Shown one piece after another: positions 1 through 64,000 of a DNA stretch of 64,000 nucleotides. Numbering within the stretch: the first letter of the stretch is position 1; each line of letters begins with the position of its first letter. Origin of the DNA: Podarcis cretensis. Lineage: Eukaryota. Location of the stretch: assembly GCA_951804945.1 (NCBI GenBank), contig OX638161.1:48174001-48238000 (forward strand). Reading direction: 5' to 3'. Under the pieces are notes generated by a model. The model was not told the origin of the DNA, did no database searches, and saw only the letters and a list, made by a program, of their open reading frames with translations. A program made the translations under genes and the position numbers.

Positions 1-261
1 TCCTGTAATAGGCTGAGCTCCCCGTGCGGCAAACCCAGTTGCACTGCCTGAAATCCACCTCTGCAAAAATCAGTACGACCCAAACCAATACAACCAAAGT
101 TGTCAATGTGTTGCTCTTTTTATTCTGAGCTGTATGTAAATGGAGGGACTGCTTCCTGTTTAAAGGAGTCAAGCCCTCTTTTGGCCCAGCCCATCCACAC
201 CCGTAACTCCTGTGTGACTGGGATCACTTTCAAGGCTACCTTTCCCAAAACAACTAGTGGA

Positions 262-310
262 ATGATGTGTTTACTTCAATTAGTTTGCTTTTTTTTGCAA
301 TATTCAGAGG
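262..310 (+). pseudogene. Orphan, frameshifted IGHV leader exon with promoter (no V exon follows)
   Basis: 1-330 is paralogous to the promoter/leader of the VH at 26389 (ATGTAAAT at ~135, ATGATGTGTTTACTTCAATTAG); an expanded T-run shifts the frame and homology stops inside the intron. Confidence 0.75.
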
Positions 311-1368
311 TTATTGTTGTGTTGTTACATCCAGTTCAGTGCATAATTTCTTTTACTGATCCCAGTATAAGGGATGACACCTCAGATTATAAATATAATT
401 CATCCTATGCTTAAAATCAAAGCTCCATCCCTACTCTATTCCAGCTTCCACTAGCCCCAGACTGTTTGCTGGAAACCAACAAAAAGCACACATCCATTCT
501 CTACAGCCTCCTGTCACTTGTGTGCTCCAGCTCCCTGTTGCCTTCTGTAGCATTTTGGAATGGAAAAACCCTCCCTCCCCCTTTGGCAAACAGATGGAAG
601 TGCGGATGGAAGTACCAGGGTTAACCACATACCCACCTCCTTCCTGCTCACAGTGCTCTGGTTTCTGTGTTCATCATCTGACGCCCTTCCTAGTTTGCCT
701 TTCATGTGGGGTCTAGAAGGTGGCAATACAAGAATGGGTATTTTCTGCAGCACTTCATTATATATATTTTAGGCACCCGGCATAAATGTTCCCCTTTAGC
801 CAGGTCATTGACTCATTAATATTCTGCAGCCTTTTAAAGCTGTTTACTGTTTTGTTTCTTCTGTTTTGAGTATTTGTTTGTGCTTTTATCTTGTGTTTTT
901 ATCTTGTGAATAACCCTGAGATCTTTTGATCTTTTGATGAAGGGCAGTATATAAATATTATAATAGATAGATGATAGATAGATAGATAGATGTAGATAGA
1001 CAGATAGATGTTGATCTGATGGAGGACATAGAGAAGCTGAAATAAAGTCTAAAATAAAGCCTAGTGTGATGTTTTGTGGTTACAGCTGTGAGGCTGACTA
1101 TTGTTTCCTCAGCTGCCTCAACTTCACTGGCTTCATGGGAGTTTGATTCCCCAAGAGAAATTCTCACAACTTTCTATTTAGAACCAAGAAAACATTACCA
1201 ATACCACTCCAAACATCATTTCCCAATGTATACACTAGGCAGAATTTCTATTTTATTACACTTTCCAGCCCCGTTGGCTCATACTCCAAGTATGAGTAGA
1301 AAGCAGAAAGGGGGATACAAATCTCTGTAAACATTATACTGTAACATATGTCTTCTTGTTGGCCTTAG

Positions 1369-1560
1369 ATGTCCACTGCAATGTCCAGCTTGCAGAATCT
1401 GGACCAGATACTGTGAATCCTGGAGTGACTCTGAGACTAATCTGCATTATCACTTGAGATTTTGTCAGTACTGTTGACTGGGAGTGGATCCGACAGGCTC
1501 CTGGAAAAGGACAGAAATGGACAGGCCTGATACATTGGAGTGGCAACTCATGGCATGTTC
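1369..1560 (+). pseudogene. Truncated IGHV family-B pseudo-V exon (FR1-CDR2), copy 1
   Basis: ttag|ATGTCCACTGCAATGTCCAGCTT gives VHCNVQLAESGP..LRLICIIT*, then [11 protein letters not shown]; in-frame TGA, no FR3, no RSS, no leader. Confidence 0.85.
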
Positions 1561-2930
1561 GAGTGGAAGGGGATTGGGGATGCATCAAGCCACCATCAGC
1601 TGATCATACAGCCCTGGCAGCCAGTGAAGATACATGCCCACTGTGGCTGCTGCTGCTTTCCTGCTGACTGAGAAAAGCAGCTCTGCCTCAGTGCCAGGAG
1701 AATGTAGTGCCACAGTGCCTTGAAGTGAAAGCGATCAGCTGCCCTGTTCTCTATCAGTGTGAGGGGAAAGCAACATCTCACAATCAGCTGTCCTGTTTTC
1801 CTTCAGTGTGAGGCATAGCTGCCTGGGGGGGGGGGCACTGGGTGCTGCAGCCCCCACAATATTCCCCATGAAGTGGCTGGGCACCCACATTTTTTGCACC
1901 AGGACTGTACACACAAGGGGGGCGGGGTGCAGAGGGAGCCCACTGGACGCAGCCCAGCATGAGAACGCTGCCTGGGCAACATCCTTGGGTGGCACTGCCC
2001 AGCCGCAGAAACTGGCAGCAACACTGCCTGCTCCCTTATTTTTCCAACCTGGCAAAGTTTTATTACATTTATTACACATAGAACATCAAAGCAACATTAT
2101 TCTATGGTCATGGTACACATGTCAACCTTTGTTTACAAGCTAAAATAGCTGGAAAGTTAAATGTAATAAAAAGAGAAATGTGGTGCTTCTGGCTGAATAC
2201 TGATTATTGCTTCCTGTATAGGTATGTGAAAATAATAGGACAAAATGGGCATGGGGAGGAGAAAGAGCATGCATCTATCTCCACCTCAGATCAAAGAAAA
2301 AGGAGGCTTGACTGCACTCAGTTCCACATGCTGTGGTACAGGTTTACTGAAAGCCCGGTTCCCAAGCAGAGCAAGTGATTAAGGCAGGAGAGTCCAGTCC
2401 ATGAAACGAGGCCACACAAGAACAAGGAAGTTCTGCCCTTAGCAACTCAAGTCCTAGAGGGTATGTGCAAAATGTTTTGAGGGTTCAGTTATGGAGAGAA
2501 ATTGAAAAATGACACTTTGTTTTTTCTAGGGTTAGGAAAAGCATGCCCAGTAGTAACGTTTTATATTGCCTAAGTATATAATAGTTTATTGCTAAGCAAG
2601 TCAATAAAATACAAAGGTATCTATACTAAGAAGAGGGGGGCACCCCTGGTCTTTTCTTTCTGGCAGCATATCAGCACTGAAACCTTTGGAAATGTTTGGA
2701 GAGTGGGGCACTGAACTTTGATCTATTCTTGATGCTTGCCTTCTGGAAGAGGGGCAACAAAAAAGGACCTGCGACTTCTGATCTATATTTTATTGAACCT
2801 TTAAGACAAATCTGCCTTCCTTCCTCCTGCTTTAAACTCATACTTACAGGCCCATTCCAGCCTATAAATCTGGGTAACCATCTCTCAAGTTGTGTCTATT
2901 CTGTATGTACAAGGAACAGTTGCCAAAAGG

Positions 2931-2969
2931 CACAGTGAGAGGATGTGAATCTGAAGGCTGGGAAACAAA
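2931..2969 (+). other. Orphan 23-spacer RSS (no V exon upstream), copy 1
   Basis: CACAGTG 2931-2937, 23-nt spacer AGAGGATGTGAATCTGAAGGCTG, degenerate nonamer GGAAACAAA; spacer and downstream flank match the RSS region of the VH at 26838. Confidence 0.75.
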
Positions 2970-3761
2970 GCCTGTTTGCCTTCTCACCAGAAATAAGTCT
3001 TGAGACAAACTATGTTAAGAGCAAACAGGGGAGATTCATTCAAATATATATAAAAGACTAGGATCTGTAATTCAACCAACCTGAACCAATTAACCAAGTC
3101 ACAATTCACATGCAGGTGAGTTTTAATCAATGGGGTTATACAAGCCGCCCCCCCCCATTTCCTGACCAATTTTACAGCCACATACTGTGATCAGATAGGA
3201 AGGCTAGCACACAGCGAGATGTGGAGCCAACCGTCTCTGCCTAAGGCTGTTCCCACACCCCTAGTAAAGTTCAAACTGCTAATTTTTGGGGGATTAAGCT
3301 GTGCCCCTTCCTTCATTCATCATTTGTGTTGTATTGAGAGTATTATTATTATTGGGTACATGGATTCCTTAGGATGAATGAAAGCTCACTCTTGTATTCA
3401 AATAACAATCACCCGGGGGGTGTGTGGTTCATAAGCTTTACTTACAGCAGTTAACTTTGAAACAAATTTAAAAATATTTACGTGTTAAATAAATAAATAA
3501 ATAAAGGTTGATCTGATAGGGGACGTATCAGGATTCCCTTAAAGATAGCAGGTGTGGCGGGTGCCAGGGACCAACTCCTTTTTTTGTTGAGTCCTAAGGA
3601 AAAGTGCGACATTCTGGGATCAAATCAGGAAACAGGAAGGCTTTTGTAAATTATTGTCGGTACAACAGAACACTTGAAGGGTCAGCAAGTCATGTGTTTG
3701 GTATAAGGCTAAACAGATCTGCTCAGTCAAAGACCAGTGTTGTTCTTTTATCCTGAGCTGC

Positions 3762-3792
3762 ATGTAAATGCAGAGGCAGCTTCCTCTTTAAA
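3762..3792 (+). promoter_or_regulatory. IGHV family-A promoter: variant octamer ATGTAAAT plus TTTAAA TATA-like box
   Basis: ATGTAAAT at 3762-3769, ~125 nt upstream of the leader ATG; same motif at the same spacing before every family-A VH. Confidence 0.7.
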
Positions 3793-3887
3793 GCAGCAGC
3801 ACACTCTCTGCCCAGCCTGCAGCCAGAGGTAGAACTGCTGAAACACTTTCCAGTCAGTTCCTCTCAGAGCAAAATCAGGAGACAAAC

Positions 3888-4334
3888 ATGACACTTTGGC
3901 TTCAATTTGTTTTTGTTTCAGCAGCTTTGGGAGGTAATTTTATTCCAGCTTTAAACAAAGATGACTAGTATAACCCAGGGCTTCATATGTAGCAGATCTT
4001 TCAAATATGGCTTTCCCCCCTTTCTAGGTGTCCAATCAGCAATCCAGCTGGTAGAGTCTGGAGGGGATGTCAAAAGGCCTGGAGACTCCCTCCGCCTCTC
4101 CTGTCAAGCTTCTGGATTCACCTTCAGCGACTACTGGGTGGCTTGGGTGAGACAGGCTCCTGGGAAGGGACTGGAATGGGTTTCATTTATAAGCAGTGGT
4201 GGAGCCTCACAATATTATGCAGACTCTGTGAAAGGGCGCTTCACCATCTCCAGAGACAACCCTTCAAACATGCTGTATCTACAAATGAACAGCTTGAAAT
4301 CGGAGGACACTGCTGTTTATTACTGTGCAAGAGA
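3888..4334 (+). CDS. IGHV: IGHV segment, family A (clan III-like), intact
   Basis: Leader 3888-3933 ([15 protein letters not shown]), GT-AG intron, V exon 4028-4334 [26 protein letters not shown]; perfect 23-RSS CACAGTG 4335-4341, ACAAAAACC 4365-4373. Confidence 0.97.
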
Positions 4335-5360
4335 CACAGTGAAAGGAAGTGAATCTGAAGCCAGACAAAAACCTTCCTATGCCAGCTGTCTGGACTGGTT
4401 CAGCTGCAACCACAAAGAACTAAATGAAGACTTTTGGAGAAGGAAGATAAAATCAAGATAAATTGCCTTGATTTTATTGACACAAATGAGGCATCATGCC
4501 TAGTCTCCAAATTGAATGCTCAGAGAACGCCTAGGCTGCATTCAGACACCACTTTATTCTATTTCCCCAACAATTAATTTCTGAGTTAGTTCCACTTCTT
4601 ATGTGACCTTTTATACAATGTATAATTCATTTCTGGTAATCTAACAGAATCTTGTTGAAGCTTAGTACTCATTGCTATATGAATTGCTTCAATGAAATGT
4701 GTGTTTGCATGTTTGCAAATTTGCTATCTGAGAAGATTTTGGTAGATTTGAGTTATAATTTCTCTACTGTTTTAATGGCTTACATAATATGATGAAATTT
4801 GGGGAAGAATTCTGAAATGCCATGTTAGCCAGCTTTGGTGGCGATAGAGATGGACTGTTTAAGTCCACTTGGCCCCTCAGTTTCCCTGTCTCCAACTTTG
4901 AAATTCCACCTTCCTGCTCTGTGTGTATATGAAACAGTGTAGGTCTTACTGTTCCTGACAGACAATGAGTGTAATGGACACAAAGGGAGAGCCATGATAA
5001 TTTGGTTGGAATTAAAAGCAGACCACTTTCTGACATGATGCCTGAACACACAGATTTGAGCATAGCTGGAATTAATCAGGGTCACTTTCATATATGTGTG
5101 TGTGTGTTTGTGTGTGTGTGTGTATGGCCCCAGCCAAGCTGAGAGCTTGTAAAATAAATTATTCCTGCTGCTTTCTGGTTGTGGGAAAGCAAGGACCAAT
5201 GAAATGGGCTGTGTGAAGAAGAGGGCTTCTTTAAATGACAGACCCATATCCCACTGGTGGTAGCACTGCTCTGAGCATATTCTCAGTTTAGATCACCTCT
5301 CTTTATCTGATTCCCATCACTAGATGCAAAGTTGATTCAAATTCCCTGGCCAAAAAGCTT

Positions 5361-5625
5361 TGGAGGGTCCCTGAGACTAACCTGCACTGGCACTGGGGAT
5401 TCTGTTGAGAATAGTTACTGGGAATGGGTCCGACAGGCTCCTGGAAAAGGACTGGAATGGATGGGCCAGATCGACTGGAGTGGCAGCAAATGGACATTAT
5501 ATTACAGCCCATCTCTCCAAGGCCGAATCACCCTGACTGCTGATGCCTCCAGAAATACATACGATCTGGAGCTGAGATCTGTGACAGCTGTAGACACGGC
5601 TATATATTATTGTGCCCGCAGAAGA
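5361..5625 (+). pseudogene. IGHV: IGHV family-B pseudogene, leader, intron and start of FR1 deleted
   Basis: Promoter (CAAAAAGCTT) is fused directly to TGGAGGGTCCCTG of FR1 compared with the intact paralog at 11523; RSS CACAGTG 5626-5632, 23 nt, ACAAAAGGG. Confidence 0.9.
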
Positions 5626-6096
5626 CACAGTGAGCAAATCCGAAGGAGAAACTGTACAAAAGGGTAGAGGTATTTCTTACTGGGTGAAGTGTAGGAACAT
5701 CTCCTAGAATTCTTTCCATTTCTCACAAGGGGGCAGCAGTGATTTAAAGACTAAGAAACCATCAACCACAACTGAAACAAAGTCTAAAATAAATCCTAGT
5801 GTGATGTTTTGTGGTTACAGCTGTGAGGCTGACTGTTGTTTCCTCAGCTACCTCAACTTCACTGGCTGCATGAGAGTTTGATTCCCCAAGAGACATTCTC
5901 ACAACTTTCTATTTAGAACCAAGAAAACATTGCCATTACCACCCCAACCATCATTTCCCAATGTATACACTAGGCAGAATTTCTATTTTACTACATATTT
6001 TCCACCTCTTTGGCATATACTCCAAAAGGAGCAGAAAGGGAGATACAAATCTCTGTAAACATTTTACTGTAATATATGTCTTCTTGTTGGCCTTAG

Positions 6097-6290
6097 ATGT
6101 CCACTGCAATGTCCAGCTTGTGGAATCTGGACCAGAGACTGTGAATCCTGGAGTGACTCTGAGACTAATCTGCATTATCACTTGAGATTTTGTCAGTACT
6201 GTTGACTGGGAATGGATCCGACAGGCTCCTGGAAATGAACAGGAATGGATAGGCCTGATACATCGGAGTGGCAACTCATGGCATGTTTGA
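6097..6290 (+). pseudogene. Truncated IGHV family-B pseudo-V exon, copy 2
   Basis: Paralog of 1369-1560; stop at 6183-6185. Confidence 0.85.
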
Positions 6291-7647
6291 GTGGAAGGGG
6301 ATGGGGGATGCATCAAGCCACCATCAGCTGATCATACAGCCCTGGCAGCCAGTGAAGATACATGCCCACTGTGGCTGCTGCTGCTTCCCTGCTGACTGAG
6401 AAAAGCAGCTCTGCCTCAGTGCCAGGAGAAAGTAGTGCCACAGTGCCTTGAAGTGAGAGCGGTCAGCTGCCCTGTTCTCTATCAGCGTGAGGGGAAAGGA
6501 ACACCTCACAATCAGCTGTCCTGTTTTCCTTCAGTGTGAGGCATAGCTGCCATGGGGGGGGCACTGGGTGCTGCAGCCCCCACAATATTCCCCGTGAAGT
6601 GGCTGGGCACCCACATTTTTTTGCACCAGGGCTGCACACACAAGGGGGGCGGGGTGCAGAGAGAGATCACTGGACGCAGCCCAGCATGAGAACGCTGCCT
6701 GGGCAACATCCTTGGGTGGCACTGCCCAGCCGCAGAAAGGAGCAGCAACACTGCCTGCTCCCTTATTTTTTAACCTGGCAAAGTTTTATTACATTTATTA
6801 CATCAAAGCAACATTATTCTATGGTCATGGTACACATGTCAACCTTTGTTTAAAAGCTAAAATCACTGGAAAGTTAAATGTAATTAAAAGAGAAATGTGG
6901 TGCTTCTGGCTGAATACTGATTCTTGCTTCCTGTATAGGTATGTGAAAATAATAGGACAAAATGGGCATGGGGAGGAGAAAGAGCATGCATCTATCTCCA
7001 CCTCAGATCAAAGAAAAAGGAGGCTTGACTGCACTCAGTTCCACATGCTGTGGTACAGGTTTACTGAAAGCCCGGTTCCCAAGCAGAGCAAGTGATTAAG
7101 GCAGGAGAGTCCAGTCCACGAAACGAGGCCACACAAGAACAAGGAAGTTCTGCCCTTAGCAACTCAAGTCCTAGAGGGTATGTGCAAAATGTTTTGAGGG
7201 TTCAGTTATGGAGAGAAATTGAAAAATGACACTTTGTTTTTTATAGGGTTAGGAAAAGCATGCCCAGTAGTAACGTTTTATATTGCATAAGTATATAATA
7301 GTTTATTGCAAACAAGTCAATAAAATACAAATGTATCTATATTAAGAAGAGGGGTGCACCCCTGGTCTTTTCTTTCTGGCAGCATATCAGCACTGAAACC
7401 TTTTGGAAAGGTTTGGAGAGTGGGGCACTGAACTTTGATCTATTCTTGATGCTTGCCATCTGGAAGAGGGGCAACAAAAAAGGATCTGCGACTTCTGATC
7501 TATATTTTATTGAACCTTTAAGACAAATCTGCCTTCCTTCCTCCTGCTTTAAACTCATACTTACAGGCCCATTCCAGCCTATAAATCTGGGTAAAAATCT
7601 CTCAAGTTGTGTCTATTCTGTATGTACAAGGAACAGTTGCCAAAAGG

Positions 7648-7688
7648 CACAGCGAGAGGATGTGAATCTGAAATCTGGGAAAAAAACC
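7648..7688 (+). other. Orphan RSS, copy 2
   Basis: CACAGCG followed by AGAGGATGTGAATCTGAAATCTG and an A-rich tract; duplicate of 2931-2969. Confidence 0.65.
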
Positions 7689-8612
7689 TGTTTGCCTTCT
7701 CACCAGAAATAAGTCTTGAGACAAACTATGTTAAGAGCAAACAGGGGAGATTCATTCAAATATATATAAAAGACTAGGATCTGTAATTCAACCAACCTGA
7801 ACCAATTAACCAAGTCACAATTCACATGCAGGTGAGTTTTAATCAATGGGGTTATACAAGCCGCCCCCCCCCTTTCCTGACCAATTTTACAGCCACATAC
7901 TGTGATCAGATAGGAAGGCTAGCACACAGCGAGATGTGGAGCCAACTGTCTCTGCCTAAGGCTGTTCCCACACCCCTAGTAAAGTTCAAACTGCTAATTT
8001 CTGGGGGATTAAGCTGTGCCCCTTCCTTCATTCATCATTTGTGTTGTATTGAGAGTATTATTATTATTGGGTACATGGATTCCTTAGGATGAATGAAAGC
8101 TCACTCTTGTATTCAAATAACAATCACCCAGGGGGGGGGGGGATGTGGTTCATAAGCTTTACTTACAGCAGTTAACTTTGAAACAAATTTAAAAATAATT
8201 ACGTGTTAAATAAATAAATAAATAAATAAAGGTTGATCTGATAGGGGACGTATCAGGATTCCCTTAAAGATAGCAGGTGTGGCGGGTGCCAGGGACCAAC
8301 TCCTTTTTTTGTTGAGTCCTAAGGAAAAGTGCAACATTCTGGGATCAAATCAGGAAACAGGAAGGCTTTTGTAAATTAATGACGGTACAACAGAACACTT
8401 GAAGGGTCAGCAAGTCATGTGTTTGGTATAAGGCTAAACAGATCTGCTCAGTCAAAGACCAGTGTTGTTCTTTTATCCTGAGCTGCATGTAAATGCAGAG
8501 GCAGCTTCCTCTTTAAAGCAGCAGCACACTCTCTGCCCAGCCTACAGCCAGAGGTACAACTGCTGAACCACTTTCCAGTCAGTTCCTCTCAGAGCAAAAT
8601 CGGGAGATAAAT

Positions 8613-9059
8613 ATGACACTCTGGCTTCAGTTTGTTTTTGTTTCAGCAGTTTTGGGAGGTAATTTTATTCCCACTTTAAACAAAGATGACTAGTGAAATC
8701 CAGGGCTTCATATGTTGCAGATTCTTTAAATATGGCTTTCCCCCCTTACTAGGTGTCCAATCAGCAGTCCAGCTGGTAGAGTCTGGAGGGGATGTCAAAA
8801 GGCCTGGAGAGTCCCTCCGCCTCTCCTGTCAAGCTGCTGGATTCACCTTCAGCAGCTACTGGATGGTCTGGGTGCGACAGGCTCCAGGAAAGGGACTGGA
8901 ATGGATTGCAGTAATCTGGTCTGGTGGTAGTCAACAATATTATGCAGACTCAGTCAAAGGGCGCTTCACCATCTCCAGAAACGACCCTTCAAACATGCTG
9001 TATCTTCAAATGAACAGCTTGAAATCAGAGGACACTGCCGTTTATTACTGTGCAAGACA
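8613..9059 (+). CDS. IGHV: IGHV segment, family A, intact
   Basis: Leader 8613-8658, V exon 8753-9059 ([26 protein letters not shown]); RSS CACAGTG 9060-9066, 23 nt, CCAAAAACC. Confidence 0.96.
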
Positions 9060-9217
9060 CACAGTGAAAGGAAGTGAATCTGAAGCCAGCCAAAAACCTT
9101 CCTATGCCAGCTTGTCTGGACTGGTTCAGCTGCAACCACAAAGAACTAAATGAAGAAGTTTGGAGAAGGAAGATAAATTCAAAATAAATTGTCTTGATTT
9201 CGTTGACACAAATGAGG

Positions 9218-10264
9218 ATTTGTAACTGGCTGACTGACCGAACCCAAAGGGTGCTCATCAATGGTTCCTCTTCATCCTGGAGAAGAGTGACTAGTGGGGT
9301 GCCACAGGGTTCTGTCTTGGGCCCGGTCTTATTCAACATCTTTATCAACGACTTGGATGATGGACTCAAGGGCATCCTGATCAAATTTGCAGATGACACC
9401 AAACTGGAAGGGGTGGCTAACACCCCAGAGGACAGGATCACACTTCAAAACGACTTTGACAGATTAGAGAACTGGGCCAAAACAAACAAGATTAACTTTA
9501 ACAGGGAGAAATGTAAATTATTGCACTTGGGCAAAAAAAAAAGAGGCACAAATACAAGATGGGTGACACCTGGCTTGAGAGCAGTACATGTGAAAAGGAT
9601 CTAGGAGTCTTGGTTGACCACAAACTTGACATGAGCCAACAGTGTGACGTGGCAGCTAAAAAAGCCAATGCAATTCGGGGCTGCATCAATAGGAGTGTAG
9701 CATCTAGATCAAGGGAAGTAATAGTGCCACTGTATTCTGCTCTGGTCAGACCTCACCTGGAGTACTGTGTCCAGTTCTGGGCACCACAGTTCAAGAAGGA
9801 CACTGACAAACTGGAACGTGTCCAGAGGAGGGCAACCAAAATGGTCAAAGGCCTGGAAACGATGCCTTATGAGGAACGGCTAAGAGAGCTGGGCATGTTT
9901 AGCCTGGAGAAGAGGAGGTTAAGGGGTGATGTGATAGCCACGTTCAAATATATAAAAGGATGTCATATAGAGGAGGGAGAAAGGTTGTTTTCTGCTGCTC
10001 CAGAGAAGCGGACACGGAGCAATGGATCCAAACTACAAGAAAGAAGATTCCACCTAAACATTAGGAAGAACTTCCTGACAGTAAGAGCTGTTCGACAGTG
10101 GAATTTGCTGCCAAGGAGTGTGGTGGAGTCTCCTTCTTTGGAGGTCTTTAAGCAGAGGCTTGACAACCATATGTCAGGAGTGCCCTGATGGTGTTTCCTG
10201 CTTGGCAGGGGGTTGGACTCAATGGCCCTTGTGGTCTCTTCCAACTCTATGATTCTATAATTCT
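9218..10264 (+). mobile_element. CR1 LINE, 5'-truncated
   Basis: RT C-terminal motifs [44 protein letters not shown] (frameshifted); 3' ATTCTATG-type tail; TSD ATGAGG 9212-9217/10265-10270; empty paralogous site at ~4486. Confidence 0.95.
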
Positions 10265-10751
10265 ATGAGGCATCATGCATAGTGTTCAAATTGGAATGCT
10301 CAGCGAAAACCTAGGCTGCATTCAGACACCACTTTATTCTATTTCCCCAGCAATTGATTTCTGACTTAGTTCCACTTCTTATGTGACCTTTTATACAATG
10401 TATAATTCATTTCTGGTAATCTAACAGAATCTTGTTGAAGCTTAGTACTCATTGCTATATGAATTGCTTCCATGAAATGTGTGTTTGCATGTTTGCAACT
10501 TTGTTACCTGAGAAGATTTTGGTAGATTTGAGTTATAATTTCTTTACTGTTTTAATGGCTTACATAATGTGATGAAATTTGGAGAGGAATTCTGAAATAC
10601 CATGTTATTCAGTTTTGGTGGGGATAGAGGTGGACTGTTTAAGTCCACTTGGCTCCACAGTTTCCCTCTCTCCAACTTTGCAGTCCCACCTTCCTGCTTT
10701 GTGTGCATATAAAACAGTGTAGGACTTACTGTTCCTGGTAGACAATCAGTA

Positions 10752-10994
10752 CAGTGGTACCTCGGGTTAAGTACTTAATTCGTTCTGGAGGTCCGTTCTT
10801 AACATGAAACTGTTCTTAATCTGAAGCACCACTTTAGCTTATGGGGCCTCCTGCTGCTGCCGCCCCACTGGAACATGATTTCTGTTCTCTATCCTGAACC
10901 AAAGTTCTTAACCCGAGATACTATTTCTGGGTTAGTGGAGTCTGTAACCTGAAGCGTCTGCAACCTGAAACGTATGTAACACGAGGTACCACTG
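10752..10994. mobile_element. Tc1/mariner-type MITE, copy 1
   Basis: TIRs CAGTGGTACCTCG..CGAGGTACCACTG, TA target duplication; absent from paralogous sites at ~4970 and ~14500. Confidence 0.9.
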
Positions 10995-11132
10995 TATAAT
11001 GGACACAAAGGGAGAGCCATGTTGATTTGGTTGGAAATAAAAGCAGACCATTTCCTGACATTATGCCTGAACTCATAGATCTGAGCATAGCGGGAATTCA
11101 TAAGGGTCACTTTCATATACAATGGTACCTAG

Positions 11133-11168
<36 letters not shown>

Positions 11169-11402
11169 TGTGTGTCTGTGTGTCTGTCTCTCTCTGTGTG
11201 TAGCCCCAGCCATGTTGAGGGCTTGTAAAAAAAAAAATTCTTGCAGCTGCTTTCTGACCATGGGAAAGCAAGGACCAATGAAAGGGTGTGTGTGGCCCGG
11301 ACGAGTTCTTTAAATGACAGACCCTTATCCCACTGGTGGTAGCAGTGCTCTTAGCATATTCTTCCTCTCTTTATCTACTTCCTACCACTAGTTGCAAAGC
11401 TG

Positions 11403-11438
11403 ATGCAAATTCCTGTCCAAAAAGCTTTCTATTTAAAT
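11403..11438 (+). promoter_or_regulatory. IGHV family-B promoter: canonical octamer ATGCAAAT plus TATTTAAAT
   Basis: ATGCAAAT 11403-11410 (also 19389-19396 and 29812-29819), TATA-like box ~20 nt downstream. Confidence 0.85.
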
Positions 11439-11522
11439 AGCTCCACCCACACCAAGTCTTCAGATGCTCAGCTGGACCAAATTAGTTTTCAGTCCAGAGG
11501 GAGGAGTTTCTCTCTGCAAACA

Positions 11523-11971
11523 ATGAAGACCCCCTTTCTTTTCCTGTCTTTGTTAGCAGTGCCGCTGTGTGAGTATCTTCCACATAAATATTTTAAAAAT
11601 CAAATATTACAGATCGATAAATTGCATGGTAACCAAAGTCTTGTTGTTTTCTTTAGATGTCCACTGCAGTGTCCAGCTTGTGGAATCTGGACCAAGAACT
11701 GTGAATCCTGGAGGGTCCCTGAGACTAACCTGCACTGTCACTGGGGATTCTGTCAAGAGTTATTTCTGGGAATGGGTCCGACAGGCTCCTGGAAAAGGAC
11801 TGGAATGGATGGGCCAGATATACTGGAGTGGCAGCACATGGAGCTTACGCTACAGCCCATCTCTCCAAGGCCGAATCACCCTGACTGCTGATGCCTCCAG
11901 AAATACATACAACCTGGAGCTGAGATCTGTGACAACTGCAGACACGGCTATGTATTACTGTGCCCGTAAAC
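11523..11971 (+). CDS. IGHV: IGHV segment, family B (clan II-like), intact
   Basis: Leader 11523-11568 ([15 protein letters not shown]), V exon 11657-11971 [25 protein letters not shown]; RSS CACAGTG 11972-11978, 23 nt, ACAAAAAAA. Confidence 0.95.
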
Positions 11972-12432
11972 CACAGTGAGAAAAACCAAAGGAGAAACTG
12001 TACAAAAAAAGGGTAGATGCATCTCTTATTGGGTGAAGTGTAAGAGCATCTCCTATAATTCTTTCCATTTCTCACAAGGGGGCAGCAGTGATTTAAAGAC
12101 TAAGAAACCATCAACCAAAACTGAAACAAAGTCTAAAATAAAGCCTAGTGTGATGTTTTGTGGTTACAGCTGTGAGGCTATTGTTTCCTCAGCTGCCTCA
12201 ACTGCATGAGAGTTTGATTCCCCGGGAGACATTCTCACAACTTTCTATTTAGAACCAAGAAAACATTGCCATTACCACCCCAACCATCATTTCCCAATGT
12301 ATACACTAGGCAGAATTTCTATTTTGTTACATACTTCCCAACTCTGTGGCACATACTCCAAAAGGAGCAGAAAGGGGGACACAAATCTCTGTAAACATTA
12401 TACTGTAATATATGTCTTCTTGTTGGCCTTAG

Positions 12433-12625
12433 ATGTCCACTGCAATGTCCAGCTTGTGGAATCTGGACCAGAGACTGTGAATCCTGGAGTGACTCTGTGA
12501 CTAATCTGTATTATCACTTGAGATTTTGTAAATAATGTTGACTGGGAATGGATCCGACAGGCTCCTGGAAAAGGACAGGAATGGATAGGCCTGATACGTC
12601 TGAGTGGCAGCTCATGGCATGTTCG
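12433..12625 (+). pseudogene. Truncated IGHV family-B pseudo-V exon, copy 3
   Basis: Paralog of 1369 and 6097 fragments; additional stop at 12498-12500. Confidence 0.85.
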
Positions 12626-13413
12626 AGTGGAAGGGGATGGGGATAGGGGATGTATATAGCCACCATCAGCTGGGCACACAGACCTGGCAGCCAGTGAAGA
12701 TACATGCCCACTGTGACTGCTGCTTCCCTGCTGACTGAGAAAAGCAGCTCTGCCTCAGTGCCAGGAGAAAGTAGTGCCACAGTGTCTTGAAGTGAGAGCG
12801 ATCAGCATCCCTGTTCTCTATCAGCGTGAGGGGAAAGCAACATCTCACAATCGGCTGTTCTGTTTTTCTTCAGTGTGAGGCATAGCTGCCATGGGGGGGG
12901 GGGGGCTGGTTGCTGCAGCTCCCACAATATTCCCCGTGAAGTGGCTGGGCACCCACATTTTTTGCACCAGGGCTGCACACACAAGGGGAGTGGGGCACAG
13001 AGGGAGCCCACTGGACGCAGCCCAGCATGAGAACGCTGCCTGGGCAACATTCTTTAAGATTCCCTTAAAGACAGCAGGTGTGGCGGGTGCCAGGGACCAA
13101 CTCCTTTGTTGTTTGAGTCCTAAGGAAAAGTGCGACATTCTGGGATCAAATCAGGAAACAGGAGGGGTTTTGTAAATTATTGACTGTACAACAGAACACT
13201 TGAAGGGTCAGCAAGTCATGTGTTTAGTATAAGGCTAAACAGATCTGCTCAGTCAAAGACCAGCGTTGCTCTTTTATCCTGAGCTGCATGTAAATAAAGA
13301 GGCAGCTTCCTGTTTAAAGCAGCAGCACACTCTCTGCCCAGCCTACCGCCAGAGGTCGAACTGCTGAACCACTTTCCAGTCAGTTCCTCTCAGAACAAAA
13401 TCAGGAGACAAAC

Positions 13414-13862
13414 ATGAAACTTTGGCTTCAATTTGTTTTTGTTTCAGCAGCTTTGGGAGGTAATTTTATTCCAGCTTTAAACAAAGATGACTAGTATAAT
13501 GTAGAGCTTCATATGTAGCAGATGTTTAAAATATGGCTTCCCCCCCCTGTTCTAGGTGTCCAATCAGCAATCCAGCTGGTAGAGTCTGGAGGGGATGTCA
13601 AAAGGCCTGGAGACTCCCTCCGCCTCTCCTGTCAAGCTTCTGGATTCACCTTCAACAGCTATGGCATGAACTGGGCGCGACAGGCTCCTGGGAAGGGACT
13701 GGAATGGGTTTCATTTATAAGCAATGGTGGAGGCTCACAATATTATGCAGACTCTGTGAAAGGGCGCTTCACCATCTCCAGAGACAACCCTTCAAACATG
13801 CTGTATCTACAAATGAACAGCTTGAAATCGGAGGACACTGCTGTTTATTACTGTGCAAGAGA
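13414..13862 (+). CDS. IGHV: IGHV segment, family A, intact
   Basis: Leader 13414-13459, V exon 13556-13862; perfect RSS CACAGTG 13863-13869, 23 nt, ACAAAAACC 13893-13901. Confidence 0.97.
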
Positions 13863-15389
13863 CACAGTGAAAGGAAGTGAATCTGAAGCCAGACAAAAAC
13901 CTTCCTTTGCCAGCTGTCTGGACTGGTTAAGCTGCAACCACAAAAAAACTAAATGAAAAATCTGAAGAAAGAAGATAAACTGAAGATAAATTGTCTTGAT
14001 TTTTTTGACACAAATGAGGCACCATGCCTATTGTTCAAAATGGAATGTTCAGAGAAAGCCTAGACTGCATTCAGACAGCACTTTATTCTATTTCCCCAGC
14101 AATGCATTTCATACTAAGAACTACTTCTGATGTGATCTTTTATGCAGTGCAAAATTCAATTCTGGTAATCTAGCAGAATCTTGTTGATGTTCAGTACTCA
14201 TTCCTATATTTATTGCTTCCATGATATGTGTGTTTGCATGATTGCAGCTCCTTTAGCTCAGAATATTGTGGCAAATTTAAGGTATAATTTCCCCAGTGTT
14301 TTAATGGCTTACATGATGTGATGAAATTTGGGGAAGAATTTTCAAATACCATGTTAGCCAGTTTTGGTGGGGATAGAGATGGAATGTTTAAATCCACTTT
14401 ACCACACAGTTTCCCTGTCTCCAACTTTGCAATCCCACCTTTCTGCTCTGTGTGTATATGAAGCAGTGTAGGACTTAATGTTCCTGCCAGACAATCAGTG
14501 TAATGGACACAAAGGGAGAGCCATGTTAATTTGGTTGGAATTAAAAGCAAGCAGCTTTATGACCTGATGACTGAGCACACAGACTTGAGCATAGCTGGAA
14601 TGTTGCAGGGTCATTTCATTATTCCTTTTGCGTGTCGAGGTCCCCAATCCACCCCCCAAAATAACTCACAACAGACACGTAATTTTTTGTTTAAGATTTT
14701 TGGCATGATTTTGGCCACAACTTTATTAAAATACAAACTGTGAGTGGTTGTTTATGTTGGGATTCAGAACTTACAGGGTTAAGCTGTTCTGAGTAGTGCC
14801 TCCCATTCTGACGTGTGGAAGGAGGGAGGAGCTCTACTTTCTGTTCTCTCTTGGTCTCTGAAAGAGACGGACGCCATGAATGCTAGCAGTCCAGGAGAAT
14901 CTGAGAAATGCTGAGCTGTAAATATTTTGCTGCAATAAAGAACTGATAAATTTGGACTCACAAGTGCTTGTTGTGTTTGGATCTAAGCAAGCAGCAACGG
15001 TTTTTGTTCCGCTGTGTTTTTACTCTGCAAGGCGAAACCGGAGAGAAGAAGGTCTGCGCAGCTTGGCTAAGAAGTGTGCCGGACCGCAATAAACTGGGGC
15101 TAATTGGGGCCATAAAGTAATTAGCCAATTAAGATCTTATCACAGGTTATGGGGGGCCTAATTACCGCTTATAAAACTGTTGCTGAAAGTCTGCCGGTGT
15201 ACTTTGAAGTCAGCTTGAACAGCTGGGAAGACGCTACCGAAGCGGAGGTCTGCGTTCTGTGTTTTGCCTGCTGCTAAGAGGCAAGAGTTGCTGAGAGCTG
15301 AGAGCTGGGAAAGCAGCTGAAAAATCGGGTGCCGGAGAGCTGACTGGTTTTACGTGAGTAGCAGCTGGGGCCCCGGGGAAGAGGAGAGA

Positions 15390-15842
15390 ATGGCAGACAG
15401 CCAGGTCCTTGAGGACGTTCCACTTGAAAAGCTCACTTTAAGAAGTTGGGCAACCTGGTCCAGAAGAGTAAGGGGTTGGTTTCTGGTTACTGGGCTTTGG
15501 GATGTAAGCCAGAAAGAGCCACTTCCCCTGAATCCAGGTCCTGAAGGGACACACGTTGCAGGCTTTGAGGCTGCGTTGCCTGAAGATGGCCGGCAGAGAA
15601 TGCAAAGAGAGCTTGCTATGCTGAAAGCATGCGTACACGCATCGCTCTTGCCTAGTTTGGAAGGCGTAAAGTCAGCAAGGGCTGCCTGGGAGGTGCTGAG
15701 AAGTTTGTGTGAAACTGCAGCAGGAGGCCAGGGCCCTGGAGAAGTCATGGAGAGCCTGGAGATGGCTGTAGCCCCAGTCCCTGAGGTGCAAGTCGGGGGG
15801 CTGAGAATTCCAAAGGCAAGTTTCAAAAGTTTTCCACTGTGA
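15390..15842 (+). CDS. gag: copia gag N-terminal region
   Basis: MADSQVLEDVPLEKLTLRSWATWSRRVRGWFLVTGLWDV..SARAAWEVL resembles copia gag; out of frame with the downstream ORF near the G6 run at 15795-15800. Confidence 0.8.
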   Translation: MADSQVLEDVPLEKLTLRSWATWSRRVRGWFLVTGLWDVSQKEPLPLNPGPEGTHVAGFEAALPEDGRQRMQRELAMLKACVHASLLPSLEGVKSARAAWEVLRSLCETAAGGQGPGEVMESLEMAVAPVPEVQVGGLRIPKASFKSFPL

Positions 15843-18091
15843 GTGCTGAAGTGAAACGCAGTTTCAGCGAGGGCAGGGCTGGCACAGAGTGCTCTTCCGG
15901 AAGAAGGGGGGCCAGGCCAGCTGAAAGGAGCCCTGGGCAGTATTTTTCCACTGGGGATCATCGTCAGCCAAAGTCTGGAAAGCTGCGGAGAGGAGCTAGA
16001 CGCTTCAAGGTCGGCCACCTGGACAAAGTGAAGATAAGGCCTAAAGAGTTACGTGGGAACGCAGAGGCCAGTCCGGTCTCCAAGGCAACGGAGGAGGCTA
16101 CTTCTACGGAAGCTGCCAAGGTCCTGAGCAAGGGGGAGTTGGTTGCCGAGACAACCAGAGAGAACAGCTGCAGAAGCCCAAAGAGAGGGGGCAGCAAGAC
16201 GTTTGTTGCTATGGCGTTGTTTGAGAACAGCTCTGAGAGAGACACTGACTTACGCTTTGTAATCGACTCAGGAGCTAACTGCAACCTGATTCCAGAGACC
16301 CCTGCAGTCGAGATGTGGAATTGCACGGCAATTCCGGCTGGGAAAACTGTTCAGTTTGCAAATGGGGAAAAGAAAAATGTAACTAACGTTGCAAATGCTT
16401 TTTTTTCTGTTTTGCAGGAGCAGATGGAAGTTTGCATTGTGCCAGGAATGCAACACTGTATTTTATCTGTGCCTTATTTGTTGAAAAAGGGGTTTAAGGT
16501 TTGCTTTGAACATGATTTTTGTACAATCTCCAAAGGAGGGAAGCAATTGGTCAGAGTTGCAAAGGGGCAGAATGATCTCTTCATTCTTAAAACGTCTCTG
16601 GTGGGTGAGGGGAAGGTTGAGAAAGCACAAGCCCTGCGTGCTACAGTTCCCACTCATGTTTCATGTGCTTGTGCGTGGCATAAGATGACAGCTCATTCTT
16701 CTGTTGAAGAACTACAGGTGCTACCTGAGGTTAGCAAAGGCTGTAGAATTGAGAAATGTGCAAGAGTCCTAGATTGCCAGGCTTGCAGACAGGCGAAGGT
16801 AAAAGGGTGCAGTTACCCAAAGGTGGAGAGGGTAACCACAAAACCTTTTGATCTTGTGCACATAGATCTGTTGGGTCCCATGAAGAAACCAAGTTTGGGA
16901 GGGGCCAGGTTTCTGCTGACGCTGCAGGATGATTTTTCGCAGAACACCTGGACACATGGTCTCAAATCCAAGGAAGATGCAGCACAGCTGATTAGACGTT
17001 GGATTGAGGAGGTGGAACTAAGGTTCTCCACGAAAGTGCAGGCAATTGCTAGTGACAGAGGTACACAGTTTACTGGGTCTGCTTTGCAGAAGTTCTTTCA
17101 CAAGAAAGGGATAAGTCACACAGTGACTTCTCCTCAACAGAGGGGGGTGGCAGAGCTAAGAAGTGAGGCTCTGGTTAAAGCTGCACAGGTGATGCTGTCA
17201 GACTCTGGGTTACCTTCAAGGTTTTGGATGGAGTCAGTTAAATATGTGAGCTTCACCTGGAATCGGTCCTACAATTCAGTGGTAGGAGACACACCGTTTT
17301 TCATGCTTCACGGGAGGAAACCTCAGGTTCACTTCCTCCGTGCGTTTGGATCAACGGCCTCGGTGCCGGTGCCTGAAGCTTTGCGAGGGCCAGGTGAACC
17401 CAAGTTCCAGAAAATGATCTTCTGTGGGTATGAGCCAGCAGCTCATGCATGGAGGTTTGCGTACCCGTCAGGTGATCAGAGTAAGCTGCTGATCAGTAAA
17501 CACGCTGAGTTCTATAAGCAGGATGAAAAGTCAAAGACTCCTGCCAGACGTGATATTCTTTCAGAATGTCTTTCTGATTCAGAGCAGGAAGGTTCTGATG
17601 AGGAGGAAGGAGAGCCAGGGGCTGAGTCTGCTGATGACGATCAGCTCACTGACCAAAGTCAGGAGCAGGATGGGGCATCTCCACAAGTTGTTAAAAGAGA
17701 GCCCAAGAGTGAGCCTAGTTCTCCTGTGAGGGTAATGCAAAGGATTCGAAGACGCGTTAAGTCAGAGGGGGAATCCCGGGATGCAGAGGACACACCTGCT
17801 GACCACAGTGAGTCAGAGGAAGTGCCTGAGTTTGTGCCCAGGCGGTCCAGTCGCACAACGAAGGGAATTCCACCTGAGAGGTATCAGGCCACAGGTGCGT
17901 GGGTAAGTTTCGCACAGTGCGAATCTGAGAGTTGTGAGGATGTTCCACAGATGCCTGACAGGAACGCCAGGAGAGGGCGCAAGGCATTAGGGAAGGAATT
18001 GATCTCACAGAGGTCTGGAACGGTACATCCACAGGTCTTGTCAGAATGCTCGGCAAGAGGGGGTGTTGGGATTCAGAACTTACAGGGTTAA
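15785..18091 (+). CDS. pol: copia gag-C/protease/integrase ORF (no RT)
   Basis: FVIDSGA aspartic protease, WHKMTAH..CQAC zinc finger, LVHIDLLGP / ASDRGTQF / GVAE integrase DDE, MIFCGYE SH3-like, PRRSSRTTKGIPPERY linker; runs into the 3' LTR with no YVDD motif. Confidence 0.92.
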   Translation, partial: GASRGAENSKGKFQKFSTVSAEVKRSFSEGRAGTECSSGRRGARPAERSPGQYFSTGDHRQPKSGKLRRGARRFKVGHLDKVKIRPKELRGNAEASPVSKATEEATSTEAAKVLSKGELVAETTRENSCRSPKRGGSKTFVAMALFENSSERDTDLRFVIDSGANCNLIPETPAVEMWNCTAIPAGKTVQFANGEKKNVTNVANAFFSVLQEQMEVCIVPGMQHCILSVPYLLKKGFKVCFEHDFCTISKGGKQLVRVAKGQNDLFILKTSLVGEGKVEKAQALRATVPTHVSCACAWHKMTAHSSVEELQVLPEVSKGCRIEKCARVLDCQACRQAKVKGCSYPKVERVTTKPFDLVHIDLLGPMKKPSLGGARFLLTLQDDFSQNTWTHGLKSKEDAAQLIRRWIEEVELRFSTKVQAIASDRGTQFTGSALQKFFHKKGISHTVTSPQQRGVAELRSEALVKAAQVMLSDSGLPSRFWMESVKYVSFTWNRSYNSVVGDTPFFMLHGRKPQVHFLRAFGSTASVPVPEALRGPGEPKFQKMIFCGYEPAAHAWRFAYPSGDQSKLLISKHAEFYKQDEKSKTPARRDILSECLSDSEQEGSDEEEGEPGAESADDDQLTDQSQEQDGASPQVVKREPKSEPSSPVRVMQRIRRRVKSEGESRDAEDTPADHSESEEVPEFVPRRSSRTTKGIPPERYQATGAWVSFAQCESESCEDVPQMPDRNARRGRKALGKELISQRSGTVHPQVLSECSARGGVGIQNLQG

Positions 18092-19509
18092 GTTGTTCTG
18101 AGTAGTGCCTCCCATTCTGACGTGTGGAAGGAGGGAGGAGCTCTACTTTCTGTTCTCTCTTGGTCTCTGAAAGAGACGGACGCCATGAATGCTAGCAGTC
18201 CAGGAGAATCTGAGAAATGCTGAGCTGTAAATATTTTGCTGCAATAAAGAACTGATAAATTTGGACTCACAAGTGCTTGTTGTGTTTGGATCTAAGCAAG
18301 CAGCAACGGTTTTTGTTCCGCTGTGTTTTTACTCTGCAAGGCGAAACCGGAGAGAAGAAGGTCTGCGCAGCTTGGCTAAGAAGTGTGCCGGACCGCAATA
18401 AACTGGGGCTAATTGGGGCCATAAAGTAATTAGCCAATTAAGATCTTATCACAGTTTAGACATTGGTTAAGACTATCTGTCCCCCCGCCTGGGGACAGAA
18501 CTGACTTCCGGGCACCACCGAAAGACAGTGCGGGGGAAAGCAAGTCAGGGAAGAATTGGAGCTGAGACACAGACCCTCAACTCTCATCCGCCTGCTCCCA
18601 GAAGGCTTGCCGGCCCTAGTCCCTTTCCTGGGATTGGATGAAAAGATGGCAAGCCCCAGGATTCCTTTAATGGAATTCCCTTTCCGCAGCAACCATGGAG
18701 GGGCAGGCCCAGCCTATCCTAACCCCTCCTCCACCAGATTTATAACCAATGCCTAACCACAACCTTACAAGTTGTGACGATTTGCTACGCAGTAGGCAAA
18801 AAACCACCCAGCCAGCCAATTTGCCAGGTGGAAAAATTCCTACCAAGCCCCTGCTCAAAGGCAGACGACCCCATGACAGGCATAGCAAGGTCAACGCAAC
18901 AACCCCTTATTCTAGGGCGGGTGGGCGGGTGATCTGTTGCACGCAGCAAAAGAGAAAGTACAAGGCTGCGTGCAACATAACTTTTCCCCCAGCAACTCGG
19001 CAATCCAATCAATGCCCCTGGCCATCTTGGAGAACTTCCCCAGCAACAAAGGGGGTGGCTCAGTAGACCCCACGGCAACACGTGCTCTCCCTGAAGGAGA
19101 ACACGCTTTATACTAATATCAAATTTCTATACCACCCCTCATCTGAAAATCATAGGATGGCTCACATTGGCAGTGTGTGGCCCCAGCCAACATGAAGGCT
19201 TGTAAAAATTCCTCTTCCTGCTGCTTTCTGGTTGTGGGAAAGCAAGGGACCCATAAAAGGGTGTGTGTGACCAAGAAGACTTCTTTAAATGATGGACCCA
19301 CTTCCTGCTGGTGGAAGCAGTGCTCTGAGCATATTCTCAGTTTAGATCACCTCTCTTTATCTGATTCCCACCACTAGATGCAAAGTTGATGCAAATTCCT
19401 GTCCAAAAAGCTTTCTATTTAAATAGCTCCACCCACACCAAGTCTTCAGATGCCCAGCTGGACCAAATTCAGCTGTCAATCCAGACGGAGGAGTTTCTCT
19501 CTGCAAACA

Positions 19510-19959
19510 ATGAAGGCCCCCTTTCTTTTCCTTTCTTTGTTAGCAGTGCCGCTGTGTGAGTATCTTCCAGGTAAACATAAAAAACTTAAATGTTACAGAT
19601 GGACAAATTGCATGGTAACCAAAGTCTTATTGTTTGCTTTAGATGTCCACTGCAGTGTCCAGCTTGTTGAATCTGGACCCAGAACTGTGAATCCTGGAGG
19701 GTCCATGAGACTAACCTGCACTGTCACTGGGGATTCTGTCAAGAATAATTACTGGGAATGGGCCCGACAGGCTCCCGGAAAAGGACTGGAATGGATGGCC
19801 CAGATATACTGGGTTATCCTCAAATGGAGCTTATACTACAACCCATCACTCCAAGACCGAATCACTGTGACTGCCGATTCCTCCAAAAATACATATGACC
19901 TGGAACTGAGATCTGTGACAGATGCAGACACGGCTATATATTATTGTGCCCGCAAGACA
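19510..19959 (+). CDS. IGHV: IGHV segment, family B, open; weak RSS
   Basis: Leader 19510-19555, V exon 19643-19959; RSS CACAATG 19960-19966, 23 nt, ATAAAAGGG. Confidence 0.92.
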
Positions 19960-20722
19960 CACAATGACATAAACCAAAGGAGAAACTGTATAAAAGGGCA
20001 GGAGCATCTGTTACTGGGGTGAAGTGTAGGAGCAGCTCCTAAGATTCTTTCTGTTTCTCACAAGGGGGCAGCAGTGATTTAAGGACTAAGAAGCTATTGA
20101 ACACAACTGAAATAAAGCCTTGTGAGATGTTTTGTGGTTACAGCTGCATGACTGACTACTGTTTTCTCAGCTGCCTCAACTTCACTGGCTGCATGAGAGT
20201 CTGATTCCAAAACCGAATCGCACAGTACTAAAACAGACTATTAAACTTGTGATATTACCATACAAAAATCCCCCCCCCAAAAAAGTTGAGCGGTAGGCAA
20301 GGGATGGACCTGCGGACCTTCTAGGTATATTCTGAAGACCCACAGGTGTCCACAGAACTCTAATTGTGAACCACCGCATCAAGCCATAGAGAGTTCATAT
20401 GACAGAAAATTGGTCCAAGCGCATATACACACACATTTTTTTAGTAGTCATCTGCACAGAAGTTATGTATAAAGAGTCACACCACAGCTTCTCTTCCAAT
20501 TTAAACATTACTTTATAGCAGACTGACCCAAGTACACTGAAACCTATTTCAGAATATGGATAAAGAATGCATGCACAATTTATGAAATTGCCATACCCAG
20601 ATGATAAAATAAGTGCAAAAATCAGAGGCAGACAGTGTTCTTTCAAATTTCAGTGGTGCCCTGAGTAAGGCCAAAATTTGGTAGCCTCAACCTCTTCCCT
20701 TCCCTTCTGCTCAATTCACTAT

Positions 20723-21910
20723 AGATAGATAGATGATAGATAGATAGACTGATAAACTTTATTTGCATTAGCCAACGGCCATAGCAACATAAAACAAGCA
20801 ATATATACAAATAAAAAAGACAACAATGGGTAAAAAGGACAATCAAATGACCAAGATTATCATTCAGATAAAAGGTAAAGGGACCCCTGACCATTAGGTC
20901 CAGTCGTGACCGACTCTGGGGTTGCGGCGCTCATCTCAATTTATTGGCTGAGGGAGCCAGCGTTTGTCCGCAGACAGCTTCCGGGTCATGTGGCCAGCAT
21001 AACTAAGCCGCTTCTGGTGAACCAGACCAGCGCACGGAAATGCCGTTTACCTTCCTGCCGGAGCGGTCCCTATTTATCTACTTGCACTTTGATGTGCTTT
21101 CGAACTGCTAGGTTGCAGGACCTGGGACCGAGCAACAGGAGCTCATCCCGTTGCGGGGATTTGAACCGCCAGCCTTCTGATCGGCAAGTCCTAGGCTCTG
21201 TGGTTTAACCTACAGCGCCACCTGTGTCCCTATCGTTCAGATAGTGGCCCTTAATATCATTGCACCCTTGATAAACCTAGCAACCTTTGCTGTTGTCTGA
21301 TCATTTTGATCTGATAAAAGAAGGAACAATGTGGCTGCAGATGGGCGGCCTGGGATGGTAAGTAAGAGTGGGGTGATGATCTCATACCTCAGATCTTTAT
21401 AAAGGGGACAGGGCAGGAGAACATGAGCCACTGTTTCCAGATTGCCATCTCCACAGGGGCAGAGTCATTTCTCAGGTGGAATCTTTTGGTATCTGCCCTC
21501 AAGTACGGCAGAGGGCATCACATCCTATCTGGCCAGTGTGAAGGCACGTCTGTATTTTGGGATGGTTACCGTAATTTATACAAATATGGTTCCATGGAAT
21601 CAAACTGAGAAGGGGGGGGGGAGGCATACCAAGGACAGAGTTTCTTTATAATGGCCAGATTGTTCTGTTGCTCTAAGTCCTTCAGATGCTGTCCAATTAG
21701 TCATTTTGCTTTAATAAAGCCCATAGTGAGAAGCTGATGTAGGTGGAGTCCGCAGGAGAGGAAGTTTTGGTGCACATTTTAGACCACACACTTTTATGGG
21801 GGTCTTGTGTCACTAAGGGCAGTAGACCGGGTGGATTTAGATTTAGACAGAGCCAATAATTAAGAGTTCTTTGCCAGGACCAAGTGTCTACAAAGGGAAG
21901 ACTTACCTCT
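20723..21910 (-). mobile_element. 3' fragment of an RTE-X-like LINE, interrupted by a SINE
   Basis: Minus ORF HVLLPCPLYKDLR..LLSDQ..KVARFI resembles the C-terminus of the LINE at 50691-51083; AATAAA and (CTAT)n tail near 20725-20765; 5' edge approximate. Confidence 0.65.
20871..21230 (-). mobile_element. Sauria SINE
   Basis: Reverse complement begins GGGACACAGGTGGCGCTG, tRNA-like B box GGTTCAAATCCCC, ACCTTT tail; 13-nt TSD TATC(A/G)TTCAGATA. Confidence 0.9.
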
Positions 21911-22338
21911 AGTCATAATGCTGCAGTTGGGACACAAGGTGGTACAGAAAAAATCTGCCTTAAAAATTTGGATTGGACAGTTTCAAGAATGCTATAATGC
22001 CCCATTTTTGGAGTGCCCCCCCCGCACTTCATTACAGTATATATATTTAAGGCACCAGGCAAAAATGTTCCCCTTTAACCAGGTCCTTGACTCATTAATA
22101 TTCTACAGCCTTTTAAATGTGTTTACTATTTTGTTGCTTCTGTTTTGAGTATTTGTGCTTTTCTCTTGTGTTTTATCTTTTTATCTGAGATCTTTTGATG
22201 AAGGGCAGTATATAAATTTTATAGACGGACAGATAGATGATAGGTGTTGATCTGATGGGGGACATTGGGAAGCTGTATCAGGATTCCCTGGAATACAGCA
22301 GGTGTGGCGGGTTCCAAGGACCAACTCCTTTTTTGTTT

Positions 22339-22546
22339 GAGGGCCTTCTTGGTAGCGGCGCCTGCCCTGTGGAATGCTTTCACATCAGATGTCAAGGAAA
22401 TAAACAACTATCTGTATTTTAGAAGACATCTGAATGCAGCCCTGTTTAGGGAAATTTTTAATGTTTGAAGTTTTATTCTGTTTTTAATGTTCTGTTGAAA
22501 GCCACCCAAACTGAGCCAGATGGATGGGGGAGAAATAATAAATTTC

Positions 22547-22580
<34 letters not shown>
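22339..22580 (+). mobile_element. L2 LINE 3' fragment
   Basis: RAFLVAAPALWNA..FRRHLNAALF motif and (TTA)n tail. Confidence 0.7.
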
Positions 22581-22583
<3 letters not shown>

Positions 22584-23022
22584 TATTACTATTGTAACAA
22601 GACTCCCACCCTGGGCCTCAGATAATCTCTGCCCATGCCTGCTTCCAAGTCCAAACTTTCAACATTTCTCCAATAAAAATAGGGACATCCCTACCATACC
22701 TTCCAACATTTCTCTGATGAAAATAGGAATGCTCTAAGATAAACAGGGGCATTCCGGGATCAAATACGGAATTGGGATGGCTTTTGGAAATCTGGGACTG
22801 TCCCTGGAAAATAGGGTCAGCAAGTCATGTCTCTGGTATAAGGCTAAACAGATCTGCTCCATCAAAGCCCTGTGTTGCTCTTTTATCCTGAGCTGCATGT
22901 AAATGCAGAGGCAGCTTCCTGTTTAAAGCAGCAGCACACTCTCTGCCCAGCCTACAGCCAGAGGTTGAACTGCTGAAACACTTTCCAGTCAGTTCCTCTC
23001 ACAGAAAAATTGGGAGACAAAC

Positions 23023-23469
23023 ATGACACTTTGGCTTCAGTTTGTTTTTGTTTCAGCAGTTTTGGGAGGTAATGTTATTCCCGCTTTAAACAAAGATGAC
23101 TAGTATAATGTAGGGCTTCATATGTAGCAGATCTTTCAGCTATGGCTTTCCCCCCTTTCTAGGTGTCCAATCAGCAGTTCAGCTGGTAGAGTCTGGAGGG
23201 GATGTCAAAAGGCCTGGAGATTCCCTCCGCCTCTCCTGTCGAACTTCTGGATTCTCCTTCAGTAGCTTCAACATGAACTGGGTGCGACAGGTTCCTGGGA
23301 AGGGCCTGGAATGGATTGCAATAATCTGGTATGATGATAGCCGACAATATTATGCAGATTCAGTGAAAGGGCGCTTCACCATCTCCAGAGACAACCCTTC
23401 AAACATGCTGTATCTACAAATGAACAGCTTGAAATCAGAGGACACTGCTGTTTATTACTGTGCAAGAGG
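23023..23469 (+). CDS. IGHV: IGHV segment, family A, intact
   Basis: Leader 23023-23068, V exon 23163-23469 ([34 protein letters not shown]); RSS CACAGTG 23470-23476, 23 nt, ACAAAAACC. Confidence 0.96.
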
Positions 23470-23653
23470 CACAGTGAAAGGAAGTGAATCTGAAGCCAGA
23501 CAAAAACCTTTCTTTGCCAGCTGTCTGGACTGGTTCATCTGCAACCACAAAACAACAACAACAAAAAAAAAACCACACTAAATGATGAAGTTTGGAGAAG
23601 GAAGATAAATTCAAGATAAATTGTCTTGATTTTGTTGACACAAATGAGGCATC

Positions 23654-25495
23654 TCATTTGAACTGAACTGGAGGCCCCTCGACTGACTTCAGGTCCAGTG
23701 TTGGACCATTTCGATCAGATACTCCCTGCTGATGTGGATAGATTCCTCCAAGTTGGTAGGCCCACCACCTGCCTCCTTGATCCATGCCCGTCTTGGCTGA
23801 TTAGGGCATGTCCAGATGTTGCGTGAACCCCCCTGGTTGAAATTATCAATTTGTCCCTTGACACGGGGACATTCCCAGGGGAACTGACGGAAGCAGTAGT
23901 GTGTCCACTCTTAAAGAAAACTTCATTAGATCCCTTAGACCTATCCAATTACCGCCCAGTTTCAAATATTCCATATCTGGGTAAGGTAATTGAGAGAGCG
24001 GTTGCTGAACAGCTTGGTAGGTTTCTGGAGGAAACATCGGCTTTAGATCCATTTCAGTCCGGTTTCTGTCCTGGTTTTGGGACCGAGACGGCTCTGGTTG
24101 CCCTAACAGATGATCTCTGTAGACAACTGGATCGAGGCGGGTCAGGACTACTGATCCTTTTAGATTTGTCAGCAGCCTTTGACATGGTCGATCACGATCT
24201 TCTAGACCACTGCCTCACAGACGTGGGGATACAGGGCATAGCCCGTAACTGGCTGTGCTCTTTTATCTCTGGTCGGGGACAGAGGGTGGCACTAGGGAGG
24301 GAAATGTCATCGCACCATTCCTTGGTGTGTGGAGTGCCGCAGGGCGCAATCCTCTCCCCAATGCTTTTTCACATTTTTATGCGCCCCCTTGCCCAGATTA
24401 TCCGGAGCTTTGGGCTGGGCTGTCACCAATATGCTGATGACACTCAGCTCTATCTGCTGATGGATGGCCACACAGACTCGGCCCCTTACACACTCACCAG
24501 ATGCTTGGGAGCTGTGGCTGGATGGTTTCGTGGGAGCCGATTGAAACTAAATCCTTCGAAGACAGAGGTCCTGTGGCTGGGTCAGGATGGCATGGGGATG
24601 AGGGAACAACTCCCTTCTCTTGTGGGGGCCCAATTAGTGCCATTGCCTTCCGTTAAGAGTTTGGGTGTAATACTTGACGCCTCCCTTTCCATGGAGGCAC
24701 AGGTTACAGCAACAGGCAAGGTGACATTTTTCCACCTTCGTCGCATCAAGCAGTTGGTCCCTTACCTTTCCCGTCCCGACCTGGCCACAGTGATCCATGC
24801 GACAGTCATCTCCAGGCTTGACTACTGTAATTCGCTCTATGCGGGGCTGCCCTTGAAGCTGACCCAGAAACTCCAGAGGGTGCAGAATGCTGCAGCGAGG
24901 CTCCTCACGGGGTCTCTGCCATGGGAGCATATTCACCCAGTGCTTTTCAAACTGCCCTGGCTCCTGGTAGAGTACAGGGTCAGATTTAAGGTGCTGCTTT
25001 TGACCTTTAAAGTCCTTCACGGCCTAGGACCCTCATACCTACGGGGCCGCCTCTCCCGGTATGCCCCACGGAGAGCCTCAAGGTCCATAAATAGCAACAC
25101 CCTAGTGGTCCCGGGCCCTAAGGAAGTTAGATTAGCTTCAACCAGAGCCAGGGCCTTTTCAACTCTGGCTCTGGCCTGGTGGAACGCTCTGCCTCATGAG
25201 ACCAGGCCCTGCAGGATCTGATTTCTTTCCGCAGGGCCTGTAAGACAGAGCTGTTCCGTCTGGCCTTTGACTTGGAGCCAATTTGATTTCCCCCCTCGCT
25301 TTCTTTTTTCCTTTCCTTCTCCTCCTGCGATGAGGCTACATTTTAATATTTTAATGTTTCGATATTTTAATGTTGTATTTTAATTTTGCTTTTAAGTTGT
25401 AATCATTCAACTTGTTTTTATTATTGCTTGTAAGCCACTCTGAGCCCAGCCTTGGCTGGGGAGGGCGGGGTATAAATATTATTATTATTATTGTT
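23654..25495 (+). mobile_element. L2 LINE, 5'-truncated, RT ORF 23851-25221
   Basis: NYRPVSNIPYLGK, LDLSAAFD, GVPQGAILSP, YADDTQLY, SRLDYCN motifs; L2-type 3' end with (TTA)n. Confidence 0.93.
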
Positions 25496-25575
25496 AAAAG
25501 CACTGTTACCATGAAAATATGTCCAAACAAAAGAGTTGGGGAGAGGCAAGGGATAGGGCCGCAGACCTTCTAGGT

Positions 25576-25711
25576 CAGTGATGGCCAAACGTGGTCCTCC
25601 AGCTGTTTTGGGACTACAATTCCCATCATCTCTGACCACTGGTCCTGTTAGCCAGGGATGATGGGACATGTAGTCCCAAAACAGCTGGAGGGCCAAGTTT
25701 GGCCATCACTG
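25576..25711. mobile_element. Palindromic hAT (Charlie-like) MITE
   Basis: TIR CAGTGATGGCCAAAC..GTTTGGCCATCACTG, 8-nt TSD TTCTAGGT; empty paralog at ~20320. Confidence 0.9.
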
Positions 25712-26388
25712 TTCTAGGTGCATTCCATGGACCCCCAGGGGCCCCAGACCCCTAATTGTGAAACAGGGCATGAAGCCATTGAAAGTTCATAAGACAGAGA
25801 TTGACCCAAGCACATATACACACATCTTTTTTATGAATCACGTGCAAAGAAGTTACATATAAAGAGTCACGCCATAGATCTTCCTCTAAGTTAAGCAATA
25901 CTTTATAGCAGACTGATCCAGGTAGAATGATATTTATTTGAGAATATGGATAAAGGATACACGCACAATTGATGAAATCACCATACCCAGATGATAAAAT
26001 AAGTGCAAAAATCAGGGGCAGACTGTTGTCTTTCAAATTTCAGTGGTGCCCTGGGTAAGCCCAAAATTTGGCAGCCCTCACCTCTCACCTTCCGTTCTGT
26101 TCAATTCACTATATCATAAGTGTCACATCCTGCGGCACCCCCTAGGGTTGGCACCCAGTGCAGCAAACCCAGTTGCCTGAAATTCACCTCTGCAAAAATC
26201 ACTATGACCCAAACCAGAACCAAAGTTGTCAATGTGCTGCTCTTTTTATCCTGAGCTGTATGTAAATAGTGACACAGCTTCCTGTTTAAAGGAGTCAAGC
26301 CCTCTTCTGCCCCAGCTCCATCCACACCTGCAACCCCTGTGTGACTGGGATCACTTTCAAGGCCACTTTTCCCAAAACAACTTGGGGA

Positions 26389-26837
26389 ATGATGTGTTTA
26401 CTTCAATTAGTTTGCTTTTTGGCAATATTCAGAGGTTATTGTTGTGTTGTTATTTCTTTGGCATGTAAGGAGACATGTATAGTTTGCTGATTGATGTTCA
26501 GGAAGCTTTATAATATTGCTTTCTTTACAGGCTTTCAATCAGCAGTTCGACTGCAGGAATCTGGAGGGGACATCAAAAGGCCTGGGGAGTCCCTCCATCT
26601 TTCATGCCAAGGCTCTGGCTTTACCTTCAGCAACTACTTCATGCACTGGGTGAGACAGGCTCCTGGGAAGGGACTGGAATGGGTTGCATGGATACACCAA
26701 AATAGTGGAGAAGTATACTATGCCAGCTCTATGAAAGGGCGCTTCGCCATCTCCAGGAACAACCCATCAAACATGTTGTATCTGCAAATGAACAACCTGA
26801 AACCCGAGGACACGGCTCTTTATTACTGTGCAGGAGA
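26389..26837 (+). CDS. IGHV: IGHV segment, family A subfamily 2, open ORF but nonamer lost
   Basis: Leader 26389-26434 ([15 protein letters not shown]), V exon 26531-26837 ([26 protein letters not shown]); CACAGTG 26838-26844, but AAAAGAAGT at the nonamer position. Confidence 0.9.
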
Positions 26838-27756
26838 CACAGTGAGAGGAAGTGAATCTGAAGGTTGAAAAGAAGTCTTGAGTCAAACTATTTTAAGAGT
26901 AAACGGAGGAGATTCATTAAAATATATCAAAGAATAGTATCTGCATTTCAAACAACCTGAACCAATTAACCAGGGCACAACGCACAGGCAGGTGAGTTTA
27001 ATCAATGGGGTTATAGAAACCCTCCCAATTCCTGACTAATCTGACAGCCACACGCTGTGATCACACAGCAAGGCTGGTCTCGTCTGTAGCACACAGCCAG
27101 AGGTTGAACTAACCTGTCTCTACCTACGTCTGTTCCCACAAACATAGTAAAGCCCACACTGCTAATTTCAGGTGTGTTGAGTTTTGCTCTTTCTCTCATT
27201 CATCATTTGCGTTTTTTTGAGATTATTATTAATATTCGGCACATTGAAGCCTTTGGATGAAGAAAAGCTCACTTTTGTATTGAAATAAAAAAACAACAAC
27301 CCCAAAACAAAAATGTGCTTCAAAAGCTTTACTTACAACACGTAACTTTAAAACAAATTTAAAAATAAATATGGGTTAAATAAATAATTAAATGTTGATC
27401 TGATGGGGGACGTTGAGAAGTTGTATCAGGATTCCCTTAAAGACAGCAGGTGTTTTTTAGTCCTAAGGAAAAGCAGGATATTCTGGGATCAAATCAGGAA
27501 ACAGGAGGGCTTTTGTAAATTCTTGACTGGAAAGCAAAACACTTGAAGGATCAGCAAGTCCTGTGTTTGGTATAAGGCTAAACAGATCTGCTCCATCAAA
27601 GCCCTGTGTTGCTCTTTTATTCTGAGCTGCATGTAAATAAAGAGGCAGATTCCTGTTTAAAGCAGCAGCACACTCTCTGCCCAGCCTACAGCCAGAGGTA
27701 GAACTGCTGAACCACTTCCCAGTCAGTTCCTCTCACAGAAAAATTGGGAGACAAAC

Positions 27757-28205
27757 ATGACACTTTGGCTTCAGTTTCTTTTTGTTTCAGCAGTTTTGGG
27801 AGGTAATTTTATTCCAGCTTTAAACAAAGATGACTTGTATAATGTAGGGCTTCATATTTAGCAGATCCTTTAAATATGGCTTTCCTCCTGTTCTAGGTGT
27901 CCAATCAGCAGTCCAGCTGGTAGAGTCTGGAGGGGGTGTCAAAAGGCCTGGAGAGTCCCTCCGCCTCTCCTGTCGAGCTTCTGGATTCACCTTCAGCAGC
28001 GATCCCATGAACTGGGTGCGACAGGCTCCTGGGACGGGACTGGAATGGGTTGCAAGAATCTGGTCTGATGGTAGTCAACAACATTATGTAGACTCAGTGA
28101 AAGGGCGCTTCACCATCTCCAGAAACAACCCTTCAAACATACTGTATCTGCAAATGAACAACCTGAAACCCGTGGACACGGCTCTATATTACTGTGCAAG
28201 AGAGA
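27757..28205 (+). CDS. IGHV: IGHV segment, family A, intact
   Basis: Leader 27757-27802, V exon 27897-28205 ([25 protein letters not shown]); RSS CACAGTG 28206-28212, 23 nt, CCAAAAACC. Confidence 0.95.
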
Positions 28206-28406
28206 CACAGTGAAAGGAAGTGAATCTGAAGCCAGCCAAAAACCTTCCTTTGCCAGTTGTCTGGACTGGTTCAGCTGCAGCCACAAGTAACTAAATGAAG
28301 AAGTTTGGTGAAGGAAGATATACTGAAAATAAATTGTACTGATTTTGTTGAGACAAATGAGCATCATGCTTAGTGTTCAAAATGGAATGCTCAGGGTCAC
28401 TTTCAT

Positions 28407-29006
28407 CAGGGGCATAGGAAGGGGGGGGCGCCCCAGGTTGCATCATGGAGGGGGGTGACAAATGATCAAGGAACAATTACTGCCCTACTAGGGCTGTTCA
28501 TAAAAAACTTTTTTTTGAAGATGCCTGCTCCAAATGTCTTATCTTACTACACTAGGGATTGTATAGCTATATATGAAATTTCATGCATATCAGTTAATAT
28601 CTTGACCCTCCTTCATTAAAATAGCTGTTTACCTGGCCATTTTCCTATGTCGTGAAGGCTGAAATTTCAATTCAGTGGAGCACTTACTGTTCGCAATCCT
28701 AACGCTGTGGAAAGCCATCTAATTAGACTTTAATTTGATTTTGACATGTTTTTAGGAGGTAATTTAATTATTGTTTGATTTTATACCAATGTTATGTAAC
28801 TGATGTTAGCCGCCCTGAGTCCGACTTCCGCTGGGGAGGGCGGGATATAAATCAAAATTTATCATTATTATCACTTCTTATTATTCCTTTGTAAGAAAAT
28901 ATGAAATAACATAAAACCATTTTTGCAGGGGGGGGGGGAATCAATGTGTGGGGGAGTGACAAGAAATTTTCTGCACCAGGTACCACCTCACCCTCCTACG
29001 CCTCTG
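28407..29006. mobile_element. Non-autonomous hAT element
   Basis: Imperfect TIRs CAGGGGCATAGGAAGG / CCCTCCTACGCCTCTG, exact 8-nt TSD ACTTTCAT. Confidence 0.8.
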
Positions 29007-29931
29007 ACTTTCATTTATTTATTTTTAATACTAATATCAAATTTCTACACTGCCTCTCATCCAAAAATTGCAAGATGGCTCACAATGGCAGAGGATGGCC
29101 CCAGCCAAGATAAGGGCTTGTAAAAATTCCTCTTCCTGCTTATTTCTGGTGGTGAGAAAGCAAGGAACCCATAAAAGGGTGTGTGTCGCTGGGAGGGCTT
29201 CTTTAAATGAAGGAACAGGTTCAGGCAGTGCTTTGAGCATATTCTCAGTTTAGATAATCTCTCTTTTCTTTTCTTTTTTAAACTCATTTTTATATGATTT
29301 TACCAATATAAAATTAGAACAATCCAAATACGTATCCATACATAGAGATTACTCTGAATCTCACAACTTCCCCCCACACTCTAGATGGGTCCTATTTCTA
29401 CATTTAAATATTCATATAATTCCATACGCTATATTTTAATTCAATCCAAATTATTCATGGTATTTGTTACATCACAAGCGGGATTAAAATCCTGCTAATC
29501 TTTCCATCTGTTTCCAGAGCTCTCCTAGATAACTAATATTATCAAATTTCTACACCACTGCTCATCCGAAAAGCACAGGATGGTTCACATTGACAGAGTG
29601 TGGCCCCAGCCAAGATGAGAACTTGTAAAAATTTCTCTTCCTGCTGCTTTCTGATAGTGGGAAAGCAAGGGACCCATAAAAGGGTGTGTGTGGCCCAGAT
29701 GACTTCTTTAAATGATGGACCCACTTCCCACTGGTGGAGGCAGTGCTCTGAGCATATTCTCAGTTTAGAGTATCTCTCTTTATCTGATTCCCACCACTAG
29801 ATGTAAAGTTGATGCAAATCCCTTTCTAAAAAGCTTTCTATTTAAATAGCTCTACCCACACCAAGTCTTCAGATCCTCAGCTGGACCAAATTAGTTGTCA
29901 ATCCAGAGAGAGGAGTTTCTCTCTGCAAACA

Positions 29932-30412
29932 ATGAAGGCCGCCTTTCTTTTCCTGTCTTTGTTAGCAGTGCCGCTGTGTGAGTATCTTCCAGATAAACAT
30001 TTTTTAAAAAATCAAATATTACAGATGCACAAATTGCATGGTAACGAAAGTCTTGTTGTTGTCCTTAGATGTCCACTGCAGTGTTCAAATTGTGGAATCT
30101 GGACCAAGGATAGTGAATTCTGGAGGGTCCCTGAGACTAACCTGCACTCTCAAAAATAATTTCTGGGAATGGGTTATTTCTGGGGATTCTGTCAAAAAAA
30201 ATTTCTGGGAATGGGTCCGATAGGCTCCCGGAAAAGGACTGGAATGGATGGGCCAGATCGACTGGGATAGCAGCAAATGGAGACTGGTCTACAGCCCATA
30301 TCTCCAAGGTCGAATCACTGTGACTGCTGATGCCTCCAGAAATACATATGACCTGGAGCTGAGATCTGTGACAGCTGCAGACACAGCTATATATTATTGT
30401 GCCCGCAGGACA
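29932..30412 (+). pseudogene. IGHV: IGHV family-B pseudogene (nonsense codon plus duplicated CDR1 motif)
   Basis: Leader 29932-29977, V exon from 30069; TAG at 30221-30223; RSS CACAATG 30413-30419, 23 nt, ACAAAAGGG. Confidence 0.93.
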
Positions 30413-30749
30413 CACAATGAGAAAAACCAAAGGAGAAACTGTACAAAAGGGTAGAGGCATCTTTTATTGCGTGAAGTGTAGGAGCAGCTCCTAAAATTCT
30501 TTCCATTTCTCACAAGGGGGCAGCAGTGATTTAAAGACTAAGAAGCCATTGACCACAACTGAAATAAAGTCTGAAATAAAGCCTTGTGTGGTGTTTTGTG
30601 GTTACAGCTGTGAAGCTGAGTATTTTTTTTCCTCAGCTGCCTCAACTTCACTGGCAGCATTCGAGTTTGATTCCCCAAGAGACATTTTCATAACTTTCTA
30701 TCCAGAACCAAAAAACCCCAGCTCACCATCATTTCCCAATCTATAGACT

Positions 30750-31565
30750 ATAATAATAAAAAAATAATAATAACAAATATTTTTTTATTTATACCCCACC
30801 CTTCCCGGTTCAGAAAACCGAGCTCAGGGCATCTAACAACAAATTTAAAACACTTAATTGTAAAAACAGCATAAAATACAGTATAAAACATGAATAACAA
30901 TAAAATTCAAAAATCAATTTGGGGAAAATCCATCTAATAAGCATTAGATAGCCTTCAGGGCTAGCTGGCTGTATTAGTCCTACTTGGGCCAGCGAGGAGG
31001 CCAGGGGAGAATTAGCTGTGGGTCTCAGAGCGGGTAATCTTCATAAAAGGGGAGGGGGAAGGAAGAGAAGGGAAATAAAAGATCAGTCTGAATTCAAATT
31101 AAAGGCCAGGGGGAATAGTTCTGTTTTAGAGGCCCAACGGAAGGAGATTAAATCCTGAAGGGCCCTAGTCTCATGGGGCAGAGCATTCCACCAGGTCGGA
31201 GCCATTACTGAAAAGGCCCCAGCCCTGGTAGAGGATAGTCTGACTTCCTGGGGGCCCGGGACATCTAAGCTATGGTTATTCATGGACCTTAAGGTCCTCT
31301 GTGGGGCATACCAGGAGAGGCGGTCCCGTAAATATGAGGGCCTAAGCCACAAAGGGCTTTAAAGGTCAAAACCAGCACCTTGAACCTGACCCTATACTCC
31401 ACTGGGAGCCAGTGCAACTGGTAAAGCACTGGGTGAATATGCTCCCATGGCAGGGACCCCATGAGGAGCTTCGCTGCAGCATTCTGCACCCACTGGAGTT
31501 TGTGGGACAGTTTCAAGGGCATCCCCGCATAGAACGAATTACAGTAGTCAAGCCTGAAGGTGACT
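30750..31565 (-). mobile_element. L2 LINE 3' fragment
   Basis: Minus ORFs QWVQNAAAKLL..LHWLPVEYRVRFK, similar to 23851-25221; tail near 30750-30800. Confidence 0.88.
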
Positions 31566-31719
31566 AGACAGAATTGCTATTCTATTCCATACATTCCAGC
31601 TCTGCGACACACAGAAAGGGGCAGACAAATCTGTGTAAATTTTTGTGTTAAAACTATGCTAATTCATATCTATAGATGCACATTCAGAAATCATAGAAAT
31701 AGAATTAATAGCACTATAG

Positions 31720-31855
31720 NNNNNNNNNNNNNNNNNNNNNNNNNNNNNNNNNNNNNNNNNNNNNNNNNNNNNNNNNNNNNNNNNNNNNNNNNNNNNNNNN
31801 NNNNNNNNNNNNNNNNNNNNNNNNNNNNNNNNNNNNNNNNNNNNNNNNNNNNNNN
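31720..31855. other. Assembly gap (N run)
   Basis: 136 N bases. Confidence 1.
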
Positions 31856-32125
31856 AATCTGCCTTCCTGCCTCATACTTTGAATGCATTTTTCCTCCTCA
31901 TAAATACAGGTCCACTATCTCTCAAGCTGTGTCTACTGTGTATGCGCAAAAAACAAAAGTTGCTAACGTGTTTCTCTTTTTATCCTGAGCTATATGTAAA
32001 TGCATGGACAGCTTCCTGTTCCACTGGGTCATAACGCTCTTTGAGCCCCATCTCCATCCAGAACCACAAGCACTGTGTGATTGACATCCCATTCCAAGCC
32101 ACTTTTCCCAAAGCAAGCAAAAGGA

Positions 32126-32588
32126 ATGATTCCTTTACTTCAATTAGTTTGTTTCCTGGCAGTCTTCAGAGGTCAATATTACTATTTAATTATCCTCTGG
32201 CATGCAAGGACACGCTTGCAGTTTATTGATTAGACATGAATCCATAAGATTAGCGCTTTATAATATCTCTTGCTTTACAGGTATTCAATCACAGTACCAA
32301 CTGGAGGTGTCAGGAGGTGACACTAAAAGACCTGGAGAGTCTCTCCGCCTCTCTTGTCGAGCTTCTGGCTTCGACTTCAGCAGCTACTGGATGAGCTGGG
32401 TGCGACAGGCTGCTGGGAAGGGACTAGAATGGGTGGCATGGATACGCTATGATAGTGGAGAAATATACTATGACAACTCTGTGAAAGGGCGCTTCACCAT
32501 CTCCAGAGACAACCCTTCAAACATGCTGTATCTACAAATGAACAGCTTGAAATCAGAGGACACAGCTATGTATTACTGTGCAAGCTTA
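32126..32588 (+). CDS. IGHV: IGHV segment, family A subfamily 2, open ORF, with 12-spacer RSS
   Basis: ATGTAAAT promoter, leader 32126-32171 ([15 protein letters not shown]), V exon 32281-32588 [27 protein letters not shown], both Cys and Trp conserved. Confidence 0.94.
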
Positions 32589-32616
32589 CACAGTGAGAGG
32601 AAGTCTGGCAAAAACA
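32589..32616 (+). other. 12-bp-spacer RSS
   Basis: CACAGTG + AGAGGAAGTCTG (12 nt) + GCAAAAACA (7/9 to ACAAAAACC); at 23-nt spacing the sequence is CTCTTCTTG. Confidence 0.85.
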
Positions 32617-33463
32617 GCCTCTTCTTGCTCATGGCAGTGCTCCAATTTGTTCCTGTAGGACACAACTGATGGTGGAAACGAGGAGCAGGGACATGAGTCA
32701 GGACATTAGAAGATGTTTGGACTTTTGAGACCAAGGCTCCACCTAATTCAGGCTTCTTTCCCCACACTGAATAGTCAGAATCTTCCGGAAAGCACAGCAG
32801 AAGAGGCAGGCAATGCCACCTCTATTCCCCTTGAGCATGAAGGGGAAAGTGCAGGTGGGCATACAGAGTGCATCTGTTCCTAGGTGAGGTGAGGTGAGGC
32901 AAATTGCCATGGCAGGTAGATAGATGTTGCAGCAGCATGTTAGCCAGTTTCAGGGAGAGAGAGGTGGACTGTTTCAATCCACTTTGCTCCAGAGTGCCCC
33001 TGTTTCCAACTTTGCAGTCCCACTTTCCTGCTTTGTGTGTATATGAAGCAATGTAGGACTTATTGTTCCTGGCACACCATCAGTGTAATGGACAGAAGGG
33101 GATAGTCATGTTAATTTGGTTGGAAATAAAACAGACCATTTTCTGACATGATGCCTGAACACTCAGAATTGAGCATAGCTGGGATAAATCAAGATCACTC
33201 TCATTTTTATTTTTCTACTCCACCCCTCATCTGAAAATTACAGGATGGCTCACATTGGTTTCAACCAGGTCCTTGACTAATGGATATTATACAGCCTTGT
33301 AGACGTTTTTGTGGGAGAGGGGGATTACTGGTTTTTTGCTTCTGTTTTGATCATTTATTTGTGCTTCTATCTTGTGAACCATCCTGAAATTTTATGATGA
33401 AGGGCAGTATATATTTTTTTAAAATAGATAGTTAGATTATAGATGATAGAAAGATAGATAGAT

Positions 33464-33500
<37 letters not shown>

Positions 33501-33751
33501 ATGTTGAACTGATAGGCGGATGTTGAGATGCTGCATTGGGATTCCCTTAGAAACAACAGGTATGGTGGGTGCCAGGGACCAATTCATTTTTGTTTGAGTT
33601 GATAATTTTATTCTAACAAGACTTCCACCCCAGGACTCACTTAACCTCTGTATGGGCCTGGTCCCAAGTCCACACCTTCCAACATTTCTCTGATGAAAAT
33701 AGGGATGTCCTAAGGAAAAGTGGAACATTCTGGGATCAAATAAGGAATAGG

Positions 33752-34111
33752 TGTCAGGGAAAGGGAGATGGCTAGAGAGACGAGGGGGGTGAGAAGTAAT
33801 TACCGAGAGTCTAAAGAGCTCATTAGCAGTCTGTCATCTGACTCAGAGGAAGAAATAGGGAGGGGGCAACAAGTCCCCAGAACTAGCTACTCACAGAACA
33901 AAGGAGTGCCCTGTACCGATGGGCATGCTGGGCAAAAAGATGTCACAAATCTTCAGTCGAGAATCTCAGAAATCTGACTGAGTTAAGCATGGACACGTTT
34001 GTTTGAACTCTTGTAACTGCTTTGAACTTTTAGTAATTAATCAACAAGACAGAAATGGCTGTGTGCCTGGAGTGTTATCTCTACTAGCTTGGCAGCAACA
34101 ACTCTCTTACA
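33752..34111. mobile_element. Solo LTR (probably Gypsy-type)
   Basis: TGTCAGGGA..TTACA, 360 nt, 5-nt TSD ATAGG. Confidence 0.8.
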
Positions 34112-34368
34112 ATAGGGATCGCTTTTAAACAGTAAATCTGGGACTGTCCCTGAAAAGTAGTGTCTGTAAGTCGTATGTTTGGTATAAGGCTAAACAGATC
34201 TGCTCAGTCAAAGACCTGCATTGCTCTTTTATCCTGAGCTGCATGTAAATGCAGAGGCAGCTTCCTCTTTAAAGCAGCAGCACACTCTCTGCCCAGCCTA
34301 CAGCCAGAGGTAGAACTGCTGAACCACTTTCCAGTCAGTTCCTCTCAGAGCAAAATTGGGAGACAAAC

Positions 34369-34813
34369 ATGACACTTTGGCTTCAGTTTCTTTTTGTTTC
34401 AGCAGTTTTGGGAGGTAATTTTATTCCTTCTTTGAACAAAGATGACTAGTATAATGTAGGGCTTCATATGTAGAAGATCTTTTAAATATGGCTCCCCCCT
34501 TTCTAGGTGTCCAGTCAGCAGTCCAGCTGGTAGAGTCTGGAGGGGATGTCAAAAGGCCTGGAGGGTCCCTCCGCCTCTCCTGTCGAGCTTCTGGATTCAC
34601 CTTCAGCAGCTATGAAATGAACTGGGTGCGACAGGCTCCTGGAAAAGGACTGGAATGGGTTGCAATAATATGGCCTGGTGGTAACCAACAATATTATGCA
34701 GACTCAGTGAAAGGGCGTTTCACCATCTCCAGAGACAACCCTTCAAACATGCTGTATCTGCAAATGAATAGTTTGAAATCAGAGGACACTGCTGTTTATT
34801 ACTGTACAAGAGA
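34369..34813 (+). CDS. IGHV: IGHV segment, family A, intact
   Basis: Leader 34369-34414, V exon 34507-34813 ([24 protein letters not shown]); perfect RSS 34814-34852. Confidence 0.97.
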
Positions 34814-35743
34814 CACAGTGAAAGGAAGTGAATCTGAAGCCAGACAAAAACCTTCCTTTGCTAGTTGTCTGGACTGGTTCAGCTGCAACCACAAAATATT
34901 ATATGAAGAAGTGTGGAGACGAAAGATAAATCGTATTGATTTTGTTGACACAAATGAGGCATGTCTATTGTTCAAAATGGAACACTCAGAGTAAGCCTAG
35001 GCTACATTCAGACACCACTTTATTCTATTTCTCCAGCAATTCATTTCCTGCTAAGTTCCACTTCTTATGTGATCTTTTATACAGTGCAAAATTCAATTCT
35101 GGTAATCAAGGAGAATCTTCTTGTTGTTTAGTACTCATTCCTATATTGATTGCTTCCATGAAATGTCTATTTGCATGTTTGCAACTCTGTTAGCTCAGAA
35201 GATTGTGGCAGATTTGAGCTATAATTTTCCCACTGTATTAATGGATTACATAATGTGATGAAATTTAGGGAAGAATTCTGAAATACCACTTTTTGTTCTT
35301 GATTGAATGATAAAGCAACAGAACCTTGCATGCACTTAAATTGTGGTTTCCAATGTTATCTGATGTTGTATCACACTGGCATGAATGAAATTTAGCATGG
35401 CATGGTTGTTTATTTATTTAAAAAGCTGCAGTCCCAAATGCAGCAGGAATATTAGAAACCAGGAAAAAAGCACCAGTTATCTAATTTGAACTTCCTGTAG
35501 TAGAACATCAGAACAAAAAGAAAATAAATGGGTTTCTGAACAAGAATAAACAAGAGATTTTATTCTTCACTTCTCAGTTATATAAACTTTTCACATATTG
35601 GTTTAGGTTACTTAGGATGTATGAACAAAACAAAATCTATTTGCATATATAGTAACAACCCAAGCGGAAGTCTTGAATAAGCCCCATGATATCCATTCCA
35701 TTAATACCACATTGGGAATATATATAAAAGGGCAGCTGATGCT

Positions 35744-38700
35744 CTATATTTTCCTCTTTATTAGCTGCTCCCTGCTGTTCATGTCAGGCCTCAGCAGAAT
35801 AATGTAGCATTTTGGGGAAAATATACAGCCCAGCAGCCCAGCACTGGAGGCCAATATAGAGAAGATCTCCACAGCCACCATGTATTTCCCCTTGGTGCTC
35901 AGGTAGGTTGGGACAAATGACAACCAGACACTGCAAAACATCAACATGCTGAAGGTAATGAACTTGGCTTCATTGAAAGTGTCTGGCAGTTTCCTTACTA
36001 GAAAAGCCACCGTGAAACTAATGATAGACAACAGTCCCATGTAGCCCAGGACAAGATAAAACATGGTGACAGAACCTTCATTGCATTTGGCTACTATGAT
36101 TTTGGTTAATGATACCATGTCAAAGTCTGGGAATGGGGGAGAGATAGCGAGCCACACTACACAGATACCTGCTTGAATAAGAGAGCAGGAGAAGACAATG
36201 GAGTTGGTCAGTCTTCTACCCACCCACTTCCTCATGTTGGAACCTGGTTTTGTAGCCATGAAAGCGAGAATCACAGTGACAGTTTTGGCCAACACACAGG
36301 AAACAGCGACTGAGAAGATGGTGCCAAAAGCAGATTGACGGAGAAAGCAGGTCGCCTTACTTGGTTGTCCAAGAAACAATAATGAGCAGAGGAAGCAGAG
36401 CAACAGAGAGATGAGCAGGGTATAGGTGACATCCCGGTTGTTGGCTTTGACTATGGGAGTATCTTTGTGTCTAATAAAAATCATAAGCACTAAAGCTGTG
36501 ATCACTGCTAAAAAAGCAGCAACCATAGCAAAGCTGATCCCCAAAGGTTCTTCAAAAGAGAGAAAATTTATAATCTTGGGGAGGCATCTTTCTTGATCTT
36601 TGTTCGGATACTCGTTTTCTGGGCATCTGAAACAGTCATCCATGTCTGATGGGAGAAAAAAAATGTTGCTCACATAACTATGCTTATTTTATTGTTGACT
36701 GAGGTTTTTCTTTTGTCCCAGGGATCTTTGACCTGGCAGTCTCTGACCATTAGTTCCTAGTGTGAGAGCTGGTCTTGAAGAAAGGCATTTTAGTATTATC
36801 TAACTATTCTTCTGCTTATCCTTGTTCACCATCTGCATCTATGTTAATTAACATTTCCAAGTAACAGAGGAAAATACTACTAAAATATCAAACATAAATA
36901 CTATACACACACGCACAAATTTTGCTTATAAAATGTTAGGAAAAAATAGTAGACTGATGTGATGTGGCAAACTGAATTTAAGATTCATTCATCTCTTTTA
37001 AAGGGATTGGAGAGATTTTTTTTTTTTTTTTTTAGACAACACATCTTCATACTGTATAAAGGAAAATACAGGAAAATACAATTTTGAGTCATTTATTATC
37101 CTTGGTGCAACCAAGTTCCCAATTCTTCAGCAAAGGGGTGGTTTACACATGCATTTACCATAGCTTTTAGCATTCCCCCCCCCATCACTTGATGACTCTG
37201 GACTGTGTAAACTAACCTTGACCTATGAAAATCCCAATGTGCATATGTAGTCACATTCCATTAATCTTTTACCTGTAAGATATATTGCATGAAATTTAAT
37301 CTCCATTTACACTGGTCATATTTGCAGCAATACATCACCCACCCTTTCGGTGTGAAATCTTCCCTTCTGCGCACTGAGCACATTCGTAGCAGCAAAATTT
37401 CTCCCCCTCCTTCCTTTTCTTCTGATAGCCAGGGCGGCAGGAGTCACTGCAGACAGAAACGGGAGGTACCTATCAATAAACAGGACAATCAGATAAATTC
37501 AGAATGCTTTTGTTCAATAACTGCTATACAAAGAAACAATTGATCAGTCAGCATAGAATAATGCAAAACATGGCAGATGGCATGAGTTAGCTAGTTCTTT
37601 CCTAATCATGGCAAATGCCATTGGTTGAAGGCAACCTAACAATTAATGAAATGACATTAACTGCTCCACAGGTACTTTATCCAATAGGAACTGCTTTGAC
37701 CAGCTTGTTGGTGACCATAAACAACTTTCTTCAGACTCTCCCACAGCCCAACAAAATTTTATTCTTCATGAGTGCTTCACTTCTGTACAAAATAGTTGTG
37801 AGCAACAGATATATTTTTCACTTAATAAGAGTCATTCAAGGTCAGGTCAAAGTCCCATCTAAACCAGCATCATGTTTGCATGGTAGCCACTTGGATGCCC
37901 ATGGGAAGACCACAAGCAACACCTGAATGCAACAGCACTCTCCTCACTTATGATTAACAGCGGCATAAATCCAGAGACACACTGCTTCTAACACTGTTAG
38001 TAGAACAAAGCCAACATGTTTAGCAGATTGAAAGTCATATCCTCCATGAATCTGTCTAATCCCACTTCAAACTATTTAAATGGGTAGCCATCACTACGTG
38101 CATTATAAATGCACACAATATTCTTAGTGTGGTCATACCATAAATTTGCTAAATGATATCATGCTATTGGCAGTTTCACATTTTATTGATAAAGTGGTAC
38201 CTCGGGTTACATATGCTTCAGGTTACAGACTCCGCTAACCCAGAAATGGTACCTCGGGTTAAGAACTTTGCTTCAGGATGAGAACAGAAATCGTGCTCTG
38301 GCAGCGCGGGCGGCAGTGGGAGGCCCCATTAGCTAAAGTGGTGCTTCAGGTTAAGAACAGTTTCAGGTTAAGAACGGACCTCCGGAATGAATTAAGTACT
38401 TAACCCGAGGTACCACTGTACAGACTGATCTTGGTAGAGCTGTTCACAATCCATTTTCAGTGTTTAACTGTTAAAGCCCTAAATTACTCCCCCCCCCCCC
38501 TTCCAGGTTGCTTAGATAATCATTCTTTGCAGGCCCTTTCCCATGACCCTGTCCAAGCTAATGGAATGAAGCAGAGGAGAGGGCCTACTTGGTGGTGGCA
38601 CCCCACTTATTGATTCTCCTCTCCAAAGAGTTTTGCTTTGCCCAAACAATATTAACAGTAAGCATCTTCTTGAATACCTTATTTTTCTCTCCCTTCTGGT

Positions 38701-41700
38701 GCTTCAGCATTTCCCACCAAGTTTCCTTTGGACAGTTTCATGTTGTCCTTAAACTGTTTATGTGTTCATACAGATTTTAGATGGAGTTTTTGCTGTTGTG
38801 ATTTAATGTGTGGAATTATCGCTTGCATTCTGTATGTTAACATTTTTGTGAACCAGCACTGGAGCTGTTTAGTATACAAATGTGTTATTGGGATAGGTGA
38901 TAATGGGAATGTAAGAGTCGTTGTAGGCTTCACCAAAGGAAGCACACAGCCCCAATATCATCCATTCTGCTGCACAAACAAACACCAATATGCCCAAGAA
39001 TACACAACCTGGTTAAAATTTCTGCTCCACACAATTGAAGATTCATTGATGGTGAATTCTTTCCCCTCAAAGGCATTGGGATTCACTTGTCCCACCTTTA
39101 CTCGAAGAAAGGAGATGTTTGGAAATATGACCATATTGGTTAAATCAAATCCTGCAAGCAATTCCCCTTTATTATTAAAAGTCACTGTTTCCCCAGCAGC
39201 ATTGTTAAATGAAGTGCCTTGAAGAAATTGGTGGAGCTAATTGACAGGGGGAAAGGAGACATTAGTTTAATATAACTTTTGTGCTGGGAAAGGTCTGCCC
39301 ACATAAAATAAATAACGAGACCTTGAAGCTTAGTATGGGTGTGCCACCAAGACCCTGCATAGATCTTGTCCCCATTTCTTCTAGTCTCCTGTCCTTTCAG
39401 GAGAAGCTTTGATGAAGCCATCCTCTGATGTCCAAGATGCCTTAGCAGGTTCACCAAATGTTGTTTTCATTTTTCTTTCCCCTCTACTCACATTCTATCT
39501 GCATGGCATGAAGCTACATACAGATAATGGTCCTCAAATAAGAGTTTTCTCCAAGTTAGTACATCATAGGTGAAAAACGGCTATGTATCCATTCTCACCC
39601 AATGAAGCAAAGCATTCCCAGATGGCTGACATAACAGGTGATCAAGTCTTCCCACACTATTGGGTGGCTTGATGGTTGGAGAGATGTGCAAATCAGCCCC
39701 CAAATTACTCACTGACAGAGCGGGTGAGGCAAGTAACACTATTGCAGTGGTGAAAGACTAGAAATTTGCAGCTCACTTTTCCCATGCTCCACGTGTAGGT
39801 AGAAATGTGAACCCCCATGGCTTTCTCAATCATTAATATGTGCATAATTTCTACAGGTATTCAAGGAGGACACATTTTGATGCTTTTTCTCTATGTATGA
39901 ATGCATTCCTGGCAATGAAGCCATTCTGTGGTGACAACATTACCTGCCAAGGCTGGAGATCTTGAAATTCAGAACTTTTCCTCCCCACCATCACTCTATC
40001 TTTCAATGTAGATGAGTTCCTGGAATGCAAAGCATGTGCCACAGCATAGACAGCATTATAGACACTGTAACTGTGACCTGTCATGTCCATTTCGAAAACA
40101 GGTCCAGGAAGACTCTCCAGCCTCTCCTGTCCAATACATGGTCTATCTACCTCCAGTGTTATGCTGGGATTGGAAAATGTACATCCGAATGCTTGTTCCC
40201 AAAACCCTTGGAGAAAACCATCTCCTTGTGTTCTATAAGGTTTTATGTTGTGAAGATAAGCCTGGAATCCTGGATGTCCACTTGCATGTATAGCAAAAGA
40301 AAAAGCCCCCTGGAATATTTGAAAATTACTACGTGTTATAAAGCCTGTTACTGAAAAATCAATCTGGGCTGTTGTAATCCAGACCTTCCCAACAGATATA
40401 TTTCCTCCATATTCCAGATCTGCTATTGGCACTAAAGTGCTCAGCCACAGAAGGGTCATGCTTTCACCATAGATAATAATTGCTCTAGCTTTTCTATCCA
40501 TGAAAGAATGATAAATGTTTGATGCCATATCGCTCAGAATATCAAGGGAAACGAATCGTCCTTGTTTCTGGAGCCTTTCTGTGAAAGCTGAACATATCCC
40601 GTGCTGAGCAAGCAGTGGCTCCAGGTTCTGCAAGAAATGGTCTCCACTGTCATCAGCAGCAGCTAGGAGCCCAACCCAGATCCATCCAAAATGTTGAAGC
40701 AGCTGGATAATCCCACTGTACTGATGGGTTTCGCTTGGGACCATGTGGTAAAAGGAAGGGGAATTATTTGTGCTACTTTCCTCTGGGGCAAATGAGCCAA
40801 ATGTGAGCTGAAAGAAAATGGACAGATAGTTTAGAGATAGGTTGCAATTTGTGGTGGGCAAAAACCCCTCACTTACCTTTCCAGAATCTTTGCACAGAAA
40901 TGAAAGTGGTGCCAGAGCTGTCCTGGGTGCTTATAGAAGCTTTTATAACTCAGGGATTTAATTGCATGCAAAAGAAGGGGTCCTACTCTTGGAAAAGTTG
41001 GGTCTTGCTTTTTCAATATCCAATAAGGCTTTGTTTTTCTGCAAGTCATTTTCAGCCTCTTCCTGAACCACAAAGGCAGTAACAGGATGACAAGAGGAGA
41101 GCATATCTTCTCCATGAACAGATGTTACCTGTGGAATCTTGTAGAGAGTTAAGATGTTTGCCATGTGGAAAGAAATATCAGAGCTCATTCCCCCAATGAC
41201 AGCTATGAGTTTTTTCTGAGTGCCACATTTGTAGTTGGGGATCAATCTATGTGAATTGAAGAGCTGGTCCAGAGTGGTGCGGTAGGTCATCCTTGCATCA
41301 TAGTAGCTGTCACAGATGTGGAACCCAAGTGTGACATTGGGCAAGATTTTTGGGTTCTTGTTGACCTCATTTACAGCAAATGCCAAGGCCAAGGCATGCT
41401 GGTAAGACTTTGTCACTACACTGCAATGAGAGTTACATTTTCTTTCAGTGGAGAATTCTAAAGCAAAAGAAATTGTTTTGTCACAATACATTTCTGTTCA
41501 GGCTTTCTGTAAAGCAATCTAATTCAGCCATGCAAGACCATCAAGTTCCCACCACCATTTTTGGGGGGAAATTAGCAGAACAAACTCAACAGTGCTTGAG
41601 AACTGTAGAAAAAGAGGGTTGGTTATGGGGAAGATGGAAGAAATGTGGGTGGGGCGGAGGGGATAAAATAAACTAAAACGATGGATCACATTGACATGGA

Positions 41701-42107
41701 TAATGAATGACAATTTGTCTTCCAACACCACAATGCCCCATTTGGGACTGAAGGCCGAGATTTATGAAATGTAAATAACTGAATAGAGATGTGCTGATGT
41801 TGACATATTGCTTATAGGTGTCTTCTGAGGATTCTATTTCTTACAATTTCTAAGCTGTCTTACCTGATATGAGATGGAAGGTATCTTACCTTGGAAGATC
41901 GAAGCCCAAATCATTAGAAGGATGTTGTTCGAAGGACACTTCAGGAAAAAAGAAGATGATCTGAGAAGAAATGGCGCCAATGAGGAGGTCCCCAGGCTCA
42001 TACCATTCATGGGGAACAGGAAGGGGGTCATTTGTGGGACATTTGAGGGTATCTACTTTGCACACCATGTGGGGCAGCAGAAGCAGAAACACCACTAACA
42101 CCACCAT
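35744..42107 (-). CDS. Vmn2r: Vomeronasal type-2 receptor (class C GPCR), six exons, 876 aa, apparently intact
   Basis: Exons 42107-41890, 41420-41129, 40807-39944, 39236-39009, 37469-37343, 36645-35744, all GT-AG, total 2631 nt in frame; signal peptide [26 protein letters not shown], Cys-rich CCYECAQC, 7TM with [31 protein letters not shown]; polyA signal at 35559-35564. Confidence 0.95.
38192..38418. mobile_element. Tc1/mariner-type MITE, copy 2 (V2R intron 4)
   Basis: Same family as 10752-10994, opposite orientation, TA flanks. Confidence 0.88.
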
Positions 42108-42182
42108 CTGAGAGCAATTTTCTCTAGATGAAGATGCTGCTGTGTCTATCTGCAGCCTTATTCCTGACACTACCCTAATAAA

Positions 42183-42546
42183 GGGACGTGGGTGGCGCTG
42201 TGGGTAAAAGCCTCAGCGCCTAGGGCTTGCTGATCGAAAGGTCGGCGGTTCGAATCCCCGCGGCAGGGTACGCTCCCGCTGCTCGGTCCCAGCGCCTGCC
42301 AACCTAGCAGTTCAAAAGCACCCCCGGGTGCAAGTAGATAAATAGGGACCGCTTACTAGCGGGAAGGTAAACGGTGTTTCCGTGTGCGGCTCTGGCTCAC
42401 CAGAGCAGCAATGTCACGCTGGCCACGTGACCCGGCAGTGTCTGCAGACAGCGCTGGCCCCCGGCCTCTTGAGTGAGATGGGCGCACAACCCTAGAGTCT
42501 GTCAAGACTGGCCTGTATGGGCAGGGGTACCTTTACCTTTACCTTT
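42183..42546 (+). mobile_element. Sauria SINE, full length
   Basis: GGGACGTGGGTGGCGCTGTG head, B box GGTTCGAATCCC, (ACCTTT)n tail, 12-nt TSD TACCCTAATAAA. Confidence 0.92.
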
Positions 42547-44559
42547 TACCCTAATAAAACAATGCACATCAGGATATAGCTGACTCTGCCAATATGCCTA
42601 GGGAAGAGAAGAATATCACCAATAAACTTAATATCTATACGCTTGCAAAACAAAAACAAAACAGATGGTACATGTGATAACAGGACTGTGTAATCAAACT
42701 GGTGGAATCCTGGTTTCCACTTGCCCTCAATCCCACCTCTCAATGACAAAATTGGTGGGATTTATTGAGCTACCTCTAGGTTGTTTTTCTTACTCCCTTC
42801 TGGAAAGTTGATGGAGATTTGCCAAGGAAAATGAATGACAGTGAGCCAGATAATTATAGAGGAGGTAATTACCCCTGGCGAGGAGTTTGGTTTCTAAGCG
42901 ATGACATGTTTTTTGCTCTCCCCCCCCCCCCCCCGCGCACCTTGTTTTTTTAGTGCAACAGTAGCTGGGATGGAGGTTCAGGTGGCCACAGAAAAAACAA
43001 CAATATCAGTAGGACAGCTAAGCCCAACCCAAAGGAGAAGACAGAAAGAAGGGTGGAATATTTGGCCTAGAACTGATACAATTTTGAACTCCTTTCTATG
43101 ACAGGAAATGTCAAGTGTCTCTTCCCATGGTTCCTGTCAATAGCCTGACTGATTTGGGTGTTATTTGCTTGTGGATATTGTACATATGAGAGTCACTCTT
43201 TTTTCTTCTTCATATATGTAATCTGGTCTGCTACCTACAATACTGACATGGTCTTTCCACTCAGAAATATTTCAATTATATACCTCTGTGAAGAATTTTG
43301 AGAACTGCATTTTACACAGACACACAAAATATACAACAGAAGACGGACCCTGAGATTTTCCTACAGGACAGAATTGAGGGAACATAGAAAGCTGTCTTAT
43401 TCTGAGTGTTCCATCTAATTCTTATACTGAGTGCTCCATCTAGTTGTCTACATTATCTGGGAAATTTAATTTCCAAGGGTGCCAGACAATCCCACTTTCC
43501 TCATTTTTCTCCTCCGTGAAAGAATGATTGACTCACTCACTTTGAAAGGACCACTCATCCTGGTGGTCTTTTGATTAGATTTTTTGGTCCTCTTTCTGTG
43601 TGGGTGGGGTGATTCTTTGTTCCTTTCTTAATCTCCCCCCACAAAAATTTTTTGGAGTGGTGGCTTGTGGTTTATCATTTGTTAAATAATTGTTTTATAC
43701 TTGTTTATGTCTACCATCTTCATTTGTCACTTTTCATTCTGAAAATTCAATTTTTATATTACAGTACTCTCATTTTACTCAACATCACCATCCTGGCTTG
43801 TCCCCACCCTCCTCCACCAGTCCCTGTCTGCTTGCCCCAATTTTTTTACCTGGCAGGCAGGATGGCAGCCTGTCTGTGCCTGGACTATCAGAAATGTCAC
43901 AGTGGGAGTGCTATCTCCTCTCATGAAATATTTGTGGTACTTGGAGACAGTTCCACCCCTTTTGCCAGTTCACGTGACTGGACTGAGCAGAGTTATTTAA
44001 GTCCCCTGTGTCCAGTCACATCCTTGCCATGTCACTTTTGGGGGACTTACACTGGTCGCAGCTCAGCCAGCTTCTGCTGAGACGAGATGATAAAATTAAA
44101 TCATAATATCTTCATCTGAACTGGATTTGAGGACTTAACATCTCTGAAGATCCACCAGATCCTAACTTGTTAACCCTAGTAGCCTTTGTCACAGGATTGC
44201 GCCCTAAGGAGCTATTTTAACTGAAGACAAAGATTAATGGAATTTGTACTCACTTCAACACAAGAATAACTCTCTGCAAGGTTGTGGGTCCTCCCCTTTG
44301 TATTTTTGTGTTCTGACAATGTCCTTTAGAAGGCGTCCCAAGGGCCCCTAGGAATAATCAGACCTTCCTCTCCAAGGGAAAGTTGACTCTCCATCCTCAG
44401 AGAAGCTGATGCCAAGTCAGAGTCCCCTTCTCCTCCATTGTGGGGTATGGAGATGTGGGATCCTAAACCTTTCCAGTCCCCTAACACCTTTCAAACAACA
44501 ACAGATAGTGATTCTGAACTGGTGGAGCTCAACTCATTTCCTATTGTTTCCATAAGGCA

Positions 44560-44562
<3 letters not shown>

Positions 44563-44600
<38 letters not shown>
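44563..44600. repeat. (TG)n microsatellite
   Basis: Direct reading; other microsatellites: (GATA)n ~963-1008 and ~33430-33498, (CT)n(GT)n ~11133-11200. Confidence 0.95.
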
Positions 44601-44604
<4 letters not shown>

Positions 44605-44773
44605 AAAAAAGGTCAACTCCAACAGCATATGGGTCTTTTGAAGGGACAGGTGAACTCTCCATACCCCAGTCTCATGAGTGCAGCTTAGAATAGATAAATA
44701 CATATATTGTTGTTCTTTTTATCTTTTAAAAACCACTGTCTACTGCCCATATTTTTTTTTAAAGGTTATAAAT

Positions 44774-45289
44774 TACTGCATTTTTCACTCTATAGGACGC
44801 ACCTTTTCCCCTCCAAAAATTAAGGGGAAATGTGTGTGTCCTATGGAGCGAATGCAGGCTCATTGGCTTCAGAGATAGCAACGCAAAGCCTCTGAAGCAC
44901 AGAGGGAGTGCTTCCTCTGCACTCTAGAGGCTTCCCGTTGCTTTCTCTGAAGCCTGGAGAGTGAGAGGGGCCAGTGAGCACTGACCCCTCTCGCTCTCCA
45001 GGCTTCAGGGATAGCCACCTGAAGCCTTTGGAGCGCAGTGGGAACTCGCACTGCACTCCAAAGGCTTCAGGTTCCTTTAACTGAAGCTGGGAGAGCAAGA
45101 CTCTCCCGGCTGCAGCAGAGAGGGAGAGCTGTGCAGCGCCCCTTCAGCGAAGCGGGAGGAGAAATGGAAGGGGCTCCATTTCTCCTGCTGCTTCGCTGAA
45201 GGGGCACTGAACAGAGGGGGGGGGGAGAATTCCCCCCCCCCCTGTTCTCCCCCTCCTATGGTCCGGTGTGTCCTATAGAGCGAATAGTA
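44774..45289. mobile_element. pogo/Tc2-like non-autonomous DNA transposon
   Basis: TACTGCATTTTTCACTCTATAGGACGCACC at left, inverted GGTGTGTCCTATAGAGCGAA at right; internal short repeats. Confidence 0.7.
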
Positions 45290-45440
45290 ATAATCTCCCT
45301 TCTTATTCTCACTGATATATGCAAAGTCACAAGAACTTGGACTTCTTGCTTCAGCCCTTAGCATCACACCTCTCACTTCACACATAATGCCTGGAATGGC
45401 GCATTAAGTCCCTTTAAGAGCCAGACCATCACACCATTAC

Positions 45441-45793
45441 ATGGCCTTTATTGCCAATGTTCACTGCACTAGTGGCTTCATTCTCGTGTATGTATGGCTT
45501 TACATCTTACTCTTGCCCTCATCCAATGTGCTTTTCATGTCATAATTAGAGGCTCTTTTCTATCTCATCTTTCCTGTTCCCATTCCAGGTGCCCTCACAC
45601 AGGTTGTACTGATAGAGTCGGATCTAGTATTGAAGAAACCTGAAGGATCCCATAAACTGACCCGTGCTGTCACAGGACTTGATATTAAATGCTACTATAT
45701 GGACTGCGTCCAGCAAAAACCTGGAAAAAGCTTGGAATGGCCTCTTCACTACTATAGTGTTGGGAGCAAATACTGCTACTCTACAATCCAAGG
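45441..45793 (+). pseudogene. IGHV family-C pseudogene, 3'-truncated
   Basis: V exon from 45589 (QVVLIESDLVLKKPEGSHKLTR..), first Cys to Arg and FR2 Trp to Cys, ends after TIQG with no FR3 or RSS. Confidence 0.85.
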
Positions 45794-46034
45794 GGCTAAA
45801 CTGAGACTGGAGGATCGACAGCTGGTATAAGGACCCCCAAATGTCTGTTCTAGCGGACATGGCAAGACCAGGACAAGATGGGAAGGCGGGAACTAGTCTC
45901 AATCTTTATTCCTTTTGAACCAGTCTGATACATATATTCTTTTTTTATTATTTAACAAAATCTACTGTTCTTAATTTTTTTTTGTTTTTTTTGTAAATTA
46001 CCTATGTTACCCATCAAGTTTGATACCTTTGTGG

Positions 46035-46592
46035 ATAACGATAACTATAACTATAACGATAACGATATCTTTATTGTCATTGTCCCATGTGGAACAATGA
46101 AATTGAAAAACTACTACAATACATAAAACTACTACAAAACTACATAAAACTACAACAAAACTACATAAAATATTAAAAAAACCCCTAAAAACTCCAAAAC
46201 CCCATTTTATTTAGAATCAGAATTGCATTTGCATAGAAACTGTTTCTAAGGTGACTAGTCCTGGCCTTTATAACCCTATACCTTCTTCCAGAAGGCAGAA
46301 GCTGAAAGAGATCATTTCCCGGGTGCGTACTATCCTGCGCTATCTCTGCCGCTTTCTTGTGGCACCTGGAAGCATAGATTTGCTCCAAGGTGGGAAGAGT
46401 GCACCCAATTATTCTCTCTGCAGTCTTAACAACCCTGGATAGCATTGTTTTATCCCTGGCCATGCAACTCCCAAACCACACACACAGACCATAAGTTAGT
46501 ACGCTCTCCACAGTGCAATGGTAAAATGCCATCAACAGCTCCTTTGAGAAATTGTTTTTCCGGAGGATTCTCAGAAAATATAATCTCTGATG
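46035..46592 (-). mobile_element. Rex1/Babar-like LINE 3' fragment
   Basis: QRLYFLR..FYHCTVESVLTY..HPGNDLFQLLPSGRRYR..NSFY; AATAAA plus microsatellite tail; empty paralog at ~58575. Confidence 0.82.
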
Positions 46593-46812
46593 AGCATTGT
46601 ATGAAATCTGTGGCATTGATGCTTTAAATGCACACTTGACGAAAAGACGAGAGATATGGTTCCATATTATATTGGCTCCTCCCCTCTTGTATTAACTGAT
46701 TTATGCAAAGCTGCAAAAAGGAGTGTCCTTATGCCTTCAAAGGCTCATGCCTCACACTGACTTCCTGCAACAGCACATTAAGTCTCTCTCTGATCCAGAC
46801 TGTCCCACCATT

Positions 46813-47272
46813 ATGCTGTCTTTAATGCCAGTGCTCATTTCCCTGGCTGCTTCTTTCCCATATATGTTGATGTCTTTTTCCTTCCTTATTTCATTCATTG
46901 TGAGTTTCATGTGACAACTGTGGGCTGTTGCTTTTCCTATTTCAGCTCTTTTTCCTGTCTTCCTATTCCAGGCATCTGTACACAAATTGTTCTGACCCAG
47001 TCAGATCCAGTTCTAAAGAAACCTGGAGAATCTAACAAACTCACCTGTCCTGTCACTGGGTTTAATGTTAACAGCTACGCTATGGACTGGTTCCGACAAA
47101 AACCTGGAAAAGGATTGGAATGGCTTGTTCACTACTATAAAGTTGGGAGTGATTATAGATATTCCCCTACAATCCAAGGGCGATTCACAGCCTCAACGGA
47201 CAGCTCCAACTTCTACCTGCAAATGAACAACCTGAAAGCAGAAGATACGGCAGTCTATTACTGTGCGAGAGA
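46813..47272 (+). CDS. IGHV: IGHV segment, family C, open V exon but leader donor GT mutated to AT
   Basis: Leader 46813-46861 followed by ATATGT (paralogs GTATG); V exon 46972-47272; RSS CACACTG 47273-47279, 23 nt, ACAAAAACC. Confidence 0.88.
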
Positions 47273-48547
47273 CACACTGAGTGAGATCCCACTAGACCTC
47301 AGACAAAAACCCTTCACTGCATTACATTTTGTGACAAATAATCAGAGGGTGCAGCAAAGGCCAACAAGCCAGAAATGATCAATGGCCCACCAATTTAATT
47401 TATTGGCCACACTCCAGTCTGCAATGAGGTGTTTTAATATTGTCTGATGCAAAAGAACAGCTCTGAGACAGTGCCCTCCCCACATTTCCCACACCTGTGC
47501 CTTTCTCTGAGAGAGCTTGTCAGCTTCTTTCCAAGACAAAAGATATTTTCCTTTAGCAATGTCTAGGAAGGCAGTTTTTCTATTACGGTTTTTCTCATGA
47601 TCTTTTCTGCTGTTGGAAACTGAACCTACTATTAGGCTGCAGTTGTGGATGTTCTGTTAAGGCCTTATGATGAAGATTTGTAGACCTAGGTAGATTGATT
47701 GAGGGGAGGTAGGACATAAACTAACCCCTACAGATACCAACCAATGAAGATCTCCATTCTGCACAATGTAAAATTGGTCCCATGGTGGGGCAGCTACTGC
47801 CCTTTGCAAATCCTCATCATTCTGTGTCAGACAAACACCTTCTCTACTGTCTTTTCAGCAACTGCTAAAGACATTACTCCTTCATCAAACATTCTAAATT
47901 GAGGTATGTAATCCAACTTGTAAGAACATTGGACATGGATTGATTGGAGGTGTATAGAAGTGCTTTTAGCTGGCTGTCCTGGACAGAAGACACTTGGATG
48001 AATGGGGTCAAAATGGAGTGCATCACCCAAATCCACTCAGCTGGAGAAATGTCATCCTACCAGAGCTGCCGAGGTGCAGCAGGAATCCAGGTGGCTGAAC
48101 TGAGCCTGGAGCATCTAAGGCTGGTATAAGGATCCCCAAATGGCTTTTCTAGGGAAAATGGCAAGATAAGGACATTACTGGAAGGAGGGACCTAGTTTCA
48201 ATTTTTATTCCATTCAAACCAGTCTGATACATACATACATATATATTTATTTTGCAATATCTACTGTTCAATTTTTTAAAATCATTTTGTAGATTACCTG
48301 TGTTACCCTTCTAGTCTGAAACGTTTGTTAGTACGCATTCTTTATAATCTGTGGCATAGATGTTTTAAGTGCACACTTAAAAGCCAGAGATATGATTCCA
48401 TCGTAATATAATCCCTTCTTATATTCGCTGATTTATGCAAAGCTGCAAAAAGGAGTGTCCCCCTTAAGCCTTCAAAGCCTCACACCCCACCCGGACCTCC
48501 TGCAACAGCACATTACGCCTCTTTCTGATCCAGACTATCCCACCATT

Positions 48548-49007
48548 ATGCTGACTTCACTGCCAGTGCTCATTACACTGGTTGCTGCTTTCCCATGTAT
48601 GCTGAGATCTTTTCCCTTCCTTAATTCATTCATTGTGAGTTTCATGTGATAAATGTGGGCTGTTGCTTCTCCTATTTCAGCTATTTTCCCTTTCTTCCTA
48701 TTCCAGGCACCCTCACCCAAATTGTTCTGACCCAGTCAGATCCAGTACTGAAGAAACCTGGAGAATCTAATAAACTCACCTGTGCTGTCACTGGGTTTAA
48801 TGTTAACAGCTACTATATGGCCTGGGTCCGACAAAAACCTGGAAAAGGATTGGAATGGCTTGTTCTCTACTATAAAGCTGGGAGCGATTATAGATATTCC
48901 CCTTCAGTCCAAGGGCGATTCACAGCCTCAACGGATAGCTCAAACTTCTACCTGCAAATGAACAACCTGAAAGCAGAAGACACGGCTGTCTATTACTGTG
49001 CGAGACA
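48548..49007 (+). CDS. IGHV: IGHV segment, family C, intact
   Basis: Leader 48548-48596, V exon 48707-49007 [27 protein letters not shown]; perfect RSS 49008-49046. Confidence 0.96.
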
Positions 49008-49453
49008 CACAGTGAGTGAGATCCCACTAGAGCTCAGACAAAAACCCTTCACTGCATTTCATCTTTTGACAAAAACCAGAGGGGGCAGCAAAGGGCAACA
49101 AAAGAGAAAGCCACAAACCAGAAATGACTGGTGGTCCACCGATTTCATTTTTTGATCATGCTCCAGTCTGCAATGAGTTGGTCAAATATTGTCAGATGCA
49201 AAAGAACAGCTGTGTGACAAGCACAGGGAATAGGTTGGTTCATATGGGAGAGGTAGTCCTTAAGGCCTTGAGGTCCTGAGCCATGAGGCATTATAGATCA
49301 GCATCAGCACTTTGAATTAGGCCCAGAAACTAATTGGCTGCCAGTGCAGTTGGGCCACGATGAATCCTTAGTCCATTCAGATTAGTCTGAAACATATATT
49401 GTTTTCTTTTATCCTTTTAAAGTCCCCTACTGTTTTATCATTAAAAACATATA

Positions 49454-49694
49454 CAGTGGTACCTCAGATTACATACGCTTCAGGTTGCATACGCTTCAGG
49501 TTACAGACTCCTCTAACCCAGAAATAGTACCTTGGGTTAAGAACTTTGCTTCAGGATGAGAGCAGAAATTGTGCTCCAGTAGCACGGCAGCAGTGGGACA
49601 CCCCATTAGCTAAAGTGGTCTTCAAGTTAAGAACAGTTTCAGGTTAAGAACAGACCTCCAGAACGAACTACGTACTTAACCCAAGGTACCACTG
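49454..49694. mobile_element. Tc1/mariner-type MITE, copy 3
   Basis: TA duplication confirmed by empty paralog AAACATATACAAAG at ~63745. Confidence 0.9.
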
Positions 49695-49967
49695 TACAAA
49701 GATTTCATGGATCATCTAATATAGGGTGGGTTTGATAATTTGATAATGTGCATGCATAGAATCTATGGCATAGATATTTTAAGTGCACATTTGATGAGAA
49801 GGCAGGGTGTGTAGAGTTTGGATTCCATATTAATACTCTCCATTCTTATGCTCACTGATTTATGCAAAGCTACAAGACTTTGGGTGTCCTACCTAAGCCT
49901 TCAAAGTCTCACTTCTCACACAGACAGCATATTAAGTCCTTTTCAGAGCCAGAGAATTGTATCACTA

Positions 49968-50225
49968 TGCTCATTGCACTGGCTGCCTCTTCCTCATGTG
50001 TGTTGAACTTTACATCTACATCTTATTCCTTCCTTCCTTTATTGTGGATCTCATGTGGGCTGCTGCTTTTTCTATCTCATCTATTTCCCGTTTCCAATTC
50101 CAGGTGCCCTCACACAGATAGTTCTGATGCAGTTGGACCCAGTATTGAAGAAACCTGGAGAATCCCATAAACTCACCTGTGCTATTACTGGATTTGATGT
50201 TAATAGAAATGTTGTAGAGTGGGTC
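49968..50225 (+). pseudogene. IGHV family-C pseudogene, shortened leader, truncated after FR2 Trp
   Basis: V exon from 50104 [26 protein letters not shown], then fused to downstream intergenic sequence. Confidence 0.85.
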
Positions 50226-50378
50226 CCTTCAAGTGTCTCACCCAAATCCTCTCATTTGGAGAAATGTCATCCTACCTGAGCTGTCTGGATGCAACATTAA
50301 TCCAGGTGGCTGAACAGAGGCTGGAGGATCTACCCCCAAAGGTAGTTATAGGGGACATGGCAAGGTCTGGACAATGCA

Positions 50379-53300
50379 TGTCAGGGAACTGACATCGGAG
50401 CCAGAGGTGGAGGCAAGGCTCTCAAGCGATGCTGGAGAGGGGCCCAGCAGGGAGAGAGGGAGCTCAATCAATCAATCAATCTTTATTTACGGCTATTAGC
50501 CCATAAAATATGTACAAACATAAAAAGCACAGAAGCATAAAAACCAATACATCTAACGACAGAAGAGGAACTCCACAATGCAAGGGTGGGACATTGAGCA
50601 GTGACAAATAACAGCTTGGGGCCCGGAAAGATCCAAGGGACGGTTCACAGAAAAAGGAGAACTGGTGATGAGGTCCGTCATGCGCTCTCATCATAACTGT
50701 CCGATTGGTTTTTGTTGTTGTTGTTGTTTTTTGGTGGTTTTTGTGTGTGAGATAACCGCATTCAGGAATCTCGCCACCTGCAGAGTTACAGAGGGATCTG
50801 TATCCTGCAAAAGCAGTGCGGCATGAGACTCAACAGGCCTGCCAACCAAGCGCAGTAAAGCAGGACCCAGGAATTTAGTTCTGGCTATGCTATGTAAGGG
50901 ACAGTTAAACATTATATGTGGAAGAGATTCAACTGTTTTCCTGTCACACTCACATAGCGGAGACACCAAACCCTTGGAAAATCTGTGGCTCAGCAGGTTC
51001 AATGGAAAAACATTGAACCTTGCACGAATAAATGCAAGTCGGTGTGGTACAGATGAAAGTGATGACGTATGATGGAAGGCCAAGTGGTGGGGTTATTCCG
51101 TAATACCTGGGAGAGCAGACACCCCCTCCCCCTGGAGACGTTGTTTTGATTTTCAATGTCTGCTAATCTTTGCTCGATAAGGCTTTTGGCTGAGCGTAGG
51201 TTCATCTTTAAGGAGTCCGCTGGGGAAATTCCGATGCTCAGAAGTTTGGCATGGATTTTTCCTACCCACAGATTAACAAAGTCATCCCGCCAGAGGCACT
51301 GAAAGAGGTAATGGTCGGGAAGCTTATGCCAGCTGGACAGCCAGTAGCCAAAGACTCGCTTCCAGATGACAGTCTCCAATGATGCAATCCTTAACTCCAG
51401 ATGTATGGCTGCATTGCTCACACACATGGGGAGTTTCAGGAGGCGACGGAGAAACTGATTCTGCAATGTCCCCAGCGATGTTAAATTGGACCCTGGGGCC
51501 CAGAGCGGGGCAGCATAACAGAGGGTGGAAACCACTTTTGCGTGGTACACCTTCAATGCAGAAGGGATGTGGGAGGCTCCGTCGACCGCAAAAAAATGGA
51601 GTAGAGTGTAAAGTATTGTTTTCCCTTTGTTCAGTAAATACTGTATCTGTGGCTTCCAGCTTAGGTTGTAGTGAAAAAAGACTCCCAGGTATTTGAATTT
51701 GAAAACCTGTTCTAGTTGGACTCCATCTAACTTCCAGCTGTAAGTTTTCCGAGACCTGGTAAAGACCAGTACTTTAGATTTTCCATAATTAATTGTCAGA
51801 TGGTTGAGTTTGCAATAAGCCGCAAAAATCTTTAGAGCTCTGCATAAACCGACTCTAGAGTAGGAAAGGATCGCTGCATCGTCAGCATATAGAAGCAGAG
51901 GGCAGCGAAAATCAGCTAGGCGGGGGGCATGAATATTGGCTTGAGACTCACTCAAAAAGAGCTTCATGTCGCTAATAAACAAGTTGAAGAGGAGTGGGGC
52001 CAAAATGCAGCCTTGGCGCACTCCTCTATTTATTGGGACCTCATTGGATAGGTTTCCCGCCGGTGTGAGTCTCACTCTAGCTGACGACCCGTGGTGTAAT
52101 TGGGTTATAAGCCATAACAGCCTTCTATCTATGCCCCATCTCTCTAATTTCTTCCATAGACAGTTTCTTGGGATACTGTCGAAGGCGGCCTTTAAGTCTA
52201 TGAAAGCGACACATAGGCGCCCCCGACTCGGGGCAGAATATTTTCTGGCAAGATGATACATAATTACCATATGGTCAGTGGTCGAATAATTGTTCCTAAA
52301 GCCCGCTTGCTCATGGCCAATCAAATTTGAGTCGTATGCCCAATGGGACAGCTTAGCCAGCAAAAATTTTGCATAGATTTTCCCGATGATAGACAAAAGG
52401 CTGATGTTCCGATAGTTCTCTGGGTCAGCAGGGGGGCCCTTTTTATAGACTGGTACGATCACGGCCTCCTTCCATGACCTAGGGATAAGCCCCGTAGAAT
52501 TAATTGCATCAAAGACTTTGGCCAGGATTTCAGCCCAACACCTCGGTTGCGTAACAATAGCCTCAGCAGGGACTAGATCCGGCCCAGGGGCTTTGCCCGT
52601 TTTCAGATCTAGTATCAAGTCCATTATCAGTTCTGGGTCAGTAGAGGGCCACAAAGGTAGATGGTCGGCTCAGAATTCCATGGGTGAGTAGGATTCCTCT
52701 GCCAAAGAGAAATATTTACTCAAGAATTGTTCCCATGTGGGCGCAGGGATAATCGCCAGTGGGTACTTCCTTCCTCTTTTGTTTATCAGAGCCCAAAATT
52801 CCTGTGGTCTGCGGGATCTAGAGGCCGCAATCAAGGCTCGCCAACGCTTTTGGTACCACTCGCGTTTGGCCAACTTTAAAGTCTGTTTGTATGCTCTTTT
52901 GGCTTGTAAATAGGAGGGTGGTAGAGCCTGGGCATTAGAGTTTTTATATTCATTATAGATAGAATGAAGAAGGGATCTTGCTTGTTTGCAAGAGGTGTTA
53001 AACCAAGGGGCCCCAGTACTGCAATGCGCCACTTTCGCCTTTTGGGGAGGTGATGTAAAAAAAGTGGTGAGGTTTGTTATAAGAAGGTTAAAAGGTTTCA
53101 AAACCAAATTGAAATCTTGTAAATCAGTAGTTATTTGAGGTAGATAGGCAATGATTTCCCTATGAAAAAATTCCTGGTATTTTTGGGCCACAGCCTCTGA
53201 CCATTTGATCTCTCTTATTTTGGTCGATGATGAGGTTTCCAGAGGGACTGAGTGTTTATAGTCCTTCTGGCACCGGAACAATGACAAAGTGGTCACTATT

Positions 53301-56300
53301 GGAAGGTGATCACTGAAATGTTGGTTTTCAACTTGGAAGGAAAGAACATTAATGGCCAAATTTGCAGAGATCAGGAAGTAATCGATAACACTGTTAGATG
53401 CTAGTCCCAGGTGAGTGAACTCTCCCGGTATGTCGGGGGGGAAGGTGCCGTTCAAGAAGACTAAATTCAGGCGAATGGCCATTTGGTAAAGGGTCACTCC
53501 TGCTTTGTTTACTCTGTTGTCCTTTGAAGTTCTAATTCTGGCATGTTCCAAGTCAAAGTTGTCCAAGCATGGGGGAGTCCACCATTTGGACTTGGTTAGT
53601 AGGTCCCAATTTGTGGCAATACGGGCATTAAAGTCTCCCCCAATTAAGGAGTACGAGTTAGGGCATTTGGTATGACATGACAATAGGTGATTTTCAAATG
53701 ATTCCCATCTCCAATCAAGATCAGGTGCAGAGCCTTCAGGGGGGAGATAGACATTAGTAATTAGTAATGAGGACTTCCCTTCTGCGATCAGTCCAGATAG
53801 AGCAAAAGGCGGGGAAGCCCATACCAGAGTGAATTTGGCGTGAAGTTGGAGTGAGATCCCGATCAAAAGACCCCCTTTGGGGCGACCACCTTTCAAGGAA
53901 GGGGAGGCCGGAAGTGTTAGAAGATCAAAGCCGTCTATGGTAATCTCTTCCTCATCCCATGTTTCTTGGAATAGAATGATATTAAATGAATTTATGTACT
54001 TCCTGAATTCGGGATCTGATTTTTTGGTTCTCCAACCAGCAATGTTCCAGCTAAGTATTGATAATGTCAGATCCTTGTGCTGTCCCGGTAATTGTCACTT
54101 TGAGTTGTTTAATAGGTTCTTGGAGGTAGAAGGAGGACCCATGAAGAAATCAGTAATTTTAGTTTGTGCGGATAAGGTCTTCTTCTGTGTTGATCGAATC
54201 AATGATTTGGTAACATTAACAGGCAGGGAGGGCTTTGCTGGGGTGGAAGAATTAGGCAAAGTTGGTGAGGTCGGATGCTGTTCATTGAAGTGAGTAGTAG
54301 TAGGTCTTTGATGGGCTATACTAGTAGATCCGTCAGAGTTATCAGTCTTAACCAGGGTAGCGCTAAGAGGTGTTCCAGCCATCACTTGTAGTTGCTGCGC
54401 AGGTGGGAAAGAATTATCACGCAGATGTATAGTAGGACGTGAACGTGGGGGTGGTGCATGCATAATCATTTCCTGGTGATCTTCAGACAGGGTAGATTCT
54501 AGCTCTGGCATTGAAGCAAAGGATTCATCAACTTCCATATTTTGATTGGGCATAAGATCTGAGACGGGAGTGTTGAGTTTATCGACTTCCTCCACGGTAG
54601 AATGGTGCTGTTGGTCAACAGGTGACTGCTGATTCAGATCAGTAGGGGGTAACAAAGTAGCAGGTTGAAAGCTTATCAAGGCATTTGTGGGGCGTGGAGC
54701 GCCTGCTCTCCTCTCTCGTCGGCATTGAGGGGTCCCCTTGCAATAGGAGTCTTTGTTTGAGTAGATCCAATCTGTCGAGAATAGCCTGCTGTTCTTCTGA
54801 AGGGAGTTTTCCATAAGAGGAGATAAGATTTCTCTCTTCAGGGATATTCCAATCTCGGCATGCAATTGGATCATTCCTCAGCGTAACTGGATGGGCACTT
54901 GGGATCGCAGGTGGAACAGGGGGTACCCGGCTAGGTGTTTTTTCCTTTATTATAGGAACAGAAGGAGGTAACGAGCATTCATTGCCGGTTAAGATGTTAG
55001 CAAAAAGAGGTTTGACACTTGTGTCCTTAAAGACTCTTGTTGTTACAATCTCCCAGACTGCCAGCCGGTCTTTTTGTCTTGTAAGAAGATGTGGGATCCT
55101 TGCAGACTGGAAGGAAAGCATAAATTTCCTTGGCCAGGGCGTGGCATTTAGGGGTACTACAGATATAAGATCTATCTGGAAAAAAGGGATATTTAGAAAA
55201 TCACGTAGGTACCCTTTAGCCATCCTCAGGTAATTCCACCTAAGTCTGGGGGCGTCACGGGAAAAAATGGATAGACATATTTTATTAGGTTGAAAAATCA
55301 AGGAATGCTTGTTCCTTTGGGGCAGTGGCAGTCTGCTTCTAGAACCCTTAAGGTGAGAATTCTGGTCATGTTGTCTCTTTAAGGCACTTACAAGCTGCAC
55401 AGGAGATTGATGCAAATTAGATAGCTCAGTTGAGGAAGATGGATGAGTCAGAAGGGCTTGTGAAAGTTTATTCAAAGATAAAGAAATCCCTTCCAGTTTC
55501 TTGAAAATGAAGCTTAAAGTCCTGATTACTAGTTGTATTTGGTCAGGTACTGATTCATGGGCAGTTTGCCCTGGTGCGTCCTGTTTTAGTGACGGTGAAG
55601 GTGTAATTAAGGTGTCAGGGAGGAGGGCTTCCCTACGGCTTCCTTCCCCCCCTGGATCAACTGGCTTTTCCAGCTCCCCTTGACCATACAGAGGCCAAAA
55701 GCGGTTGTATGTTTCGACCGCAGAAACAATTACTTGTTCTGTTTGGCTGTTATTGTTAGTAGGTGGTGAGGGAGATTCAAGCTTTGGCTGCTTTACTCTT
55801 GGAGGTGAACAACCTTTCTCAGCAGATCTTGGTCGCTTGCCATGACCCATTTGTCACTGTCTCACTGACTACGGAGGTTAAAAGTAGAGATAAACGGAGT
55901 TAAAAAGATAACTTATCTTCTGTGGACACAACTCCTCTGCCACTCCTCCTCCACTGCTCCGCATAACCCAGTCTTCAAGGCGGCGTTTCTAATCAGCGGC
56001 AGGCTTTCTCAGCAGAAGGTTTGAATATCCTTGTTAATACGTATATTGGTCACGACTGGCCAACAGTAGAGATAAAACGGTTAAAACTTCTAACAGCGGT
56101 AAAATAATTAAAGTCTAATAAAAACAGCTATAAAAACGGCTATAAAAGGCTGTAAAAGGCTATAAAAGGTTTGTTATCCAGGAGGGTTCACGGAGGAGAA
56201 GTTGTTACAGCCGCCATCTTGGCACCTGTCTCATCGGCTGGGGAAGGAAATCAGCGTAACACCAGGGATAGAGGAGGGCAGATGGGAGAATCGGCGAGGG

Positions 56301-56581
56301 GGCTCCAAGACTCTTCGCTGGAGACCAGCGGGGAGAGCACGGGTCCTCCGCTACCCACACCCACCCTGCGCAGAAGACTTCCGCGCAGGGAAAGTAGGCA
56401 TAGACTTGGCGTCAAAGAACTTCTTTGCTGGAAGAAGTTCAAGAAACGCCCACTGACGGATTCTGCTAGCGACTGAACAGCCATGAAGTGAAGGGCTGTC
56501 CAGCCAGAACAGGTTTAACTAGGCTACCTAGCCAGGAGTGGCGGTAAATTACACACGAGCAACCCCCTTAAAACCATTACA
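50379..56581. mobile_element. Solo LTR (50379-50466 plus 56230-56581) split by a LINE
   Basis: TGTCAGGGAA..TTACA termini as in 33752-34111; flanks ATGCA/ATGTA. Confidence 0.7.
50467..56229 (-). mobile_element. Near full-length RTE-X-like non-LTR retrotransposon (ORF1 + APE-RT-CCHC ORF2), degenerate
   Basis: 5' CAAGATGGCGG motif; ORF1 55850-54095 (one frameshift); ORF2 54094-50691 with SWNI, QETW, GDFN, SVIDY, SDH (APE), FIDLKAAFD, GVRQGC, LYADD (RT), CEC..H..CP; nonsense at 52670-52672 and frameshifts near 51100; (ATTG)n tail; possible TSD CTCA. Clade assignment is from motif pattern only. Confidence 0.85.
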
Positions 56582-56726
56582 ATGTATTAATGGGGAAACT
56601 AGTCTAAATTTTTATTGCATTTGAACCAGACTGATAACTATATTCTTTTTTCATAATTTAACAAAATCTACTGTTCTTTTTTCCCCTTTTTTTAAAAACA
56701 TCATTTTGTAGATTACCTATGTTACC

Positions 56727-56865
56727 TATGTTCTCGAAGCTACAAACATGAGTCTGACCAAACTGCGGGAGGCAGTGGAAGACAGGAGTGCCTAGGGTGC
56801 TCTGGTTCATGGGGTCACGAAGAGTCAGACACGACTAAACGACTAAACAACAAACAACAACAACA
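56727..56865 (+). mobile_element. BovB (RTE) 3' end
   Basis: CATGGGGTCACGAAGAGTCAGACACGACT and (CAA)n tail; TSD ATGTTACC. Confidence 0.88.
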
Positions 56866-57122
56866 ATGTTACCCATCAAGTTTTATAACTTTGTTTACAA
56901 ACATTCTATGTAATCTGTGGCATAGATGCTTTAAATGCACACTTGATGAAAAGACAAGAGATATGGTTGCATATTATATTGGTTCCTCCCCTCTTATATT
57001 CATTGATTTATGCAAAGCTGCAAAAAGTAGTCTCCCTCTTCAGCCTTAAAAGTCTCACACCCCACCCAGACTTCCTGCAACGGCACATTACATCTCTTTC
57101 TGATCCAGACTATCCCACCATT

Positions 57123-57578
57123 ATGGTTTCTTTACTGCCAGTGCTCATTGCCTTGGCTGCCTCTTTCCCATGTATGTTGAGGTCTTTTTCCTTCATTAAT
57201 TCATTGTGAGTTCCATCTGATTACTTTGGGCTGTTGCTTTTCCTATTTCAGCTTTTTCCCCTGCCTTCCTATTCCAGGCACCCTCACACAAATTGTTCTG
57301 ACTCAATCGGATCCTATACTGAAGAAACCTGGAGAATCCCATAAACTCACCTGTGCTGTCACTGGGTTTGATGTTAACAGCTACTATATGGGCTGGGTTC
57401 GACAAAAACCTGGAAAAGGATTGGAATGGCTTGTTTACTACTACAAACCTGGGAGCACTGATTATTATTCCCCTACAATCCAAGGGCGATTCATAGCCTC
57501 TAAGGACAGCTCCAACTTCTATCTGCAAATGAACAACCTGAAAGCAGAAGACACGGCTGTCTATTACTGTGCGAGAGA
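57123..57578 (+). CDS. IGHV: IGHV segment, family C, intact
   Basis: Leader 57123-57171, V exon 57278-57578; perfect RSS 57579-57617. Confidence 0.96.
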
Positions 57579-58797
57579 CACAGTGAGTGAGATCTCACTA
57601 GACCTCAGACAAAAACCCTTCACTGCATTTCATTTTGTGAGAAATAACCAGAGGGGGCAGCAAAGGGCAGCAAACCAGAAAGCCACAAACCAGAAATGAC
57701 TGATGGCCCACTGATTTCATTTTTTGACCATGCTCCAGTCTGCAATGAGTTGCTCTAATTTTGTCTGCTACAAAAGAACAGCTTTGAGACAGTGCCCTCC
57801 CCTCATTTCCCCCACCTGTGCCTTCTAGTGTAGTTTTTCTCATGATATTTTGTGCTGTTGGAAACTGAACCCACTGATTAGGCTGCAGTTGTGGATGTTA
57901 TGTTAAGGCCTTCTGATGCAGATTTGTAGGCCTAGGTAGATTGATTGAAGGGAGCTAGGACATAACCTTAACCTTATAGATACCAACCAATGAAGATGTC
58001 CATTCTGCACAATGCAAAATTGGAACTTTAGTGTGGCGTCTCTTGACCTTTGCAACTCCTCACAATAATGTCAGACAAACACCTTTATTGTCTTTTCAGC
58101 AATTGCAAAAGGCATTCCTCCTTCATCAAACATACTAATTGAGTCATTTATCCCAATTGGTATGAACATTGGACATGAATTGATTAGAGTTGTATAAAAG
58201 TCCTTTTTAGCTTGCTGTCCTGGAGCAGAAGACACTTGGATGAATGGGGTCACAATGGAGTGCATCACCCAAATCCACTCAGCTGGAGACATGCTCTTCT
58301 ATTTGAGGTTCCCAGCTGCAGCAGGAATCCAGGTGGCTGAACTGAGCCTGGGGCATCTAAGGCTGGCATAAGGATCCCACAAATGGCTGTTCTAGAGAAA
58401 ATAGCAAGGTCAGGACATTACTGGAAGGAGGGACCTAGTCTCAATTTTTATTCCATTTGAACCAGACTGATACATATATGTATTCATTTATTTTGCAGTA
58501 TCTACTGTTCAATTTTTTAAAATCATTTTGTAGATTACCTGTGTTACCTATCGAGTTTGATACCTTTGTTGATAAGCATTCCATGTAATCTGTGGCATAG
58601 ATGTTTTAAATGCACACTTGATGAAAAGGCAAAAGATATGGTTCCATATTATATTGCTTCTTCCCTTCTTATATTTGCTGATTCATGCAAAGCTGCAAAA
58701 AGGAGTGTCCTTCTTTAGCCTTCAAAGGGCCATGCCTCACACCGACTTCCTGCAACGGCACATTACGTCTCTTTCTGATCCAGACTCTCCCACCATT

Positions 58798-59253
58798 ATG
58801 CTGTCTTTACTGCCAGTGCTCATTGCCCTGGCTGCTTCTTTCCCATGTATGTCAAGGTTTTTTCCCTCCCTTAATTCATTGTAGGTTTCATGTGATAACT
58901 GTGGGCTGTTGCTTTTCCTATTTCATCTATTTTTCCTGTCTTCCTATTCCAGGCACCCACTCACAAATTGTTCTAACCCAGTCGGATCCAGTTCTAAAGA
59001 AACCTGGAGAATCTCACAAACTCAACTGTGCTGTTACTGGATTTGATGTTAATGGATATGTTATGGTGTGGGTCCGACAAAAACCTGGAAAAGGGTTGGA
59101 ATGGCTTGTTCGCTACTATAAAGCTGGGAGCGATTATAGATATTCCCCTACAATTCAAGGGCGATTCACAGCCTCAACGGACAGCTCCAACTTCTATCTG
59201 CAAATGAACAACCTGAAAGCAGAAGATACGGCAGTCTATTACTGTGCGAGAGA
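58798..59253 (+). CDS. IGHV: IGHV segment, family C, intact
   Basis: Leader 58798-58846, V exon 58953-59253; perfect RSS 59254-59292. Confidence 0.96.
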
Positions 59254-60112
59254 CACAGTGAGTGAGATCCCACTAGACCTCAGACAAAAACCCTTCACTG
59301 CATTAAATTTTGTGAAAAATAAGCACAGGAGGCAGCAAAGGGCACCAAGCCAGAAAGCCACAAACCAGAAATGATCAATGGTCCACTGATTTCATTTATT
59401 GGCCACACTCCAGTCTGCAATGCGTTGCTCTAATATTGTCTGCTGCAAAAGAAGAGCTCTGAGACAGTGCCCTCCCCACATTTCCCCCACCTGTGCCTTT
59501 CTCTGAGAGAGCTTGTCAGCTTATATCCAAGAGAAAAGATATTTTCCTTTAACAATGTCTAGGAAGGCAGTTTTTCTATTACAGTTTTTCTCATGATCTT
59601 TTGTGCTGTTTGAAACTGAACCCACTCACTAGGCTGCAGTTGTGGATGTTCTGTTAAGGCCTTCTGATGAAGATTTGTAAGCCTAGGCAGATTGATTGAG
59701 GGGAGGCAGGACATAACCTAACCCCTACAGATACCAACCAATGAGGATGTCCATTCTGCACAATGAAAAATTAGTCACATAGTGGGGAAGCTCCTGCCCA
59801 TTCCAACTGTTCACCATTGTGTTTCAGATAATCTCCTCTATTGTCTTTTCAACAACTGCTAAAGATATTCCTCCTTCATCAAACATTCTAAATTAAGGCA
59901 TTTATCACAACTGGTAAGAACATTGGACATGAATGGATTTGAGGTGTATAGAAGTGCTTTTTAACTGGCTGTCCTCGAGCAGAAGACACTTGGATGAATG
60001 GGGTCACAATGGAGTGCATCACCCAAATCCACTCAGCTGGAGACATGTCATCCTATCTGAGCTGCCCAGATCCAGCAGGAATCCAGCTGGCTGAACTGAG
60101 CCTGGAGCATCT

Positions 60113-60657
60113 TTTTTTTTTTTTTTTTGATATTTATTAAAGTTTCAACAATTACAAAAGGGAAAAAAAATGAACATACCACATTAAACAAAAACCAAGC
60201 AACACACCACAATATAAAAAAGAAAAAGAAAAAGAAACAGAAAAATAAAACCCATTAAACAAAAACAAAATTAGAAAAAAGAAAAAGCATCAGATCTCCT
60301 TTCTATTCTTTCATTAGCTTGTTTCCTTGATCTCCTCACACCTCCCTTTTTTGTATTCTAGGTCTATTGTCTATTTCAGCAAATCCTTTCCCTCTTAAAA
60401 AAAATTTGTCCTGTAAATTGTCTTAATATAATGTAATTTTACTTTTCCTCCTTTCACCAATTAACAGTCAGTTATTCCCAAATCCTTTGTATCATTCCTG
60501 CTAAAATCATATAATATTATTCCAACATCCTTCTAACAAATATTAATTTTACAATGTTTCTGTAGATAGTCTTTAAATTTCCTCCAATCTTCCTCCACCG
60601 ACTCTTCTCCCTGGTCTCGGATTCTGCCAGTCATTTCCGCCAGTTCCATATAGTCCA
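60113..60657 (-). mobile_element. L1-like LINE 3' end
   Basis: Poly-T at 60112-60128, minus ORF end DYMELAEMT..WRKFKDYL, 16-nt TSD TGAGCCTGGA(G/A)CATCT. Confidence 0.85.
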
Positions 60658-61113
60658 TGAGCCTGGAACATCTAAGGCGGGCATAAGGATCCCCAAAAGG
60701 CTGTTCTAGGGAAAATTGCAAGGTCAGGACATTACTCGAAGGAGGGACCTAGTCTCTGTTTTTATTCTATTTGAACCAGACTGATACACATACTCTTTTC
60801 CCATTATTTAACAAAATCTACTGGTCTTTTTTTTTTTTTAAAAAAAAAAAGTTTTGTATATTACCTATGTTACCCTTCTAGTTTGAAACCTTTGTTGGTA
60901 TGCATTCTTTATAATACGTGGCATAGATGTTTTAAATGCACACTTGAAGAAAAGGCCAGAGATATGTTTCCATATTAATATACTCCCTTCTTATATTACC
61001 TGATTTATGCAAAGCTGCAAAAAGGAGTGTCCCCCTTAAGCCTTTAAAGCCTCATGCCCCACACAGACTTCCAGCAACGGCACATTACATCTCTTTCTGA
61101 CTATCCCACCATT

Positions 61114-61570
61114 ATGCTGTCTTTTCTGCCAGTGCTCATTTCCCTGGCTGTTTCTTTCCCATGTATGTCAAGATCTTTTCCCTTCCTTAATTCATTCATT
61201 GTGAGTTTCATGTGATAACTGTCGGCTGCTGCTTTTCCTATTTCAGCTATTTTTCCTTCCTTCCTATTCCAGGCACCCTCACCCAAATTGTTCTGACCCA
61301 GTCGGATTCAGTACTGAAGAAACCTGGAGAATCTCACAAACTTACCTGTGCTGTCACTGGGTTTAATGCTAACGACTATATGGGCTGGATCCGACAAAAA
61401 CCTGGAGAAGTCTTGGAATGGCTTGTTCTCTACTATAATGCTGGGAGAGATTATAAGTATTCCCCTACAGTCCAAGGGCAATTCACAGCCTCAACCGACA
61501 GCTCAAACTTCTACCTGCAAATGAACAAGCTGAAAGCAGAAGACACGGCTGTCTATTACTGTGCGAGAGA
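61114..61570 (+). CDS. IGHV: IGHV segment, family C, open (CDR1 one codon shorter)
   Basis: Leader 61114-61162, V exon 61273-61570; RSS CACACTG 61571-61577, 23 nt, TCAAAAACC. Confidence 0.93.
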
Positions 61571-62374
61571 CACACTGAGTGAGATCCCACTAGACCTCAG
61601 TCAAAAACCCTTCACTGCATTTCATTTTGTGACAAATAACCACAGGGGGCAACAAAGAGCAACATATCAGAAATGATCAGGGGTCCAACGATTTAATTTA
61701 TTGGCCACACTCTAGTCTGCAATGAGTTACACTAATATTGTCTGATGCAAAATAACAGTTTTGAGACAGTCCCTTCCCTCATTTCCCCCACCTGTGCCTT
61801 TCTCCCAGAGAGCTTGTCAGCTTCCTTCCAAGACAAAATATATTTTCCTTTAGGAATGTCTAGGAAGGCAGTTTTTCTAGTGCAGTTTTTCTCATGACAT
61901 TTTGTGCTGTTGTAGACTGAAGGCACACATTAGGCTGCAATAGTGGATGCTTAGTTAAGGCCCTCTTATGCAGATCTGTAGGCCTATGTTGATTGATTCA
62001 GGGGAGGCAGGACATAACCTAACTCCTGCAATAGAAACAAAACAAAACAAAATAAACAAAACAAAACAAAATAGAATTTTTTTAAAAAATCCTTTCAGTA
62101 GCACCTTAGACACCAACTAAGTTAGTTATTGGTGTGAGCTTTCATGTGCATGCACACTTCTTCAGATACCTACCTACCTACCTACCTACCTACCTACCTG
62201 TAACTAACCCCTGCAGATACCAACCAATGAAGATGTCCATTCTGCACAATGTTAGATTGGTTCTTTAGTGTGGTGGCTCCTGACGTTTGCAACTCCTCAC
62301 CTTTATATATCAGACAGGCAACTTCTCTACTGTCTTTTAAGCAATTGCTAAATTGCTGAAAAGACAATAGAGTC

Positions 62375-62433
62375 CAGAAGACACGGCTGTCTATGACTGT
62401 GCTAGAGTCACAGTGAGTGAGATCCCACTAGAC
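62375..62433 (+). pseudogene. Family-C VH 3'-end remnant with heptamer and partial spacer
   Basis: CAGAAGACACGGCTGTCTATGACTGTGCTAGAGT + CACAGTG 62409-62415 + AGTGAGATCCCACTAGAC; no nonamer. Confidence 0.8.
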
Positions 62434-62721
62434 AGTCTGATGAAAGCATTCAGTCTCCAACAACACAAAATTTCACATGAAAAGATGCACCTGGGGAACT
62501 TCTGCCTTCCTCAATATTCGTAAAGGAACAGGGGCCTTTTCTGAAAGGAAGTTTTTTTTAAAAAAAAAAATTGAAGATGGGGGAAATGGGGGGAGAGGAT
62601 TGTCTCAGAACTTACCTTTTTTATTGGAACAAGAAAGCTGTGGAACAAATTACTGAACTGCAGGCAGAACCTAGGCTAAAGAATTGCAGCTTTGGGGCAT
62701 TTATAATTTCTCAGCTTTATA

Positions 62722-62940
62722 CAGTGGTACCTCAGGTTAGATACGCTTCAGGTTACATACGCTTCAGGTTACAGACTCCACTAACCCAGAAATAGTGCTT
62801 CAGGTTAAGAAAATTATGCTTCGGTGGCATGGCGGCAGCAGGAGGCCCCATTAGCTAAAGTGGTGCTTCAGGTTAAGAACAGTTTCAGGTTAAGTACGGA
62901 CCTCCAGAACGAATTAAGTACTTAACCCGAGGTATCACTG
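62722..62940. mobile_element. Tc1/mariner-type MITE, copy 4
   Basis: TA-CAGTGGTACCTC..GAGGTATCACTG-TA. Confidence 0.9.
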
Positions 62941-63174
62941 TACATCCATTCTGCAACAGGTTTTACTGGTTTGTGCATCTTTGGTACCCCCTCTGGCAAT
63001 TAGTCACCAAATCAGAGGCAGTGAAGCGTTTTTGTCATCAGACTGTATTTGTGTGCATTCTTTTGGGGGCTTCTTATAAATTTGTGTTCATTAAGATTGG
63101 ATACTAAGTAGAGTAAATGTGGGGAGCTTTGCAGTAACATAAATCCTACAGATAATGATAATAATAATAGCAAT

Positions 63175-63660
63175 AGTAATAATAATAATAATTTATTTAA
63201 TTTATATACAGCGTTTTATCCAAAGATCAGAGGCCTGTATGCAACATTAAGAAAATAATTTACAAAACATAATAAAAAACATGATGCAGTGCATAATATT
63301 ACAAAGCATAATAAGAAAATGATCAAAATAACCACACAGACATTTAACACGCCATAGCTGAAGGCCTGGGTAAAGAGAAATGCGTTCACGAGGCACCTAA
63401 AGACCTGCAATGATGGAGCTATTCCACAGATGGGGAGCCACCACAGAAAAAGCCCATTTCATGTTGTCACCCTCCAAAACCTCTCAAGGAAAGGAGACAA
63501 AGAGAATGGCCTTGGGGGACAGGCACAGGAACAAGGTCGGTTCATATGGAAGAGAATGTCAGTAACTCCTTGAGGTCATGAGCCATGAGGCTTTATAGAT
63601 CAGCACCAGCACTTTGAATTGGGCCCAGAAACTAATTGGCTGCCAGTGCAGTTGGGCCAC
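63175..63660 (-). mobile_element. Old L2-like 3' fragment
   Basis: (TAA)n tail, AAGGCCTGG, ATTCCACAG and AGCACTTTGAA..GCCAGTGCAG similar to the L2 at 30750-31565. Confidence 0.55.
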
Positions 63661-63925
63661 AATGAATCCTTAGTCTATTCAGATTAGTCTGAAACATATG
63701 TTTTCTTTTTTCCTTTTAAAGTCCCCTACTGTTTTATCATTAAAAACATATACAAAGATTTCATGGATCATCTAATATAGGTAGCAATTTGGGTTTGATA
63801 ATTTTGTTAATGTGCATGCATAGAATCTATGGCATAGATGTTTTAAGTGCACACTTGATGAGAAAGCAGGATATGTGGAGTTTGGATTCCATATTAATAC
63901 TCTCCGTTCTTATGCTCACTGATTT

Positions 63926-64000
63926 ATGCAAAGCTACAAGACATTGGGCATCCTACTTAAGCCTTCAAAGCCTCACTTCTCACACAGACTTCCTGGAACA
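63926..64000 (+). promoter_or_regulatory. Promoter of the next family-C VH copy (runs off the window)
   Basis: CTGATTTATGCAAAG; 63527-64000 is paralogous to 49220-49930. Confidence 0.7.

What the first reader, a model, noticed from the sequence alone, without database searches (positions are those of the whole stretch)
32126..32616. Intact VH gene carrying a 12-bp-spacer RSS: possible D-less direct VH-to-JH joining
Seen: promoter, leader, splice sites and V ORF are intact, and the heptamer CACAGTG is followed after exactly 12 nt (AGAGGAAGTCTG) by GCAAAAACA with its A-tract preserved. Every other VH here with a recognisable nonamer has a 23-nt spacer. Deleting GAATCTGAAGG (11 nt, one helical turn) from the paralogous spacer at 2938-2960 gives the 12-mer up to one substitution, and both are followed by nonamer + GCCT. 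Established: under the 12/23 rule tetrapod VH(23) pairs with DH(12) and JH is 23. Inference: this VH cannot join a DJ but could join JH directly, giving short-CDR3 heavy chains without D, or could recombine by inversion with neighbouring VH 23-RSSs. It could equally be a neutral deletion that silences the gene.
Basis: partly seen in the sequence, partly recalled or inferred. Interest (0 to 1): 0.9.

Follow-up and report, generated by a model that had tools for sequence, protein, structure and literature searches.

The report
Lizard VH gene with 12-spacer RSS
An otherwise intact antibody heavy-chain V gene of a lizard-like reptile really has lost 11 bases from its recombination signal, leaving a clean 12-spacer signal shared by at least three related species. 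Nothing yet shows the gene is used, and the surrounding evidence points more to slow decay than to a new D-less joining pathway.

Summary
An intact VH3-like gene has a leader at 32126-32171 and a V exon at 32281-32588. It ends in CACAGTG (32589-32595), a 12-nt spacer and the nonamer GCAAAAACA (32608-32616). All other good VH signals in the window have 23-nt spacers. Independent contigs from a second sample of the same species and from two related species bridge the signal without any indel. It is therefore neither an assembly error nor a private mutation.

The 12-mer is the family's 23-mer minus GAATCTGAAGG, with the junction at 32604|32605.

Use of the gene could not be shown.
- One probable RNA run holds related VH transcripts but nothing specific to this gene.
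- All four copies of this RSS lineage in the window are non-canonical.
- The TTTAAA promoter box conserved in all seven paralogues is lost.
- Framework residue H6 is Val instead of the near-invariant Glu.
- The intact reading frame can be explained by gene-conversion patches from neighbouring functional genes.
- Divergence between orthologues does not reject neutrality.

Best reading: an old spacer deletion removed the gene from normal V-to-DJ joining and left a 12/23-legal but probably little-used partner for JH. Selected D-less joining remains possible, at about 0.25, and could be tested by repertoire sequencing. The scan had noted this same stretch before (s1-837398), not on other DNA.

The parts
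31994..32001 (+). Promoter octamer variant ATGTAAAT, shared with all family-A paralogues.
   Evidence: Alignment A1: these columns are invariant in 8/8 genes.
32020..32030 (+). Site where the conserved TTTAAA (TATA-like) box of the paralogues is replaced by TCCACTGGG.
   Evidence: Alignment A1. Paralogue contigs in X3 diverge from the focal gene at 32020 (loose ends).
32126..32171 (+). Leader exon (ATG to GT donor), 46 nt.
   Evidence: There are no differences in the organism F orthologue.
32172..32280 (+). Leader intron with GT...AG ends.
32281..32588 (+). V exon with an open frame. Cys22, Trp36 and Cys92 are present. It is a mosaic of A2-type sequence (CDR2) and A1-type patches (32327-32386 and 32487-32566).
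32574..32580 (+). Embedded heptamer TACTGTG at the FR3 end, the usual VH cryptic RSS.
   Evidence: Read directly from the sequence. The concept is taken from PMC3526766.
32589..32595 (+). RSS heptamer CACAGTG, a perfect match to consensus.
32596..32607 (+). 12-nt spacer AGAGGAAGTCTG, with the deletion junction between 32604 and 32605.
   Evidence: Loose ends at 32604 in X3 and X5 continue with GAATCTGAAGCC.
32608..32616 (+). RSS nonamer GCAAAAACA. It matches consensus at 7/9 positions, with C2 and the A-tract kept.
26533..26876 (+). Closest paralogue, V26533. Its V frame is intact, its heptamer is at 26838-26844 and its A2-type 23-nt spacer is present, but most of the nonamer was removed by a deletion of about 29 nt.
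2931..2969 (+). A2-type 23-RSS (spacer 2938-2960) without a V body, used as the ancestral comparator.
7648..7687 (+). Second A2-type RSS relic without a V body, with heptamer CACAGCG.

Best explanation
This is a genuine germline IGHV gene (VH3-like, clan III) of a squamate reptile. Its ancestral 23-nt RSS spacer lost the central 11 nt, GAATCTGAAGG. That brought a perfect heptamer and a good nonamer into 12-nt register.

The deletion is old. It is present in a second individual and in two related species or haplotypes whose flanks differ by about 3-4%.

Mechanistic consequence (inferred from the 12/23 rule): the gene can no longer pair with the 12-RSS on the 5' side of a DJ joint, so it is out of the normal repertoire. 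In IMGT terms this is an 'ORF'-class gene. Its only legal partners are 23-RSSs, meaning JH or other VH genes.

I judge that it is at most rarely used and is not maintained by selection for D-less joining. Its open frame is kept largely by gene conversion from neighbouring functional genes and by the limited time elapsed.
For: Shown:
- The RSS anatomy and its uniqueness in the window.
- The deletion model against the paralogous spacers.
- Reality and sharing across runs X3, X5 and X12, with all contig gaps accounted for outside the RSS.

For decay or neutrality:
- All four copies of this RSS lineage in the window are non-canonical. Two lack a V body, one lacks the nonamer and one has the 12 spacer.
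- V26533 shows that an open V frame persists here even with a broken RSS.
- The TTTAAA box conserved in 7/7 paralogues is lost.
- H6 is Val where 99% of 116 homologues have Glu and none has Val.
- FR3 is 40/40 identical to A1 genes, while the B and F orthologues keep A2-like bases, which indicates gene conversion.
- The organism F orthologue shows 10 coding changes in 324 nt against 18-22 in 610 nt of non-coding sequence, and 4 synonymous against 4 non-synonymous codon changes. Neutrality is not rejected.
- A probable RNA run with related VH contigs has no contig on this gene's leader, FR1 start or CDR1-CDR2.
- The spacer lacks the consensus C at positions 4 and 7-9 of mouse 12-spacers, and spacer sequence can change activity up to 100-fold (PMC212687).
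Against: - The frame, splice sites and RSS core are clean in three taxa.
- No indel falls in 324 nt of coding sequence, against 4 in 610 nt of flank. About 2 would be expected, giving P of roughly 0.1.
- The deletion is exactly one helical turn.
- A perfect heptamer with a CAAAAAC nonamer core would be expected to be cleavable.
- D-less heavy chains can support all B-cell subsets in mice (PMC1237122).
- The RNA evidence comes from contigs of one small run in another species, so it is weak.
Confidence: 0.6

Rival explanations
1. This is a working D-less joiner. The 12-RSS lets this VH join directly to a JH 23-RSS, either in the germline configuration or downstream of an existing DJ or VDJ joint. 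That would give heavy chains with short, N-only CDR3 and could rescue alleles by leapfrogging. Under this reading the gene contributes detectably to the repertoire and may be selected.
For: - Such a join is 12/23-legal and in convergent orientation if D-J lies downstream.
- The heptamer is perfect and the nonamer core is intact.
- The 12-RSS and the open frame are shared by three taxa.
- No RSS difference is listed between these taxa.
- VH-JH chains are viable in mice (PMC1237122).
- RAG bound at the JH recombination centre scans the VH locus in pro-B cells (PMC11153149).
Against: - No specific transcript was seen, and no matching protein is in the database.
- A promoter box is lost and H6 is Val.
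- The sister copies are decaying.
- The reading frame is explained by gene conversion.
- The spacer is far from the 12-spacer consensus.
- The gene lies more than 220 kb from any D-J cluster if that is downstream.
- The JH spacer length in this genome was not checked.
Confidence: 0.25
2. The 12-RSS mainly pairs with the 23-RSSs of neighbouring VH genes. That would give inversions or hybrid joints within the V cluster, a low-level hazard rather than a function.
For: Seven or more good 23-RSSs in the same orientation lie within 30 kb, and such pairings are 12/23-legal.
Against: RAG is focused on the J-proximal recombination centre (PMC11153149). No rearranged V-V contig or joint appeared in the DNA runs, although contigs cannot show rare events.
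Confidence: 0.08
3. The 12-nt spacer is an assembly or sequencing artefact near the gap at 31720-31855.
For: The gap lies about 870 nt upstream of the RSS.
Against: Contigs from an independent sample of the same species and from two other species span 32534-32883 or more with no indel in the RSS.
Confidence: 0.01

Closest known systems
IMGT 'ORF'-class germline V genes (open reading frame with a defect in the RSS, splice site or regulatory element)
   Same: The V reading frame is intact, the RSS is non-canonical for its locus, and the gene sits among functional genes. The F/ORF/P classes are given in PMC7555362; the definition of ORF is from my own knowledge.
   Different: Here the RSS is not degraded. 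It has switched cleanly to the other legal spacer class, so it gains a new set of legal partners instead of simply losing function.
Ig kappa V genes (V-12RSS joining directly to J-23RSS)
   Same: The signal logic is the same: a V gene with a 12-RSS facing J segments with 23-RSSs allows one-step V-J joining (PMC11153149).
   Different: The sequence is VH clan III and lies inside a VH array. The 12-spacer is a truncated VH 23-spacer, not a kappa-type spacer, and no use of it has been shown.
Direct VH-to-JH joining in D-less mice (Koralov et al. 2005, PMC1237122)
   Same: The product would be the same: a heavy chain without a D segment, able to support B-cell development.
   Different: In the mouse the join violates the 12/23 rule (23/23) and is inefficient. 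Here it would obey the rule.
VH replacement through the embedded cryptic heptamer (PMC3526766, PMC2150985)
   Same: A 12-like signal associated with a VH gene pairs with a 23-RSS for secondary heavy-chain rearrangement.
   Different: The cryptic signal lies inside FR3, lacks a nonamer and acts on rearranged VDJ joints. This one is a full germline RSS at the normal position.
Canonical squamate VH3 23-RSS
   Same: The heptamer and the first 9 spacer bases are of the same type as the conserved squamate signal, which reads through as '..[14 protein letters not shown]' in gene models from Varanus, Anolis, Gekko, Naja, Crotalus, Podarcis and Salvator.
   Different: The central 11 nt are missing.

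Membership tests
IGHV gene (VH clan III / VH3-like) | Split leader, short intron and a V exon with an open frame. | tested here: met
IGHV gene (VH clan III / VH3-like) | V-set Ig domain with conserved Cys, Trp and Cys, and best matches to VH3 genes. | tested here: met
   Pfam PF07686 at 42.5 bits against a cut-off of 26. The best hits are Varanus 'IGHV3-33' at 80% and Salvator at 79%. Conserved columns are checked, with two exceptions: H6 Val and P41 Ala.
Functional (IMGT 'F') IGHV | Canonical V-RSS for the IGH locus: heptamer, 23 +/- 1 spacer, nonamer. | tested here: not met
   The spacer is 12 nt, and no nonamer lies at 23 nt, where the sequence is CTCTTCTTG at 32619-32627.
Functional (IMGT 'F') IGHV | Found in rearranged, productive transcripts. 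| tested here: inconclusive
   One probable RNA run of a related species holds related VH contigs but none on the gene-specific parts. Contigs drop rare variants.
12-RSS (recombination signal with 12-nt spacer) | Heptamer beginning CAC, 12 +/- 1 spacer, and an A-rich nonamer with C2 and A5-A7. | tested here: met
   CACAGTG, 12 nt, GCAAAAACA.
12-RSS (recombination signal with 12-nt spacer) | RIC12 score above the threshold of -38.81 (value cited in PMC11153149). | not testable with these tools
   The RIC model parameters are not available here. The only partial check is that the spacer lacks the consensus C at positions 4 and 7-9 (PMC212687).
12-RSS (recombination signal with 12-nt spacer) | Cleaved by RAG1/2 and joined to a 23-RSS partner. 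| not testable with these tools
   This needs a substrate assay, or detection of signal or coding joints in lymphocyte DNA.
Direct V-J heavy-chain pathway (works like Ig kappa) | JH segments of this genome carry 23-RSSs in convergent orientation. | not tested
   The D-J region is outside the window. This is assumed from general tetrapod knowledge. Another VH window lies 190 kb further on.

The most novel reading that the evidence does not exclude
A natural IgH locus in which one germline VH gene has switched to a 12-RSS and has been retained across several lizard species. It would make D-less, 12/23-legal VH-to-JH joints with short CDR3. This could work as a kappa-like rescue or editing route that leapfrogs existing DJ or VDJ joints.
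Probability: 0.2. Interest if true: 0.8.

Novelty: new variant of a known kind. Interest (0 to 1): 0.45.

Why it matters
The 12/23 arrangement V(23)-D(12/12)-J(23) is treated as fixed for tetrapod heavy chains, and it is what forces a D segment into every CDR-H3. A germline VH with a clean 12-RSS, stable over species divergence, is a natural experiment on that rule.

If the gene is used, it would show that a heavy-chain locus can run a light-chain-like one-step pathway beside the normal one. If it is silent, it gives a dated example of how a single helical-turn deletion retires a V gene while gene conversion keeps its frame open. Either answer can be reached with one repertoire data set from this species.

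Tried and rejected
- **Assembly artefact:** rejected by bridging contigs from three other runs.
- **Chance motif:** rejected.
- **Use as a 23-RSS:** there is no nonamer at 23 nt.
- **VH genes of a TCR locus:** not pursued. Squamates lack TCR delta (stated in the preprint read), and the new squamate TCR 'epsilon' V genes are TRBV-like, not VH.
- **Orthologues or transcripts in the protein database:** the V exon alone gave no hit above 80% identity. The read-through tail, residues 85-128 of window:32283-32669, gave nothing (one search was a coordinate slip). These blanks say little.
- **Single-use tools:** Read laying and the look-up of sequencing runs allow one call each, so organisms C, D, E and G and further RNA runs were not examined.
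- **Literature:** searches found no description of a natural germline VH with a 12-RSS in the held library. Searches were term-format errors.
- **Findings look-ups:** searches by words gave nothing on JH or D in this genome.
- **RIC scoring:** could not be done because the model is not available.
- **Spliced model:** no search or fold was made with the joined leader plus V exon model. The exons were handled by reference, and the joined frame was only checked in a script.
- **Human entries:** four human entries among the hits were left out of the column comparison.

Full report
**What is there.** The window is a dense array of about 20 VH genes and relics, all on the + strand, belonging to three families. 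The best database matches of the focal V exon are squamate VH3-type genes: Varanus komodoensis at 80% and Salvator merianae at 79%. I therefore treat the source as a lizard-like squamate; run and organism names were coded.

The focal gene has these parts:
- a 46-nt leader exon at 32126-32171;
- a GT...AG intron at 32172-32280;
- an open V exon at 32281-32588, which matches Pfam V-set.

It ends in CACAGTG (32589-32595), a 12-nt spacer AGAGGAAGTCTG (32596-32607) and GCAAAAACA (32608-32616). The motif with a 12-nt spacer occurs once in the window, against 0.02 expected. The 23-spacer form occurs nine times, against 0.01 expected. There is no nonamer 23 nt from the heptamer.

**Origin of the 12-mer.** The gene belongs to a sub-lineage I call A2. 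Its spacer begins AGAGGA, whereas the main A1 genes begin AAAGGA. A2-type signals with full 23-nt spacers lie at 2931-2969, 7648-7687 and 26838-26876.

Paralogue contigs in two runs match the focal sequence up to 32604 and then continue with GAATCTGAAGCC (loose ends). This places the deletion junction at 32604|32605.

Read-through gene models of VH3 genes from seven squamate genera all translate the signal as '..[14 protein letters not shown]'. The 23-nt spacer, including its sequence, is therefore old and conserved in squamates, and the focal gene is the exception.

**Is it real and how old.** I laid contigs of four runs on 31900-32900.
- A second sample of the same species (X3, record 19) covers 32534-32900 with one substitution and no gaps.
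- Organism B (X5, record 26) covers 32455-32883 with 14 gap letters. All are accounted for by a 13-nt deletion at 32844 and a 1-nt insertion at 32760.
- Organism F (X12, record 8) covers 32486-32894 with 15 gap letters. All are accounted for at 32655, 32699, 32761 and 32833.

None of these contigs has an indel in the RSS. No substitution is listed inside 32589-32616, but 4-5 differences per contig are unlisted, so identity of the RSS is probable rather than proven.

The flanks downstream of the RSS differ from the window by about 3-4% in B and F. The 12-RSS therefore predates that divergence. The assembly-error reading is excluded.

**Evidence on function.** I could not show use. The one probable RNA run (X15, organism F) has contigs only on FR1 and FR3 stretches shared with paralogues, each attached to other V sequences. 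Depth is zero on the leader, the FR1 start and CDR1-CDR2 of this gene. This is weak negative evidence, because contigs drop rare variants. No near-identical protein exists in the protein collection.

Several features point to relaxed constraint:
- **Sister copies.** All four A2 signals in the window are non-canonical in different ways. Two have no V body. V26533 has an open V frame but lost its nonamer to a deletion of about 29 nt. The focal gene has the 12 spacer. V26533 shows that an open frame persists here without a working RSS.
- **Promoter.** The octamer variant is kept, but the TTTAAA box that is invariant in the seven paralogues is replaced. The replacement is also unrepaired in B and F.
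- **Framework.** Position H6 is Val. 99% of 116 homologues have Glu there and none has Val. Pro41 is Ala. The total count of deviations from conserved columns is, however, no higher than in neighbouring genes.
- **Gene conversion.** The gene is a mosaic. It is A2-like in the promoter, leader, intron and CDR2. It is 36-37/40 identical to A1 genes at 32327-32386 and 39-40/40 identical across 32487-32566. The B and F orthologues keep A2-like bases at three of the six FR3 positions that differ. Gene conversion from functional neighbours can therefore keep the frame open without selection on this gene.
- **Divergence.** Window against organism F gives 10 changes in 324 nt of coding sequence, against 18-22 changes plus four indels in 610 nt of non-coding sequence. 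Codon changes are four synonymous and four non-synonymous, with no stops. The absence of coding indels has P of about 0.1 under neutrality, which is suggestive but not significant.
- **Spacer quality.** The 12-spacer lacks the consensus C at positions 4 and 7-9. Spacer sequence can change activity by up to two orders of magnitude (PMC212687).

Features pointing the other way:
- The deletion is exactly one helical turn.
- The heptamer is perfect and the nonamer keeps C2 and the A-tract.
- The gene is open in three taxa.
- D-less VH-JH chains can support all B-cell subsets in mice (PMC1237122).
- RAG bound at the JH-based recombination centre scans the whole VH locus in pro-B cells (PMC11153149). 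A convergent 12-RSS in the array is thus a plausible substrate for any JH 23-RSS still present.

**Mechanism, with shown and inferred steps marked.**
- Shown: a 23-RSS became a 12-RSS through an 11-nt deletion that is old and fixed or common.
- Inferred from the 12/23 rule: the gene cannot join the 5' 12-RSS of a DJ joint. It can legally pair only with 23-RSSs, meaning JH by deletion or other VH genes by inversion.
- Inferred from context: usage is low and unselected. Another VH-bearing window lies 190 kb beyond this one (an unchecked note). If D-J lies downstream, the gene is more than 220 kb from it and would depend on long-range scanning.
- My odds: about 0.6 essentially retired 'ORF'-class gene; about 0.25 detectable direct V-JH joining, of which perhaps half is selected; under 0.1 mainly V-V events; about 0.01 artefact.

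**Comparison with what is known.** The nearest class is the IMGT 'ORF' V gene (classes in PMC7555362; definition from my own knowledge). The difference is that this signal is not degraded but converted to the other legal class. It would work like a V-kappa gene, yet it is not one by sequence or location. The held literature gave no natural germline VH with a 12-RSS. That is not proof that none has been described. I rate it a new variant of a known kind.

**Limits.**
- RIC scoring, the D-J region of this genome and further species could not be examined.
- Four human protein entries were left out of comparisons.
- The joined leader plus V model was not sent to any search or fold.

Noticed in passing
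window 26533-26876: V26533 is the closest paralogue. It has an intact leader, splice sites and V frame, a perfect heptamer and a 23-nt spacer. Most of its nonamer and about 29 nt behind it are deleted relative to the relics at 2931 and 7648. It is a second 'ORF'-class gene.
   Followed up: partly
window 2840-3060 and 7557-7780: Two near-identical relics in which an old V-like 3' end is fused, about 16 nt after a TGT-ACA-AGG motif, to an A2-type heptamer, 23-spacer and nonamer. The whole A2 gene body, about 620 nt, is missing. The upstream partner of the fusion is homologous to 31900-31960, just before the focal promoter.
   Followed up: partly
window 32327-32386 and 32487-32566: Gene-conversion-like patches. 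The focal V is 36-40/40 identical to A1-family genes in these stretches but A2-like elsewhere. The orthologues in organisms B and F carry different, partly A2-like bases at 32516, 32520-21, 32534 and 32545-46.
   Followed up: yes
window 31900-32900 (runs X5, X12): Organism B is 0.4% diverged from the window upstream of 32442 (2 differences in 543 nt) but about 3-4% diverged downstream of 32455. Most of its downstream differences are shared with organism F. This suggests two old haplotype classes, or a recombination or introgression breakpoint inside the V exon.
   Followed up: no
proteins P0018, P0025, P0026, P0031, P0040, P0062, P0085, P0091 and window A1 genes: Annotated squamate VH3 gene models read through the RSS, and all give '..DTV(R/K)GSESEA(R/K)QKP'. 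The 23-nt spacer sequence itself is conserved from geckos to snakes and in this window's A1 family.
   Followed up: partly
window 31994-32001 and paralogous sites: All eight family-A promoters carry ATGTAAAT rather than the classical ATGCAAAT octamer, inside a conserved block TTTTATCCTGAGCT..ATGTAAAT.
   Followed up: no
window 1371-1538, 6099-6260, 12435-12599, 30071-30403: VH4-like family members that are truncated, carry in-frame stops, or in one case (30071) have an internal duplication of the CDR1 region. These pseudogenes recur at the same place in a tandem block of about 4.7 kb.
   Followed up: no
   Followed up: no

What the first reader, a model, noticed from the sequence alone, without database searches (positions are those of the whole stretch)
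35290..45290. Intact vomeronasal V2R gene embedded antisense inside the IGHV array at the family boundary
Seen: a complete 6-exon, 876-aa V2R in a ~10-kb block with VH-A/B genes on the left and VH-C genes on the right; the flank of the last VH-A unit breaks off at ~35290. Established: deletional V(D)J joining removes everything between the used V and DJ, and V2Rs are chemosensory class C GPCRs expanded in squamates. Inference: B cells using any left-hand VH excise this receptor gene. It shares chromatin with a locus under allelic exclusion and antisense germline transcription, so it may be expressed in lymphocytes or may have hitch-hiked in VH duplications. Its position may also have limited homogenisation between the two VH blocks.
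Basis: partly seen in the sequence, partly recalled or inferred. Interest (0 to 1): 0.75.

Follow-up and report, generated by a model that had tools for sequence, protein, structure and literature searches.

The report
Tongue-smell gene inside lizard antibody locus
An intact vomeronasal (tongue-smell) receptor gene sits backwards between antibody heavy-chain V segments in a wall lizard, and related receptors appear to lie beside V segments in many lizards and snakes, so it is likely an old passenger that B cells would cut out without harm rather than an immune gene.

Summary
An intact six-exon, 876-aa V2R lies on the minus strand between 12 VH-A/B segments (left) and 5 VH-C segments (right). 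A short-read contig bridges the left junction. The right side (44554-45254, a CA run plus a MITE) is not bridged, and a 136-N gap cuts off 10 of the 12 left-hand VH.

The gene is old. One orthologue each turned up in two Podarcis species, Lacerta, Zootoca (93-97%) and the amphisbaenian Rhineura (80%). V2R and VH models share a contig in 16 of 18 squamate assemblies where both appeared. In tiger rattlesnake the accession order is clan-III VH, V2R, VH-C on one 800-kb scaffold, as here, though orthology with that gene is unsettled.

Best reading: the squamate IGHV array is intermingled with V2R genes, and this gene is a passenger, like the odorant receptors among mammalian TRAV segments. Deletion in B cells is inferred, because no D, J or C lies in the window. 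Hitch-hiking and a homogenisation barrier are not supported; lymphocyte expression is untested. The scan noted two more V2Rs about 200 kb further along this genome's array (unchecked). My searches found no paper on this.

The parts
34369..34852 (+). Last VH-A (clan-III-type) segment: leader, 92-nt intron, open V exon, perfect 23-RSS
   Evidence: V-set hit
34853..35288 (+). VH-A downstream flank; homology to sister units (85-88%) ends at 35288
   Evidence: bridged by contig 35019-35815 of run X1
35289..35743 (-). Predicted V2R 3' untranslated region, polyA signals at 35564 and 35418; no other match in the window
35744..36645 (-). V2R exon 6: end of cysteine-rich domain, 7TM domain, stop
   Evidence: 7tm_3, E 7.5e-85
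37343..37469 (-). V2R exon 5: nine-cysteine domain
   Evidence: NCD3G, E 4.1e-15
39009..39236 (-). V2R exon 4
39944..40807 (-). V2R exon 3: main Venus-flytrap part
   Evidence: (ANF_receptor)
41129..41420 (-). V2R exon 2 (292 nt)
41890..42107 (-). V2R exon 1: start codon, hydrophobic signal-like N-terminus
   Evidence: same N-terminus in XP_077773899
42180..42540 (.). High-copy SINE-like insertion just upstream of exon 1; absent from a contig of run X3 (record 12 joins 42170 to 42547)
44554..44613 (.). CA microsatellite at which short-read contigs stop
44780..45284 (.). High-copy palindromic MITE with 20-nt terminal inverted arms, at the V2R/VH-C boundary
45284..45794 (+). Truncated, divergent VH-C pseudogene (promoter, leader, first 66 codons of V; no RSS)
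46983..47311 (+). First full-length VH-C V exon with near-consensus 23-RSS
31720..31855 (.). Assembly gap (136 N) separating 10 of 12 left-hand VH from the V2R

Best explanation
An intact six-exon V2R sits antisense between VH segments; it is likely an ordinary vomeronasal receptor and an old passenger of a squamate region where IGHV segments and V2R genes are intermingled, and B cells would likely delete it without harm when they use a left-hand VH. Shown: gene structure, position, lacertoid orthologues, the left junction, and V2R and VH models on shared contigs across squamates. Inferred: close physical adjacency in other species (from accession order), vomeronasal expression (from the family), D-J on the right and hence deletion (from RSS direction and the usual IGH layout), and harmlessness (the loss is somatic and confined to B cells). 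Both families grow by tandem duplication; local duplications and inversions would have left single V2R genes stranded among VH units, and selection in the nose would keep them intact.
For: Gene intact. Orthologues: P. raffonei 96.9%, P. muralis 95.8%, Zootoca 94.3%, L. agilis 92.8%, Rhineura 79.7% over about 685 aa; next paralogue 70.6%; clade support 100/99. Left junction bridged by an X1 contig, 270 nt on the VH side, 1 mismatch. Shared contig for V2R and VH models in 16 of 18 squamate assemblies where both were listed with a contig length, including a 799,607-bp C. tigris scaffold and a 342,970-bp Komodo scaffold. Accessions or locus tags within 32 of each other, or one fused model, in 8 of 12 species where both were read. 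C. tigris order: clan-III VH XP_039189257/261/265/268, V2R 274, VH-C 280; the window's VH-C group with that domain (86). Several V2R lineages neighbour VH: a P. raffonei model fuses a VH to another V2R, and Komodo, Phrynocephalus and Naja neighbours are paralogues. A Tiliqua model fuses an odorant receptor to VH. Precedents: ORs among TRAV (PMC4574546), PRAME in IGLV (PMC9282919).
Against: Right side 44554-45254 has no listed bridging contig in 8 of 8 runs (tables cut). X1 may be the source sample. That accession order follows position is recalled, not tested; 4 of 12 species had distant numbers (L. agilis 1501, Rhineura 907, Pituophis 354, Zootoca another series). Sharing a 50-170 Mb chromosome is weak when V2Rs number in the hundreds. 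Orthology with the rattlesnake gene is unsettled: the flytrap part groups it with the window's clade and anguimorph genes (93/96), the CRD+7TM part puts it with a P. muralis paralogue (96/91). The gene is at the slow end of 5 lacertid V2R comparisons, which a special role could also explain. No expression data.
Confidence: 0.7

Rival explanations
1. The V2R is between VH segments but is not deleted as proposed: D-J-C lie to the left (inversional joining), this VH block is a separate locus, or the unbridged right side or the N gap hides a mis-join.
For: No D, J or C in the window. 136-N gap. No listed contig across 44554-45254 in 8 runs. C. tigris VH models lie on two scaffolds. Assembly errors in IGH are reported for axolotl (PMC9911811, passages).
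Against: All 17 VH point the same way. Left junction bridged. The MITE has matching terminal arms and abuts the VH-C pseudogene in organisms A and D. A 13-nt inverted match spans the CA run (3 of 2000 shuffles, post hoc). The same VH, V2R, VH-C order appears in C. tigris accessions.
Confidence: 0.13
2. The position is functional: the V2R is transcribed in B-cell precursors, or its transcription supplies antisense read-through over the neighbouring VH, or receptor choice and allelic exclusion share chromatin, and this is why V2R-IGHV intermingling has lasted across squamates.
For: Stop codon 892 nt from the RSS of an intact VH, tail to tail. Apparent long persistence of the arrangement. Slow evolution and one copy per species found. 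Two exact octamers lie between 35169 and 35646.
Against: About 3 octamers are expected by chance in the window and 5 lie outside VH-B promoters; the 35169 site is not kept in 3 of 3 sister flanks. PolyA signals at 35564 and 35418 would end the transcript before the VH flank. Several unrelated V2R lineages and an OR neighbour VH, as expected of passengers. Snake V2Rs are expressed in vomeronasal neurons (PMC3590772, passages).
Confidence: 0.09
3. A recent, transposon-aided insertion of a 10-kb V2R block into the VH array, or a copy that hitch-hiked in VH duplications.
For: Sharp loss of VH-A flank homology at 35288 and a MITE at the right edge.
Against: The 35288 break is the edge of a module that also starts at 32937 behind another flank. 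The block is in none of the duplicated VH units. Orthologues reach to Rhineura, on contigs that also carry VH models. The neighbouring VH-C pseudogene is only about 70% identical to its intact relatives, so the boundary is old.
Confidence: 0.04
4. The V2R acts as a spacer that kept VH-A/B and VH-C blocks from homogenising.
For: In the window all VH-C lie right and all VH-A/B left of it; the same split is suggested in C. tigris.
Against: VH-A and VH-B alternate and stay distinct with no V2R between them. VH-C hits reach 79-86% in snakes, 77% in Komodo and 61-73% in turtles, so the family predates this locus layout. 8 public models join VH-C with another family, though an antisense V2R inside those models' introns cannot be excluded.
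Confidence: 0.04

Closest known systems
Odorant receptor genes among mammalian TRAV segments (human OR10G2, OR4E2; mouse Olfr1507-1509; PMC4574546, passages seen)
   Same: Intact chemoreceptor genes interspersed among V segments of an antigen-receptor locus, in conserved synteny across species.
   Different: Those are single-exon class A receptors at the distal edge of TRA/TRD, behind one or two V segments. Here a six-exon class C receptor lies inside IGHV with at least 12 VH on its left and an intact VH under 1 kb from its stop codon.
PRAME, ZNF280A/B, GGTLC2 inside human IGLV (PMC9282919, passages covering most of this short letter; lead from note e1-9347008)
   Same: Non-Ig genes between V segments, deleted whenever a more distal V is used.
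   Different: Light-chain locus; deletion is documented there and only inferred here; those genes are not chemoreceptors.
OTUB, MMP11, SMARCB1 splitting axolotl IGLV (PMC9911811, passages)
   Same: Non-Ig genes between V clusters in an ectotherm, predicted to be deleted by distal V use.
   Different: Not syntenic in Xenopus and possibly an assembly effect; the V2R-VH neighbourhood recurs in many squamate assemblies.
Squamate non-C V2R expansion ('V2R 26-like'; PMC3590772 passages; PMC12400810 section 6 and passages; 10.1101/551978 passages)
   Same: Six-exon layout, flytrap + nine-cysteine + 7TM domains, 50-71% identity to squamate paralogues.
   Different: None of the passages searched links V2R arrays to immunoglobulin genes ('immunoglobulin' 0 hits in PMC12400810 text and supplement and in the Komodo preprint). 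This gene is a lone copy in 64 kb, not in a tandem V2R run.
Adam6 in mouse and human IGH (recalled, not read; search gave no paper on it)
   Same: A non-immune gene inside IGH that rearrangement removes while it works in another tissue.
   Different: It lies between V and D rather than among V segments, and is a sperm protease.

Membership tests
V2R (class C GPCR) | Venus-flytrap, nine-cysteine and 7TM domains in order | tested here: met
   Pfam ANF_receptor, NCD3G, 7tm_3 on window exons
V2R (class C GPCR) | Six coding exons, open frame, canonical splice sites | tested here: met
   six exons typical of V2Rs per PMC12400810 Fig. 1 legend
V2R (class C GPCR) | Closer to named V2Rs than to CaSR, mGluR or T1R | tested here: met
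   V2R-named squamate proteins fill the listing; blastp bits 899-1378 for the top 45; the orthologue's best solved relative is CaSR at 508 bits
V2R (class C GPCR) | Expression in vomeronasal neurons | not testable with these tools
   no RNA holder listed
IGHV array | Leader exon, V exon with both cysteines and WxxQ motif, 23-spacer RSS | tested here: met
   16 of 17 V exons free of stops; heptamer and nonamer both exact in 7 of 17
IGHV array | Linked to D, J and C segments in the same orientation | not testable with these tools
   none in the window; no whole genome held
Passenger gene deleted by V(D)J joining (PRAME type) | Lies between same-strand V segments with RSS pointing across it | tested here: met
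   VH 34803 with perfect RSS on the same gap-free stretch; left junction bridged
Passenger gene deleted by V(D)J joining (PRAME type) | Absent from rearranged alleles in B cells | not testable with these tools
   needs B-cell DNA
One orthogroup fixed at the VH/VH-C boundary from lacertids to snakes | Window gene and rattlesnake XP_039189274 form one clade | tested here: inconclusive
   86/89 whole, 93/96 flytrap part together with anguimorph genes, contradicted by CRD+7TM
One orthogroup fixed at the VH/VH-C boundary from lacertids to snakes | Same flanking VH families on coordinates | tested here: inconclusive
   accession order only; VH-C grouping 86 on 100 columns

The most novel reading that the evidence does not exclude
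One slowly evolving V2R lineage has stayed at the clan-III VH / VH-C boundary of the squamate IGH locus since before lacertids and snakes split, because the two stochastic, monoallelic receptor systems share regulation, or because the receptor is expressed in B-cell precursors and switched off for good by V(D)J deletion.
Probability: 0.08. Interest if true: 0.85.

Novelty: new variant of a known kind. Interest (0 to 1): 0.45.

Why it matters
If the squamate IGHV array is threaded through V2R genes across lizards and snakes, it gives a natural test of an old question: whether chemoreceptor genes linked to antigen-receptor loci are there by accident or share mechanisms of single-allele choice. 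It predicts a measurable somatic loss of smell genes in reptile B cells. It also explains fused VH-V2R and OR-VH gene models in RefSeq, and warns that IGH span and V2R counts in squamates are annotated across each other. As a passenger, it is a synteny fact of moderate interest, not a new mechanism.

Tried and rejected
Exon 2 acceptor at 41457: out of frame, rejected; 41441 is in frame but 41420 matches the 876-aa RefSeq orthologue. Expression: no RNA holder listed; no evidence either way. Right junction: two read layings gave no listed bridging contig; 44614-44765 had next to no cover in 4 of 4 runs, and most of 43150-44560 had none in organisms D and E; the tool says such holes prove nothing. 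An organism C contig reaches 30 nt left of 35288, one short of the 31-nt rule, so it is not counted. Selection: no orthologue DNA, so no dN/dS. Contig differences in organism C were 9 of 959 in coding-rich and 52 of 3019 in intron-rich pieces (p 0.10); 5 of the 8 coding differences shown were silent (the table was cut); neither is conclusive. Octamers near the V2R 3' end: within chance. Trees: 118 of 137 blastp hits-plus-query rows with 600 or more aligned residues were used, then 46 and 35 hand-picked rows; candidates were chosen by likeness to exon 3, so other V2R lineages are unsampled. Rattlesnake supplement: gene ids only in the passages seen, no link to the accession. PMC9248892 has no reptile terms; PMC13320880 has no 'vomeronasal' or 'V2R'; PMC12860763, PMC12529555 and 10.1101/2022.07.13.499775 (passages) gave nothing on the linkage. 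No whole genome is held, so D-J-C could not be placed.
Full report
1. The gene. The six exons named by position in 'parts' join into 2631 nt and 876 residues with no internal stop and GT-AG at all five introns. Pfam gives the class C receptor order: flytrap, nine-cysteine, 7TM. A protein search with exon 3 returned squamate V2Rs, best a Podarcis raffonei model at 95%. Its cluster holds models from P. muralis (876 aa, the same length), Lacerta agilis and Zootoca vivipara. The window therefore comes from a Podarcis-type lacertid. No second V2R piece lies in the 64 kb. In the P. muralis orthologue aligned to CaSR, S147 is kept but S170 and Y218 are not; that these residues bind amino acids is recalled, so the ligand is probably not a free amino acid.

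2. The VH array. Seventeen full-length V exons lie on the plus strand with RSS pointing right: 8 VH-A and 4 VH-B on the left, 5 VH-C on the right, plus truncated pieces. VH 34803 has a leader, a 92-nt intron, an open V exon and an exact RSS; the V2R stop codon is 892 nt beyond it, tail to tail. There is no D, J or C, and no genome is held.

3. Junctions. Left: VH-A flank homology ends at 35288. A contig of run X1 covers 35019-35815 with one mismatch, from VH flank into the last V2R codons; it is 1 listed bridge among 4 runs, from a cut table, and X1 may be the source sample. In three sister units the flank runs on into a ~270-nt module. The same module starts at 32937 behind an unrelated flank. 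So 35288 is that module's edge, and the V2R-adjacent state may be the older one. Right: contigs run from exon 1 to 44553 and from 45255 through a truncated VH-C pseudogene, but none listed in 8 runs crosses the CA run and the MITE between them. The MITE has matching terminal arms, and a 13-nt inverted match spans the CA run (3 of 2000 shuffles, noticed after the fact). These are hints only.

4. Age. Identity over about 685 residues is 96.9% (P. raffonei), 95.8% (P. muralis), 94.3% (Zootoca), 92.8% (L. agilis) and 79.7% (Rhineura); the next paralogue is 70.6%. These form one clade, 100/99, with one gene found per species. Window-to-Lacerta and window-to-Zootoca distances (0.07-0.08) are at the slow end of four other lacertid pairs (0.09-0.24). 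A conserved colubroid clade and an anguimorph clade join it at 86/89 and 93/96 on the flytrap part. The CRD+7TM part instead places the colubroid clade with a P. muralis paralogue, 96/91. Orthology beyond lacertoids is unsettled.

5. Synteny. Pantherophis and Sphaerodactylus differ, with VH on small scaffolds. Two shared contigs are small: 799,607 bp (C. tigris) and 342,970 bp (Komodo). Identifier distances between a V2R and a VH model were 2 (Hemicordylus), 2 (Phrynocephalus tags), 3 (Ahaetulla; a second VH model 1590 away), 5 (Naja tags), 6 on each side (C. tigris), 7 (Sceloporus), 32 (Elgaria) and one fused model (P. raffonei), against 354, 907, 1501 and another series in four species. In C. 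tigris four clan-III models precede the V2R and a VH-C model follows it, and the window's VH-C group with that domain (86; 100 columns). That identifiers follow position is recalled; LOC and XP numbers rise together in 3 of 3 C. tigris models with both. The neighbours of VH belong to several V2R lineages, and one Tiliqua model fuses an odorant receptor to two VH. An unchecked note of this scan reports two more intact V2Rs about 200 kb to the right in the same array.

6. Mechanism. The simplest account is a shared neighbourhood of two duplicating families, with V2Rs stranded among VH units and kept intact by their use in the vomeronasal organ. If D-J lie to the right, as the RSS direction and the usual layout imply, joining any left-hand VH removes this gene from that allele. 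That would be a somatic loss in a cell that is not known to need it. Hitch-hiking fails because the block is in no duplicated unit. A homogenisation barrier is not needed, because VH families stay distinct without one and VH-C is shared with snakes, monitors and turtles. Lymphocyte expression is untested.

7. What is known. Chemoreceptor and other non-immune genes inside V arrays are known: ORs among TRAV (PMC4574546, passages), PRAME and neighbours in IGLV (PMC9282919, passages), three genes in axolotl IGLV (PMC9911811, passages). I found no paper on V2Rs inside squamate IGH. Searches: 0 papers; 3 and 1, unrelated by listing; the one checked by passages; listings; selected papers checked by passages. 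The library lacks most subscription journals, where reptile immunoglobulin locus papers largely appeared, and bioRxiv supplements (Komodo V2R cluster table) were closed, so absence from print is not established.

8. Verdict. Real and probably old; a new variant of a known kind; interest 0.45. The squamate-wide intermingling is the part worth following, and coordinates in public assemblies can settle most of it.

Noticed in passing
window: VH promoters (e.g. about 34243 for VH-A; about 48434 for VH-C; 11403 for VH-B): Family-specific octamers: a one-letter variant (T at position 4) 126-132 nt upstream in 8 of 8 VH-A, another variant (G at position 8) in 5 of 5 VH-C, and the exact octamer at three VH-B promoters.
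   Followed up: partly
P0079 (XP_053216440), P0277 (Tiliqua), P0229 (Pelobates): Public gene models that fuse VH domains to a V2R or to an odorant receptor; likely annotation artefacts that mark physical adjacency.
   Followed up: partly
P0143, P0173 (Naja, 154.6 Mb); P0182, P0211 (Thamnophis, 145.1 Mb); P0270, P0286 (Ahaetulla, 151.1 Mb): Snake VH models lie on 145-155 Mb chromosomes. Rattlesnake V2R arrays lie on Z (PMC12400810). IGH may be Z-linked in colubroid snakes; the chromosome names were not checked.
   Followed up: no
window 1037-4491 and 5772-9217: Recent tandem duplication (94.8% over 3.5 kb) carrying a truncated VH-B and an intact VH-A.
   Followed up: no
window about 15000-18500: LTR-retroelement-like insertion with a 768-codon frame holding integrase core and SH3 domains.
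   Followed up: no
window 51002-55853 (minus): LINE-1-like element with endonuclease and reverse-transcriptase frames, ORF2 split in two, inside the VH-C block.
   Followed up: no
window 43150-44560: Region upstream of the V2R covered in organisms A and G but almost uncovered in D and E; may be a polymorphic insertion in the promoter region, or a filter effect.
   Followed up: no
P0024, P0135, P0015, P0132, P0020, P0130, P0131: A colubroid V2R clade with one gene found per species and 85-92% identity between families, unusually stable for this family; the C. tigris and Ahaetulla members have VH models at nearby accession numbers.
   Followed up: partly
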